The notes under the pieces are model-generated. The model made no database searches and had not been told where the DNA came from. It was given only the letters and a program-made list of their open reading frames with translations. From positions 15,004,001 to 15,068,000 of the forward strand of contig JBHGNT010000003.1 in assembly GCA_043228905.1 (NCBI GenBank): a stretch of DNA of 64,000 nt. The letters are read 5' to 3'. The stretch comes from Azolla caroliniana (lineage: Eukaryota > Plantae > Polypodiophyta). This document shows, one piece after another, positions 1 through 64,000 of the stretch; position 1 is the first letter of the stretch; the number at the start of each line of letters is the position of its first letter. A program made the translations under genes and the position numbers.

Positions 1-31
1 AGATTAGCTCTAAAGCGTCGTGGAATACTCA

Positions 32-198
32 TTCAAATGGAAGATAATACTCATTGATTTATACAATGTCTGATTGCTTGTTAGATTTGGAGTTACATTT
101 CTCAAATTTGGCACCGTTCAAATGGAAGATAATACTCATTGATTTATACAATGTCTAATTGCTTGTCAGATTTGGAGTTACATTTCTCAAATTTGGCA
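32..198. repeat. Tandem duplication, 85-bp period, about 2 copies
   Basis: TTCAAATGGAAGATAATACTCATTG...CTCAAATTTGGCA occurs at 32-113 and again at 117-198 with about 2 substitutions. Confidence 0.9.
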
Positions 199-613
199 AG
201 TTTGATCACGGTGTTATTTGACACCGAGACAGTGGGTGTTTGCACAATTTACACAAGGTTGACCCAAAATCAGAGATGGATATCGTTTTTCTATTTCTAA
301 GATATTGGGGATTGCGCCATAATTGGAACATGTGCAACACTTCTATATTCGATGGTAGACATGGAGTGAAAGCATATATCTATGAAAGTTGAAGGGAGTA
401 CTAATGTGACAATTTTATTTAAAATGGAGCAAGTGGAAATTCTTTCCTCAGTGAAGTCTTGTTCGTCTTGCCTATTGACAATTAAACATGTTCCACTACC
501 CATGTAGTGTAGTGTAGTTAGTGGGTGACCATACTCCATTGTCACACCCAACCCATTGTAAGTAGTATTTTTCAGACACATTTATTAACATAATTGTGTG
601 TTTTCACCAAAAA

Positions 614-894
614 GAAGAGAGAGAGAGAGAGAGACACGCACACACACACACACAGAGATATTGAAGTGAGGGGAGAAAGCAAAGGTAAGGTTACTAGTAG
701 AAAGTTGGAAAGAAAGGAATGAGTGAGTGAATGAATGAATGAATGTGCATGTATGTAAATTGTAATGATGTATGAGTACATACATATATGTATGTATGTA
801 TGTATGTTACTAATAACTATGTATGTGTGCATGGGGATGGGGGTTGGTGTTGAGAGAGACAGACAGAAAGACCAGACAAGAGAGATTGAGATAT

Positions 895-929
<35 letters not shown>

Positions 930-1000
930 GAGTCTTAACACCCAGTAACATTTTTGGCATCTCTCTCTCTTCTTCTTCTTCTTCTTCTTCTTCTTCTTTT
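614..1000. repeat. Microsatellite cluster upstream of PDAT: (GA)n, (CA)n, (GAAT)n, (TATG)n, (CA)n, (TTC)n
   Basis: Simple repeats directly visible between 614 and about 1000. Confidence 0.9.
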
Positions 1001-1027
1001 GTTTCTTGCTTTCTTTTCATTGCCACC

Positions 1028-2466
1028 ATGAGCAGCTCCCCCAGAAGAAGTAGAAGAAGAAGAAGAAGAAGAAGAAAGAACGCTAAGGATAACTCTGATT
1101 CTTCTTCTTCTTCTTCTTCTTCAGAAGAGCTCATTAGAGACCAACTCCTCACAAATTCTTCTTCTTCATCATCATCATCTTTATTAGACCCTAATCTTCC
1201 GCAAAACCCCAGTCTTGCGTCTTCTTTAGATCCAAATCCTGTCTTAAACACTACTCTTAATTCCGGAAATGGAGAACTACATTGTTTTCAATCCTCTTTC
1301 TTCTCTTATTCTCCAAATGGAACACAAATGGCTGACGGGACGACGGAGAAGAATGAGAGGAAAAAGAGTCGTCATGAAAATGGGTTAACGGGAATCAACG
1401 ATCATGAATCGATATGCAGGACCCATCATCAGAATGGAGCATACATCGAAAATGAATCAGAGAAAAAGATTGATCAGGAAATCAATGATGCATCAAAGAA
1501 GAAGATTCATGATCCAAAGGCATTATCAGAAATTGGCGATGAATCCAGGAAGAAGAAAAAGATGATGATGAAGAAGAAGAAGCAGCAGAATCTCGTTTCT
1601 TCTTCTTGGGCACAATGCAAAAATCAGAATATTTTCTCTTCTCCTTCTCCGCCCATAGGGGTGAGTACACGAGCAGAGACTCAAAATCGTGTTTCTCTTC
1701 CTTTGTTGACAAGATCAGAGAATCAGAACCAAGCCTCTTCCTCTTCTTCTCCAAAGATGGCGAAACCAAAGAATCATAATCATGTCTCTTTGGCGTCTTC
1801 TCCTAAGAAGGTGGAAGAATCAGGGAATCTGAATCTTGTAACTTCATATTCTTCTCCCCAGAATGTAGGACCAGAGATTCAAAATCACTATTTCCCTTCA
1901 GAAATGAGGTCAGAGGATCAAAATCGTGTTTCATTGTCTTTTTCTCTGAAGAAGGCGAGATCCGAGGATCAAAATCTTGTCTCTTCCTCCTCCTTTTCTT
2001 CCAAATCTTCAGTAAAGAAGGCAAGACCAGAAGAAGAAGAAGTTCATGAGAACCATGCAAAAACCATAAATGGAGATGCATCGGCAATCACAAAAAACCA
2101 CAACCAAATACTGGGCCCATTTACCAGGGCGACAAAGACAGATTTGTCATTGAGACACCGGCGCGATATGGGCCGGTGGGGATGTATTGACACATGTTGT
2201 TGGGTGATCGGCTACATATGTTGCCTCTGGTGGATGCTCTTAGTCCTATACAAGGCTTTGCCTTCTCTTTCTGAGGCAATCTCAGGTCCTCTTCCAGACC
2301 CCCCGGGTCTTAAACTCAAGAAAGAAGGTATCCAAGCCAATCACCCGGTAGTCTTCATACCTGGTATTGTCACGGGGGGACTTGAGCTTTGGGAAGGTCA
2401 CCCTTGTGCTGATGGCCTCTTTCGTCAACGTCTCTGGGGCGGTTCTTTTGGTGATGTCTACAAGAG
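1028..2466 (+). CDS. PDAT1: PDAT exon 1 (low-complexity extension, TM helix, start of the lipase fold)
   Basis: Ends ...TAC AAG AG|GTTGGT; joins AG|G CCT TTC TGT TGG to give YKRPFCW. The exact start codon is less certain than the splice site. Confidence 0.85.
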
Positions 2467-3019
2467 GTTGGTTGGCTTACATTTAGTTATTCTGTGTTTT
2501 CATTACAATTTTGCGAGTTATTCTTTTTTCTCAAAAACAAGAAAGTATAAATTCATAGGAAGCAAAGAAACCACTATTGTATGGTATAATCTACATTGGC
2601 AGAGAGAAATATATTCTATGGTATCATCCATTGCATTGGAAGAGAAAAAACAATACCATGGTATAATTTATTGGAAGAAAAAGCTAAACTATTGTCTGGT
2701 AAAATATACCTTGGAAGGGAAAAGCGAAACTATTCTATCGTATAATCTATATTGTAAGAGAGAGAAATATTTTGTAGTAAGTCCTAGCCTATGGAGAGTT
2801 TTGGAAACAAAAACTGTCTACAGTGTAATGTATTAAAAGAAGAAAACTATCTATGGTATAAGTTCTATTGGTAGGTAAACTATTGAAGGTATAATGTATT
2901 AGGACTGTACTATAATCTGTTGATAAACTATCTAAGGTGAAAAGTATCAAGAAGTACAACTATCTGTTGTAAAGCCTTTCCTAAAGAGAAGCTATCTAAC
3001 TTATAATGTATTGAAAAAA

Positions 3020-3053
<34 letters not shown>

Positions 3054-6000
3054 GTCTGTCTGTCTATCTTTTAAATTATCTTAATCTATTGGAAGAAAAA
3101 TGAATTATGGTATAATGTACTTACACAGTTCATACCTAAAAGAATATCAAGGGATTTCTAGATATTAGCATGGGGAAAAAATTCTGAATGTTGAGTTCTA
3201 TTATTTATAGAAACCCAAAAACCATAAAATCCATGAATGATGCTTGGCTAATTTCATCTCAAAACCCCGTCAGATGCATATGAATTCTAATCTACAGTCG
3301 GAATTCCAATCTGGACTTTTCTTAACTTGTTTACCAAATCATCTCTTGTGAGGCATCCTTCTACATCTCTAACGACTACTTGTATTGGTGTTCCAGGCCT
3401 TTCTGTTGGATGGAACACATGGCATTGGACAATGTCACTGGATTGGATCCGCCAGGTGTTAGAGTGAGACCAGTTTCAGGACTGGTGGCAGCTGATTATT
3501 TTGCCTCATTTTACTTTGTATGGGCTATTCTTATTGAGAATCTGGCAAAGATTGGTTATGAGGAGAAAAACCTTCACATGGCAGCTTATGATTGGAGGCT
3601 ATCCTTTCAAAACACAGAGGTAGCTCATCCATCTGTTTCTTGTAAAGTTCGTAGTACGTTCTGAGTTGCTATATGCCAATGCCTATCTATTGTGATGTGT
3701 TTCCTGAGCAGCATTCATGTTTTGTGTGATTGTGGTGATTATTGATTGCAGTTACGTGACAAGACATTAAGTAGACTGAAGAGCACGATTGAACTTCTTG
3801 TGCAAACAAATGAAGGGAAGAAAGTGGTGGCGGTTCCTCATTCCATGGGTACTTTGTATTTTCTTCACTTCATGAAGTGGGTTGAAGCTCCTGTGCCAAT
3901 GGGTGGTGGTGGGGGCCCTGACTGGTGTGCCAAACACATCAAAGCAGTAATGAACATAGCTGGTCCTTTGCTTGGTGTCCCTAAAGCTGTTTCTGGCCTC
4001 TTTTCAGCTGAAGCTAAAGACATTGCAGTAGCCAGGTAAGAGGACTACAAAACCAGTGTTTTCCCTATGCTACATGTTGCTAGTTTGGTCTGCTTAGTTT
4101 GGGGTTGTTATTCTCGTTTGTTATTATTCTCAAATTGGGCAGTAGTTTTGAATGTCTTAAGATACTACCAGTTTGATCTACTTAATAGAGTCATCATGGG
4201 TTCAACTTTATTCGAGTTTGTCGCAATCAGTGCTCAAAGCAATATAAGGTTGCTTATGGCTTTTGAATGTTAATATTACTCTGTTCTAGGTTTATGAAGG
4301 CTTTCTAGACCTATGAAATCCTTAATGCTGCAGAGGTTAATAAACAAGATGTGTTAAAAGTAGAAAAAGTAAGGAGGATTTCATATAGGGTTCTGATTTT
4401 GGCCTTAGAATTGAAGTGCCAGCTTCCAACTAATCTATACGTTTTCAAATACATGCTAAATCTACACTCATTTGCTGTATCAACATGTGAAGTATGTGTA
4501 GTTGACCTTTACATGAGAATTGTAAGTCTTATTGTGTCATGTGTCATGCTATAGGTTCTATTTGGTATTTCATCTTTTATATGTCTATCCTTCTCTTCAG
4601 GGCACTCAATTTGTTCTTGTTGTTTCTCTTTTTGCATCATTATATAGGTTAAAGCTTCATTTATTGGATGTTGGTGTTTTAATGGCATAGTTATAATATG
4701 AAGGATGAGGAGAGTGATAGAAACTATTTTTCTTTCTGTCTTTGGATGATTGATCGGGTTTACTTTTTCTATTTGTCCCTTAGACAATTTAATAGTTCAA
4801 GATTTCGGACACAAGGTTGAGGATTTCTGTCTGATGGTTTTATTTATCGAAATTATGCTCGTCTTTCATATAGTTGTTAAGGAAGCCAGAATTATGAGTT
4901 AAGATGTCAGTGGTCCCCAACTGTATGTTAGATTAGAGATTCTAGAATATTATTTAGATTTCTGGCTGGTACGTAATCAGGGAGTCCTATTTTCTATGGT
5001 TGTCTTGAATGCCTAGGGGTTCATAAAGAATGCAATAGCTAAAACCTTGGAGTCATCAACTCTTCCATTTTTGTTTTTGTTCATGCAGTTATTTTGATTT
5101 CTCAGGACTTGTCGCTTTCCGTTTGTATGTTTGGGCCTTTATTTTGTCATTGCATTTTTTAACTAACAATTATCATGGCTGAGGTTTTGGCTAATTGCGT
5201 TGAGATAGACACTCTGTTCATCAAATCGGACATTTACTCTTGGGTACTGATGACATGAGTAGGATGGATGGTATAATTTTTGTACAGCCTAAGTTTTCAA
5301 TTTTGCAAATTTTGACCGTAGTTTTCTTAGCTTATATTGATGGAACCATATGTCAATATTGACTTTTGCTTCCTCTTTTGCTTTTACTCCTTTTTTCTGT
5401 TCATGTGTTCTCACTGCTACTTGTATCGTGTACATTGTAGAACATGTGTGGCAACAAATTAACACTATCTTCTGTTCTAGTAAAAACAACTATTCTGTTC
5501 TACCTTTGAACAGGGCAATAGCTCCTATGGTCTTGGATTCCGAGATGTTTAGTTTGCAAACACTCCAGCACATAATGCGAATGACACGATCGTGGGATTC
5601 AACAATGTCAATGATTCCCAAAGGTGGTGAAGTCATATGGGGAGGAACTGATTGGTCACCAGAAGAAGGCTTCCAATGCTCATCTAGAAAGAAAGAAAAA
5701 GATGAAGTTTCAAAAGAACTAGGTTCAGACGGAAAACCAATGGCACATTACGGAAGACTACTATCATTTGGGAAAGATACATCGGAGTCACCCTCATATG
5801 AGATGAACAGGAAGCATTTTAAGGAAGTTAAGGGGGGTCTCCCTTTAAGTGCAAATTTGTCTTGCGGTGGTGATGTGTGGACTGAGTATCATGAGCTAAG
5901 TTGGGATAGCATTCAAGCAGTGGCAGATCATAAGGTTTATACTGCAAATGACGTTTCAGAGTTGCTGAGATATGTGGCCCCAGCAATGATGCAACGTGGG

Positions 6001-7121
6001 GATGCGCAATTCTCACATGGACTTGCCGATGACCTTGATGATCCGAAATATCAACACTACAAGTACTGGTCCAATCCTTTAGAGACACGGTACTTACTAT
6101 TCTTCTTCCCTTTAAAATGGTTGCATGCATTGCTAAGGGTTGTCAAGGTGGATCATTGTACCTTCTACTCATTTTGCATGAATTGTTAAAAGGTTTCTAA
6201 GGAGGAGCACTATATGTAAACCTTTATCCACCCTTCAATCATTTTCTATGGGGTGCTGAAGGGAACAGTAAATGTCTTTTCATTATTCAAGCATGGATTG
6301 CCAAGGAAGATCACACCCTTTGCTACCCTTTAATCATTGCTTCAATTGTAAGTGTAGCACTCTTATGTGAAACCTCTATTTCACGTGTTTGAAGGCCTAG
6401 CTAGAAAATCCCTTCTAAAGTGTACACTTATGTTCATAAGATGTAAAAGAAGGGCCTACCTAGAAAACCCTTTTAAGGTGAACTCATGTTCTAGTGTATT
6501 GCTTATGTATGAGTGCCCCAAAAAGAATCTTTGGCTTGCGATTGTCTTTTGGTTAAACATGTGAAAATTCTCCATCGTTTGGTTTAACATTGTGAATATT
6601 GTTCTCAACAAAGTTACGACATTTTCCTATGTAGGTTACCTGATGCACCTGAGATGGAGATATATTGCATGTATGGTGTTGGGATCCTAACTGAACGATC
6701 ATATATCTACAAGGTATTCCCGCAACCCGAGAATTGTCGAATACCATTCCGCATCGATTCAACTGCCGAAGGGGATTCAGAAGGTTGTCTCAAGGGGGGG
6801 GTCCGTTTTGTTGATGGCGATGAGACGGTTCCTGCGCTTAGTGCTGGCTTTATGTGTGCGAAAGGTTGGGATGGTAAAACACGGTTCAATCCCTCTGGTG
6901 CTGCCACATTTGTGAGAGAATATAACCATTCGCCCCCGGCTAACTTGTTGGAGGGTAGGGGTACACAAAGTGGTGCCCATGTTGATATTATGGGAAACCT
7001 TGCTTTGATTGAAGATATTTTAAGGGTTGCAGCTGGAGCTTCAGGAGATGAGATAGGTGGGAATCAAATCCATTCAGATCTCTTAAAGTGGGTAGAACGA
7101 ATAGATTTGAAACTACAATAA
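1028..7121 (+). CDS. PDAT1: Phospholipid:diacylglycerol acyltransferase (LCAT-like family), 5 exons: 1028-2466, 3397-3619, 3752-4035, 5514-6089, 6635-7121; about 1002 aa
   Basis: Motifs: WGCIDTCCWVIGYICCLWWMLLVLY (TM helix), HPVVFIPGIVTGGLELWEG, LFRQRLWGG, AAYDWRLSFQNTE, catalytic Ser in PHSMG, KYWSNPLET, Asp in VDGDETVP, His in SGAHVDIMGN, C-terminal IDLKL. All four introns are GT-AG with consistent phases; exons sum to 3009 nt. ATG lies in a GCCACCATG context. Confidence 0.95.
2560..3120. repeat. Degenerate ~30-36 bp minisatellite plus (TATC)n in PDAT intron 1
   Basis: Recurring unit like AAACTATTCTATGGTATAATCTATTGGAAGAGA, more than 10 diverged copies; (CTAT)n(CTGT)n at about 3020-3068. 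Confidence 0.7.
3397..3619 (+). CDS. PDAT1: PDAT exon 2
   Basis: ttccag|G acceptor, GAG|gtagct donor; encodes PFCWMEHMALD...FQNTE. Confidence 0.93.
3752..4035 (+). CDS. PDAT1: PDAT exon 3 (catalytic Ser)
   Basis: ttgcag|TTA acceptor, AG|gtaag donor; encodes LRDKTLSRLKS...PHSMG...DIAVAR. Confidence 0.93.
5514..6089 (+). CDS. PDAT1: PDAT exon 4
   Basis: aacag|G acceptor, CG|gtactt donor; encodes AIAPMVLDS...WSNPLETR. Confidence 0.92.
6635..7121 (+). CDS. PDAT1: PDAT exon 5 (catalytic Asp and His, stop)
   Basis: gtag|G acceptor; encodes LPDAPEMEIY...IDLKLQ followed by TAA. Confidence 0.93.
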
Positions 7122-7664
7122 AGTCATAGCGAGATTAGTTTTGATGCATGTGTTTTCCATTTGAAATCACAATGATGTAAATCTACACAAACCACAGAAT
7201 TGGGATACGATTCAATGTATATGAGAAAATTAGCAAAATATACAAAATCCATGTATAATGAATGAGCACAAAGCAAATATAGTATATAGCTTGAATACAT
7301 AGATTCTAGAGTTTCTATTGTTATCAGTTTGATGATGTAAATTGATGCAAAACACAATCAATTAAATTAATCAATAAATATTTGTACTATAGCAAATTTA
7401 ATAGTAGATGTATTGGATTTAGTTGTTCCTCTCAATAATTACGATAATATAGATTGATGCAAATGCAATTAGTGATAAAGTATACCCAACATCAAATTTT
7501 GTTAGGAAGTCCCAGATTTACAGTTTATTTGGTTGATTCGAATGATTACTTGTTTGAGAAACACAACCTTTGTATATCATTTCATTCTCAGCTTGATGCA
7601 ATGAAAATATATGCTCTCTATTAAATTAGGAATACAAGAATTTATTTATGAATGTAACAATAAT

Positions 7665-8282
7665 AGATTGACAGATACGTGATATTCGTGATATTTGCCA
7701 TGTGTGATATTCGAGAATACAAAATGGCCCCAAGAATATCATAAAACCATTTGTTTTTCAAAATAAATTTACATAATAAAAATTATTTGATTCACTAAAA
7801 GATTAAATAATATACTAATAATAACTAATTCATTCGTTAATAATTAATTAATTCAATAATAATTAATTAGCTCACTAATAATTAATTAATTCACTAATAA
7901 TTAATTAATTAATTAATAATTAAATAATTAGGGTTCCATTCGAAATTAGGGTTTTTGCAAAACCTTGAATTTGCAAGCTGAGAATATTACTACATCCGTC
8001 GGGCAGAGGATGCAGAGGGAGGTGAGGATGTAAATAGAAAATATGGTCGAAATTAAGGTTTCGATTGAATTTAGGGTTTTCAGTTGAAGCCCTAATTTTC
8101 AAATCGAGAACAGGATATAGGGGAGGCGAGGATGAGGCATTGTCATGGACATGATATAGGGAGAGCCGAGGATGAAGTGAAAAAAAAAAGTTTTTTTTTC
8201 AAAAAATAAAAAAAACGAATACTTTTAGAAGCATTTGTATGCATTCGTGAGGCCTTCCCCACGAATGTGAATATGTCAATCT
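7665..8282. mobile_element. Possible degenerate MITE / non-autonomous DNA transposon
   Basis: Inverted termini AGATTGACA...ATTCGTG (7665) and CACGAAT...TGTCAATCT (8282); AT-rich TAATTAA array and internal direct repeats. No clear TSD. Confidence 0.35.
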
Positions 8283-8599
8283 CCGGTTACAATATTTCAT
8301 TGTAAGAAAGACATGTTATCTATACCAAACTCTAGATGGAACCCTTGACTTCAATCTTGAGAGACCTTCCCAATAAGCTAAGCTTGACCACTTTGATTAT
8401 TGATAAATTTATTTTTCTCAATGCTTGCATGCTTCAATTCATTCATCTTAAGTAGGTGTTTGAATAAGAATGCATGTGATGTGTGATTGCTATTTATATG
8501 TGATGCATGATAGCCATGAGCCATGCTGCTCATCTGAGTCACCATGTAATAACAATACTACATAAGGGTTTATTATATGGTTCAATCTTCTTTGAAAGC

Positions 8600-9002
8600 T
8601 TAAGAGCTATGGAAAACATTGTTGGACACGTATTAAAAGAAGGTGGCCGTCACAAAGATTTATCTGATTCGGCACCTATGAAATCTTCGGATGAAAGAAT
8701 CCAATTTGGTCAAAGCACATCTCAACGAGTACGAAAGCATAAATTCCCAAATTTCAGCACAAGGGATGACTATCAAAGACGAGCTGAAAGCTCTCTTATT
8801 GATGGGTAGTCTCCCCCCATCATGGGAAACTTTCGTAACGACTATGTGTATTGCGTCGGCTACGATCGTAAAGTACTCTGAGGTCACAAGCTCCATCTTG
8901 TCTGAAGATGCCCCGAGGAAATCATTCACACATGAATCGAAAAATGATGCTTTCATGGTGCAAAGTGTGACTGATCGACCAAACAATCGAAGAAGACGTT
9001 CT
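8600..9002 (+). pseudogene. Copia gag fragment (same family as elements B and C)
   Basis: MKESNLVKAHLNEYESINSQISAQG...LPPSWETFVTTMC aligns with the element C gag (MKESDSVQAHLNEYESISSQISSQG...LPSSWETFVTTVC); stops lie upstream. Confidence 0.85.
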
Positions 9003-9814
9003 TGTTGATGGGTGGGGGATGATGCCTAGAATGGCTTCACCCCCTTCCCAAGGGGGGTACGTGTGAGGGAAAGAGAGAGAGAGAGAGGCAAATAAGAAAT
9101 GACACCAAAATGAGAGGGGAAAAAGCTATATCCCATTATGCCCCATGGGTGGGGTTAAATCATATAGTAGAAGAGATAACCATTACAAATAAAGAATGAG
9201 ACAAGTAGGGAGTTACATTACTTACCCACTTTCTCACCGTTGTACATATGCACACAAATGTGCATGCGTTCATACACATACTCATCCTCATACACTCATT
9301 CATATTACACATACACATCAACCACATTGTCGTGTTCCACCCCTTATATTCTTACAGGTAACACATGTCATGCTTGTGGGACAATGCATTGCACGACGAA
9401 CCTGTTCACCATGAGAACTCTTCTCAACCGGAACTCCATCGGTCATCGCAACGGTCGGAAAATCCCTGGACTGGATCACTGTACTATGATTGGAGATTTT
9501 CTTGACTCGAACATTCTCGTTCGGTTAGCACAAGTCACGATTGGATCATACACCAATCGGCTAGTTCACTATGGCATGGGCCATGAAATTGTATTGTGCA
9601 TTTTTGTATTCTTTCTTTCATCATGTGAGTCGTGTTTTTGAAATTTCATGATTTGTACCCCTTGGTTTTAGAATTTTTCGTTTTTACCCTCATATTTTTG
9701 AAAATTTAATGGATACCCTTGAGCTTGTGAAATTCTCCTCTCTGTCCCTTGTCTCTTTCTTATTTCTTTTCTTCTTCGTACACTTTCTTCTTCGTCTTCT
9801 CTCTGGCTGACTTC

Positions 9815-10140
9815 GCCGCCGTCACTCGACCCTTCTCTCGGTTGCGTGTATGGGCCGGGCCGTACTCTCGGGCGCATGTCTCGGCTGTGCGTTTCGGCCG
9901 TATTCTCGGTCGCGCTCTCGGTCACTCTCTCGGTCGCATATCACGGCCGTGCTCCTCGGCCATATTCTCGTCCGTGCATCTCGGCCGTGGCTCTCGACCA
10001 CGTGTGTTGATCGTGCTCTCGGCCGCGCGTCTCGTTCGTACTCTTGACCACGCATCTCGGCCGCGCTCTCGATCGTACCTCTCGGCCGTCTCCGCCACCG
10101 TCACCAGATGTCTTTGTCCAGCCGGCAGTCGCTCGGCCAA
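9815..10140. repeat. GC-rich array of CTCGGCCG/CTCGGTCG motifs
   Basis: About 15-20 imperfect copies at irregular 10-25 bp spacing; probably TE-derived. Confidence 0.6.
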
Positions 10141-12505
10141 CTATAGCAGCTTCAACTCTTGCACCTTGCCATAGTGCTTCCTGGACTTATTCTAAGAGAA
10201 ATGGAACTTTGAATGTCTGCTAACATTGCAAACGGTACTGAGCTTTAATAATATGCACGCTGATGGAGAGAGTTGTGGCATTGTATTCTTCGATTAGTTT
10301 CCTCATAGTTTCAACCTTCTTCACTGTTGAAGGTAACGACTCAATCTTTTCTTTGTGCAAGTAGATTGCCTCTTCTTCCCATCCAAATACATGTTCTTAG
10401 AATGCTCTTTGTGTAGAAGTCCTTTATACAAGGAACAAAATTAGGGCCCATTACACGAGCCTTCTAACTAGTAGACACCTTTTCCAGAAAACAGAGGGCC
10501 AAAAGCAAAGAAAATCAACCCTTATCAGAGCAAGAATCATTTTAGAGACATAGAGCATAAGGGGACCATGAGGATCACAATAATTTCTTCCCCCCAATTT
10601 CCTTCTTCTCTTCTTTCAATAGACTCTCATTCTTTCATCCGTTTCTAATTTTTGAAGCCAGAAAAAGGAAGTGTTATACATGTACCCCCGATACATGCTA
10701 AGTGTGAAAAGGCCAAAATTGGTCTTCCACTTAGTAGTGTGTGGGGAGAGAGAGAGTTTAGTGAGTGTGAGCGAGTGAGTGAGAGTCTTCATCCTCTCTG
10801 TCCTCCCTCCCCCCCCCCCCCCCCCCCCTTTCTCTCTGTTGCAGAGATTCACTACCTCTTCCTCTCTGTTGTAACCTCTAACCTCCTATTGTATTGAGAG
10901 TTGTCTATTGTATCCTACTGTTGCTCGCCCCCTGTTCCTGCCGTGCACACTACAACTAAGAAGGAGCACCGCTCCTTCTTCATCCTTGTTGTCCTTGCAT
11001 CACGATTCGGAGCAGAACAGAACAATTCCCTCTTGGTTTTCTACTCCACCGATTTGCAACAGTGGTATCAGAGCTTGGGAGACAACGATAGGAAGCTTTG
11101 GAGTTGGAAGCAATGAGCATCCAAGACTCGTAGCAGCAGTGTGGGAGATTCGTGTGGTGAGCGTTGGAGTATTGGGCTTGGCTGAAGCATCTACCTATTG
11201 TTGGGCATCTCCAACATCTTTGACATTGAAGAAAGGAGCCTGCTATTCACAGGTATTTCCCTTGGTTAAACTCTCCGTTTATCCATCATAAGCGAAACCT
11301 TTTTTGGTGGAAATAAGTTGTGGTGGGAGAGACCCCTGCCACATTTGGAAGAGCGATTTGGGCTCAGTGTGAATGTATAGCAGAGCAGATGCCTACAATT
11401 TGTGATTTTGGAGATGTATGCTAGTCAGTATCGTTGTCACATTTGGAAGAGAGATTTGGGGTCAATGTGAATGTATAACAAAGAAAATGCCTACAATTGT
11501 GATTTGGGAGATGTATGCTAGTCAGTATCGTTGACATTTTGGAAATTATATGTTTTTCAGTGGTGCGTGTTATATGCAAGAGTGACATTAGTCTTTTTTG
11601 ATAGTTTGTAGCTGACCTTTTGGAAGTTGTATGCTTTCAGTGGTGCGTGCTACACACAATATTGTTGGAAGTTATATGCTTTCAGTGGTGCGTGCTACAC
11701 GCAATATTGGTATCAATTTTTGACAGTTTGCCATAAGCTAGTTAGTTACTAGTTTTTTTGTTGTCCAATCGTATTTTTTTGTTGCCTGATACTTGTGAAA
11801 CTGTTTTTAGAATTCAAGCCATTGGACACTAAAAGAATATAAGGTATGGAGGATTCACATTTGGAGGACAAGGACATGAACTAACATCTCGTGGATAAGT
11901 CCAAATAAAAGCAATAAAGATGGAGAAAAGTTAAAAAGAGAAAAAGCAGACCACCAAAACGCAGTCAGAAACAAATGCTCATAACTCTCTCGTTTGACAC
12001 CCAAATATCACGTGTAAATATGGGTTAGAAAGCTTATGACGAGAGCTATCCCTAGCTTTTTAAAAAATCTAAATTTGGAGCATGGATGAGGGAGATATGA
12101 CGATTAGAAGATCGTTGTGTCATAGCCAAGAATAGGAGATGGAAAAGCTCTAAAAAAAGCGTGGAAAAGAAAGCAAGCGAAACTTATCTACTAGAGGAGA
12201 ATTTCATATAAAGCAAGAAGGGTGAGGTGGTGAGAAGGAGTTTTTTTTCTTGTGGTGTTTTTCTTGCCTATTCATGTAGTGCGTTTTTCTAGTGATCAAT
12301 TGATCCTTGTAGGCTTGAGTTCATGTATCTTCTTTCTCTTGTTTCTATGATCATCACTCCTTATTAATATATCTTTGTAGATTTGGATTTCTATATCTTC
12401 CTTCTCTCTCTTTTCTATCATCATCTCTCTTTTCATTTTTTTTGCGCTCCAGGGAGGGCCGATCTTTTCCGTACCTTGGGAAGATTGATTGTGTCTTAGT
12501 ATTAC

Positions 12506-13108
12506 GTGGATATGGCGTTTCAATTTGCTTTCGCAGGTGATGGCGTTCAGGATGGAGGAGCTTTTTTGGCATCGTTCGAGCATCATGCGGTTTCGATTGG
12601 GAAGGTGAATGACATAGAGAAATTGCCCTTGTTGGTGGCAACTTTCTACTCAAGAGCCCGGGAGTGGTATGAGTCATTACCTCCCAACCAACAAACCAAC
12701 TACCAATTGCTCGTTCAACAATTTAGAAGCAAGTACATCCGACGTCGTAGTGCGATGGAGGTGCGAGAGGAACTATTCGCCTTGCGTATGACAACATTGA
12801 TGGAGTATTCGGAATACGAGAGGGTGTTCAAAGAGCTGTGGTCAACATGGATCCGTCTACGAGGAGGCGTAGAGGATGAGTGGTTCAAGATGGATCGCTT
12901 CAAGGCGGGCTTGAACCCTTACTTTGCAATGGAGGCGAATTTGAAGGACCCAACCAATTTTCAAACTCTTCTACAAGTGTGTCAAATATATGATAGACAA
13001 CTTAAAGTGATGCGGATGGGGGTCGATACAACGGTGGCGACAGCTAATGCGAATGTGGTGTCAACTCTAAACGCCCCACATCCATCCTCTATTGTACATG
13101 GAGGATAG
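12506..13108 (+). CDS. Element J gag (capsid part), ends at an in-frame TAG
   Basis: AREWYESLP...LLVQQFRSKY resembles Retrotrans_gag; same reading frame as the downstream ORF. Confidence 0.8.
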   Translation: MDMAFQFAFAGDGVQDGGAFLASFEHHAVSIGKVNDIEKLPLLVATFYSRAREWYESLPPNQQTNYQLLVQQFRSKYIRRRSAMEVREELFALRMTTLMEYSEYERVFKELWSTWIRLRGGVEDEWFKMDRFKAGLNPYFAMEANLKDPTNFQTLLQVCQIYDRQLKVMRMGVDTTVATANANVVSTLNAPHPSSIVHGG

Positions 13109-13159
13109 GTTTTTCCAAACATATTTAATTCTAATGTAGCTAACCAAGCTAGTTTACCA

Positions 13160-16100
13160 ATGTTGCGAGATGTAGATCATCCAAGAATTGATGGAAGTTT
13201 CCCCGAGCAACTAAACCGACGACTTGACGAGCTAACGAATCAATTCCGCCAAATGCAAGCTAGTTTCAACACCAACCAAGTTCGCGAGGTGCCACCAAAA
13301 AAACGGGTCCCGGTTTGTTATTCTTGTGGTGTTGAAGGACATATTGCTACACGATGTCCTTCAAGAAGACAAGGTGGTTTAGGACGAGGTATCTATCAAC
13401 TTCAAGGAGGTTCAAATGCCCCTAACAACCATGCAAATAGCAATAATCAAGTTTCTAGTGATGGAGGACCGTTGCCAATGGCTCAAGTCCCAACAATACC
13501 TTCCAATGTAAATCTTCTTGATTTTATGTATGATACTGACGATGATTGTGATGTTGTTCCAATCAAGAGAACTCGAGCAACGCATAAGGGAAAAGAGGTG
13601 GAAGGGGAGTCAAGTAACCCTCAAATAAAGAAAAAAACTAAGGAGTCTAAGATGGAGAATCCTTCAAAAAGGCGTCGTTCAAGGAGAAAGATCAATATGG
13701 AGGATATGCCCATGGGGAAAGGAGTGGAGCCTTTCGACCTCAAGCAAGAGCTGATTACTAATGGACCCCGGATCACTTGGCCGCAACTTCTTCAACTCTC
13801 TCCAAAAATACGAAAAGAATGGGGACGACTAGCGAGCATACGTCAAAGTACGAAAACAGTGCACTATGCGGGGGTTGTACGAGTGAAGGAACGAAAGGAT
13901 ATTCGACCTACAATACCGGTATCTATAAAAGGTTATATAGTTAAGGATGCTTTAGTGGATAGTGGTGCTAGAATAAGTCTTATCTCAGAAGTCCTTATAA
14001 GTAAACTTGGTATTCCTATTTGTAAAAGTTCATCTGCGAAAGTAGCTGTAGCTGATGGAGGATTAGTACCTTGCATGGGGATTATAGAAGATGTTATCCT
14101 TGAGTGTTTTGGTATATGTATTTCTATGGATTTCCATGTTATTCCCCTTAAGGGACCCTCTTATTCCTTGGTGTTGGGAAGACCTTGGATGCAAGAACTA
14201 AATGTAATTCAGGATTGGAGTAATGGGTTGATGACTTTGGCACCCTCCGAGAGTGTCAACATTGTCTACGACATGCGTCTTCAACGAGTGATCAAGGGTG
14301 CAAGGGAGAACAACTCATCTGATAGTGAGTATGAAGAAGAGAGTAGTGCAAGTGATAGTACTTCATCGGATTGGGAGGAGACAACATCATATGTGATATC
14401 CAAGGAGGAGAAAGAAGACAATAAAGAGGAAGAAACCATCACCCTTGAACAACGAGAGAAGATGATTTCCAAAGATATTCAAGGAGAAGATCGACAAAGG
14501 TTTGTTTCCCTACTTTCTGAGTTTCCGAGGTTATTTATAAATGACTATTCGCAGATTAGAGGAGTGGATGTCATTAAACACCAAATCAAGTTGAAGGAGG
14601 GAAGTGAACCGGTTGCCCAAAAGCTTCGTCGGTTGGGGACTGTCCAAAAGGAGGCTCTATTAAAGGAGGTTAAAGCTTTGTTGAGGGCTGGTTTCATATA
14701 CCCCGTGGAGGATTCGGAGTGGGTGTCCCCCGTTGTGGTGGTTCCTAAGAAGAATGGAAAATGGCGAGTTTGTGTCGACTTCAAACCTTTGAATGCAGCT
14801 ACGAAGCGGGATCACTTTCCACTTCCTTTTCAAGATGAGATTTTGGATGAAATTGCGGGGCATGAGATGTACACGGTATGTGATGGGTATTCCGGCTATT
14901 TTCAAATAAGAATCGCAGAGGAGGATCAAAGAAAGACAACCTTCATAACACCTTGGGGTTGTTTTGCTTATAAGTGTATGCCCTTTGGTTTAACCAATGC
15001 GGTGTTTACTTTCAATCGTTTGGCTATACATGTTTTTCAACCTTTTTTTGGAAAATTCGTAAGGGTGTTTATAGATGATTTTGCCATCTATAGTACAAGG
15101 ATTGGTCATATAGAGAAGGTGCGAGCGGCTTTCAAACGTCTTGATGAATGTAAAGGACAACTCAACCCCGAAAAGTGCCATGTTGGAGAAAAAGAGGTGG
15201 CGATGCTTGGACATGTGGTGTCTCTTCAAGGAATTAAGGTGGATCCCTCAAAGATCAAAGTGATTGAAAGTTTACCGTATCCGAAAGATATTAAGTCCTT
15301 GGAGGTTTTTGTTCAAAAGGTGCGATATTTTGAGAGATTTATCCATATGCTAGCCCAAGCCCTTTATCCTTTTAGAGTCATCCTTCGCACTAATATTTTT
15401 GTGTGGAATCCTTTTGTGCAAGAAAAATTTGATAGGGTTAGAGAGCTATTAGCTAAAACCCCTATTCTTAAGCCACCAGATAGAAATTCTACATTCTTTC
15501 TTTCTCTTAGTGTTAGCTCTCATGCTATTGGCTCTATTCTCATGCAACAAGATCCTCATAATAAGCTAATGCATCCTATTTATTATATAAGTAGAGCCAT
15601 AAGTGATGTGGAAAAAACCTTTATGGATGTGGAAAAGTGGGTGTTAGCTCTTACATATGCATGTCAAAAGTTTAGGAGCTTTCTTATCCCTCAACACTTT
15701 GTAATAATCACTAGTATGTCACTACTCCCCTATGTACTACAACATGTAAATGTATCATCTAGAATTACAAAGTGGGCTCTTCTATTGGTCGAGTTTGATT
15801 TTGAAGTTAGGCTTGAGTCCACTATGTGTGCGGAATTGGCAGATCTTCTCACTTATAGAGAGAGTCTTCATGAGGAAGATTTATCAAAGCTAAGAGATGC
15901 CCTTCCCGAACCAGATATAGAAGATGCTTTCACATTGTTCTTTGATGGTGCTTACCGAAAGGCAACAAATTTAGCGGTTGGAGGCTTTATATTAAGAAAC
16001 CCCAATGGAGAGGTGGTACACGCTGAAGGGATTTCGCTTCCCAATGTCACCACCAACAATGAAGCAGAATACGCGACCTTGTGCTTTGCCTTACGACTTT

Positions 16101-17704
16101 GTAAAGCTAGGGCAATCAAAAGATTAATCATCAAAGGTGATTCCCTATTAATTGTCAAACAAATTCAAGGTATGTGGAAATGTCAAAGTGATGGATTACG
16201 TGGCTTCTATAAGGAGGCACTTAGCTTAATGAAGTCATTTAGTAAAGTACAAGTAAAACATGTAAGTCGTGTGGACAATAAAGAGGCTGATGCGCTTGCT
16301 CAAGAACAATTAGTGAAGATTAAAGGGGAACCTTTATATATTTTAGAAGAATGTAAGGGTGCAGAGTCCCTCTTAGAGATACAAGAGCTTCTTAACGATG
16401 GTGTTTTCCCCAAGGATCTTAATGGGTTACAGAGAAGAAGGTTGGTATCAAGATCTTCTCAATATGTAGTGGTTGGTAAGGATTTGTATCATAAAGGCAA
16501 GGATGATATTCTACGAAGGGTGCCCCTTAAAGAGGAGATTGTAGAGATCCTAAGGAAGATGCATGAGGAGGCTTGTGGAGGACATTTTTCTCATGACATC
16601 ATGTTGCGAAAGATTATGTTAACAGGTTTTACTTGGCCTACCATCCATAAAGACATTCACGAGTGGTGCAAATCTTGTGATGCATGCCAAAAGGCGAGAC
16701 GTAGACATCTTCGTGTGGGTCCTTTACATCCGATCGTGGTTTTTGCTCCGTTCGAGAAATGGGGAATCGATGCGGTAGGTCCTCTTCCAAAGACCCAACA
16801 TGGTAAGGAATATATCTTGGTAGCAATTGATTACATGACCAAGTGGGCGGAAGTAGCGGCAACTTCTTCAATCAAATCTAAGGACGTGGCTCAATTTATC
16901 TACCGTAATATTTGTACGAGATTTGGTGTACCATTAGAGATTGTATCTGATCATGGTCCAAGTTTTCGTGGTGAAGTATTGGCTTACTTATTAGAGAAGT
17001 TGAAGATAAAGCATAGGTACTCTACCCCATACTATCCTCAAGCTAATGGTGCAGTGGAGAAGGTGAATGGTATTTTGGTTAAAAATCTCCAAAAACTTGT
17101 TAATGATAAAATGAGAACATGGGATAAATTTCTTGATGATGCTATTTGGGCATACCGTGTTTCCTTTAAGTTATCCACGGGTTTTACCCCATTCTTTTTA
17201 GTGTATGGACAAGAGGCTTTATTTCCTATTGAACTACAAGTGCGAAGTAATCGACTTATGCAAGCTTCGTGTCGTGATGGAGAAAGTGTTATGGAGGATC
17301 GATTAGCACACAATCATGTATTGCAATATTCAAGAGAAGAAGCGGTAGAGCACTACTTACAACAAGCGTGGAGGAGGAAACAATATTATGATAAAAAAGC
17401 AAGATTAGAAACATTTCTTAAAGGGTCATTAGTTCTTCGTTATGACAACCGTTTTGACAACATCAAAGGTCAAAAAATGGTGAACCGATGGGAGGGACCC
17501 TTTGTTGTGCATGAAGTTTATGACAATGGAAGTTATCAACTCAAGGACATCGATGGCACGATACATGAGCTACGAGTAAATGGATGGCGTTTAAAGCAAT
17601 ATTTGAATCGTGGACCCACATATCTACATAATGTGAATGAAGAGCTTGATGATGATGCCACAGATCAAAACGTGTACTTGTTCCCATGTTTCTTCTTCAA
17701 TTAG
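13160..17704 (+). CDS. Element J polyprotein: CCHC knuckle-PR-RT-degenerate RH-additional RNase H-INT
   Basis: CYSCGVEGHIATRC; ALVDSGA; RDHFPLPF, DGYSGY, FIDD; second RNase H LFFDGA...TNNEAEY...KGDS...NKEADALA; integrase HHCC, WGIDAVGP, SDHG, NGAVE, WEGPF. Confidence 0.95.
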   Translation: MLRDVDHPRIDGSFPEQLNRRLDELTNQFRQMQASFNTNQVREVPPKKRVPVCYSCGVEGHIATRCPSRRQGGLGRGIYQLQGGSNAPNNHANSNNQVSSDGGPLPMAQVPTIPSNVNLLDFMYDTDDDCDVVPIKRTRATHKGKEVEGESSNPQIKKKTKESKMENPSKRRRSRRKINMEDMPMGKGVEPFDLKQELITNGPRITWPQLLQLSPKIRKEWGRLASIRQSTKTVHYAGVVRVKERKDIRPTIPVSIKGYIVKDALVDSGARISLISEVLISKLGIPICKSSSAKVAVADGGLVPCMGIIEDVILECFGICISMDFHVIPLKGPSYSLVLGRPWMQELNVIQDWSNGLMTLAPSESVNIVYDMRLQRVIKGARENNSSDSEYEEESSASDSTSSDWEETTSYVISKEEKEDNKEEETITLEQREKMISKDIQGEDRQRFVSLLSEFPRLFINDYSQIRGVDVIKHQIKLKEGSEPVAQKLRRLGTVQKEALLKEVKALLRAGFIYPVEDSEWVSPVVVVPKKNGKWRVCVDFKPLNAATKRDHFPLPFQDEILDEIAGHEMYTVCDGYSGYFQIRIAEEDQRKTTFITPWGCFAYKCMPFGLTNAVFTFNRLAIHVFQPFFGKFVRVFIDDFAIYSTRIGHIEKVRAAFKRLDECKGQLNPEKCHVGEKEVAMLGHVVSLQGIKVDPSKIKVIESLPYPKDIKSLEVFVQKVRYFERFIHMLAQALYPFRVILRTNIFVWNPFVQEKFDRVRELLAKTPILKPPDRNSTFFLSLSVSSHAIGSILMQQDPHNKLMHPIYYISRAISDVEKTFMDVEKWVLALTYACQKFRSFLIPQHFVIITSMSLLPYVLQHVNVSSRITKWALLLVEFDFEVRLESTMCAELADLLTYRESLHEEDLSKLRDALPEPDIEDAFTLFFDGAYRKATNLAVGGFILRNPNGEVVHAEGISLPNVTTNNEAEYATLCFALRLCKARAIKRLIIKGDSLLIVKQIQGMWKCQSDGLRGFYKEALSLMKSFSKVQVKHVSRVDNKEADALAQEQLVKIKGEPLYILEECKGAESLLEIQELLNDGVFPKDLNGLQRRRLVSRSSQYVVVGKDLYHKGKDDILRRVPLKEEIVEILRKMHEEACGGHFSHDIMLRKIMLTGFTWPTIHKDIHEWCKSCDACQKARRRHLRVGPLHPIVVFAPFEKWGIDAVGPLPKTQHGKEYILVAIDYMTKWAEVAATSSIKSKDVAQFIYRNICTRFGVPLEIVSDHGPSFRGEVLAYLLEKLKIKHRYSTPYYPQANGAVEKVNGILVKNLQKLVNDKMRTWDKFLDDAIWAYRVSFKLSTGFTPFFLVYGQEALFPIELQVRSNRLMQASCRDGESVMEDRLAHNHVLQYSREEAVEHYLQQAWRRKQYYDKKARLETFLKGSLVLRYDNRFDNIKGQKMVNRWEGPFVVHEVYDNGSYQLKDIDGTIHELRVNGWRLKQYLNRGPTYLHNVNEELDDDATDQNVYLFPCFFFN

Positions 17705-18693
17705 ATAAGTGTGAAAATACTCTTCTTTTTTTGGCAAGGAGAAGAATAAATACGTGTAATTGCCATTTTATTTTATTTTGTATTAGGAGTGTGAGGTTTT
17801 TCCTACCGACTAGCGGGGGTTTTACTCACATCATTTGTTTTTATTTATTTATTTATTATCTCCTTCTTTGTCTATAGCCATGAATAAGGCGAAGGAGAAC
17901 CTTTAGTTTTATTAGTAGCTTAGGGTTCACCATAAATGGTTCACCAAGAAGCAAGGGGGAGGGCTAAATGTGAAACTGTTTTTAGAATTCAAGCCATTGG
18001 ACACTAAAAGAATATAAGGTATGGAGGATTCACATTTGGAGGACAAGGACATGAACTAACATCTCGTGGATAAGTCCAAATAAAAGCAATAAAGATGGAG
18101 AAAAGTTAAAAAGAGAAAAAGCAGACCACCAAAACGCAGTCAGAAACAAATGCTCATAACTCTCTCGTTTGACACCCAAATATCACGTGTAAATATGGGT
18201 TAGAAAGCTTATGACGAGAGCTATCCCTAGCTTTTTAAAAAATCTAAATTTGGAGCATGGATGAGGGAGATATGACGATTAGAAGATCGTTGTGTCATAG
18301 CCAAGAATAGGAGATGGAAAAGCTCTAAAAAAAGCGTGGAAAAGAAAGCAAGCGAAACTTATCTACTAGAGGAGAATTTCATATAAAGCAAGAAGGGTGA
18401 GGTGGTGAGAAGGAGTTTTTTTTCTTGTGGTGTTTTTCTTGCCTATTCATGTAGTGCGTTTTTCTAGTGATCAATTGATCCTTGTAGGCTTGAGTTCATG
18501 TATCTTCTTTCTCTTGTTTCTATGATCATCACTCCTTATTAATATATCTTTGTAGATTTGGATTTCTATATCTTCCTTCTCTCTCTTTTCTATCATCATC
18601 TCTCTTTTCAATACTGTTGTTCACTCCCATGTAGTCTGAAATGTTGGTCGCACTTCTGTTGGTCGCAATAGTTCAAGTAAGAACTATTCATTT

Positions 18694-20800
18694 TTGGGAA
18701 AAGATCATATTGAGATCCGGAAATTTGATGGATCTAATTTTGCTTTGTGGATGAATCAGATGCATGATGTATTGGTTCAAAGAAAGCAAATGAGGCCTAT
18801 AGGTGGCAAAGCGAAGAAGCCGAATGACATGGATGATGATGATTGGGAGGAACTTGATGCCTTGACCATGTTCACTATAAGACTGCACTTGGCGGATAGT
18901 GTCCACTTTACTGTTTTTGACAGCAAAAACGCCAAAGAACTTTGGAAAAAACTATGTAATACCTATGAGAAGGAAACTGCAACTAACAAGGTGTATTTGA
19001 TGAGAAAGCTGTATGACCTTCGTATGAAGGATACAGATAGTGTTGCGTCTAATTTAAATCAGTTTGATGCATTATGGTCGCCGTTGCAAACTCAGAAAAT
19101 GACCATGGATGATGAGTTGAAAGCTTTATTTTTGCTATGCACATTGCCTAGCTCATGGGACACATTCTGCACCGCCATTAGCGCTAGTGTGCCAAACGGG
19201 AAATTGGTCTATAATGACATAAGTGGAGCACTATTGGGTGAAGAAATATGTAGGAAATCTATGGCTTCCGCACAAGTTGGAGAGGCATATAATGTTTGAG
19301 ATTCTGGTTATGGCAAGAACCAGCTACGTGGTAGAAGCCATACCAGAAATAGTCATGGAAATCATGATAAGAGCAGAAGTAAGTCTAGGAAGAGACTTGT
19401 GGAATGCCATTATTGCAACAAAAAGGGTCATATCAAGAAAGATTGGTATGCCTTGAAGAACAAAGAAAAGGAAAAGGAAAAGGAAAAGGAAAAGGGTAAA
19501 GCTTATGGTGATGGGCGTATTAAACAATTGACTGGTTCATCATCTTCGGTGAAGATAGAGGAAATAAATGTTGCATGCGATGATGGTGTTGACATCTTGG
19601 TCATGGATGATGATGCTACCTATGTTGAGGCTAATATTGCTCATGCGGTTGCTCATACATGGTTGTTGGACTCTGATGCTTCATTTCATGTGACTCCACA
19701 TAGAGAGTGGTTCACACGATACGAAGCTAAACCACTTGGTACAGTACGACTTGGATATTCACATCAGTGTGATGTGATTGGCATCGGAAATGTCATGGTA
19801 CAGTTTTCTGATGGCTCTCAGTTTACCATACAAAATGTACGCCATGTGCTTGAGCTAACTCGTAGCTTAATGTTTGTTGGACAACTTGATAACATTGGTT
19901 TTAAAGTGATATTTGCTTCCCAGTCCTTTCATATTACAAAAGGAAATATGGTTATTGCCAAAGGGAACAAAGTTAGTTCACTTTATCCTTTACTTGTCCA
20001 TCAAAAAGAGCATCTTTTGACAGCCACAAAACAACCTATGACTTGTATTTGGCATGGCCGTTTAGGTCACATGTCTTGTACTGGAATGAAAACTTTATCA
20101 GGTTTTGGCTATTTAGCTTTGTTATCATTTAAATTTTTTTCAGTTTGTGAGCATTGTCAATATGGTAAACAAACTAGAAGTGTGCATCAGAATATTAATT
20201 TTGATTCATGTACTGAACCCTTGGATCTAGTTTATACAGATGTATGTGGCCCTATGCCAACTAGATCTTTGGGTGGAGCTTTGTATTTTGTTACATTTAT
20301 TGATGATGCCACAAGAAAGGTGTGGGTGTATCCCATAAAGGGAAAGGGTGATGTATACCTCATTTTTAGAAAATGGCTTGCCTCGGTTGAGACTGAAAAG
20401 GGTATAAAGCTTAAGGCTTTACGTTCTGATAATGGAGGTGAGTATAACTCTCATGAGTTTAGAGATTTTTGTGAGTCTAGAGGCATACATAGAGAGTTTA
20501 CTTCCCCTTACACTCCATTACAAAATGGTGTGGCAGAAAGGATGAATAGAACCATCCAGGACAGAGTTGTTTCTATGTTGCATCATGCAAATCTACCACA
20601 AGGTTTTTGGGCTGAAGCAGTTTGGACAACAGTCCATGTGATAAATCTATCACCTAGTACTGCCAAAGGCTTGAAAGTGGCGCAAGAGCTGTGGATAGGA
20701 AAAACCCCAAACTATGATCATCTTATGGTATTTGGATGTGAAGCGTATGTTCACGTTCCAAAATAGTTAAGGAAAAAACTAGATTTTAAGAGCAGAAAAT
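18694..20800 (+). pseudogene. Element A gag-PR-INT (Tnt1/Tork-like), with in-frame stops at 19297 and 20764
   Basis: IRKFDGSNFALW, CHYCNKKGHIKKD, WLLDS, WHGRLGH, DLVYTDVCGP, LRSDNGGEY, QNGVAER. Confidence 0.9.
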
Positions 20801-21233
20801 CGGCCAACAACAGTTTATCATCTCTTTGTTGTATTTGTCCTTTGTTTATTCTTTACAGATTCTTTTGTAATACACCCATTATAGGGGGGTATCAAATACG
20901 GTAATATATAATGGACGTATTCATATTACCCCATTGGACAAACTAGATTATGCTATTTATGTAAATAGCATAAAGGACAATTGCGCTAGTTTGGTTAGTA
21001 TATCACCAAGTTGTAACCTAGTTTGTAAAGATGATGATGTTGCCATTTTGAATAAGACATTAATATTGTGTGCCTCTAAATCAACTTCCCCCCTCTCTCG
21101 ATCCTTGGTTTAAATTAATCTTGCAGTTTGTCTTAGATCTCTCTACTCACTTTGTTTCATATCCATCAACTTGTTGTTCTTTCAGTATATAGAGTTGTCA
21201 TTAAGTTTACCATTGATGACCACGTTTCCAACA
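20801..21233 (+). mobile_element. Decayed 3' UTR, PPT and LTR (20890-21233) of the B/C Copia family
   Basis: CCCATTATAGGGGGG followed by TATCAAATAC...TATAATGGACGTATTCA resembles the C junction CCCATTACGGGGGAG|TGTCGAATAC...TATAATGGACGTATTCA; ends CCAACA. Confidence 0.75.
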
Positions 21234-21419
21234 ATTGCCTTCTTTTCCCTATTTCCTACCTTTATGCTCGCGTAACGGAACATACGGAGGGGATTTTGAG
21301 GTGCTTCTCACAAATCCTCATTGTTGAGAATTGAGGCTGTTAGTGCGGAAACATCAACAACACTTTGATATGAAGATCATCGAGTACACAAGTCAAAGAC
21401 AAGATCAAAGATGAGAATC

Positions 21420-21452
<33 letters not shown>

Positions 21453-24325
21453 CATGCAATGTAACAGTTTATTCTGAATAGTTACAATACAATAGAGGCA
21501 ATGGCTCTCTCACAATAGCAACAACCACAAACTAGGTTACAGAGCCCATTATGTACTAATTGGGCTAGGGCAACTGCCCTTTGATATATTTACAGAATTG
21601 TTCGAAATCTAATTCGTCCAAGGTACAATGTGAATATGGCCATTATAGACCAGTATTCGACACACCCTTGTAATAGGCGTATACAACGGAAATCTGTAAT
21701 AAAGAGAGCAAGTAGACAATTCAAATTTTTACAAGGTAGCCAAACAAATCAGATTTCTATTCGAGTCGGCAAATTCCAAAAAACAGGAGGCCAAATCGGT
21801 CGGGGTCGGAGGAGTTGAGACCGAACTGCGAACTATTGATGATGATTGTTTGAAACCATCTCGAGTGTCTGACTCAATTAGATTGATTCTTCATTATACC
21901 CATCTAGTGCCGAAGGGATCTGAATCGATCTGCAGAAAGACACTTGGACATCCCATCTGCGACATTATCGGCTATAGGTATCTTCTCGAGGCCGATTTTC
22001 CCTGAAATGACGTAGTCTCGAACAAAGTGATATCGATAGGCTTAGAGGTGTTGTGATGAACCGGGTTTTTCAATAGAGCAACAACACCTTGATTGTCATT
22101 GCAGACAACTAGAGCCGAGTCGAAGTCGACTTGTTGAAACATGTGCGTTAGCCGACTGAGCCAGAAGGCCTCTTTTGCCATATCGGACGCGACTACTTAT
22201 TTGACCTCGGTCGTTGATGTGGAAGTGCACTCCTATAGTTTTGATTTCCACGAAATTGCTCCATTGCTGAATTTGAAGTAGTATCTAGTTGTTGATTTTC
22301 GGTTGTCCACACATCCAGCAAAATCTGAATCAATGTAACTGACTACACCTGAGTTTTTGTTCGGACTTAAGCGAATACCAAGGTCTTGTGTGACCACTAG
22401 ATATCTAAACACATGCTTTACTGCGTTCCAATGCGATCGGTCAGGGTTGTGCATGAATTTGCTTACGAATCCAATGGCATGAGCAATATCAGGCCGTCTC
22501 GCAACCATCACGTACATCAAGGAGCCGATTGCCAGTGCATATCTTCCCCCTCTGAATTGGATGTCGAACGGGGAGCGGGGTCGAAGTAGATTTGGCCGAT
22601 TGCATGTTGAAGTGCTCTAAGACACGCCTGATGTAGTCGGCTTGAGACAACAATAGTTGTCGTCCATTTCGGAGCCGACTAATCTTTATACCAAGAATGT
22701 GTCGAGCATGATCTAGGTCCCTCATTGTGAACTTCAACCGCAGTTGCCGACCAAGATCAGCAAGTTCTCCAACATGCCTGCCAGATAGTAGCATGTCATC
22801 CACATATAAGATGAGGAAGATGGGTTACTCGTTTTGAGCTGTTTTCGTGAAAAGACAGTGGTCCTCATAGCTCTTAGAGAAGCTGATTGATTGGATAAAA
22901 TCGTCGAACTTGTTATACCATTTCCACGGTGCCTATTTAAGGCTGTAAAGAGTCTTCCTGAGTCGACAGACTAGATGCTCTTGGATGGCTGCAATGAAGC
23001 CTTTCGGTTGCTCCATGTAAAATTCCTCCTCTAGGTCACCATGGAGGAAGGTCATCTTCACATCTAATTGAATAAGCTCCAAATCCTTGGCTGCCACTAC
23101 GCCGAGGAGAAATCAAAGGATGGTCATTTTCACCACTGGTGAAAACATTTCGTCGATGTTGATGCCATATTCCTGTTGGAAACCCTTCGCTACTAGTCTA
23201 GCCTTGAATTTTGAGGTGGTCGAATCAGACGTTTCTTTTAATCTGTAGATCCACTTGCAAGGAATAGCATACAATTGATTTTTTGGTAGTTTGACCAAAT
23301 CCCAAGGTTTATTTGCCCGAATGGAGTTCATTTCCGACTCCATTGCCAAATGCCATGTGGCCGAATTGGCTGATGTCGATGCTTCTTCATATGACGTCGG
23401 TTCACCGGCATTTGTAAAGAAGATTCCAGGAGAGTACCCCTCCGGGGGTTGCGAGAGTCTCTCAGATCTTTGAGGTATGACTAGACTAGTCGCATTTGGT
23501 CCAAAGAAGAATGTTCACCTTTACTAAGTCGGTGCTAGAGGTTTCGGCTACCTGTGAAGCCGACCTTGTGTTATGAACTAGGCCTTCATGAAGTGTTGGT
23601 ATGTGTAAGAAAACTACCCTTTGGACTTCAATAGGCCTTTTGGCCGTTTTATGCTTAGCCAACTCATTGAACACTACATCTGAACTTCAGACGATCTGTT
23701 TGTGCTCGGAGTCCCAGAGTCGGTATCCGAACTCGCCGTCGGGTCCATAGCCAAGGAAAATACAATTTGCAACGGCTCTAATTTGCAATGGTCGTCTTTC
23801 GGTATGAGGGCGTATGCCTCGCATCCAAAAATCCTTAGCTTATCGTAATTCGGCTTTTTGCCGATCGATAATTCCTGAGGTACTTGAAGTCCTAGAGGCC
23901 TACTTGGCGACATAATTATGTGTACTGCCGTAAGTAGGGCCTCCGCCCAGAAGCCATCCGACAGTCCGGAGTATTGGAGCATGGATACTATCCGTTCTTG
24001 AATTGTCCGATTCATGCACTTGGCAATTCCGTTCAGCTCCGAACTATAGGGTGCCATGTATTCACGTCGAATGCCATGCATTCGACAAAATTTGATGAAT
24101 TCTTCAGACTTGAACTCTACCCCGTTGTCAGTTCGAAGGCATTTCAACTTTCAACCAGATTGGTTCTCTACAATGGCAAGCCATTCCTGGAAGATCAAGA
24201 ACACTCGATCTTTGGTTCTCGGATAAGCCCACACCTTCCGAGTCGATTCATCAATGAAATTGACGAAGTACAAGGCAATGCTGAAAGACTAATGTGGCTT
24301 AGGACTGCAAAGATCCGAGTGAACC

Positions 24326-27300
24326 TGTAAAGAATCGATGGTGATTCTTGTGCAGCGGAATAGATTAGAGATATGTGTTGTGAGTGTGTATATGAGAGAG
24401 AGAGAGAGAGAGAGAGAAACACAAGAGAGATAGATTTTTGAAAAACAATAGAATACTCAAGACGATGTATATTACAAAGGAGATTAACTGAACTAATTAC
24501 AAAGTAGGAGGAGAGTGCTTTATATAGTCACTCTCTCTCTTCATTAACTACCGAAGCTCATGGGTCATGGGGAATGTGAAAACTCATTATTTATGTGTCA
24601 TAGAATCATATTCTATGACACATAGTTAATGTGTAGATAAGAGTGGTGACTTTTGACCTTTGAGTGCACACTCTCAAGGGTGTGTTCACACACTAGGCTA
24701 GGTTGAGCTTGATTCTCAACACGCCCCCTCAAGCTCAACTTTGGTCAGTTACTTCGGTCGATGTCCGCTTCAGCTTGTATTCGGTTCGGACGGTATCCGG
24801 TTCGTTCTCGCTTGTACTCCCCCCTCAAGCTTGGCAAGTCAGGGACCGTCAATCCAAGGTTTGACAGGAATTGCTGAAGCTTGTCAGCTCCTAGAGCTTC
24901 GGTGAAGATGTCAGTTGTCTGAAGATTCGTAGTGATATGTTGAAGGTCGACATTGCCAGCTTGAACACGCTCTCGAATGAAGTGATAGTGCACTTCAATA
25001 TGCTTCGTCCATGCGTGGGAAACCGGGTTCCGAGCCAGATAAATACTGCTCATGTTGTCGCAGTAAAGGGGAATTGGATCTTTGATGGGAATGCCCAAAT
25101 CCGTCAATATCCTCTTAAGCCATATGACTTCCCGTGTAGCCACCGTCGAGCCCCTGTATTCGGCCTCTGTGCTCGAAAGAGCGACTGTTGGTTGCTTCTT
25201 GCTACTCCAGGATGGCTCCACTTCCGAGGGAGAAGACGAAACCAGAGGTTGATCGTCGGTCGGCTTTGTAGCCTGCCCACTCGGCATCTATGTACCCCTC
25301 GAGTTGAATTGGCGTGGCCGACTTATAGAGAATGCCATAGTCCATCATTCTGCTCACATATCGTAGCACTCTCTTAGCACAATCCAAATGGATATCTCGT
25401 GGCGTTTGCATGAACTGGCTAAGAAGGCCGACCGGATAGGTCTGGTCTGGTTGAGTGATCATGAGGTAGATAAGACTATCGATCAGTTGTCAATACTGAG
25501 TCGGCTCACACTCTGTGGTGCCAGAATTGGCATCTACTTTGAGGTTTCGGTCGAGAGGTGTTGCCACAGACTTGCACTCAGTCATCCCGAACTTGTATAA
25601 CAAGTTGAGAAGGTAGTGCTGTTGGGTGATCATAATCCTGGCTGGAGTCCGAATTACCTCGATGCCAAGGAAGTAGTGGAGCTCTTTCATGTTCGTCATC
25701 TCGAATTCGTTGGAAAGGAGGGATTTGACCTTGTTGATGTCGACTAGATGGTCATCTCCAATGACCAGATCATCTATGTACGGGTTGATGACGATCAGAC
25801 TTTCGGAATCGCTTCTTACATAGAGAGAATTGTCCGAATTTGACATTCGGAAGCCGATTCGATAAAGATATTGTGTTATCTTCGAGTGCCAAGCATGTGG
25901 TTCTTGCTTAAGACCATAGAGAGGCTTCTTGAGTCGGCAGATGGCTTTTGGATGAATGTTGGATTCGAAGCTGGGTGGTTGTACCATGTACACCTCCTCT
26001 TCTAATTCGCCTTGAAGAAAAGCGTTCTTGAGATCCATCTGGTGGAGGTGCCACCCTTTCACTGCTGCAAGCGCTATCATGGTTCACACGGTTGTCATCT
26101 TTGCCACTGGGGCAAAGGTCTCTTCATAGTCGACGCCCTGTGTTTGTGGGTAGCCCTTTGCTATGAGTCGAGCTTTGTAGCGATTGATGGAACCGTCAGA
26201 ATTATACTTCACTTTGTATATCCATCTACAACCGATTGCCTTCTTGTGCGGTGAGTGAGGGACGAGATCCCATGTCTCATTCTTGCTGAGAGATTGCATC
26301 TCCTCGTTCATTGCTTTGACCCATCGTAGATCTTTACCGGCTTCGGCAAAGCTCTCCGGTTCTCGAATTGTTGCCACCTTCATCATAAAGGCATAGTGGT
26401 ATGCCATATAGTCGTTGTAGCCGAATCGGCTAACTAGATTCTTCTCTCGGGTGGAGTGACGGAGTTTCTCATTTGCCGGTGTGAGTGCTTTCTCAACTCC
26501 GGGTGACCTCATAAGAGGCACATCAAAGCCTCATAAGAGTGAATGAGTCGATTCGTTGCTATCAAAGTGATCGTCTTCATATTCTGGCATTTTGGGCTTC
26601 CCTTTGTCCATCTTTGGACTTAGCCGAGATGAGTTTTGGTTGCTCGGAGGATGTTGTGGTCCGCGCAATCTGGTTGAGATCGGACTCTCTTCGAGTATTG
26701 ACCTTAGTTGATCATCGTCTTCAGTGTTGTCGAGGTCGTTTGTAGAGGGTTTGGGAGGAGTCGGCTCGGGTTTGTACCATGATGTCGATTTGTCAAAGAT
26801 GACATCCCGACTTACACGAGTCTTCCGAGTAGAAGGGTTGAAGCACTTGTACCCCTTTTGCTCTAGTGAGTACCCCACGAGGATGCATTTCTTTGATTTT
26901 GGGTCAAGCTTTTGCCGCTTCTCATTGGGAATGTGCACGTATACAATGGAGCCAAATATCCTTACATGGGATAGATCCGTCTTCTTCCCATAGTATTTCT
27001 CGTGCGTGGGGACCTCTTGCACTCCGGATGTTGTGCACCGGTTGATGAGGTAGACAACGGTATTTGTAGCCTCTACCCAATATGACTTAGGCATATGCTT
27101 CTCGTTGAGCATGGCCCGTGCTACCTCGAGGATGTGCCGATTCTTTCATTCGGCTACACCATTCTGTTGTGGTGTGTGTCCGCAAGTGAATTCTCGCCGA
27201 ATTCCTTCTTTTCGAAGATATGCAGTGAATGCATCGGAGAAGTATTCCTTTCCTTTGTCTAACCGAAGGCATCGTACATGACGCCCAGTTGTCTTTTCGA

Positions 27301-29088
27301 CTTCTCTTTTGAATTTTTGGAAGTGTGTAAACACTTCACTCTTCATCCTCATGAGGAAGATCTATGTGTATCTAGAGCAGTCATCGATGAAGGTAACATA
27401 GTACCGACATCCTCCGAACGTAGCCGTTTGTGCCGGTCCCCACACACCCGAGTGGACTACGTCCAATTGGCCTTTGCTCACGTTCCTCTCCTTCGGGAAC
27501 GGGTGCCGATGTTGCTTGCCGAATTGGCATGCTTCACATACTCCTTCAATCTCTTTCTCTTTGAAGGTCGGGAGCCCGATGACGACTCCTTTCGATTGCA
27601 TCTCCGTGAGTTTGTTGAGATTGATATGGACGATTCTTTTATGCCATAGCTCTATGTCGGTGTCGGATTTGAGGCCCTTTGTGTACATGGTCGATTTCCC
27701 CTCGTTTGACTCGAGGATAAACATTCTACCTTCCATTCGACCCCGAGTGATGAGTCGGCCTTCCTTCTCGAAGAAGCAACCACCTTGGTTGAATCGAACT
27801 TGCATCCCTTGCTCCACTATTTGGCCGACCAAGACCAAATTCTTCGTTATGGTGGGTACATGTAATACATTTTTTATGCAAGTTTGTTCGCCGTCTTCCC
27901 CAAATGGGACGTTGCCAATATGTCGAATAGGATGAGTGGTGTCATCTCCGGTCTCGACATAACCGGGTCGATCCAACTCTCGTAAGTCTCGGAACCATTC
28001 TTGACGGGACGTCATATGGTTCAAAGCACTGGAGTCGACGGACCATACATCTTCCGGATTTGAGGCATTAGTCGAAGTAGAGGCCGACATAGAATTTTCT
28101 CTATGTCTCATCACCAACATTCCTCCAAGGTCTTCATAATCAGAGTTGGTGGCGTAATTGGTGAGTTGTCGGCTTGTGGAAGCCGACTCACGCTTCTTCT
28201 TTCGGTGCTCTTCTTCATGGTGGCCAATTTTTTCCACAATCACCGCATTCGATCGCGTTTTGTCGACTCGAACCGGAATGGAAGCTCCCCCTTCTTCTGA
28301 AGGTTCCTCGATGGCTTCCGTCTTGTTGCCGAATTTGGGAGTTGTTGTCGTAAGTCGGACCTCGTCCGCTGCCTCTTCCTTGGCCGAATCGGCCTTTTGC
28401 TCGGCCGCGTCCTCTTCCTCCATTCGAATGCGTGTAGAGCATGTGGCCTTCTGAGGTGTTGCTCCTTGTTCGAACATGATTCTCTTCGACCAATAACATA
28501 GATTGAAGATCAAAGAAAGAGGGAGGATTCTCCCTTGCTAGGACGACGGTTCTCATTGAGCCGAACCGTGGTGCAAGGCCGTCGAGGCATATTTGCACCA
28601 TCTCATCATCATCCACATTGACGCTTATTGAGCCGAGCGAGTCACAAAGCTTCTTGATCCTCAAGGTGTAGCTTGTGATGGACATGTCCTGTTGTTGGAT
28701 GTTGTTCAACTCTTGGCGGAGTTGAAGCATCCTCGTGGTCGTGTTGGCGGCGAAAATCTTTTGTAGATTTTCCCACGCTTCCTTCGGCTTCTTCGCTTCT
28801 CGAATGTAATCGAGCATGTGGTCGTGAACACATGTTGTCAAGCAATACATTACTCGACTCGCCGCTTGCTCCCATGTTGAGTAGTTGGCGTCTTTTGGGT
28901 CGGGTCGATTTTCTTGTGCTCCCTAGATGTAACCCCAATAGCCTTGGCCGACAAGGTATTGGTGCATCTTGTACTCCCAAGATGCGAAGTTGTTTCGGTC
29001 CAACTTCTCGCTAGGGAGAGCGCTTCCCATTTGAGTATTCATGGTGTTTGACTTCTCGCTAGAGATATGTGTTGTGAGTGTGTGTGTG

Positions 29089-29123
<35 letters not shown>

Positions 29124-29407
29124 CAAGATAGATAGATTTTTGAAAAACAATAGAATACTCAAGACGATGTATATTACAAAGGAGATTAACCGAACTAATT
29201 ACAAAGTAGGAGGAGAGTGCTTTAAATATAGTCACTATCTCTCTTCATAGTCATGGGGAATGTGAAAACTCATTAGTTATGTGTCATAGAATATGATTCT
29301 ATGACACATAGTTAATGTGTAGCTAAGAGTGGTGACTTTTGACCTTTGAGTGCACACTCTCAAGGGTGTGTTCACACACTAGGCTAGGTTGAGCTTGTTT
29401 CTCAATA
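24326..29407 (-). mobile_element. Copia element E, nested in the B integrase; degenerate gag-pol; PBS deleted
   Basis: LTRs 24326-24721 and about 29060-29407. TSD GAACC/GGACC (1 mismatch) splits the host motif DLVHSD. gag KLDRNNFASW, RT HQMDLKNAFL, RH WSSKKQPTVALSS. Confidence 0.9.
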
Positions 29408-30007
29408 GGACCAAATCGAGTGGTCTCGATTTTGTCGGTGCCGCAGTCGGGTGCGATGCGGCTATCTGTTTGCCATTTTGCAATGCTCACAGAATTGATG
29501 ATCGGAGAAGGAGAGTTTGGGGATGTATTCGGATCTAGATATATGCGTAATGTTTGCCTTGTTGAGGTGTCCAAGGCGTCCGTGCCATAATGAGAACACA
29601 CGAATATCTACCAGGAACAAGTCACCCTCTCTAAGTATGACGTATAGCGGGTATAGTGAATGTAATTTCAGTCCTCGAGCAAGCAGGAGGTTCCCCCTCT
29701 GGAGTGTCCACCCTTTTGTCGAGAAGTTGGCATGGATGCCATCTTCTTCAAGGTGTGCGATTGAGATCAATGGTCTTTGTTACCGGCCGGCAAAGGAGTC
29801 CAGAGTGGGAAACAGAGAGCTAATTTAGTAGTAGGAATGTGGTTGTAATTAAGCTATGAGTGTGGACGGACGGACCGGAATCGGTATGCCGTTCCGGATC
29901 CGGACCGATCCCGAACAGGTGTGGATGGCACTGTTTTGTAATATAGACCGGAAACCTATTTAAAGGCCCGGATACAATGTAATAGTGAGCGGTTAATTAA
30001 TGAAAGC

Positions 30008-32392
30008 TTAAGTGTTGTTATATCTCTGTGTCAATTGCCGTTCTGTCTTATCTGCTGTCGTCTCCGTAGTGACTCGAAACAGCTCCGCATCCGGAAACTC
30101 ATCCGATACTTCGTCACCCGTCTCTCCGGACTCCAATCGGCTTAAGTAATCCGCTACGGCATGCTGTATACCGGGTCGGTGGAATATTTCAAACTCGAAC
30201 TCCTGTAACAGTAAGGTCCACCGGGCCAATTTGCCGGTGAGTGACGCCTTGGACACCAGGTAAAGGAGTGTTGAATGATCTACATGGAAGGAAAACTTCC
30301 TTCCCAATAAATAGTGCTGAAACTTTGTCACATTGTAGATCATTCCCAGAGCTTCCCGTTCCGTAGTAGAGTAGTTCCGTTCTGCTTGGGATAGCTTCCG
30401 GCTGGCATAGTACACTGGCCGGTACCACTTTGGTTCCGTAAGCTGCATCAGTACGCTTCCGATTGCGATGTCGGAGGCGTCCACGAACACGTGAAATTCT
30501 TTACTCCAATCCGGAGGTTGTACTACCGGTGCCTGCGACAATAGTACCTTGAGGGCCTTATACGCCCTATCCTCAGTATCGGTGCACTGGAATGGTGTCC
30601 GATGTACGACAGCATGTAACGGTGTAGCCAGGTCGGCCAAGTATCGGAGCATCCGGCTGTGCCACCGGATCTGGCCTAAGAACTGGCTCAATGCCTTTGC
30701 CGTTGCCAGCGCCGGTGCTTCTAATATAGCTTTCACTTTGTCCGGGTAGACTGCTATACCTTCCTGGCTTACGATATGTCCTAATAAAGTTCCATTGGAC
30801 ACGCCAAATACACACTTTGCCGGATTCAAGCTTAGCCGGTACGCTCTACACTTTTCTAGACAAAGACGGAGATGCTGAAAATGATCCTCCTCCCGGCTAT
30901 AGACGGCGAAATCGTCAAGGAAAACCTGCATAAAAGCCGGTATATATTCACCAAAGATTTCCATGGTGATTCTTTGAAACGTTGTCCGTGCTGTTTTGAG
31001 TCCGAACATCATCACCACGGCCACAAACACCCCCCATTCGGTGACGAATGCCGTTTTCTCTTGGTCGTTGGGGTGCATCCGGATCTGATTATATCCGCTG
31101 AATCCGTCTAGGAAGCTATAGACCTCATGGCCGGCGACGGCATCCAACACTCCATCTGTGAACGGAAGTGGAAACGCATCCGTTACCGTAGCCGCATTGA
31201 GTTTCCGGTAGTCCACGCAAACTCGAATTTTTCCGTTCTTCTTCGGTACGACTACGATCGGGCTCAGCCATGTCGCTTTCTTTACCGGACGGATAAAGCC
31301 AACTCTTAGCAGTTTGTCGATTTCTTCCTTGACCTTGGCAGCATAATTGGGATTCATTCGGTACCGTCTTTGTGCCACTGGTTTTGCGTCCTTACTCAAG
31401 TGCACTTGATGCTGGTATAACTGAGGGCCGAGTCCTCGCATGTCTTCGTATGACCAGGCGAATACGTCGCGAAATTCCGTGAGAAGTGTTATCATCGCTG
31501 TTTTGTCTCCGGACTTCATCTCCTTGGCGATGTGCACCGGTTTTGCTTCGTCCGTAGTGCCTAAATTCACCTCTTCCAATTGCGATGCTTTTACGCACTG
31601 TGAAACGGCCATTTCCCGTTCCAACGCTTCTTGCGCTTGCCGTAACTCCCGGATTGTGTCTTTATCCGGTTCTGCTTCCGCCTCTTCCGGTTGCGGTAAG
31701 TACGGTGCTACGGCTTCGGCAATGTCAATTTCGAAGAGGGGTATGATCTTCGGGTTTTCCTGCAGGTATTGAGCTTCTTCTTCGTCCGCTAACCCTTCGA
31801 GCATGTTGACGCATTCTGCATACAACGGTGTACATTCCTTGCCAGTACTCCTCCTTGGCTGTGTTGGTACCCGTACCTTGGCTTTTCCTCGCCGGAAGGT
31901 AATTATATTTTTCCGCCAATTCTGTTTGATATGTGCCGTTTTCAACCATGGCCGCCCCAGCAATAGTGGGTATGCGCCTTGTGCCTGTAATTGTAGTACT
32001 ATGGCCGAGATGTGAAATGTATGCCCGCCGACGGTGACTTCTAATTTCCGTATTAATCCTGTCGGCCGCACTGAGCTTGTATCGGCCATCCGCAACCAGA
32101 ACGGACACGGCTCCCACTCGTGGATTCCTAGTTCCTCACACGTCTGGAGGCTTATTACATTTACCCCAGAGCCTCCGTCTATAACTGTGTCGGGGAGTTC
32201 TTTCCCTTTTACAATGGTAGTGATTACCGAACTGCTGGTGTCTACCACTGTTGGTCCCTCCTCCGGATTCGAGAAGAGTACCGGTGCCGGTGATGGTTCT
32301 CCTGCCGTCATGGCCATCTTCAGTCCTTCTGTGAATCTAGGCACGAGTTGGAGGAGTCTTCCTAGTGGTAACGTAATCTGGCATTCTTGCAA
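30008..32392 (-). CDS. Element F PR-RT-RNase H ORF, truncated before integrase
   Basis: VIDGGSGVN, VDYRKLN, FLDGFSGYNQI, FLDD, VFVDASD, EREALG, VADYLSR. The last ~14 codons are read from the inverted LTR arm. Confidence 0.9.
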   Translation of the reverse strand: MQECQITLPLGRLLQLVPRFTEGLKMAMTAGEPSPAPVLFSNPEEGPTVVDTSSSVITTIVKGKELPDTVIDGGSGVNVISLQTCEELGIHEWEPCPFWLRMADTSSVRPTGLIRKLEVTVGGHTFHISAIVLQLQAQGAYPLLLGRPWLKTAHIKQNWRKNIITFRRGKAKVRVPTQPRRSTGKECTPLYAECVNMLEGLADEEEAQYLQENPKIIPLFEIDIAEAVAPYLPQPEEAEAEPDKDTIRELRQAQEALEREMAVSQCVKASQLEEVNLGTTDEAKPVHIAKEMKSGDKTAMITLLTEFRDVFAWSYEDMRGLGPQLYQHQVHLSKDAKPVAQRRYRMNPNYAAKVKEEIDKLLRVGFIRPVKKATWLSPIVVVPKKNGKIRVCVDYRKLNAATVTDAFPLPFTDGVLDAVAGHEVYSFLDGFSGYNQIRMHPNDQEKTAFVTEWGVFVAVVMMFGLKTARTTFQRITMEIFGEYIPAFMQVFLDDFAVYSREEDHFQHLRLCLEKCRAYRLSLNPAKCVFGVSNGTLLGHIVSQEGIAVYPDKVKAILEAPALATAKALSQFLGQIRWHSRMLRYLADLATPLHAVVHRTPFQCTDTEDRAYKALKVLLSQAPVVQPPDWSKEFHVFVDASDIAIGSVLMQLTEPKWYRPVYYASRKLSQAERNYSTTEREALGMIYNVTKFQHYLLGRKFSFHVDHSTLLYLVSKASLTGKLARWTLLLQEFEFEIFHRPGIQHAVADYLSRLESGETGDEVSDEFPDAELFRVTTETTADKTERQLTQRYNNT

Positions 32393-32399
32393 CGCCTGC

Positions 32400-34490
32400 C
32401 ATGTCTCGTTCTCGGAGTGACTACCGTCGGCAAGCCCTGCGGTGTTCTCCTTTTGCTGTTGTAAGTCTGTGACATTCTGCTCGTTTGCTTTCTTTACCCA
32501 TTCCGTTGCTTATTTGCGGATGGTCTCCTGTGTCTCCCATTCTTTGGCCATGCCCTTCGATCTTGTGGTCACCTGCTGCAGGTCTGCCACCTCAGGGACT
32601 ACCATATTTACCGTCGGTCGTTTTTCATAGCTCTTCACCGGGCATTGGTTACTATAATGGCCTTCCTGTCTACAGTAGTAGCAGTAGGCTTTCCGGGCAT
32701 TGCTAGATTCGGCATTGTCTATTGTACCCGGGGTAGGTCCTACGGTACGCGCGGGGTTTTGTACCGGTTGGCTACTTGGAGCGCCTTGTTCCGGATCCCG
32801 GGGGTAGCCGCCTTTTTTAAAATGCCGTTTTTTGTTAAAGTTCTTCTTATTACGGTACTCTTGACGGGGTTGCCCGTTATATCAGCCGTATTCCTCCCGT
32901 TGCTGACGATACCCGGGGGAGTGCTCCCGGTCGTACTGTTCGTATCGTCTATTGTAATCCTGGTGCCGATCATGCCGGTCATAGTTATCTCGTCGATCAC
33001 CGTACCAGACATCATTTTCCCGTCGCTCGCCGTACCGGACATTATTTTCCCGTCGCTCGCCATACCGGACATCATTTTCCCGTCGCTCACCATACCAGAC
33101 ATCCTGTGCCGGTCGGTCACGGTCCATTCGCCGCCAGCGTTCGTCTTCTTCATCCCGGGTGCTGCGTGGCTCAATTTGTTGGACGGGCAGTGCTTGCCGA
33201 GTCAACAGATTATACTCGCACCTATCCGTCGTATGGCTCTTGGACTGACAGATTACACATTGCGTCCTCATAGTGCATTCTAGAGCCGAGTGTCCGGAAT
33301 TCAAGCAGGTTGTGCACTGTATTGCTTGCCGAAACCGGAGGTCTTCATCGGACGGTAACGCCCGTTGAAGTGCGCCCAGTGTGAGCCAGGAGCTTGTCTT
33401 TTCCATCTCTTTCACCCGGTCAATGACCTGGTCGATTGTACTTGTACGGAAATCGATTACCGTGCAAACCGTGCGTAGGGGTTCCCGAGCGCGTTTAGGA
33501 ATATCGTCCGTAATTCCTCCTCCGGGGGTGCACGGGTAAGCTGACTATGCATTCGTTGAAACCGGATGACAAATTGGGGAATGCTCTCCCCTGCCTCTTG
33601 CCGGATAGTATAAAATAAGCCTACCATTACGGTCTAGTCCACCTCATTTTGAAAGAAATGCATGAATTTAGCTTTTAAATCTGCAAAGGTGTTGATGGTA
33701 GATGGGTCCTGCGTCCGGCGCCATCTTGCTGCCGGTCCCTCCAATGTGACGCCAAACTCTGCTATCTTAGAGCGTTCTTCTTCCTCCGGTGTCAGTCGTT
33801 GAGACACATGGTTGGCTTCCCATGTCTGTTCAAATGCGTGCACATGAGCTTCTGCGTCCGGATCATCTCTATACTTAGAGTACTGGAACGGCATGTCGTC
33901 GTCCAGTATCGGTGCGCGGGCTGGTAGTGTTGGTGCTCGTTCCGGAATTTTCTCCGGTGTTAGTGGTCTTTCCCGATTTGATTCCGGTGTCGGTTGTTTC
34001 TCTTCCGCTGGTGATGGAGGCCTCTCCTCCTCGACTTCCGATGTCGGAGGTCATTCTTCTTCTGCTGGTTCCGGGGGTTCCAGCGTTAGTACTTCCGGTT
34101 CCGGTTCCGGTGTCGGTAAGGTATCCGATCCTTCGTCCTCCAGTCCGCCCGGGGTTTCGTTGCTGCTACGGTAGTTCGTGTGCACGCTGTATTCCCCTTC
34201 GGAGTCCGATTCATATGCTGAAAAGGCCTCTGCTTCGCCTTCTCCGTTTGCCAACGCGTGGAGAAGGGATTCGGTTTCCCGGAGGCTGCTTAGGCTGTTG
34301 CCGTCGTCCGGGTGTGATGTTTGCTGTAACCAGTGGGAGTCCTCTGCTACTCTCCGGATTACGTTGGAAAACGAGCAATCCGCTCTAATTTCCTGCGCCG
34401 CTTGCTGGAAAGCCTCGCGTCTCCTTTGCCTTTCGGCAAGGCGTCGAGTTCGATCTGTAACCAGGTCGTGCGTTGATCTAGACATCCATC
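32400..34490 (-). pseudogene. Element F gag, with stops and frameshifts
   Basis: PDAEAHVHAFEQTW, TLEGPAARW; knuckles CTTCLNSGHSALEC and CVICQSKSHTTDRC. Confidence 0.8.
33001..33103. repeat. 30-bp tandem repeat (about 3.4 copies) in F gag
   Basis: Unit CGTACCAGACATCATTTTCCCGTCGCTCGC; encodes ERRENDVRYG on the minus strand. Confidence 0.9.
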
Positions 34491-35641
34491 CATGCCGTCG
34501 TTCGCTGCAAAAACAGGAATCGTGGTTGCCAAAAACTGTGTTAACTCTTTGGGCCGGACAATGGCCTAACACAGGGTGTCTACGGGAGACACTTCACCAA
34601 AGGGTGTTACGGCAACCGGATTAGACTTCAACGCTTAATCCGACTTAATCAAGTTACTTATTAGGATCGTCTTCATAACACGCGTAAGATATAACAATTA
34701 AGACAGAACGGAAATTGACACAGAGATATAACAACGCTTAAGCTTTCATTAATTAACCGCTCACTATTACATTGTATCCGGGCCTTTAAATAGGTTTCCG
34801 GTCTGTATTACAAAACGGTGCCATCCGCACCTGTTCGGGATCGGTCCGGATCCGGAACGGCATACCGATTCCGGTCCGTCCATCCACACTCATAGCTTAA
34901 TTACAACCACATTCCTACTACTAAATTAGCTCTCCATTTCCCACTCTGGACTCCTTTGCCGGCCGGTAACAGTCTTGAGAGCCCAGGAACATGCCGGACA
35001 TTGTGTAGTACTAGTGTAGAATTGCCTGGGAGATTGAGTTCTATAGTATTGATTGCAATGATAGTGCAATGTTGCGAATTTCCGATTCGTACTGAGTCGG
35101 AGTTTCAGGCTGAATATTGCCGAAACTGAGATCTGTGAGGGGTCACATGGTAGGACGCACCCGAATCCAAGAGCCACATGCTGGATTCCTCAGTCGTAAG
35201 CAGAACTTCTGATTCGACAGGGTTCTGAATGGATAGTATGTTTGGGTCATTAGACAATACTTCGGCTGAAGGGCCGACGTAATTGACCTACTCATGCAGG
35301 CCACTCTTTTGATCAGCTCGCTAAGCCTTATCATTCCTAGCTTTGAGTGCACGATAATTAGCTTTGATGTGCCCAGGTTTCTTGTAGTAGTTGCATATTT
35401 AGTTGTCCCAGGACTTGCTTCGTTGGATGTCGCCTGAGCCGAAATCGGGGAGATTAAACTTTCGTACTCGTTTAGGTGTGCCTGGACCGAGCCGGATTCC
35501 TTCATTCGAAGATTGTAAAGGCCCCGAATCAGATAGATCTTTGTGGCGGCTACCTTCTTCTCATAAGTGTCTGACAATGTCTTCCATAGTTGGAAGGTTG
35601 TCGAACATGATTACATTGTGAAGTACACTGATTCTGACAAG

Positions 35642-38600
35642 TAAAGAGAATATAGCTCGGCCACAACCGAGTAATGAATCACTTCAATGAGAATGAAACA
35701 CAGAAATTGGAAATAGAGAGTGAATGCACGTACGCGCACACACAATAGAGAGTACTCAGGATGTTTACATGGAAAACCCTAATGGGAAAAAACCATGGGA
35801 GCCCACAAGCTCCAAGCTATCACTATATATAGGAAAGATACAATCAGAGTCTCGGAGGCAACAACCTCGAGCTCTGTATCCTCGCCAACTGGAGGTTACA
35901 ACAGAGTACAACTCTGTGTCTCCTCTCTCTCTATGCAATAGTTATATCAACAACAATATGACTACCACACTAGTTAAGTGATTGCCCTAAGTCATATTTA
36001 TACTTATACGAACTTAGGGCTATTTACAAATATAACCACAATAGGCTTACTCAAAACATATTTACAAATATGTCTTCTTCCAGTTCTCACCTAGTCCATC
36101 CGATCTAGTTTCCAGATCTCTTCCGGTTCTCACCGGGTCCACTTCATTCATAACCGGATCCCATCTGGAGGGACCGATTTCCCAACAATCTCCCCCTTCA
36201 CTTCGGCATGGGATGTCTTGCCATCCCGATCCGCTTTCGGCACGCGTCCAGCTTGTTGGTTGTCAACACCTTGGTCCACATATCCTACCCGTTCTCCTCT
36301 GTGTGGATCTTCGTTAGCACGAACACTTGATCTTCTACTCTCTCCCGAATCCAATGGTACCTCCGCTAGATATGTTTCGTCTGGGAATGGTAGCCCGCAT
36401 TCTTTGCAAGGTGGATGGCACTTTGACTATCGCAGTAGAGCCGATATTCCTCTTGTTGGATCTCTAGCTCTCCGACGAAGTCCTTCATCCAGATTATCTC
36501 CTTGCCGGCTTCTACAACTGCCATGTACTCCGCCTCTGTGGTTGACAACGCAACTGTCTTATGTAGGCTTTGCTGCCACGAAACAGCTCCCTCTGCATAA
36601 GTAATGACATATCCGGATGTAGACCGGCTAGTATTCGCATCAACCGACATTGGGGATTACCAAAGCCGAACCGGAGGCACATACTCAAGGTGCCTTTCCA
36701 ATACTAGAGTATTCACTTAACTGCCTTCCAGTGCTCTCTTCCGGGATTGGTCATGAACTGGCTCACCACTCCAACTGCATATCCGATATCCGGCCGGCTA
36801 CATACCACTACGTACATCAAACTCCCGACAACAGAGGGATATGGTATCTTCATCATATCCGTCTTCTCCGCCTTTTTCTTGGGGCTTTGTTTTCCGGATA
36901 GCTTGCAGTTTGCTAGAAGTATCGATCTGACCGGTTTTGCCTCCGACATATTGAACCGTTGGAGCACCTTTGTCCAGTTCCGGTGTCTTCTTCTTCATCA
37001 TCATCTTCGGTCAGTTCGGATTCTTGTCCTTAGCCGGCCGGTTCGTCGAGTGTCATCCGGTTACCAGCTAAAATCCGGTTTTCAACCAGGTAAGTCCTTG
37101 TGTTCTCAAGCCGATTTTCATTGGATGATCCGGAGTTCATCACCTTCTTCTCCAACTCCCAGTCGGCAATGGTCATGTCTTCCATGAAGACCATGTCCCG
37201 ACTCCAGAACACCTTCTTGTCGGCCAGATCCCACACCCGGTAACCGAACTCATCATCACCATAGGAATATGCATGGCTGGGACTTCGGATCCAATTTTTC
37301 TCTTTTGTCCTTTGCAACATGCACATATGCGAGACACCCGAACACCTTCAAATCCCGGTAAGATACATCTTTACCGGTCCATACTTTCTGAGGTGAGTCT
37401 CGTTCCAAGGGTGCTGAGGGTGATATGTTTATCACATAGGTCACCGTCGTTAACGCCTCATCCCAAAACGTCTTGGGTAACTTGGCATGTGCAAGCATGC
37501 TTCAGATTCTCTCCATTATGGTTTGGTTCATCCGTTCAGCCAGCCCATTTAATTCCGACGTCTTCGGCACAATGAACTCCAGTCGGATTCCCTTCGACCG
37601 GCAGTACTCCTCGAACTACCCCCAGTATTCTCCTCTATTATCTGCTCGAACCACCTTCAGTTTCCGGCCGGTTTCTCTTTCCACTCTCGCGTGGAGCTCC
37701 TTGAAGACGGATAGCACCTGATCCTTCGTCTTCAACGGTGAGACCCACAGCTTCCGGCTGTGGTCGTCTATGAACGTCAGGAAGTACTGAGATTCTGCAT
37801 GTGACTTCGTGTCCACTTGACACACAATGGTATGCACCAGCTCTAGTGGTGCATTCCGTCTCATCGGTGGTCTTGACTGGAAGGAGGTTCGGTTTTGCTT
37901 GCTGACCAAGCAATCAGTGCACTTCTCAAGTTGCACATCCTTCACCGGAATTAGGTTGTCTTCGGCAAGTATTCTCATCCCCTTCTCACTCATGTGACAC
38001 AATCTTTTGTGCCACAGCTCACCGGAAGTGTCGGATGCTACGTGAAATTCTTCCTGGCATATCCGGGCATTCACCAAGTACAATGTGTTGACCTTTTCGG
38101 CTCGAGCCACTATTAGACTCCCTTTGTTGAACTTCATAACTCCACTCCGGATGCTACTCGTGTAGCCTTGATCATCTGCCCGATTGGCTGATATCAGGTT
38201 CAGTTGAACCTCCGGAACGTGTCAGACATCCTTCAGCAGCAACTTGCATCCGGTTGATGTCGTCAACAACACATCTCCTATGCCGACAATTCAGCATGTA
38301 CCTTCATTCCCCATCCAGACAGAACCGTGATGTCAGGTTGTGTAGGATGAGAAGCATCTCCGGTCCGGTGTCAGGTGGAACGACGCTTCGGAATCGACAA
38401 CCCACGTTGTCTTGTCGCCGACAAGGTTTAACTCATTCTCCTCGGTAATGAGCATCAAGTCCTCTTCACTTGTCATGATCGCCAACGTTCCTTTCCGATC
38501 CGGGCCTATCCGGTCCGAACTCTTCTTTGAATCGGTAGTGTCGGTTTCTTTCTCTTTTCGGAAATGCCGACAGTTCTTCTGGAAGTGCCCCGGCTTCCCA

Positions 38601-39852
38601 TAGTAGAAGCAAGTAGGCCTCCCCTTTGACTTCGACCTCGTCCCCGATTTGTCCCGGTTTTGGGGACTCCGATACCGGACTCTTCCCCGGTTTTGGTCAT
38701 CTTCCGTGACCAAGGCCTTCAGATCGGTTCCGGACTCACGGTCCTTCTAGCGAGCTTCTTCATCTAGCAGGCTTTATTTGACTCTTCCTAGGGACAACTG
38801 TTTTGCTTCCGGCTCAGCGTTGCCCAACGTGACAACTAGCGTCTCCCAACTATCTGGGAGGGAACCGAGCAGGAGTAATGCGAGTATCTCATCGGCGAGA
38901 GGTACTTCCAACGAGGTTGCTTGATGTATTAGCCCTTGGAAGGCATTCATGTGCTCTTCCATACTGGAGTCGTCCTAGTACCAGAGCTTCACTAGGTTCC
39001 GGAATACCGAGACCCGATCAACAACATTCTTGTTCTAGAACATGATGTCAATCTTCTCCTAGAGTTCATGAGCCTTGCTCTCTTCATTGAAGTTGTTGTA
39101 CATGCTCATGTCGATGAAGCACCGGATGTATGCCATTGTCTTCATGTGCATCACCTTCCACATTGCGGCGTCGATCTTATCCGATCTCTTGTCCCCGAAT
39201 TGAACCGGCAACCAAAGATCTTTAACCACCAGCATATCCCTCATCTTTGACTTCCACACTTAGTAGTTGGAGCCGGTGAGCTTGAACATGCCGCCAAACG
39301 ATTCTTCCATTTCCTGTGTTGTTTGCTCAGATACCAGATTAAAGAGAATAGCGCAAAATATAGCTCGGCCACAACCGAGTAATGAATCACTTCAATGAGA
39401 ATGAAACACAGAAATGGGAAATAGAGAGTGAACGCACGTACACGCACACACAATAGAGAGTACTCAGGATGTTTACATGGAAAACCCTAATGGGAAAAAA
39501 CCACGGGAGCCCATAGACTCCAATCAATCACTATATATAGGAAAGATACAATCAGAGACTTGGAGGCAACAACCTCGAGGTCTGTATCCTCGCCAACCGG
39601 CGGTTACAACAAAGTACAACTATGTGTCTCCTCTCTCTTTATACAATAGTTATATCAACAACAATATGATAGCCACACTACTTAAGTGATTTCCCTAAGT
39701 CATATTTATACTTATATGAACTTAGGGCTATTTACAAATATAGCCACAATAGGCTTACTCAAAACATATTTACAAATTTTTCTTCTTCCAGTTCTCACCG
39801 GGTCTACTTCATTCATAACCGGATCCCATCCGGAGGGACCAATTTCCCAACA
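35642..39852 (-). mobile_element. Copia element G (Tork-like) nested in B gag; most of RT deleted; TG...TA termini
   Basis: LTRs 35642-36187 and 39340-39852. TSD ACAAG at 35637-35641 and 39853-39857. PBS TGGTATCTGAGC at 39325-39336; PPT AGGGGGAGAT. gag starts at 39310 (MEESFGGMFKLTGSNY); deletion junction near 36975. Confidence 0.92.
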
Positions 39853-42382
39853 ACAAGTGCATCCGAATTGCGGCGCAAACTATTTTGTCCAGCTTTTGCC
39901 ATTCGTTCGGCTTGTATCCTTCTGGAGCATTTTCGTTTTCAATGGGGTCAATTTGCCCTTTGACTATCAAATAGTCTTGCATCTACTCCTTCCAGAAGTT
40001 GAAGTTTGATGGATCAAACTTCCTTAGACTTATCTTTGAAGAGTCGGATGTTGATTCCATCTGTGTCCGCTTGTTGAGATCTCTGTTCGAAGTTGACTAC
40101 AACCGGTGGAGGGATGCAGCCAACTGACTCACCCGATATTGTTCTCGTAAGATTCAAACACATGTCGAATCGACTTCGACTATTGGAGTCAATCAACTTA
40201 GCCGAAATTGACTCGATTTTTCCGATTCAACTTCGAATGTCGATTTTCAAAATACTGATCATAGATTAAGTGCCAATAATCCAAGCCGATCCTACTTCGA
40301 GCGACTACAATGATGAGAGGGACGAAGCGTAATGGTCCTCCCTAATGTCATCTAGCCAAGTGGAGCATGGATAGGGGTTATTCCTGGGACAGAATCTGCT
40401 TTGAGTGATTACGATAAGCAAGTAGATTGTGTCTAACCTGGTAAATCACGATCTAGGTCAATTTGATGAAGATTCCACTCCGAGTGGCTGCAATCACAGA
40501 AGCAATGTACAACCAGCTAGCTTACCTCAAGAGTGATCTATCTCGTTGGATTGCAAATCCTCTGTTTTCTTTCGCTTCTCAAGGTGAGATCCTAAACCTA
40601 GGTTCTTCAACGGAGACAAAGCAAGAATGTTGTTGAAGACTGATGACGGGTGGCAGCGAGTTGAAGAACCTCTGCTTTGATAAAAGATGTTGAGAACTAA
40701 GGTTGTTAGTGCGGAAACATCAACAACACTTTGATATGAAGATCACCGAGTACACAAGTCGAAGATTAGATAAGAGATGTGTTGAGAGACAAGCTCAACA
40801 TCGGCCGGATCGGCTGAAGAAGCCGAGGACCGGATCGGTTGGGACCGATCGGTTAGGCCGAGTACATAAACCGGGAGGTCGTTAGGAAAGATATTCCGTG
40901 AGGAATATATTTGGGAGTTAGTGTAGGGGCTCTTGATGAGCATTGAAGTACTGTCAGTACTTCGGTCAGTCCTTCTAGGACTTGTATAAAAGTGCTCACT
41001 CAGCACGTCTTATGTATAGAGATTGAGTATTATTGTTGAATATAGTTTTTTGTGTTACTCTCTTTGTCTCTCCCGCGTATACCGTGTAAGCCTAAGCTCT
41101 CCATTGAACCTGAGTTTCCTTCCTCTATTCTGTCTTCATATTTGCTTCCGCACGCTACTTTCTACATGGTATCAGAGCGCGAGGGTTGAGAACCTCTCTG
41201 CAGCCAACACACCTTGACGAAGAAGAACAAGAAGAACGATGGATAGAGGCATGGCGAGCTCGCTTCCAACAAAGAAGCTCGACAGAACCAACTACGCGTC
41301 TTGGTCCTACAAGATGCACCAGTTCTTGCTCGGGCACGGCTACTGGAGTTATGTCGAAGGAGCTAATGACGCGGCACTCAAATCGACACACAGAGACTTC
41401 CCGTCGTGGGAGCAATCGGCGAGCAGGGTACTATATTGCTTCGCGTCGTGTGTGGGCGAACATCTATTGAGCTATGTTCGGGATGCAAAGACGCCGAAGG
41501 GTGCGTGGGAAAATTTGAAGAAGATTTTCACCGCGAGCAGCACAGATAGGAAGCTTCAACTCCGACAGGAGTTGAGCAACCTACGACAACGCGACTTGTC
41601 GGTGGTGGACTATACCTCGAAGATCAAGGATATCTGCGAGTCCCTTGCCTCCATAGAGGTGAACATCGAGGAGAGCGAGATGGTCCAGATCTGTGTGTAC
41701 CCGGGAGAATGCGCCGTCCTTTTTCGACTTACAGTCGATGCTCCTGGTAGAGGAGAACCACGCGGGTGCGTCGACGAGCACGCACACTGACAGCAAGATG
41801 TTGTACACGGAGGGAGAAAGGCCCCGTGGTCGTGGCGGACGAGGCGAGTCGGCGCGCAATGGAGGTGGCCGACGTGATCAAGGAAGAAGCACCGAAGTGA
41901 TGCCGACAGTAACTCCGGACCCTCCGGAAACAGGGGGAGTCGAAGCGATGAGAACCGGCAAGGGAAGGCCATCGCGGAGTGTTGGTACTGTGGCAAGAAA
42001 GGCCATAGGGAAAGTGAGTGCTGGAAGAAACGCGCCGATTCGGAGAGAACTGGTTCTGGGAACGGCTCCAGACATACCGACAAGGGAATCGGCAGCGATC
42101 GCACTACGCTGAAGACTCCGGGAGAGCCGGAGAAGGGTCTGTCTTCGTGATGAGAAACGAAGCAAACTCAATGAAACAGAGCACCCCGAGATCGGACGAG
42201 GTGTGGTACGTAGACTCTGTCGCGTCAAACCACATGACGAGCCATAAGGAGTGGTTCTCGTACCTTGAAAAACCGATACAACCTGGAGTAGTCCCAACAG
42301 GACACGACACTCTGCATCCGATCGCGAATGTCGGAGAAGTTCCCCTTAGCCATGTCGGGCAGAAAGGGAAACTCAAGAACGT

Positions 42383-42765
42383 TGTCGAGGTATTCCTCGC
42401 GGATGCGTGGAACAAGGCGGGACCTCGGGGGTCTTGTACCGAAGCGCAAGAGAGAAAAGGAGAGGGGAAGAGACCCACAAGGTGCGAACGTAGATTCACA
42501 AGGACACGGCCCTTCGACACAGAGACGCGAGTGCGACAGCGACACAGAGAGACACGAATGTATGTAAAATTATATAAACAAGACAAACAACAAGAAGCAC
42601 GAAGTCGGTTACAACCGAGCAGGCCGGCGAACAGATGCCGATGCCTGTTCGTAAACGCACAGAAAGGAAAGAGTAGGTTGGAGGTGCTGCTGGAAGCACT
42701 CGGGCATTCCTCAGAGCAGCGCGAGCCTCCCGAAACCTGCACAGGAAGAAGCTACGGAGTTTGCG

Positions 42766-42796
<31 letters not shown>

Positions 42797-43017
42797 AGCC
42801 TTCCGCCCACAGACCGACAGCGCTTCGTCCTCGACTCTCTGCGATCCCCTCGCCCCTCCTCGTCTCCCTCCTTTTATAGGCAAGGAAGGAGCCGTTTCCC
42901 CTTAACTTCCTACCTACCTAGGATCCTCTATGTACAACATAAGGCGTTCGTGCTTGAAGAGCTGGTTCCTACGCTTCGGTGCACCGATTCCGCTTGTGGA
43001 CGGTTTTCTTCACGACA
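42383..43017 (-). mobile_element. Solo LTR 1 (635 bp), 4-bp TSD ACGT
   Basis: TGTCG...CGACA termini; splits host codons KNV|LHVP. CCTATAAAAG on the minus strand at about 42871-42880; (GA)n tract. Confidence 0.85.
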
Positions 43018-43972
43018 ACGTGTTGCACGTTCCGACAATCACGAAGAACTTGGTCTTGGTCGGACAGATCGTCGACCAAGGGATGGAGGTTCGGTTTACA
43101 CACCTCGGGTGCTTCATTGAGGAAGAAGGCCATGTGATTGCGCAAGGGCGCAGAGACGGGAGGATGTTCATCCTCGACTCCACTGACGGTGGCACCGCAA
43201 TGTTCGCGAAGGGACAAAAGACCGAGTCGGACATCGACTTGTGGCACAAGCGGATAGGCCACGTCAACCACCAGCGGCTTCAAGATCTGCAATCGAAACA
43301 GGTAGTGTTCGGATTGCCCAAGTTTAGTGGCCGAAAGGCACAAATTTGTGAAGCCTACCAGCTCGGGAAGCAACACCGACTTCCTTTCCCCAACGAGCGA
43401 AACCGGAGCCGGAACAAGCTCGACCTTATACACTCGGATGTGTGGGGGCCGACACAAAACGTTAGTCTTGGCAGGAGCCGATATTTCGTCTCCTTCATCG
43501 ACGACCACACGCGGCACACATGGATCTACCTCATTGAGAGGAAGAGCGAAGTCTTCGACTGTTTCCGGGACCTCAAAGGGTTCGTGGAAGCCGAAACGGG
43601 ACGAAAGATCAAGTGTCTGCGGTCGGATGGCGGGAAAGAGTACTTTTCCGGTCAATTCAATGGTTACCTACAACAAATGGGAATTCGGCGCGAATTCAGT
43701 TGTAGATACACGCCAGAGCAAAACGGCGTGGCCGAGAGAAAGAATCGGTCAGTTGTGGAAGCGGCACGGGCAATGCTGGAGGAGAAGAGCTTGCCCAAGT
43801 TCTACTGGGCCGAGGTGGTAAGGACCGCGATATACATCCAGAACCGGATTGGAGACAAAGTGTCAGCGCACGAGCTATATTTCGGAACGAAGCCGAACTT
43901 GCGACACTTGAGGGTGTTCGGTAGCATTGCGTATGTGCATGTACCGAAGGAGAAAAGGAGGAAGCTGGACGC

Positions 43973-44620
43973 TGTCGTGACGATTTTCGGCTACGGTGTG
44001 AAACCGAGTGAGACGAATAAACCAAGGATGTGCAACATTGCACATAAACTTAGTAAATAAGCCTCCTAAGGCCTAGTGGCACTTGAGTTCATACAAAGGG
44101 GTGCAAGCAAGGTTTGAACCTTGCACCTCTAAGATACAAGATAATTGCCTTACCACTAGGACAACTATCATATAGTGTAAATTTTATGTATTTCCTTTTC
44201 ATATACAAATTATAGACGAAACAACCATAGAAAACCATGTGCACAAAACCATGGTTTTAAACCCATGGTTTGTGCATGACATAAGCAAAACCGTGTGCAC
44301 AAAACCATGGTTTTAGCCAATGGTTTTGTGCATGTCACAAGCATGGAAAGACCTATAAAAGTCTCTAGTTGGGCTTATGTAAGGGGGGCTCAATATGTGA
44401 TATCACCAACACCATTATCATCAATATAATTATATTTGTCTTTATCATCTTCATATTTTTCTACTTCTCAAGTGTACAATTTTTCTTCTTCTCAAGTAAA
44501 CCAATTTCCGTCTAATCTTACATTGATCGTCATCTCTTCGATAATTCCGCGAACGTCCTCCCCAGTCCAAGACCCCGGTGGTCGCTCGAGTAGCACACGC
44601 ACGCACGAATCTTCGCGACA
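43973..44620 (+). mobile_element. Solo LTR 2 (648 bp), 4-bp TSD ACGC
   Basis: TGTCG...CGACA termini; splits host KLDA|K. CCTATAAAAG at about 44352. Confidence 0.85.
44068..44167. promoter_or_regulatory. tRNA-like type-2 Pol III promoter module (A-box/B-box on both strands) inside solo LTR 2
   Basis: CCTAGTGG (44072-44079) and its inverse CCACTAGG (44153-44160) flank GCAAGGTTTGAACCTTGC (44107-44124) at tRNA-like spacing. Function not demonstrated. Confidence 0.5.
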
Positions 44621-47600
44621 ACGCAAAATAAGTGTTATAACCCTCGCACCAAACAAGCGCGTGTCAGCCGCGACGTTGTGTTTGAGGAGTCTGCGTCCTG
44701 GTACCTGCCCTCGACTCGGAACCCCGACTCCAATACGAGTTCTGACGATGAGGTCAGCGAGGCTGAGATGCCTCCTGATGAGCCAGAAATCGAGACCCGC
44801 GAAGAGAGTCCGATTTCACTCCAGTTAAGTGGACCAATTGGACGACTGAGTCGGTACGACCAGTCCGATGAAGAGCCGGCGAGTAGTGGAGACTCGGCCG
44901 TGCAATCCCCGCGCAAGAAGCTGAGGAGACGGCTTACGCGCAAGGAGAAAGGGAAGAAGAAGGTGTCGGATTCCGGCACGGAAAGGAACGAGTCAGACCG
45001 ATGCGAGTCCGACTCCGAGGGAACCGGTGACAGGTCTTTAAAGATGAAGACCGCGTCGACCGAGAAGGCCTCGACATCGGCTAATGTGAGATTACGCCGA
45101 TCTACCCGCCAGAAGAACCCAGTTGTGTGGTTCGGATACAACGAGTACATGGCGCATCATTATGCGTACATGACCCGTGTAGCGGAAGTGCGTGAGCCGG
45201 AAAGCTACGCAGAAGCGGCGAAGGACGCGAATTGGCGCACCGCGATGGAGGAAGAGATGCACGCATTGGCGGAGAATGAGACCTGGGACCTGATGGACGC
45301 ACCGAAGGGTGTGAAGCCGATCGGGTGTAGATGGGTGTACAAGGTCAAGTACAACACCAATGGCTCAGTCAACCGGTACAAGGCTCGACTAGTGGCAAAG
45401 GGCTACGCGCAGAAACACGGCATCGACTACGATGAGACGTTTGCGCCGGTCGCAAAAATGACGACCGTTCGTGTTTTGCTCGCAGTAGCCGCGGCGAAGG
45501 GGTGGCACTTACATCAGATCGATGTAAAGAATGCGTTCCTGCAAGGTGACCTTGAGGAACAGGTGTACATGGTACAGCCCCCCGGATTTGACTCCGGAAT
45601 GAACTCCTCGGCAGTATGCCGACTGAAGAAGTCCCTTTACGGACTGAAGCAAGCCCCGCGTGCTTGGAACGCGAAGATCACGCAACAACTGCGTCGGATG
45701 GGCTTCGTCATGTCAAAATCGGACTCTTCCCTGTTCATCCGGAAAGGTCAACTCGGACCGGTTAGTATTTTACTGTATGTTGATGACTTGGTCATCACCG
45801 GCGCCGACCTCGGTGAAATCGACCGCGTGAAGCTCCAACTTGCAGCATCGTTCGACATGAAGGATCTGGGAGACCTTCGTTACTTCCTCGGGATCGAAGT
45901 GATCCGTACCCCCGAAGGCATATTGATCAGCCAACGTCATTACGTGCTGAGTATGCTCCTCAAACTCGGGATGGCTGACTGTAAGTCCATCTCGACTCCT
46001 CTGGACAGAACCGTCAAGCTTCGTCCCGATACGGGAAAGGTATGCGGCCCGACGAGGTTCCGACAATTTGTCGGAAGCCTTATATACTTGACCATCACCC
46101 GACCCGACCTCAGTTATCCAGTCAAGGTGATCAGTCAGTTCATGACGCGACCTACCGAGGAGCACCTTCAGTGTGCGCAACGCATACTTCGGTATGTCAA
46201 CGGCACTAAGGACCGGGGACTACTATATCGGACCGGTGCAGCCGCGCAGTTAGTCGGCTACACCGATACTGATTGGGCTGGCAACGCCGCCGATCGCCGA
46301 TCCACGTCTGGATACGCGTTCTCCCTCGGGAGTGCCGCGATCGCGTGGAGCAGTAAGAAGCAGCCGACAGTTGCACTGTCGAGCACCGAAGCTGAGGACC
46401 GAGGAGCGGTTGTCGCGACATGCGAAGCCATATGGTTGAAGCGGCTACTTAAGGACCTGCAAGAGGAGGTGTCCGATCCAACGACGATCTATTGCGACAA
46501 CCTCAGCAGCATCCAACTCGCAAAGAACCCCGTCTTTCACGCACGGACCAACCACATTGAGGTGCATTACCATTTCGTCCGTGAGCGTGTCCTTTCCGGT
46601 GAAGTCGAATTTCAGTACGTTTCGACGGATCGGCAAACTGCCGACATCTTCACAAAGCCTCTTGGTCTGGACAAGTTGCGGCAATTCTCAGGTGCGCTCG
46701 GGTTGCGTCACCTCGACGTGCCGAACTTGAGGGGGAGAACAGTCCCGAACGACCAAGCAAGGCAGCAGGAAAGGAGCGGTGACCATGACACCGAGTCGGT
46801 TGACTCGTTTGTTGACTCGGTTGAAGATGGATCGGCTGAAGAAGCCGAGGGCGGACCCGCGGAAAAGTTCGAAAGAGGACAAAAGGGGAGCAACCGAAGG
46901 AGAGAGCCGAAGCCAACCACGCATGGGGAAGATGACGCCATCGAAGGCGAGAAGACCGAAGACGAGTTGGAGACAGCCAACTCGGACGAGAGCGAAAACC
47001 GATCGGAGGTAGCCGAGTCGGTTCGGATGTTTGATTCAGACACGCTGAATCAACCGAGGCCCAAGCGGAAGAAAAGGCAGCAGAAGAAGCGTCAACACCG
47101 AAACAACAGAAGAGCTGATGAGGGCCACATGAGCAGACAAGCCGACCGGAAGGGTCGAAGCGCGTGGAGTCGAACAGGTCGAGGAGCGCGAGCGAGGCGA
47201 GAAGCCAGGAGGAACCGGTGCTGTGAAGATCCCGAAGAGCCTCAAGTTGAGCTTGAGGGGGAGTGTTGAGAGACAAGCTCAACATCGGCCGGATCGGCTG
47301 AAGAAGCCGAGGACCGGATCGGTTGGGACCAATCGGTTAGGCCGAGTACATAAACCGAGAGGTCGTTAGGAAAGATATTCCGTGAGGAATATATTTGGGA
47401 GTTAGTGTAGGGGCTCTTGATGAGCATTGAAGTATTGTCAGTACTTCGGTCAGTCCTTCTAGGACTTGTATAAAAGTGCTCACTCAGCACGTCTTATGTA
47501 CAGAGATTGAGTATTATTGTTGAATATAGTTTTTTGTGTTTCTCTCTCTGTCTCTCCCGCGTATACCGTGTAAGCCTAAGCTCTCCATTGAACCTGAGTT

Positions 47601-47929
47601 TCCTTCCTCTGTTCTGTCTTCATACTTGCTTCCGCACGCTACTTTCTACAAGATGAGAATCTTTGAGAGAGAGAGAGGGAGAGAGACCAAGAAGCACGCA
47701 ATGTAACAATTTATTCTGAATAGTTATAGTACAATAAAGGCAACGACTCTCTCACAATAGCAACAACCACAAACTAGGTTATAGAGCCCATTATATACTA
47801 ATTGGGCTAGGGCAATTGCCCTTTGAAATATTTACAGAATTGTTCTAAACCTAGTTTGTCCAAGGTACAATGTGAATACGGCCATTATAGACCAATATTC
47901 CACACTCATAATCCTCCTTGGTCCAGAAA

Positions 47930-48125
47930 TACGTACATTGACACATATAGACATATATTCATATACATACAATGTACATACAAACATACACACACATATA
48001 CATACACATACACATACCCTTAGATCTGAATGCATATGCATACTTTTTTTTATTTATACATGCATATACAAACACTTCTATGTGAATACACATACATATT
48101 GACATGTTGATTTGTACATGCATAC
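47930..48125. repeat. Degenerate (TACA/CATA)n microsatellite
   Basis: Directly visible low-complexity tract. Confidence 0.8.
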
Positions 48126-48553
48126 CTATTTTTCTAGATAGATATATTCATTTGTTTATATTGATTAATGGTAGCCTCCATATTGCAAATTAAGAAATGT
48201 ACATATGTATTTACACCTACCTTTTGAGTATATCGAAGTGCAGGAGAAAGTTACCTTAATAAAATTATACCAATCATGCACTTTTACTCCCAAGAGAGTC
48301 GTGTCATCCATTGTGAAGATGCTTATGTACTATTGGAGTTCGGATATCTACACATTTAGTCTAGGTATTTCCTCTAATGTCAAAACTGAATGAGCCATAG
48401 TGTATTCTTGCACACTTAAGCATCAGTGTCATTCTGGACTAAACTCCCTTAAAGATTCTCTTGACATAGGAGTATCTTTAAGCTACATAAGATGCTTGTA
48501 ATGGAAGTGTCCTATGTTCTTAAATATATGTATAGGATCTAATAAATGAAATA

Positions 48554-49090
48554 TGTTACTCTCATAATAAAGACAGGTTGGATAACCAATCATTGGATAC
48601 CCTTCACCAAACATCATAGTCGGAGAAATGAAAATAAAAATACAATAGACCCGCAACAAAATACCTAGCTGAATCGACTACACAGACATTGGTCAAATCT
48701 GCTACAACCGATTCGGCGAACACACAGACATGAACAGTATACTCCAAAATATATCTCTATATTAAGTCCTTCTTTCAGTCACCCATATACAATACCCCTT
48801 TATATAGGAAAAACATGAAGAAGTTACAATACCCATTAGCACACCTTTTCTAATCTAATAGTTATAATGTCATCTGACATACCATTACAAATCTACTATT
48901 TACATTTGTTTTAATTAATACATAATTCGGCAATAATAATTTCGGCTACATAAATTCGGCCATATACATTATTCAACTTCAACTTCACACTACTTTCGAC
49001 CATTCGACCATTCGACACTTTCCAAACAGCTTTCGGCCTTTTCACACTTTCATTCCGTCTTTCGGCAACTTCATACCCATTCGGGTAACA
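48554..49090 (-). mobile_element. LTR-like segment, boundaries uncertain
   Basis: TGTTAC...GTAACA ends and CCTATATAAAGG on the minus strand at about 48797. No matching TSD or partner LTR. Confidence 0.4.
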
Positions 49091-52000
49091 CATGGCATGC
49101 CAGGTGGGAAAGTTCTTTGTACAGTTGAACTCAACGAAAATATTCCATTAATTTTTCTTTCCAAAATTTCAAGGATGCTTTGATCATGCTAAGTTGATTC
49201 TCGCTTGATCTCATGGGCCTTCTCTATCTGTTGCATTTGCTTATTTGGCTAAGGCATGCCATGTCGAGTCTTCGGCCAATGATTCTTCCTTGGGTCGTCG
49301 GCTTCTATCTTTGGTTCTCCCTCTAATGCCAGTATTTCCTTCATTTCTTGCTGCATTCGTTCAACATTCTTGTTGTTGGGGTGCTCGACTCATTTCACTC
49401 ATTTTTGCCTCACCTCTTATAACAAATCGGTTTCGCCTGCTCGTTGGACGCACCTCTTTTAATTACAATTTGTTGTGGTCTATGTTGTGGCTGCTTCGCT
49501 ACCTCCTGCTGTTAGGGATTATATTGGAATTTCCTAGCTTGTCTCGGCCACCTCCGATCATCTTGGAACCATCAGTTCTCTTGGAATCGGCGGTTCCCTG
49601 GCCGATTATTCTTATCATGTCTTTTGTCGAAGTGCTGATTTTGTATTGGGTCGGCAAATCCTACTCGATTGTTGTTGTCGAATTGCCATCTTTCAACTCA
49701 TGGTTCGCCTTCGTACCGCGATGAGTAGTCTCTCTCGTACCACTCCGTGCGATCCCTTCGTTACTCATCTAGTTGGAATCACTCCTTACGCCGGAATCTT
49801 TTGTCTTGCCGAAACCGGTCCTCTTGTCGAAATCAATCTTCTCTTGGTGGCTTGTCATTCATTGGCTCTATTTGTCTCACAAGAGCCCTCACTTTATTCA
49901 AAAGATTGTACTCACATTGATCAATGGTGTGAGCTCTCTAATGGCATAGCACATAGTGCGTACTCATCGTACACTCCAAAATGGAGTGTCCGGGGTTCAA
50001 AAATGTAGTGCATTGCACCGCCTACTGGAATTTGGGTTCCTCCTCGTTCGGCAAGGCTCTTTGCAATGACACCATCAACACTCCATTGTTTTCTAGTGCC
50101 TTGTCTATAACGGGCATGACCATTTAATATCCCGTGGTGAGAATTTACCATAGTATTCTATACACGTGGATAAGTGTGAGGGTTAAACGAGAGTGTAAAG
50201 AAGGGGAGGATTACTTTTAATCCTCGGGATTGAGACAACCCATTAGGTCAAGTGTGAACTTGCCTAGGGGCCTTGGGTATCGCTATAAATAAGAGGCCTA
50301 GCTACCCTCATTTGAGGATCTTTTGACTACATTGAGACTCTGCTCGTGTGGTGGGTCAACTCTTGTAGCGAGCGCGCCAGCACCAGGTACGACTCGACGC
50401 CACGGCGGTGGTATGGGACGCCGATCGAGGCTCGAGTCCGTCTCGATCCCTTCGCTCAGGGGTGGTCGGGTGGATCGGCACCCTTCTTTCTCTTTCTCCT
50501 TTCTATCTATCATTTGTTTATCCTTATCTAAGTACGTAAGCGACAACATCCTTTTTGTGTATTCTGCAAAAAGAAGGGTCATACAAAAGATCAATGTCGA
50601 AAGCTCCAACGGAAAGAGCACGACAACAAAGCTAAAGTTGCAGACCATAAAGGTCAGATTCCTAATGTCCTTCAGGTCTAAACACATCATTTAAGTAATT
50701 GTCAATGTTCTTTCCCTCACTATGTATTGGGTCCCAATGATTTACTACGTTGAAACGGGTATATCAATGGATCTCCCGTACAATTTTTATTTGATTCGAG
50801 AAGCTCACACAATTTTGTGAATGATCGTTTGGTTCAGATATGGGGAATCCAACCCACCGTAAGTGATCACACCTACACGGTGCACTTGGCTGATGGAAGA
50901 GTACAATACATCAACGGGGCGATTCATTCATTAGGAATTTCTATTGATACTTATATAGAGGAAGTAGACTTCCATGTAATGAATCTTTGTACCACCGATG
51001 TAATACTGGGTTATCCCTGGTTTTATAATAAAAACTCTTCTTTATTTATTGATTGGGTTCGTCATTCCATTTCTTTTGTACTGAACGATTGTACGCATTT
51101 TATTTAATGTGTAAAAAAACAATCCCTCTCGATTGTTTCCTCGTGTCCATCAATATCCGAGTTGTCTTGTTCTACATTATTTTATTGTGTACTTGATCCG
51201 GACATTCACATTTACAATATCGATAATGTCCCGGTTCAATTAACATATTTTGAACAACAACAACTTGATGAAATCTTAAATGATTTTCATGATGTTTTTC
51301 CAAGTGAACTACCTGATGGGTTACCTTCTAAACGTAATATAGACCATCATATAGATATTGTACCTGGTGTTGCACCAATAAGTATACCTCCGTATCGCTT
51401 AAGTCGATCCGAAGAAGATGAGGTATCTAAGCAACTCAAGGACTATTTACGAATGGGTTATATACGTTATAGTAAATCTCCATGGGGTGCACCAGTTCTC
51501 TTGGTTAAAAAGAAAGAGGGCACATGGCGTATGTGTATTAATTACCGACGCTTGAATAAAGTGACGATCAAGAATTCGTACCCATTGCCCCGGGCTGACG
51601 ATCTAATTGACCGTCTCCAAGGAGCTCGGTATTTTACGAAACTTGATCTCCGTATTGGCTACCATCAAATATGAATAAGTGAGGGCGATGTTCCTAAAAC
51701 GGCATTTCGTACGCGCTATGGCCATTACGAGTTTTTGGTTATGCCTTTTGGTTTGACCAATGCTCCAGCTACATTTCAACAAGAAATGAATGACATTTTC
51801 CGAGAACAACTTGGAAAATTTGTCGTTATTTTCTTGGATGATATTTTAGTTTATAGCCGTACATTACAAGAACATGCTAGACATGTCCGCTTTGTTTTAC
51901 AAACATTGCGTGACAAACAATTTTATGCGAAGATCTCAAAATGTGAGTTCTTCAAGAAATCAATTACTTATCTTGGACATCTCATAACCGAACGAGTTGA

Positions 52001-53484
52001 AATTGATCCTTCTCGCATTGAGAAAATCAAGCTTTGGCCCACTCTTCGGAATATTCCAGAAGTTCGATCATTCCTTGGTTTTGTCGGGTTTTTGCGAAAG
52101 TCTCTTCGTAATTACTCCCAATTGACGACGCCGTTTATTGATCTTTTAAAAGGCCAAACGCGTAAGTCTACAAAACCTATTGTGTGGAATGCTACACTAG
52201 ACCTCGCCTTTAAGGAACTCAAGGACTTGGTTTGCAAGGCTCCTTCACTTCTTTTACCTGATCCTTCAAAACCTTTTGAGGCTGAAACCGATGCAAGCGA
52301 TTATGCTATAGGTGCTGTCTTGTATCAAGATGGTAAACCAATAGCATTCGAGAGTAAGAAACTTGATTCTGCTCAATGTTGGTATACCATTCAAGAAAAG
52401 GAATTATTTGCAGTTATACATGCGCTCAAAACATGGCGCCATTATCTTTATGGAAATCGCTTTGTGGTAACTACGGACCATGAGTCCTTGAAATATTTTT
52501 GTGACCAACAAGACCTGAAAGGTCGTAAGGCACGATGGGCTGATCTCATCCAGGACTTTGATTTTTCCATACGATATCGTAAAGGTTCCATGAACACTGT
52601 CGCTGATGCACTAAGTCGCATCTGTGAAGTTAACACGCTTAGCTTCACTGAAATATCATCAGATCTTTATGATCACCTTCGAGGAAAGTATCCTGATGAC
52701 AGTTATTTCGCAAAATATTGGGCAAGAGTTGAGTCTGGAACTGACACCACCACATCCTTGAAGGAATACTTCCACATTGCTAACAGTTTGCTCTACCGTA
52801 ATGGGAAGGTTTGTGTTCCAGATTTACCCGAGGTCAAAAAGAGGATTCTTTTTGAATGCCATGATGCACCCTCAGCAGGGCACCCTGGATTACATCGTAC
52901 ACTCGTTCTCATCTCCACTCAATTTTATTGGCCTAAGATGCGTCCTGACATACATAGCTATGTGACTAAATGTCACCAGTGTCAGGTTAACAAAGCCGAG
53001 CGACTTAAAGCCGCAGGACTTTTACATCCCTTGGACATTCCCAATAATAAGTGGGAAAGTATATCCATGGATTTTATTGTTAGTCTTCCTCGCACCCAAA
53101 AAGGTCATGATGCCATATGGGTTGTCGTTGATCGACTAACTAAAATGGCCAGATTTATTGCTACTAAAACCACGGTAACAGCTCCTGAATTGGCTTACCA
53201 ATTCGTGGATGAATTGTTTCGTTTTTATGGGTTACCGATGGATATCGTGAGTGATCGAGATCCAAAGTTTACTAGTGACTTCTGGACACAAGTCTTTAAG
53301 AAGTTAGAAACTACGTTGAGCATGAGCTCCACAGATCATCCTCAATCCGATGGACAGAAAGAACGAGTAAATCAAATTATTGAGGACATGCTTCGAGCAT
53401 ACGTTGGTGCAAAACCAACAAAATGGGAATGTTATCTCCCAATTTTGGAATTTGCTTATAACAGCTCCAAGCATACGTCGACGG

Positions 53485-53669
53485 TGTCGAATACAAGTGT
53501 ATAATGGACGTATTCACACTATCCCTTTGTATAGCTCAAGTTTGGACCATTTGTGTAATTAGCATAAATGGTAGTTGCCCTAAGTCGTCACTATATAAAG
53601 TGACCTAGTAACCTTTTTGTAAGGTTGGTTGTATTATTCTTTTCTATTGAATAGAAAGTCATTTTGTGC

Positions 53670-53701
<32 letters not shown>

Positions 53702-56700
53702 GTGCACGATCTTGCAAACTGTCATACGCAGGTATTCAACCCCAATCGAATGCTATTTGATCTTCCGCATTGACGGCCTTTGTCCCCAACATCTGGTATC
53801 AGAGCCTGCACAGTATTCGGTCCTTCAACCCGCTGTCGGCCGTCGTCTCAGCCTGCACAGCATTCGGTTTCCTGCGTCATTCGAAGAAGAGGGAAGAAGA
53901 AGAAAAAACGAGGCTTGCATCTCATCACGTTAGATCATCTTCGCTTGGAGTAAGCCAGCCGGTTGTACTCTGTTCCTTGTGATCGTAACCGCTCGAGGTG
54001 AAATCCCCTTGTGCAACATTGACACGATCGTGCTCCACTCGGTTAAACGGCATCCGAAGAGGTCATCAAACGCTGCTCGCCGCTCATTGTAACCACTCGG
54101 TGCAGATCGGTCTCAAGACAACAACCCCAATTCGTGCTTCATTCGGCTGATCGACATTCGGGAGGATCAGTTGGATCCGTCTCTCTCGTCGCTGCAGTCA
54201 CCCGAAGCAGAATCGGTCCAGACAATCGGTTTCAATAATCGGTATTTGGCATATATATTCGGAAGCGAACCGGGCTCACTCCGACTCGGCAACATTCGGG
54301 AAGACCAGTCGGTTCTGTCCCTCAAGTTACCGGAGTCAATTCGAGCAAGTTCAACAATACATATATCTGAAGCCGAACCGACTCGGGTTCAAATCCGACT
54401 AGAACGATATCGGGTGAGCCAACCGGCTGCACTCCAACAAGGTTCGTAGTCAACTCCGAACCGAGCTTCGTCAACCGAAACCAAATTTGATGGCATCAAC
54501 ATCCGGCTCGTCAGAAATGAGTCTACGAAAGTTCGATGGATCGAACTTCAACTTCTGGAAAGAGCAAATGCAGGACTATCTCATAGTCAAGGGGCAAATC
54601 GATCCCATCGAAAATGAAGAACCTCCAGAAGGATACAAACCAATTGAGTGGCAGAAGCTGGACAGAATCGTCCGCGCCACGATTCGGATGCACCTATCGG
54701 AATCGGTATACTTTACGGTGCAATCGTGTACGACAGCATTCGAACTGTGGAAAACACTGTCGGACACTTACGAAAAGAAGGTCGCCGCAACGAAGATGTT
54801 TCTGATCCGGCGCCTCTACAACTTGCGGATGAAAGAATCTGATTCGGTTCAAGCACATCTCAATGAGTACGAAAGCATAAGCTCCCAAATCTCATCTCAG
54901 GGGACGGCAATCGAGGATGAACTCAGAGCAATGATACTCATGAGCAGCCTTCCCTCATCATGGGAAACTTTCGTCACAACCGTGTGCAACGCGTCAACCA
55001 CGGCTGTTAAATACTCCGAAGTCACGAGCGCAATCCTGACCGAAGCAGCTCGGAGAAAGTCTTTCGCCAAAGACTCAACAGACGACGCTTACGTAGTACA
55101 AGGTTCGACTGACCGATCGAACATACGAGGAAGAGATTCCTCACGGCAGCCGAACAATCAGCGAAGACGGAGCCAGTCACGGGATAATCGAATCTGCAAC
55201 TATTGCAAGAAACCCGGACACATCAAAGCCGACTGCCGCGCACTCAAGAACAAGAACGACAAGTCTCAGAAATCAGACAAGAAGAGTGGCCGGCATGAGG
55301 AGATCAATTACGTCAGCTTCTCAGCTGATGTGCTACCAAACGACCCGAATATACTATCAATCGAAAATCCAGTCGGATCAGAAGTTCTGCTCACGACTGA
55401 AGAATCGAGCACATGGCTCTTAGATTCGGGCGCGTCATTTCACGTGACTCCTCATCGATCCCAATTTCAGCAATATACGATCCGTCACTCCGACTCAGTT
55501 CGAGTCGGCAACTCGCAACACTGTGACATCATTGGAATCGGCACAGTAGAGCTCAACCTTGCAGGTGGCTCTACACTTGTACTTCACAATGTCCGACATG
55601 TACCCGAGCTCTCAAGGCCATTGATCTCAGTCGGACAACTAGATGAAGACGGCATTCGTGCCGGTTTTTCTTCGGGAGGGTGGACACTCCACAGGGGGAA
55701 CCTCCTGCTTGCTAGAGGACCCAAGATACACTCACTGTATCCATTACATGTTACGCTCAGAGAGGGTAACCTGTTTTTGGTGGATATTCCTGTGTCATCA
55801 CTATGGCACAGAAGATTAGGACACCTCAGCAAGGCCGGCATTACGCACCTATCTAGAGCCGGATACATCCCTAAACTCTCCTTCTCGGACCCTCAATTCT
55901 GCGAACATTGCCAGTATGGCAAACAAGCAGCCGCATCACACCCGACATCAGCACCAAGAGAAACGAGACCTCTCGATTTAGTCCACTCGGACGTCTGTGG
56001 CCCAATGCCGCATCAGTCTCTCGGCGGTGCCTCTTACTTCGTCAGTTTTATTGACGATTCGACTCGAAAGGTGTGGGCTTATCCAATTCGCACCAAAGAT
56101 CGTGTCTTCTCGATCTTCTCCGATTGGCTCGCTATGGTAGAAAATCAAACTGACCGAAAACTGAAATGCCTTCGGACCGACAATGGGGGAGAGTTCAAAT
56201 CAGAAGAATTCGTCAAATTCTGCCGACAACGCGGCATCCGACGTGAATTTACGGCACCACACAGTCCGGAGCAAAACGGGATTGCAGAACGCATGAATCG
56301 GACAATCCAAGAACGGATAGTTTCCATGCTCCAACACTCCGGACTGTCGGATGGCTTCTGGGCAGAGGCTCTACTTACGGCAGTACACATAATCAATATG
56401 TCGCCAAGCAGACCTCTAGGACTTCAAATTCCTCAGGAACTATGGATCGGCAGTAAGCCGAATTACGACAAGCTGAGGATCTTCGGATGCGAGGCGTACG
56501 CCCTTATTCCGAAAGATGATCGCCGAAAACTTGCACCTCGGTCCAGGAAATGCATTTTCCTTGGATATGGATCAGACGGCGAAATGGGATACCGACTCTG
56601 GGACCCCGAACGCAGACAAATCGTTCGAAGTTCGGACGTTGTGTTCAACGAGTCGGCTATGAATCCATCAGTCGAAACACCGATCGAAGTCCGAAGGGTA

Positions 56701-58898
56701 ACATTTTCCGATGTGCCGACCCTTCAAGAAGGCCCCGCTCTTAACACACGGTCAGCTTCACGGGTAGTTGAACCTTACACTACCGACTCGGACAACTCTG
56801 ACTCAGCACAGCAGAATAATTCGCTTTCGGACCATCCGACCTCGATACCCGATACGACCAGTCCAATCATACCTCGACGATCCGAGAGACTGTCGCAACC
56901 TCCGGAGAGGTATTCTCCTGGAATTTTCTTCACCGACGCCGGCGAACCGACGTCTTACGAAGAAGCATCGACATCTGTCGATTCAGCCACCTGGCATCTG
57001 GCGATGGAGTCGGAAATGCACTCCATTCGGGCAAACAAGACTTGGGATCTGGTCGAATTACCTAAGAATCGACGTGCTCTTCCTTGCAAGTGGGTTTATC
57101 GACGAAAAGAGACGTCTGATTCGACCACCCCAAAGTACAAGGCCAGATTAGTTGCGAAGGGCTTCCGACAAGAATATGGCGTCGACTTCGACGAGATTTT
57201 TTCACCAGTGGTGAAAATGACAACCCTTCGTTTTCTACTCGGCGTAGTGGCAGCCGACAACTTGGAGCTGATTCAGCTAGATGTCAAAACAGCCTTCCTC
57301 CATGGTGATCTTGAAGAGGAAATTTATATGGAGCAGCCAAAAGGCTTCGTGGCAACTGGCCAAGAACATCTAGTCTGCCGACTCAAGAAGAGTCTATACG
57401 GCCTCAAACAGGCACCGCGACAATGGTACAAGAAGTTCGACGACTTCATCCAATCGATCGGCTTCTCAAAAAGCGATGAGGACCATTGTCTTTTTACCAA
57501 CACAGCTCAAGATGGATCACCCATCTTCCTCATCATTTACGTGGACGACATGCTAATTTCTGGACGCCACGCGGGCGAACTTGCCGATCTCATTCGGCAA
57601 TTGCGGTTGAAGTTTGCCATGAAGGACCTCGGTCCGGCACGACACATACTTGGCATGAAGATTAGTCGGCATCGCGATAAACGACATCTTTTTTTGTCTT
57701 AGACCGACTATATCGGACGTGTCTTGGAACGCTTCAACATGCAATCAGCCAAATCTGCTTCAACCCCGCTCCCCATGAATCTTCGGCTCTCTCAGCGAGA
57801 CTGCCCGACATCCGGTCCGGAGGGGGAAGATATGAAGTCGGTACCGTATGCACCGGCAGTCGGCTCCCTTATGTACCTGATGGTCGCGACACGGCCTGAT
57901 ATTTCTCATGCCGTAGGAGTCGTTAGCAGATTTATGCACAATCCTGGCCGATCGCATTGGAACGCAGTCAAGCATGTGTTCAAATATCTGGCTGGCACAA
58001 AAGACCACGGCATTCTTTTCGGCCCGAACTCAACCTCAGGCGTAGTCGATTACACCGACTCGGACTTCGCCGGCTACATAGACAGTCGGAAATCAACAAC
58101 TGGATACTGCTTCAAATTCGGCAATGGAGCAATTTCGTGGAAGTCGAAACTTCAGGAGTGCACAGCGACCTCAACGACCGAAGCAGAATATGTAGCTGCG
58201 TCCGACGCTGCAAAAGAAGCTTTGTGGCTCGGCCGGCTGGCGCACACGTTTCGACAAGTCGACCATGACTCGGCCCCAGTTGTCTATAGCGACAGTCAAG
58301 GTGCTGTTGCCTTGTCGAGAAATCCGGTTCACCACAACGCCTCCAAACATATCGACGTTCGATATCACTTCGTTCGGGACTGCGTCATTTCAGGGAAAAT
58401 CGGTCTAGAGAAAATATCCACAACCGACAATGTCGCAGATGGAATGACCAAGTGTCTTTCGGCAGACCGCTTTCGGTCCCTTCGGCATCAGATGGGCGTA
58501 ACGACAAACCAGTCCGGTTAGAGCCGGACACAGCGCAGGATGGTTTCAGACAACCGACATCAGTTCCTTAATGATCGGCTTCAACTCTTCCGACCCGACC
58601 AGTCCGGTCTTCTGCCTTCGGACCCTGCCGACTCGAACAAAACTGATATGTCCGAGAACCTAGGTTTATACCTGTAATCTTAGATAACCCATGTATACGC
58701 CCATTACGGGGGAGTGTCGAATACAAGTGTATAATGGACGTATTCACACTATCCCTTTGTATAGCTCAAGTTTGGGCCATTTGTGTAATTAGCATAAATG
58801 GTAGTTGCCCTAAGTCGTCACTATATAAAGTGACCTAGTAACCTTTTTGTAAGGTTGGTTGTATTATTCTTTTCTATTGAATAGAAAGTCATTTTGTG

Positions 58899-58955
<57 letters not shown>

Positions 58956-59041
58956 ACGATCTTGCAAACTGTCATACGCAGGTATTCAACCCCAATCGAA
59001 TGCTATTTGATCTTCCGCATTGACGGCCTTTGTCCCCAACA
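53485..59041 (+). mobile_element. Copia element C, near-intact and young
   Basis: LTRs 53485-53791 and 58715-59041 differ mainly in (CT)n length. TSD GACGG. PBS TGGTATCAGAGC at 53794-53805; PPT GGGGGAG. Confidence 0.97.
54490..58521 (+). CDS. Element C gag-PR-INT-RT-RH polyprotein with one premature TAG (57700-57702)
   Basis: KFDGSNF, CNYCKKPGHIKADC, WLLDSGAS, LRTDNGGEF, IYVDDM, YTDSDFAG. The frame is unchanged across the TAG. Confidence 0.93.
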
Positions 59042-60800
59042 GACGGGATATAGTCCTTTTATGTTGATGTATGGTTTTCAGCCACGAGCCCCGATTGATG
59101 TTAATATACATCATGATGAGTTGCGAAGTACGCAAAACTTTCTTCGGGATATGCAAGATATGTTGCATATTGCACGATATAATATAAAAACAGCTCAAGA
59201 TAGAGTGCGTTTTTATGCCAATCATCATAGGCAACCTCGTGTATTCAACCCTGGACAGAAGGTATTTTTACGTGTACCTCACAATTCTAAGACATTGTCT
59301 ACGGGTAAGTGCGCTAAGTTAGCCCCACGGTTTTGTGGACCTTTTACAGTCCTCAAACGCATTTGGTCATCAGCCTATCGTCTCGCTCTTCCCGATGGTG
59401 TCGGAATTCATCTAGTCTTTCATGTGAGTCGTCTAAAAGAACTTCTAGGTTCTGGCGACAATACAGTTACAACTGAAACTCTGGTTACTTCTAAAGAATT
59501 ATCTTCTAAACCACATGTACTAGAAAGAATTCTCGATGTTAAAACAAAAAAATTACGTACTAAAGAAATCCGAGAATTTAAAATATAATGGATGGATAAA
59601 TCAATAAAAGATGCCACATGGGAACGCAAATATACTCTCAAAACTAATTTCCCTAACTTTCCATTGCAAGAGTGCAATGTTTTAAAGAGGGGGAGTATGT
59701 AACGGGCATGACCATTTAATATCCCGTGGTGAGAATTTACCGTAGTATTCTAATACACGTGGATAAGTGTGAGGGTTAAACGAGAGTGTAAAGAAGGGGA
59801 GGATTACTTTTAATCCTCGGGATTGAGACAACCCATTAGGTCAAGTGTGAACTTGCCTAGGGGCCTTGGGTATCGCTATAAATAAGAGGCCTAGCTACCC
59901 TCATTTGAGGATCTTTTGACTACATCGAGACTCTGCTCGTGTGGTGGGTCAACTCTTGTAGCGAGCGCGCTAGCACCAGGTACGACTCGACGCCACGGCG
60001 GTGGTATGGGACGCCGATCGAGGCTCAAGTCCATCTCGATCCCTTCGCTCGGGGGTGGTCGGGTGGATCGGCACCCTTCTTTCTCTTTCTCCTTTCTATC
60101 TATCATTTGTTTATCCTTATCTTAAGCTTACTTTAGTACTTAGATCTCTAATATTGTCCATGTCTAATACCTAGTCGATGACTTGTTCAATTGTGTTATC
60201 CTTGAAGTCTACCACCGCCAAGGTCGTTCACAATGGTTCTCTTAGGGCGGTCAGGAACATCTCCTTCAAGTCTTCATCTAGTGGTGGTCCCGTCAATTGT
60301 TTCCTGAGATTTTGGAATCTGATAACGAGCTGCGACACTGTCTCATACGGCTCTTGGTATGCCACATAGAATTGCCCCATCAATTCTCTTTAGGCTACTC
60401 GTCTGTGAAATAACTTAACAAAGTATTCACTCAATCGATTGAAGGAGTTGAATTCTCCTTGATTGTGTTGGGAATACTAGTTAGCTGCCTAGCCCTCTAA
60501 CGACAAGCGAAATTTAGACGCATTGGCCTTGACTGTAAGAAAATAAAAAAGAGAGAGATAGAAATAAAAGGGGGAGAGAGACAGAGAGAGAAACGCAAAG
60601 TTCGGAGATGTTTGAGAAGGAAAAACACTAATTTTGATGTATCTTCTTGATATGGTGTCGGTTTCCTTTGTTCTTTAGCTCATTTCGAAGCCTGCGGATA
60701 GAGCTTTCTAAAGAGTATCTGCATGTATCATTTGGTGGTCTTGGTAGAATGTTATGAGTAAAAATTCCATTCGATTGCATGCATCTCATGATCGCTTGCT

Positions 60801-63800
60801 TTGATTCCTTCTCCAACACAATTACTTGTAAGTGAGCTCTCTCCTATTTCTTGTCATATGGATGATAGTGTTTTCATGAATATGGATGAGTCTCCAAATT
60901 CTTCAAAGGATGCGTGCATGGTTGAGTTGGTATCAAGCCCAAGAGGGGATGGTAAAAGAAAACGATGCAATGACATGTCTTATGCTGAGGCAATGCAACA
61001 AGATGATATTGAGAAAGATGATAGTCATTGGGAACATTTAAGATGCATGGCAAATATATTAATGGAAGATTGTATAAGGGAGAATGTGAAAGTTGTTGAG
61101 GAGTTTGTTGACGATGAAGTGGCTAAGGTAGAAATAGACAATAAGGAGTTTTTGGGCTCATTTGCTAATTTTTTGTGATAAAGGAGGGGTCATATTGTTT
61201 TTCACGGGAAAGATACCTTTCCTTTGGAAGGTCAAACAATGGTTACGTGGGATTTTACAAGCTGATTGTGTTCAGGATGTTTATGCTGGTCCTCGTGGAT
61301 TTTATGAGGTTGTTTTGGTATCACAAGCCTATAAAGAGAAATTACTCAATAAATTGCCAGTTTTTTATGAGAAAAGTTTGGTTCATATTGTTCCGTGGAG
61401 ACCACTAGTGGAATATCAAGATATATTAAAGCAAGAGTGTCCCGTATGGGTTGAGGTAGAATGCACATATTCGGTGGTTTGGCAAATATTACGGTCAGCG
61501 ATGGAAAGTTGGGAAAGATCTTGGTGCCTCCTAGTGCTAATGCTCAAAATCAATATCGGATGTGTATTCTTTGGAATACTGCTATAAAGAGGCCAAGTTG
61601 TTTATAGATTGCATGCTCTTGTATGCCGCCTATGTATTTTCGGCTTAAATGGGGTACATTTGCAGGACATTGTTTCCACTATGGTGTGTTGGGGCATTTT
61701 ATGGCTGAATGTCCTCAAAAAAGAAATAATGTAGTGGAAGTGGTACATGAAGAGCCTAGAACTCATGATCAGATTCAAGCTTTGACAATTTCATAGCAAA
61801 CAAAGGAACCAGAAATTGTGAATGAGAAGGATGGAAAGACTCTAGAGGATGAAGGACAATAGTCAATAGTTTCTGGAAAGATGAAGAAGTCTAATAAAAA
61901 TGTTGGGCATAATGTATCTATGGAGAAGGTCACACCGACACATCCCATGCAGAATAAACCATGGGCTCGTCAAGAGGACTATCCAAGGAAATTATCTTTT
62001 GATAATAAAGGTAATTTGTATGTTCCTTGGAATAAATGGAAATCGGTGCCTCGTTCATATGAGGAGCCATCAGGGTCTGGAGTTTTGCATTCCCATAGTA
62101 ATTCATATGCAATCTTAGGGGATTTATTTCAAGATATGGCAGAAACATTACCAGTGAAGGAGAAGGAGATTTCTCGAATAAAAGGAAAAAATAAAGTATG
62201 AAGATCACCACATGGAATGTGAGGGGATTGTGTTCTATATTTAGAATGCATGAGGTTTGGAGAATTGTGTTAAGTGAGCAATGGGATGTTTTATGTGCAG
62301 TAGAGCATAAAGATCATCATAATGCTGGTTTAATTAGTTATTCTAAGGGTTATACATTATGTTATGCTGGCAAGGTTCATGGGGATTATTCTGGTATTGT
62401 CATGTTTATAAGAGACAAATTTCACCCAAAAGTAATTGTTTCAGATGAATTTGGAAGATTTATTGTGGTAGAGATATGTTATGAAGGGAAAGCTCTTTGG
62501 TTAGTTGGTGTGTATGCATCAAATGCTTCACATGAACGAAAGTTGTTATGGAGATCTCTAAACTTGGTGCTTGATAATGGTAGACCGGGTTTATCAATGG
62601 GAGATTTTAATGTTTGTTGTGAGACAGATCAATCAACATCTATCCACTCTATTATGGATGGACCAGAGGCTCAAGAATGGGGAGATTTTGAGACTGAAGT
62701 CATGTTAAGGGATGTATGGAAATGGATCAAGGGAGATGAACCTGGTTATAATTTTCAATCGGCTCAATATAAGGATCTTGGAGTAGGTTGAATCGAATGT
62801 ATGTAATGGATACCGAAGGTTTTTTACCAGAGATTTTGGATATTTTAGTGTCTTATGGGTCAATTATATCATATCATTTCCCGTTAATTTTTGAGTTCAA
62901 TCACCACTCAATTAGAGGTTTTCATGAGTTTTTAGGAAAACCACCATTGATTTTTAATTCATCATTTTTGGATCATGAGGTCTTCCATGCCTATATGTGT
63001 CAATTGATTGATGCATTTGCCTATCGTGTTCAATTTGATGGGTATGAAGCGTAGGAAGTATTTGTTGCAAATGTTCAGAGGTTAACTAGATATTATGGAA
63101 TTCACCATGCTTTTAAAAGGAGAAAGAAATTAAGTCTCCTAGTCAATTTGCTTGATAAATGCAACTCATTGTTAACTTATTGGCCAACGGATGTAGAGTT
63201 GATGGGATATCAAGAGGTATTAATTTCTGTGATGCATGACCTAATGGCAAAAAATTATCAACATGTTAGACTACATCGTCTAAGACAAGAAGTGGATGAT
63301 GCTAATTGTCAATCACATAAGTTTCTTCATGACCTTCATGAATCACATGCACGATATAATGTGGTAAGGTTAGAGGAAAATGGTATCATGTGTTATGATC
63401 CTCAAGAAATTGTGAAGAAATGCATAGAATATTATACACAATTGTTGGATGTACAAGTGTGTATTGATGATAATGTTAAAAAGGATAGAGATGTATTTTT
63501 TAATGGAGTGAAAAATCATGTATCACATGATGTGGCACAATCATTAGATGCTAATATTTCAGAGGATGAGGTGGAACATGTCATGTCACATCTTGCTAAT
63601 GATAAGAGTCTTGGGTGGGATGGATTAACACATGAACTCTTTAAGAAATATGTGATTAAGTTAAAGGGGCCTTTTACGATTTTATTTCAAAAGGTGTGCC
63701 TCATTCTTGGAAGATTGGTTTGATCAAGCTTTTGCTAAAGGTGCCTTCTCCATCTTCCTTTGCTCAATGGAGGCCTATTTCATTGATGGGGGGAATGTAC

Positions 63801-64000
63801 AAGATTTTTGCAAAAGTGATGGCCAATAGGTTGCATAAGGTTTTACCTTCTATTATTCATAATGCTCAATATGGGTTTTTCGCAAAAAGAGACATTTTAC
63901 ATAATATTTTAAATGTTCAAATGGCAATTGACTATGCAAAGGAGTCTGAACAAGAATTAGTGTTGCGACAATTGGATATCGAGAAAGCCTATGATAATGT
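60801..64000 (+). mobile_element. Degenerate L1-clade LINE (ORF1 about 60858-62201; ORF2 from 62198, runs off the window)
   Basis: ORF1 has GPRGFYEV...VPWRP...PVWVE and a CFHYGVLGHFMAEC knuckle. ORF2 has APE endonuclease motifs TWNVRGL, VYAS, GDFN, and the RT start WRPISL...KIFAKVMANRL...LDIEKAYD. Stops and frameshifts present. Confidence 0.92.

What the first reader, a model, noticed from the sequence alone, without database searches (positions are those of the whole stretch)
29778..34971. Integrase-less Gypsy element with INVERTED LTR arms and a clean 5-bp TSD
Seen: the left 273 bp (TGTTACCGGCCGG...CTGTCTTA) is the reverse complement of the outer 273 bp of the 5' LTR, so both ends are the U3 end. 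Pol stops right after RNase H and is fused to the inverted arm; integrase, PPT and a direct 3' LTR are absent. GTCTT is duplicated on both sides and the host Copia is otherwise continuous, which implies a single integrase-type insertion. The arms differ at about 8 sites, mostly transitions, so they have aged in place. Known: LTR elements carry direct repeats; DIRS elements have inverted termini but use a tyrosine recombinase and leave no TSD. Inference: a PPT-primed plus-strand strong-stop DNA switched template after 273 nt and primed minus-strand synthesis inside pol, giving a cDNA with two U3 att ends that was integrated in trans. Both arms keep the TATA-like CCTATTTAAAGG and face inward, so the locus could make convergent or fold-back dsRNA and silence its own family, by analogy with Mu killer. 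If the same junction exists at other loci, this is a new non-autonomous, inverted-LTR retroelement type.
Basis: partly seen in the sequence, partly recalled or inferred. Interest (0 to 1): 0.88.

Follow-up and report, generated by a model that had tools for sequence, protein, structure and literature searches.

The report
Jumping gene inserted with two U3 ends
A defective plant Gypsy-type jumping gene was inserted in one step with the same LTR end at both tips; it is most likely a mis-copied DNA intermediate, and a curiosity rather than a proven new element type.

Summary
Window 29778-34971 is a 5194-bp insertion into a Copia element. It is flanked by a true 5-bp duplication (GTCTT). A paralogous Copia in the same window and one public contig both show the uninterrupted site.

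On the minus strand the insertion reads 5' LTR (about 367 bp), leader, broken gag, then protease-RT-RNase H in one open frame. In the RNase H-integrase linker, pol joins the inverted first 273 nt of the same LTR, with at most 1 nt of overlap. Integrase, the 3' untranslated end and a direct 3' LTR are missing. The arms differ at 8 of 273 sites: 7 transitions, 5 of them at CpG.

Best reading: a rearranged extrachromosomal cDNA with two U3 termini was inserted once by integrase. The rearrangement was a strand switch during plus-strand synthesis or end-joining of cDNA pieces. The integrase probably came from the parental particle.

I found no second copy of the junction, but the data that could show one were thin. 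Nothing shows propagation, and the structure argues against normal replication. The silencing idea is untested.

Unchecked notes from other windows of this genome describe at least five more insertions with two U3 ends. If real, this is one instance of a recurrent class.

The parts
29773..29777 (.). Left copy of the 5-bp target-site duplication, GTCTT
   Evidence: The paralogous Copia has one copy at this site.
29778..30050 (+). Inverted arm: LTR positions 1-273 (U3 start outward), read on the + strand. It carries the TATA-like motif at 29955-29966, facing inward.
   Evidence: It matches L001:746-540 in reverse.
30050..30051 (.). Internal junction between LTR position 273 and the RNase H-integrase linker of pol, with at most 1 nt (T) shared
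   Evidence: five canonical relatives read GAT then GG.ACGGT, and this copy reads GAT then AAGACAG. One search places it between the RNase H and the integrase zinc-finger domains.
30008..32392 (-). Open frame of 794 aa: protease-like, RT, RNase H. Its last 14 codons and the stop lie inside the inverted arm.
32393..34604 (-). Leader and gag region. It is split into several short frames and includes a 30-nt tandem repeat at 32945-33124. It is collinear with L001.
34605..34971 (-). 5' LTR, about 367 bp, with TGTTAC...GTAACA termini. The inner boundary is inferred. The outer 273 nt (34699-34971) form the right arm.
34972..34976 (.). Right copy of the target-site duplication, GTCTT
   Evidence: The X4 empty-site contig has 5 ambiguous letters at the join.
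29465..29770 (-). Host Copia coding sequence (GAG-pre-integrase domain) that ends at the insertion site

Best explanation
This is a dead-on-arrival product of one retrotransposition cycle of an abundant Ty3/Gypsy family. Before integration, the linear cDNA was rearranged. Its right part (integrase region, 3' untranslated end, 3' LTR) was replaced by an inverted copy of the first 272-273 nt of the LTR. Both tips then carried the U3 terminus (TGTTAC...), which is the end made by plus-strand priming.

The most likely step is one inter-strand template switch during plus-strand DNA synthesis, a copy-back. Either a short plus strand of about 273 nt jumped onto plus-polarity pol sequence, or a growing plus strand at pol jumped onto plus-strand strong-stop DNA and ran off its 5' end. 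Less likely, two cDNA fragments were end-joined head to head.

The family's integrase, present in the same particle, then inserted this U3/U3 molecule into a Copia element and made a 5-bp duplication. The two LTR tips share the same 6 terminal bases, so both ends looked like valid substrates.

Shown: the structure, the junction, the single insertion and ageing in place. Inferred: which molecule switched, and the source of the integrase. The copy cannot replicate normally, because it has no direct 3' R for the first strand transfer, no plus-strand primer site and no integrase.
For: - **Exact element termini, 5-bp TSD and uninterrupted host.**. There is also an empty-site contig with 5 ambiguous letters at the join.
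- **Both arms are the U3 end.** This follows from collinearity with L001.
- **The internal part is otherwise collinear with canonical relatives up to the junction.** Beyond it they continue into the integrase zinc finger and core.
- **The junction has at most 1 nt of microhomology**. This is typical of non-homologous RT switching or end-joining.
- **The arms share T at LTR position 49**, where all laid family contigs read A at 29826. They are therefore sister copies from one source.
- **The arm differences are methyl-C-type transitions**. The whole copy shows an excess of C-to-T and G-to-A changes against family contigs: 97 such places against 40 in run X1. So the structure is old, not a fresh artefact.
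- **Pre-integration rearranged LTR elements with TSDs are documented in tandem form** (PMC1950507; bioRxiv 10.1101/452573).
- **From my own knowledge, not tested here:** purified retroviral integrases carry out concerted integration of donors with two U3 ends in vitro.
Against: - Only this one copy is available, so the step that made the junction is not observable.
- No bridging read or contig across 30050 was among the few pieces that read laying printed. Independent read support for the inner junction is therefore lacking.
- Position 273 has no demonstrated meaning. The U3/R/U5 limits are unknown, and there is no A-run at the junction.
- A replication-based rearrangement after a normal insertion could use the 6-bp TGTTAC identity of the two LTR tips and give the same sequence.
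Confidence: 0.8

Rival explanations
1. Normal full-length insertion followed by a replication-based rearrangement (MMBIR/FoSTeS type). A nascent strand leaving the left flank switched at the 6-bp TGTTAC shared by both LTR tips onto the 5' LTR. It copied 273 nt in inverted orientation, then switched back into pol. This deleted integrase and the 3' LTR.
For: Both LTR tips begin with the same TGTTAC. The inner junction has at most 1 nt of overlap. The templated piece comes from 4.6 kb away in inverted orientation, which is a known signature of such events (my own knowledge).
Against: It requires one breakpoint to fall exactly on the element's last base next to the TSD, one position among thousands. 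The cDNA model gives that for free. Unchecked notes report several other two-U3 insertions with TSDs in this genome, which a random replication error would not produce repeatedly.
Confidence: 0.06
2. A propagating, non-autonomous inverted-LTR retroelement family. The same junction would exist at many loci, mobilised in trans.
For: The parent family is very abundant in runs of the same and a related species, with thousands of contigs laid. The protease-RT-RNase H frame is still open.
Against: No second junction was found. There were 0 hits in two metagenome scans. No protein in a 5.8-billion collection carries the junction-derived tail, and all 87 hits stop matching at or before the break or continue canonically. 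These searches barely sample this plant, so they are weak. Structurally, a transcript from the 5' LTR would end in antisense R-U3. It would lack a direct 3' R, a plus-strand primer site and a U5 end, so the standard replication scheme cannot regenerate the structure.
Confidence: 0.05
3. Assembly artefact: a chimeric join at 30050 that put an inverted LTR piece next to pol.
For: The family is highly repeated, and no independent bridging read across 30050 was shown.
Against: An artefactual join would not end exactly at the LTR terminus, restore the host Copia and create a 5-bp duplication. The arms differ at 8 sites with a biological mutation pattern. Contigs of runs X1 (0 mismatches) and X5 (2 mismatches) run from the right flank 25 nt into the LTR end. 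That is under the tool's 31-nt bridging rule, so it is suggestive only.
Confidence: 0.03
4. Two independent insertions of the family in opposite orientation, joined by a later deletion, with GTCTT matching by chance.
For: The family is abundant, and nested insertions are common in this window.
Against: The second element would have had to target exactly the first one's 5-bp duplication. The deletion would then have to remove everything between LTR position 273 and pol while leaving both outer ends intact. The host is continuous to the base.
Confidence: 0.01
5. The locus acts as a silencing trigger (Mu killer-like). Inward-facing LTR promoters, or read-through across the 273-bp arms, would give double-stranded RNA against the family.
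For: Both arms keep the TATA-like motif and face inward. The arms could pair over 273 nt.
Against: There are no RNA data: no listed run holding the stretch is RNA. A transcript started in the 5' LTR would share only the short R part with the arm. The family is very abundant and probably already a small-RNA target, so one old copy adds little.
Confidence: 0.1

Closest known systems
Complex LTR-retrotransposon insertions made before integration (Sabot & Schulman 2007, PMC1950507; Zeng & Sun 2018, bioRxiv 10.1101/452573)
   Same: A rearranged cDNA of one family is inserted as a single unit with one TSD. The origin is attributed to aberrant template switching or recombination outside the chromosome.
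   Different: Those are tandem LTR-internal-LTR-internal-LTR structures in direct orientation with normal U3 and U5 tips. Here the extra LTR piece is inverted, both tips are U3, and 1.4 kb or more of the 3' part plus the 3' LTR is lost.
Canonical Ty3/Gypsy elements of the same lineage (contigs L001, L007 from ENA metagenome assemblies; bryophyte- and fern-like relatives)
   Same: Same LTR, leader, gag and protease-RT-RNase H. Nucleotide identity is about 76%, and the best protein hit, P0001, is 88% identical.
   Different: The relatives continue into the integrase zinc finger and core. This copy stops in the linker and ends in an inverted LTR arm.
DIRS retrotransposons
   Same: A retroelement with inverted terminal repeats.
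   Different: DIRS elements use a tyrosine recombinase and leave no TSD. Here there is no recombinase domain, there is a 5-bp TSD, and the arms are a recent copy of a normal direct-type LTR.
L1 5' inversions by twin priming; copy-back defective genomes of RNA viruses (my own knowledge; twin priming is mentioned in bioRxiv 10.1101/2021.12.20.472354)
   Same: The polymerase or primer switches strand polarity within one replication cycle. The result is a defective copy with an inverted segment.
   Different: The enzymes and the integration route differ (target-primed reverse transcription, or no integration at all). Those products have no LTR termini and no integrase TSD.
Mu killer (maize), an inverted partial duplication of MuDR
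   Same: An inverted copy of a transposon terminal region that could give hairpin RNA.
   Different: Mu killer is a DNA-transposon derivative with demonstrated hairpin transcript and heritable silencing. Nothing of that kind is shown here.

Membership tests
Ty3/Gypsy LTR retrotransposon | Ty3-type RT and RNase H domains | tested here: met
   RVT_1 9e-24, RT_RNaseH 2.3e-33, RT_RNaseH_2 4.5e-30
Ty3/Gypsy LTR retrotransposon | Pol order protease-RT-RNase H-integrase | tested here: not met
   No integrase in this copy. Relatives L001 and L007 have RT-RNase H-Integrase_H2C2-rve, so this is a truncated derivative.
Ty3/Gypsy LTR retrotransposon | Two LTRs in direct orientation | tested here: not met
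   Only an inverted pair was found, 273 nt at 97%. There is no direct repeat of the LTR.
Ty3/Gypsy LTR retrotransposon | TG...CA termini and a short (4-6 bp) target-site duplication | tested here: met
   TGTTAC/GTAACA tips, and GTCTT on both sides with an empty-site paralog
Ty3/Gypsy LTR retrotransposon | tRNA primer-binding site after the 5' LTR and a purine tract before the 3' LTR | tested here: inconclusive
   A leader of about 100 nt after GTAACA is conserved with L001 and starts TGG 5 nt after the LTR. I matched no tRNA to it, and it has no complementarity of 8 nt or more to the LTR. The PPT region is absent from this copy.
DIRS | Tyrosine recombinase gene | tested here: not met
   No such domain in any frame searched
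DIRS | Insertion without a target-site duplication | tested here: not met
   A 5-bp TSD is present.
Pre-integration complex LTR insertions (Sabot & Schulman type) | A single TSD around a rearranged element of one family | tested here: met
Pre-integration complex LTR insertions (Sabot & Schulman type) | Tandem, direct arrangement sharing a middle LTR | tested here: not met
   The arrangement is inverted, with no third LTR.
Mu killer-like silencing locus | Hairpin or antisense transcript and matching small RNAs | not testable with these tools
   No RNA run holds the stretch.

The most novel reading that the evidence does not exclude
This copy is one instance of a recurrent, so far undescribed class in this plant: integrase-inserted 'copy-back' cDNAs of LTR retrotransposons with two U3 ends. 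They would range from 0.1-kb hairpins to 5-kb elements, each with its own inner junction and its own 5-bp TSD. The class may be linked to the unusual plus-strand priming reported for Gypsy clades of this genome. Some members could act as hairpin or convergent-transcription sources of small RNA.
Probability: 0.3. Interest if true: 0.72.

Novelty: new variant of a known kind. Interest (0 to 1): 0.5.

Why it matters
It is natural, in-genome evidence that an LTR-retrotransposon integrase can insert a donor with two U3 ends. It also shows that a reverse-transcription cycle can yield strand-inverted (copy-back) cDNA, not only the tandem complexes already described.

Such copies break the rule 'two direct LTRs' used by annotation tools. 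They are therefore missed or mis-split.

If the other two-U3 insertions noted in this genome are real, their junction positions would map where plus-strand synthesis goes wrong in vivo. They might also show how LTR ends become TIR-like hairpin elements. As a single old, defective copy, its biological effect is probably nil.

Tried and rejected
- **Search for the junction elsewhere.** Exact 22-mer and a degenerate 21-mer across 30050 in JGI metagenome contigs gave 0 hits. A 75-aa query across the junction against 5.8 billion proteins gave 87 hits. None carries the junction-derived tail, and none exceeds 88% identity. The collections evidently hardly sample this species, so this is weak negative evidence.
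- **Read laying.** Only short contigs of about 100-230 nt were available, and the output lists a small fraction of about 26,000 pieces. It gave the empty-site join and flank-to-LTR contigs but no verdict on 30050. One X6 contig (record 25) lies on 30043-30181 with 28 unmatched letters beyond. I read it as a canonical copy.
- **Microhomology.** I looked for homology between the LTR at position 273 and canonical pol after the break. Only the single T is shared.
- **Is 273 a functional boundary?** The TATA-like motif lies at LTR 178-189 (TATTTAAA from 180). By eye there is an AATGAA-like signal about 40 nt before 273 and a U-rich YA site at 273. So 273 could be the R/U5 (poly(A)) boundary, but there is no A-run at the junction and no RNA data. 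This is left as speculation.
- **Recurring loose end at 34715 in the reads.** It proved to be a diverged LTR variant, not a boundary.
- **Tf1-like self-priming.** There is no complementarity of 8 nt or more between leader and LTR.
- **tRNA and Rfam scans.** Nothing was found.
- **Relatives lacking integrase in their called protein (P0002, P0004, P0010).** In L005 and L007 a separately called integrase gene follows the query gene. In L006 the query gene runs to the contig end, so nothing can be said there. I ran no inverted-repeat scan on these contigs.
- **A 3' end of a close relative.** L007 runs into unrelated AT-rich DNA after pol. It is unresolved whether L001:1-460 is the element's own 3' end or flank.
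- **Literature.** Searches for inverted-LTR integrase-type elements gave only DIRS papers and one passing remark on a guppy foamy-like provirus with an 'inverted LTR' (PMC5210030).
Full report
**What is there**

The window holds one long inverted repeat within 9 kb: 29778-30050 against 34699-34971, 273 nt, 97% complementary. Both outer ends read TGTTACCGG... going inward, and GTCTT lies directly outside each end. The flanks belong to a Copia element: the minus-strand ORF 29465-29770 that ends at the site has a GAG-pre-integrase domain.

A diverged paralog of that Copia lies at about 55140-55990 in the same window. It aligns to the left flank and then straight on to the right flank, with a single GCCTT where this locus has GTCTT twice. 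A contig of public run X4 joins 29772 to 34972, skipping 5199 nt with 5 letters that fit either side. This is what an empty site looks like. So 29778-34971 (5194 bp) is one insertion with a 5-bp target-site duplication.

**Anatomy, on the minus strand**

- **LTR.** It starts at 34971 and, judged by the TGTTAC/GTAACA termini and by alignment with the relative L001, ends at 34605 (about 367 bp). This inner boundary is inferred, because the copy has no direct 3' LTR to compare.
- **Leader.** A leader of about 100 nt follows. It is highly conserved with L001.
- **Gag.** The gag region is broken into short frames and contains a 30-nt tandem repeat.
- **Pol.** A single 794-aa frame carries protease-like, RVT_1 and RT_RNaseH domains.
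- **Relatives.** The element is collinear with contigs L001, L002 and L007 from ENA metagenome assemblies. Nucleotide identity is about 76%, and the best protein hit, P0001, is 88% identical.
- **Where homology stops.** It stops at window 30050/30051. Five relatives read ...GAT then GG.ACGGT... and continue into the integrase zinc finger and core. This copy reads ...GAT then AAGACAG..., which is the reverse complement of LTR positions 273 downwards.
- **Position of the break.** It lies in the RNase H-integrase linker. In L007 that is about residue 305 of the ORF, with RNase H ending at 256 and the zinc finger starting at 369.
- **Overlap and reading frame.** Only the T at 30050 could belong to either partner, so microhomology is at most 1 nt. 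The frame runs 14 codons into the arm and stops.
- **What is missing.** Integrase, the 3' untranslated end with any plus-strand primer site, U5 of a 3' LTR, and any direct LTR copy.

**Age and relatedness of the arms**

The arms differ at 8 of 273 sites, 7 of them transitions. Five transitions are CG to TG/CA and one is in CHG context; K2P distance is 0.030. Both arms carry T at LTR position 49, where all laid family contigs read A at 29826. They are therefore sister copies.

Against the family's contigs in four runs, the whole copy shows an excess of C-to-T and G-to-A changes: in X1, 97 places where the window has T or A for the family's C or G, against 40 the other way. The structure is old and has decayed in place. 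This, together with the exact termini and the TSD, makes an assembly artefact very unlikely.

Contigs of X1 (no mismatch) and X5 (another species label, 2 mismatches) run from the right flank 25 nt into the LTR end. This is under the tool's 31-nt rule for bridging, so it only suggests that the insertion exists in independent samples. No printed piece bridges 30050, so independent read support for the inner junction is still missing.

**How it most likely arose**

In a normal linear cDNA, the U3 tip is the 5' end of the plus strand and the U5 tip is the 5' end of the minus strand. A duplex with U3 at both tips is one in which both strands begin as plus-strand-primed DNA. It needs a single switch from a minus-polarity to a plus-polarity template.

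There are two versions of that switch. Or a plus strand that had reached pol may have jumped onto plus-strand strong-stop DNA at position 273 and run off its 5' end. Both give exactly this sequence. So would head-to-head end-joining of two cDNA fragments in the particle or nucleus.

The two LTR tips share the same 6 terminal bases, so integrase would see two valid ends. U3/U3 donors are known substrates for retroviral integrases in vitro (my own knowledge, not tested here). The parental RNA probably encoded integrase, so help 'in trans' is not needed.

I put 0.8 on 'pre-integration rearranged cDNA inserted once by integrase'. Within that, roughly two thirds goes to an RT strand switch and one third to end-joining.

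**Rivals**

- **Replication-type rearrangement after a normal insertion.** It could use the 6-bp identity of the LTR tips. It must, however, place a breakpoint exactly on the element's last base (0.06).
- **Propagating family** (0.05). See the next section.
- **Misassembly** (0.03).
- **Two insertions plus a deletion** (0.01).

**Is it a family?**

I found no second copy of the junction. There were 0 hits in two metagenome scans. No protein with the junction-derived tail appeared among 87 hits to a 75-aa probe. There is no other inverted LTR pair in this window. These searches hardly sample this plant: the best hits are relatives at 76% nucleotide identity, so the negative result is weak.

The structure itself argues against normal replication. 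A transcript from the 5' LTR would end in antisense R-U3, with no direct R for the first strand transfer, no plus-strand primer site and no U5 end.

**Context from the scan's own notes (unchecked)**

Other windows of this genome carry first-reader notes of further insertions with two U3 ends and 5-bp TSDs:

- a 119-bp hairpin (s1-507412);
- a 230-bp fold-back (s1-508957);
- a 598-nt LTR fold-back joined at the primer site (s1-507437);
- a 3771-nt Gypsy (s1-507358);
- a 5574-nt Gypsy with a tRNA-primer copy at the inner junction (s1-507370).

Followed-up notes describe Gypsy clades without a purine tract. I could not read those windows. If those insertions hold up as this one did, the phenomenon is recurrent with varied junctions. 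That would point to a repeated error of plus-strand synthesis rather than one propagating lineage. It changed my prior from 'isolated accident' to 'possibly one of a class'.

**Comparison with the known**

Tandem complex LTR elements with a single TSD, made by aberrant template switching or recombination before integration, are described for Triticeae, rice and maize (PMC1950507; bioRxiv 10.1101/452573). Neither paper mentions an inverted form. In the searchable library, 'inverted LTR' otherwise refers to DIRS elements, to juxtaposed separate copies, or to one passing remark on a guppy foamy-like provirus (PMC5210030).

This is not DIRS: it has no tyrosine recombinase and it has a TSD. L1 twin priming and copy-back defective viral genomes are analogies in logic only.

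I rate this a new variant of a known kind: a pre-integration rearranged LTR-retrotransposon cDNA.

**The silencing idea**

Both arms keep the TATA-like motif and face inward, so convergent transcription or read-through hairpins are possible. No RNA run holds the locus. A transcript starting in the 5' LTR would share only the short R segment with the arm. I leave this at 0.1.

**Limits**

- The organism is coded. The nearest named proteins are from liverworts and a fern at 41-48% identity.
- The U3/R/U5 limits, the primer-binding site's tRNA and the family's plus-strand primer are undetermined.

Noticed in passing
window 32945-33124: Five to six tandem 30-nt units (60-82% alike) inside the gag region of the element, on the coding strand. 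The blastn pieces against L001 also overlap here.
   Followed up: no
window 29862-29942 and 34807-34887 (LTR positions about 85-165): This U3 block is much better conserved with the 76%-identical relative L001 than the rest of U3. On the antisense strand it contains a B-box-like GTTCGGGATC. It may be the 'antisense tRNA-like Pol III module' noted for other LTR families of this genome (s1-504007). ARAGORN and Rfam found nothing.
   Followed up: partly
window 34500-34604; L001:830-960: About 100 nt after the LTR are about 93% conserved between elements that are otherwise 76% alike. The stretch includes a small hairpin (GTGTCT...AGACAC) and two TGG-starting candidates for a primer-binding site. 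I matched neither to a tRNA, and there is no Tf1-type complementarity to the LTR.
   Followed up: partly
L001:380-462: Directly upstream of L001's LTR there is no purine tract. About 40 nt upstream lies a stretch that looks complementary to a tRNA T-arm and acceptor end. It is unresolved whether this is the element's own 3' end or flanking DNA. It may relate to the PPT-less Gypsy clades noted elsewhere in this genome.
   Followed up: partly
window 24379-29412: Another Copia on the minus strand (gag, beta-barrel, pre-integrase, SH3-like and RVT_2 domains). It has a 91-94% direct repeat pair at 24379-24726 and 29081-29412, and it lies right next to the host Copia fragment. The region is a nest of elements.
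   Followed up: partly
window 21881-24324 versus 55981-58514: Long inverted matches at 75-86% between two Copia copies about 32 kb apart. The same pair provides the empty-site comparison.
   Followed up: partly
window 34947-35050 (runs X1 and X5): Contigs from two different species labels (organism A and organism B) carry the flank-to-LTR-end junction with 0 and 2 mismatches. The insertion may predate their split, or the labels may be close kin.
   Followed up: no
window 11794-12093 / 17969-18268 and other pairs (50160/59753, 40779/47263, 53484/58714): Several direct LTR pairs at 98-100% identity. Much younger elements than the one studied sit in the same window.
   Followed up: no
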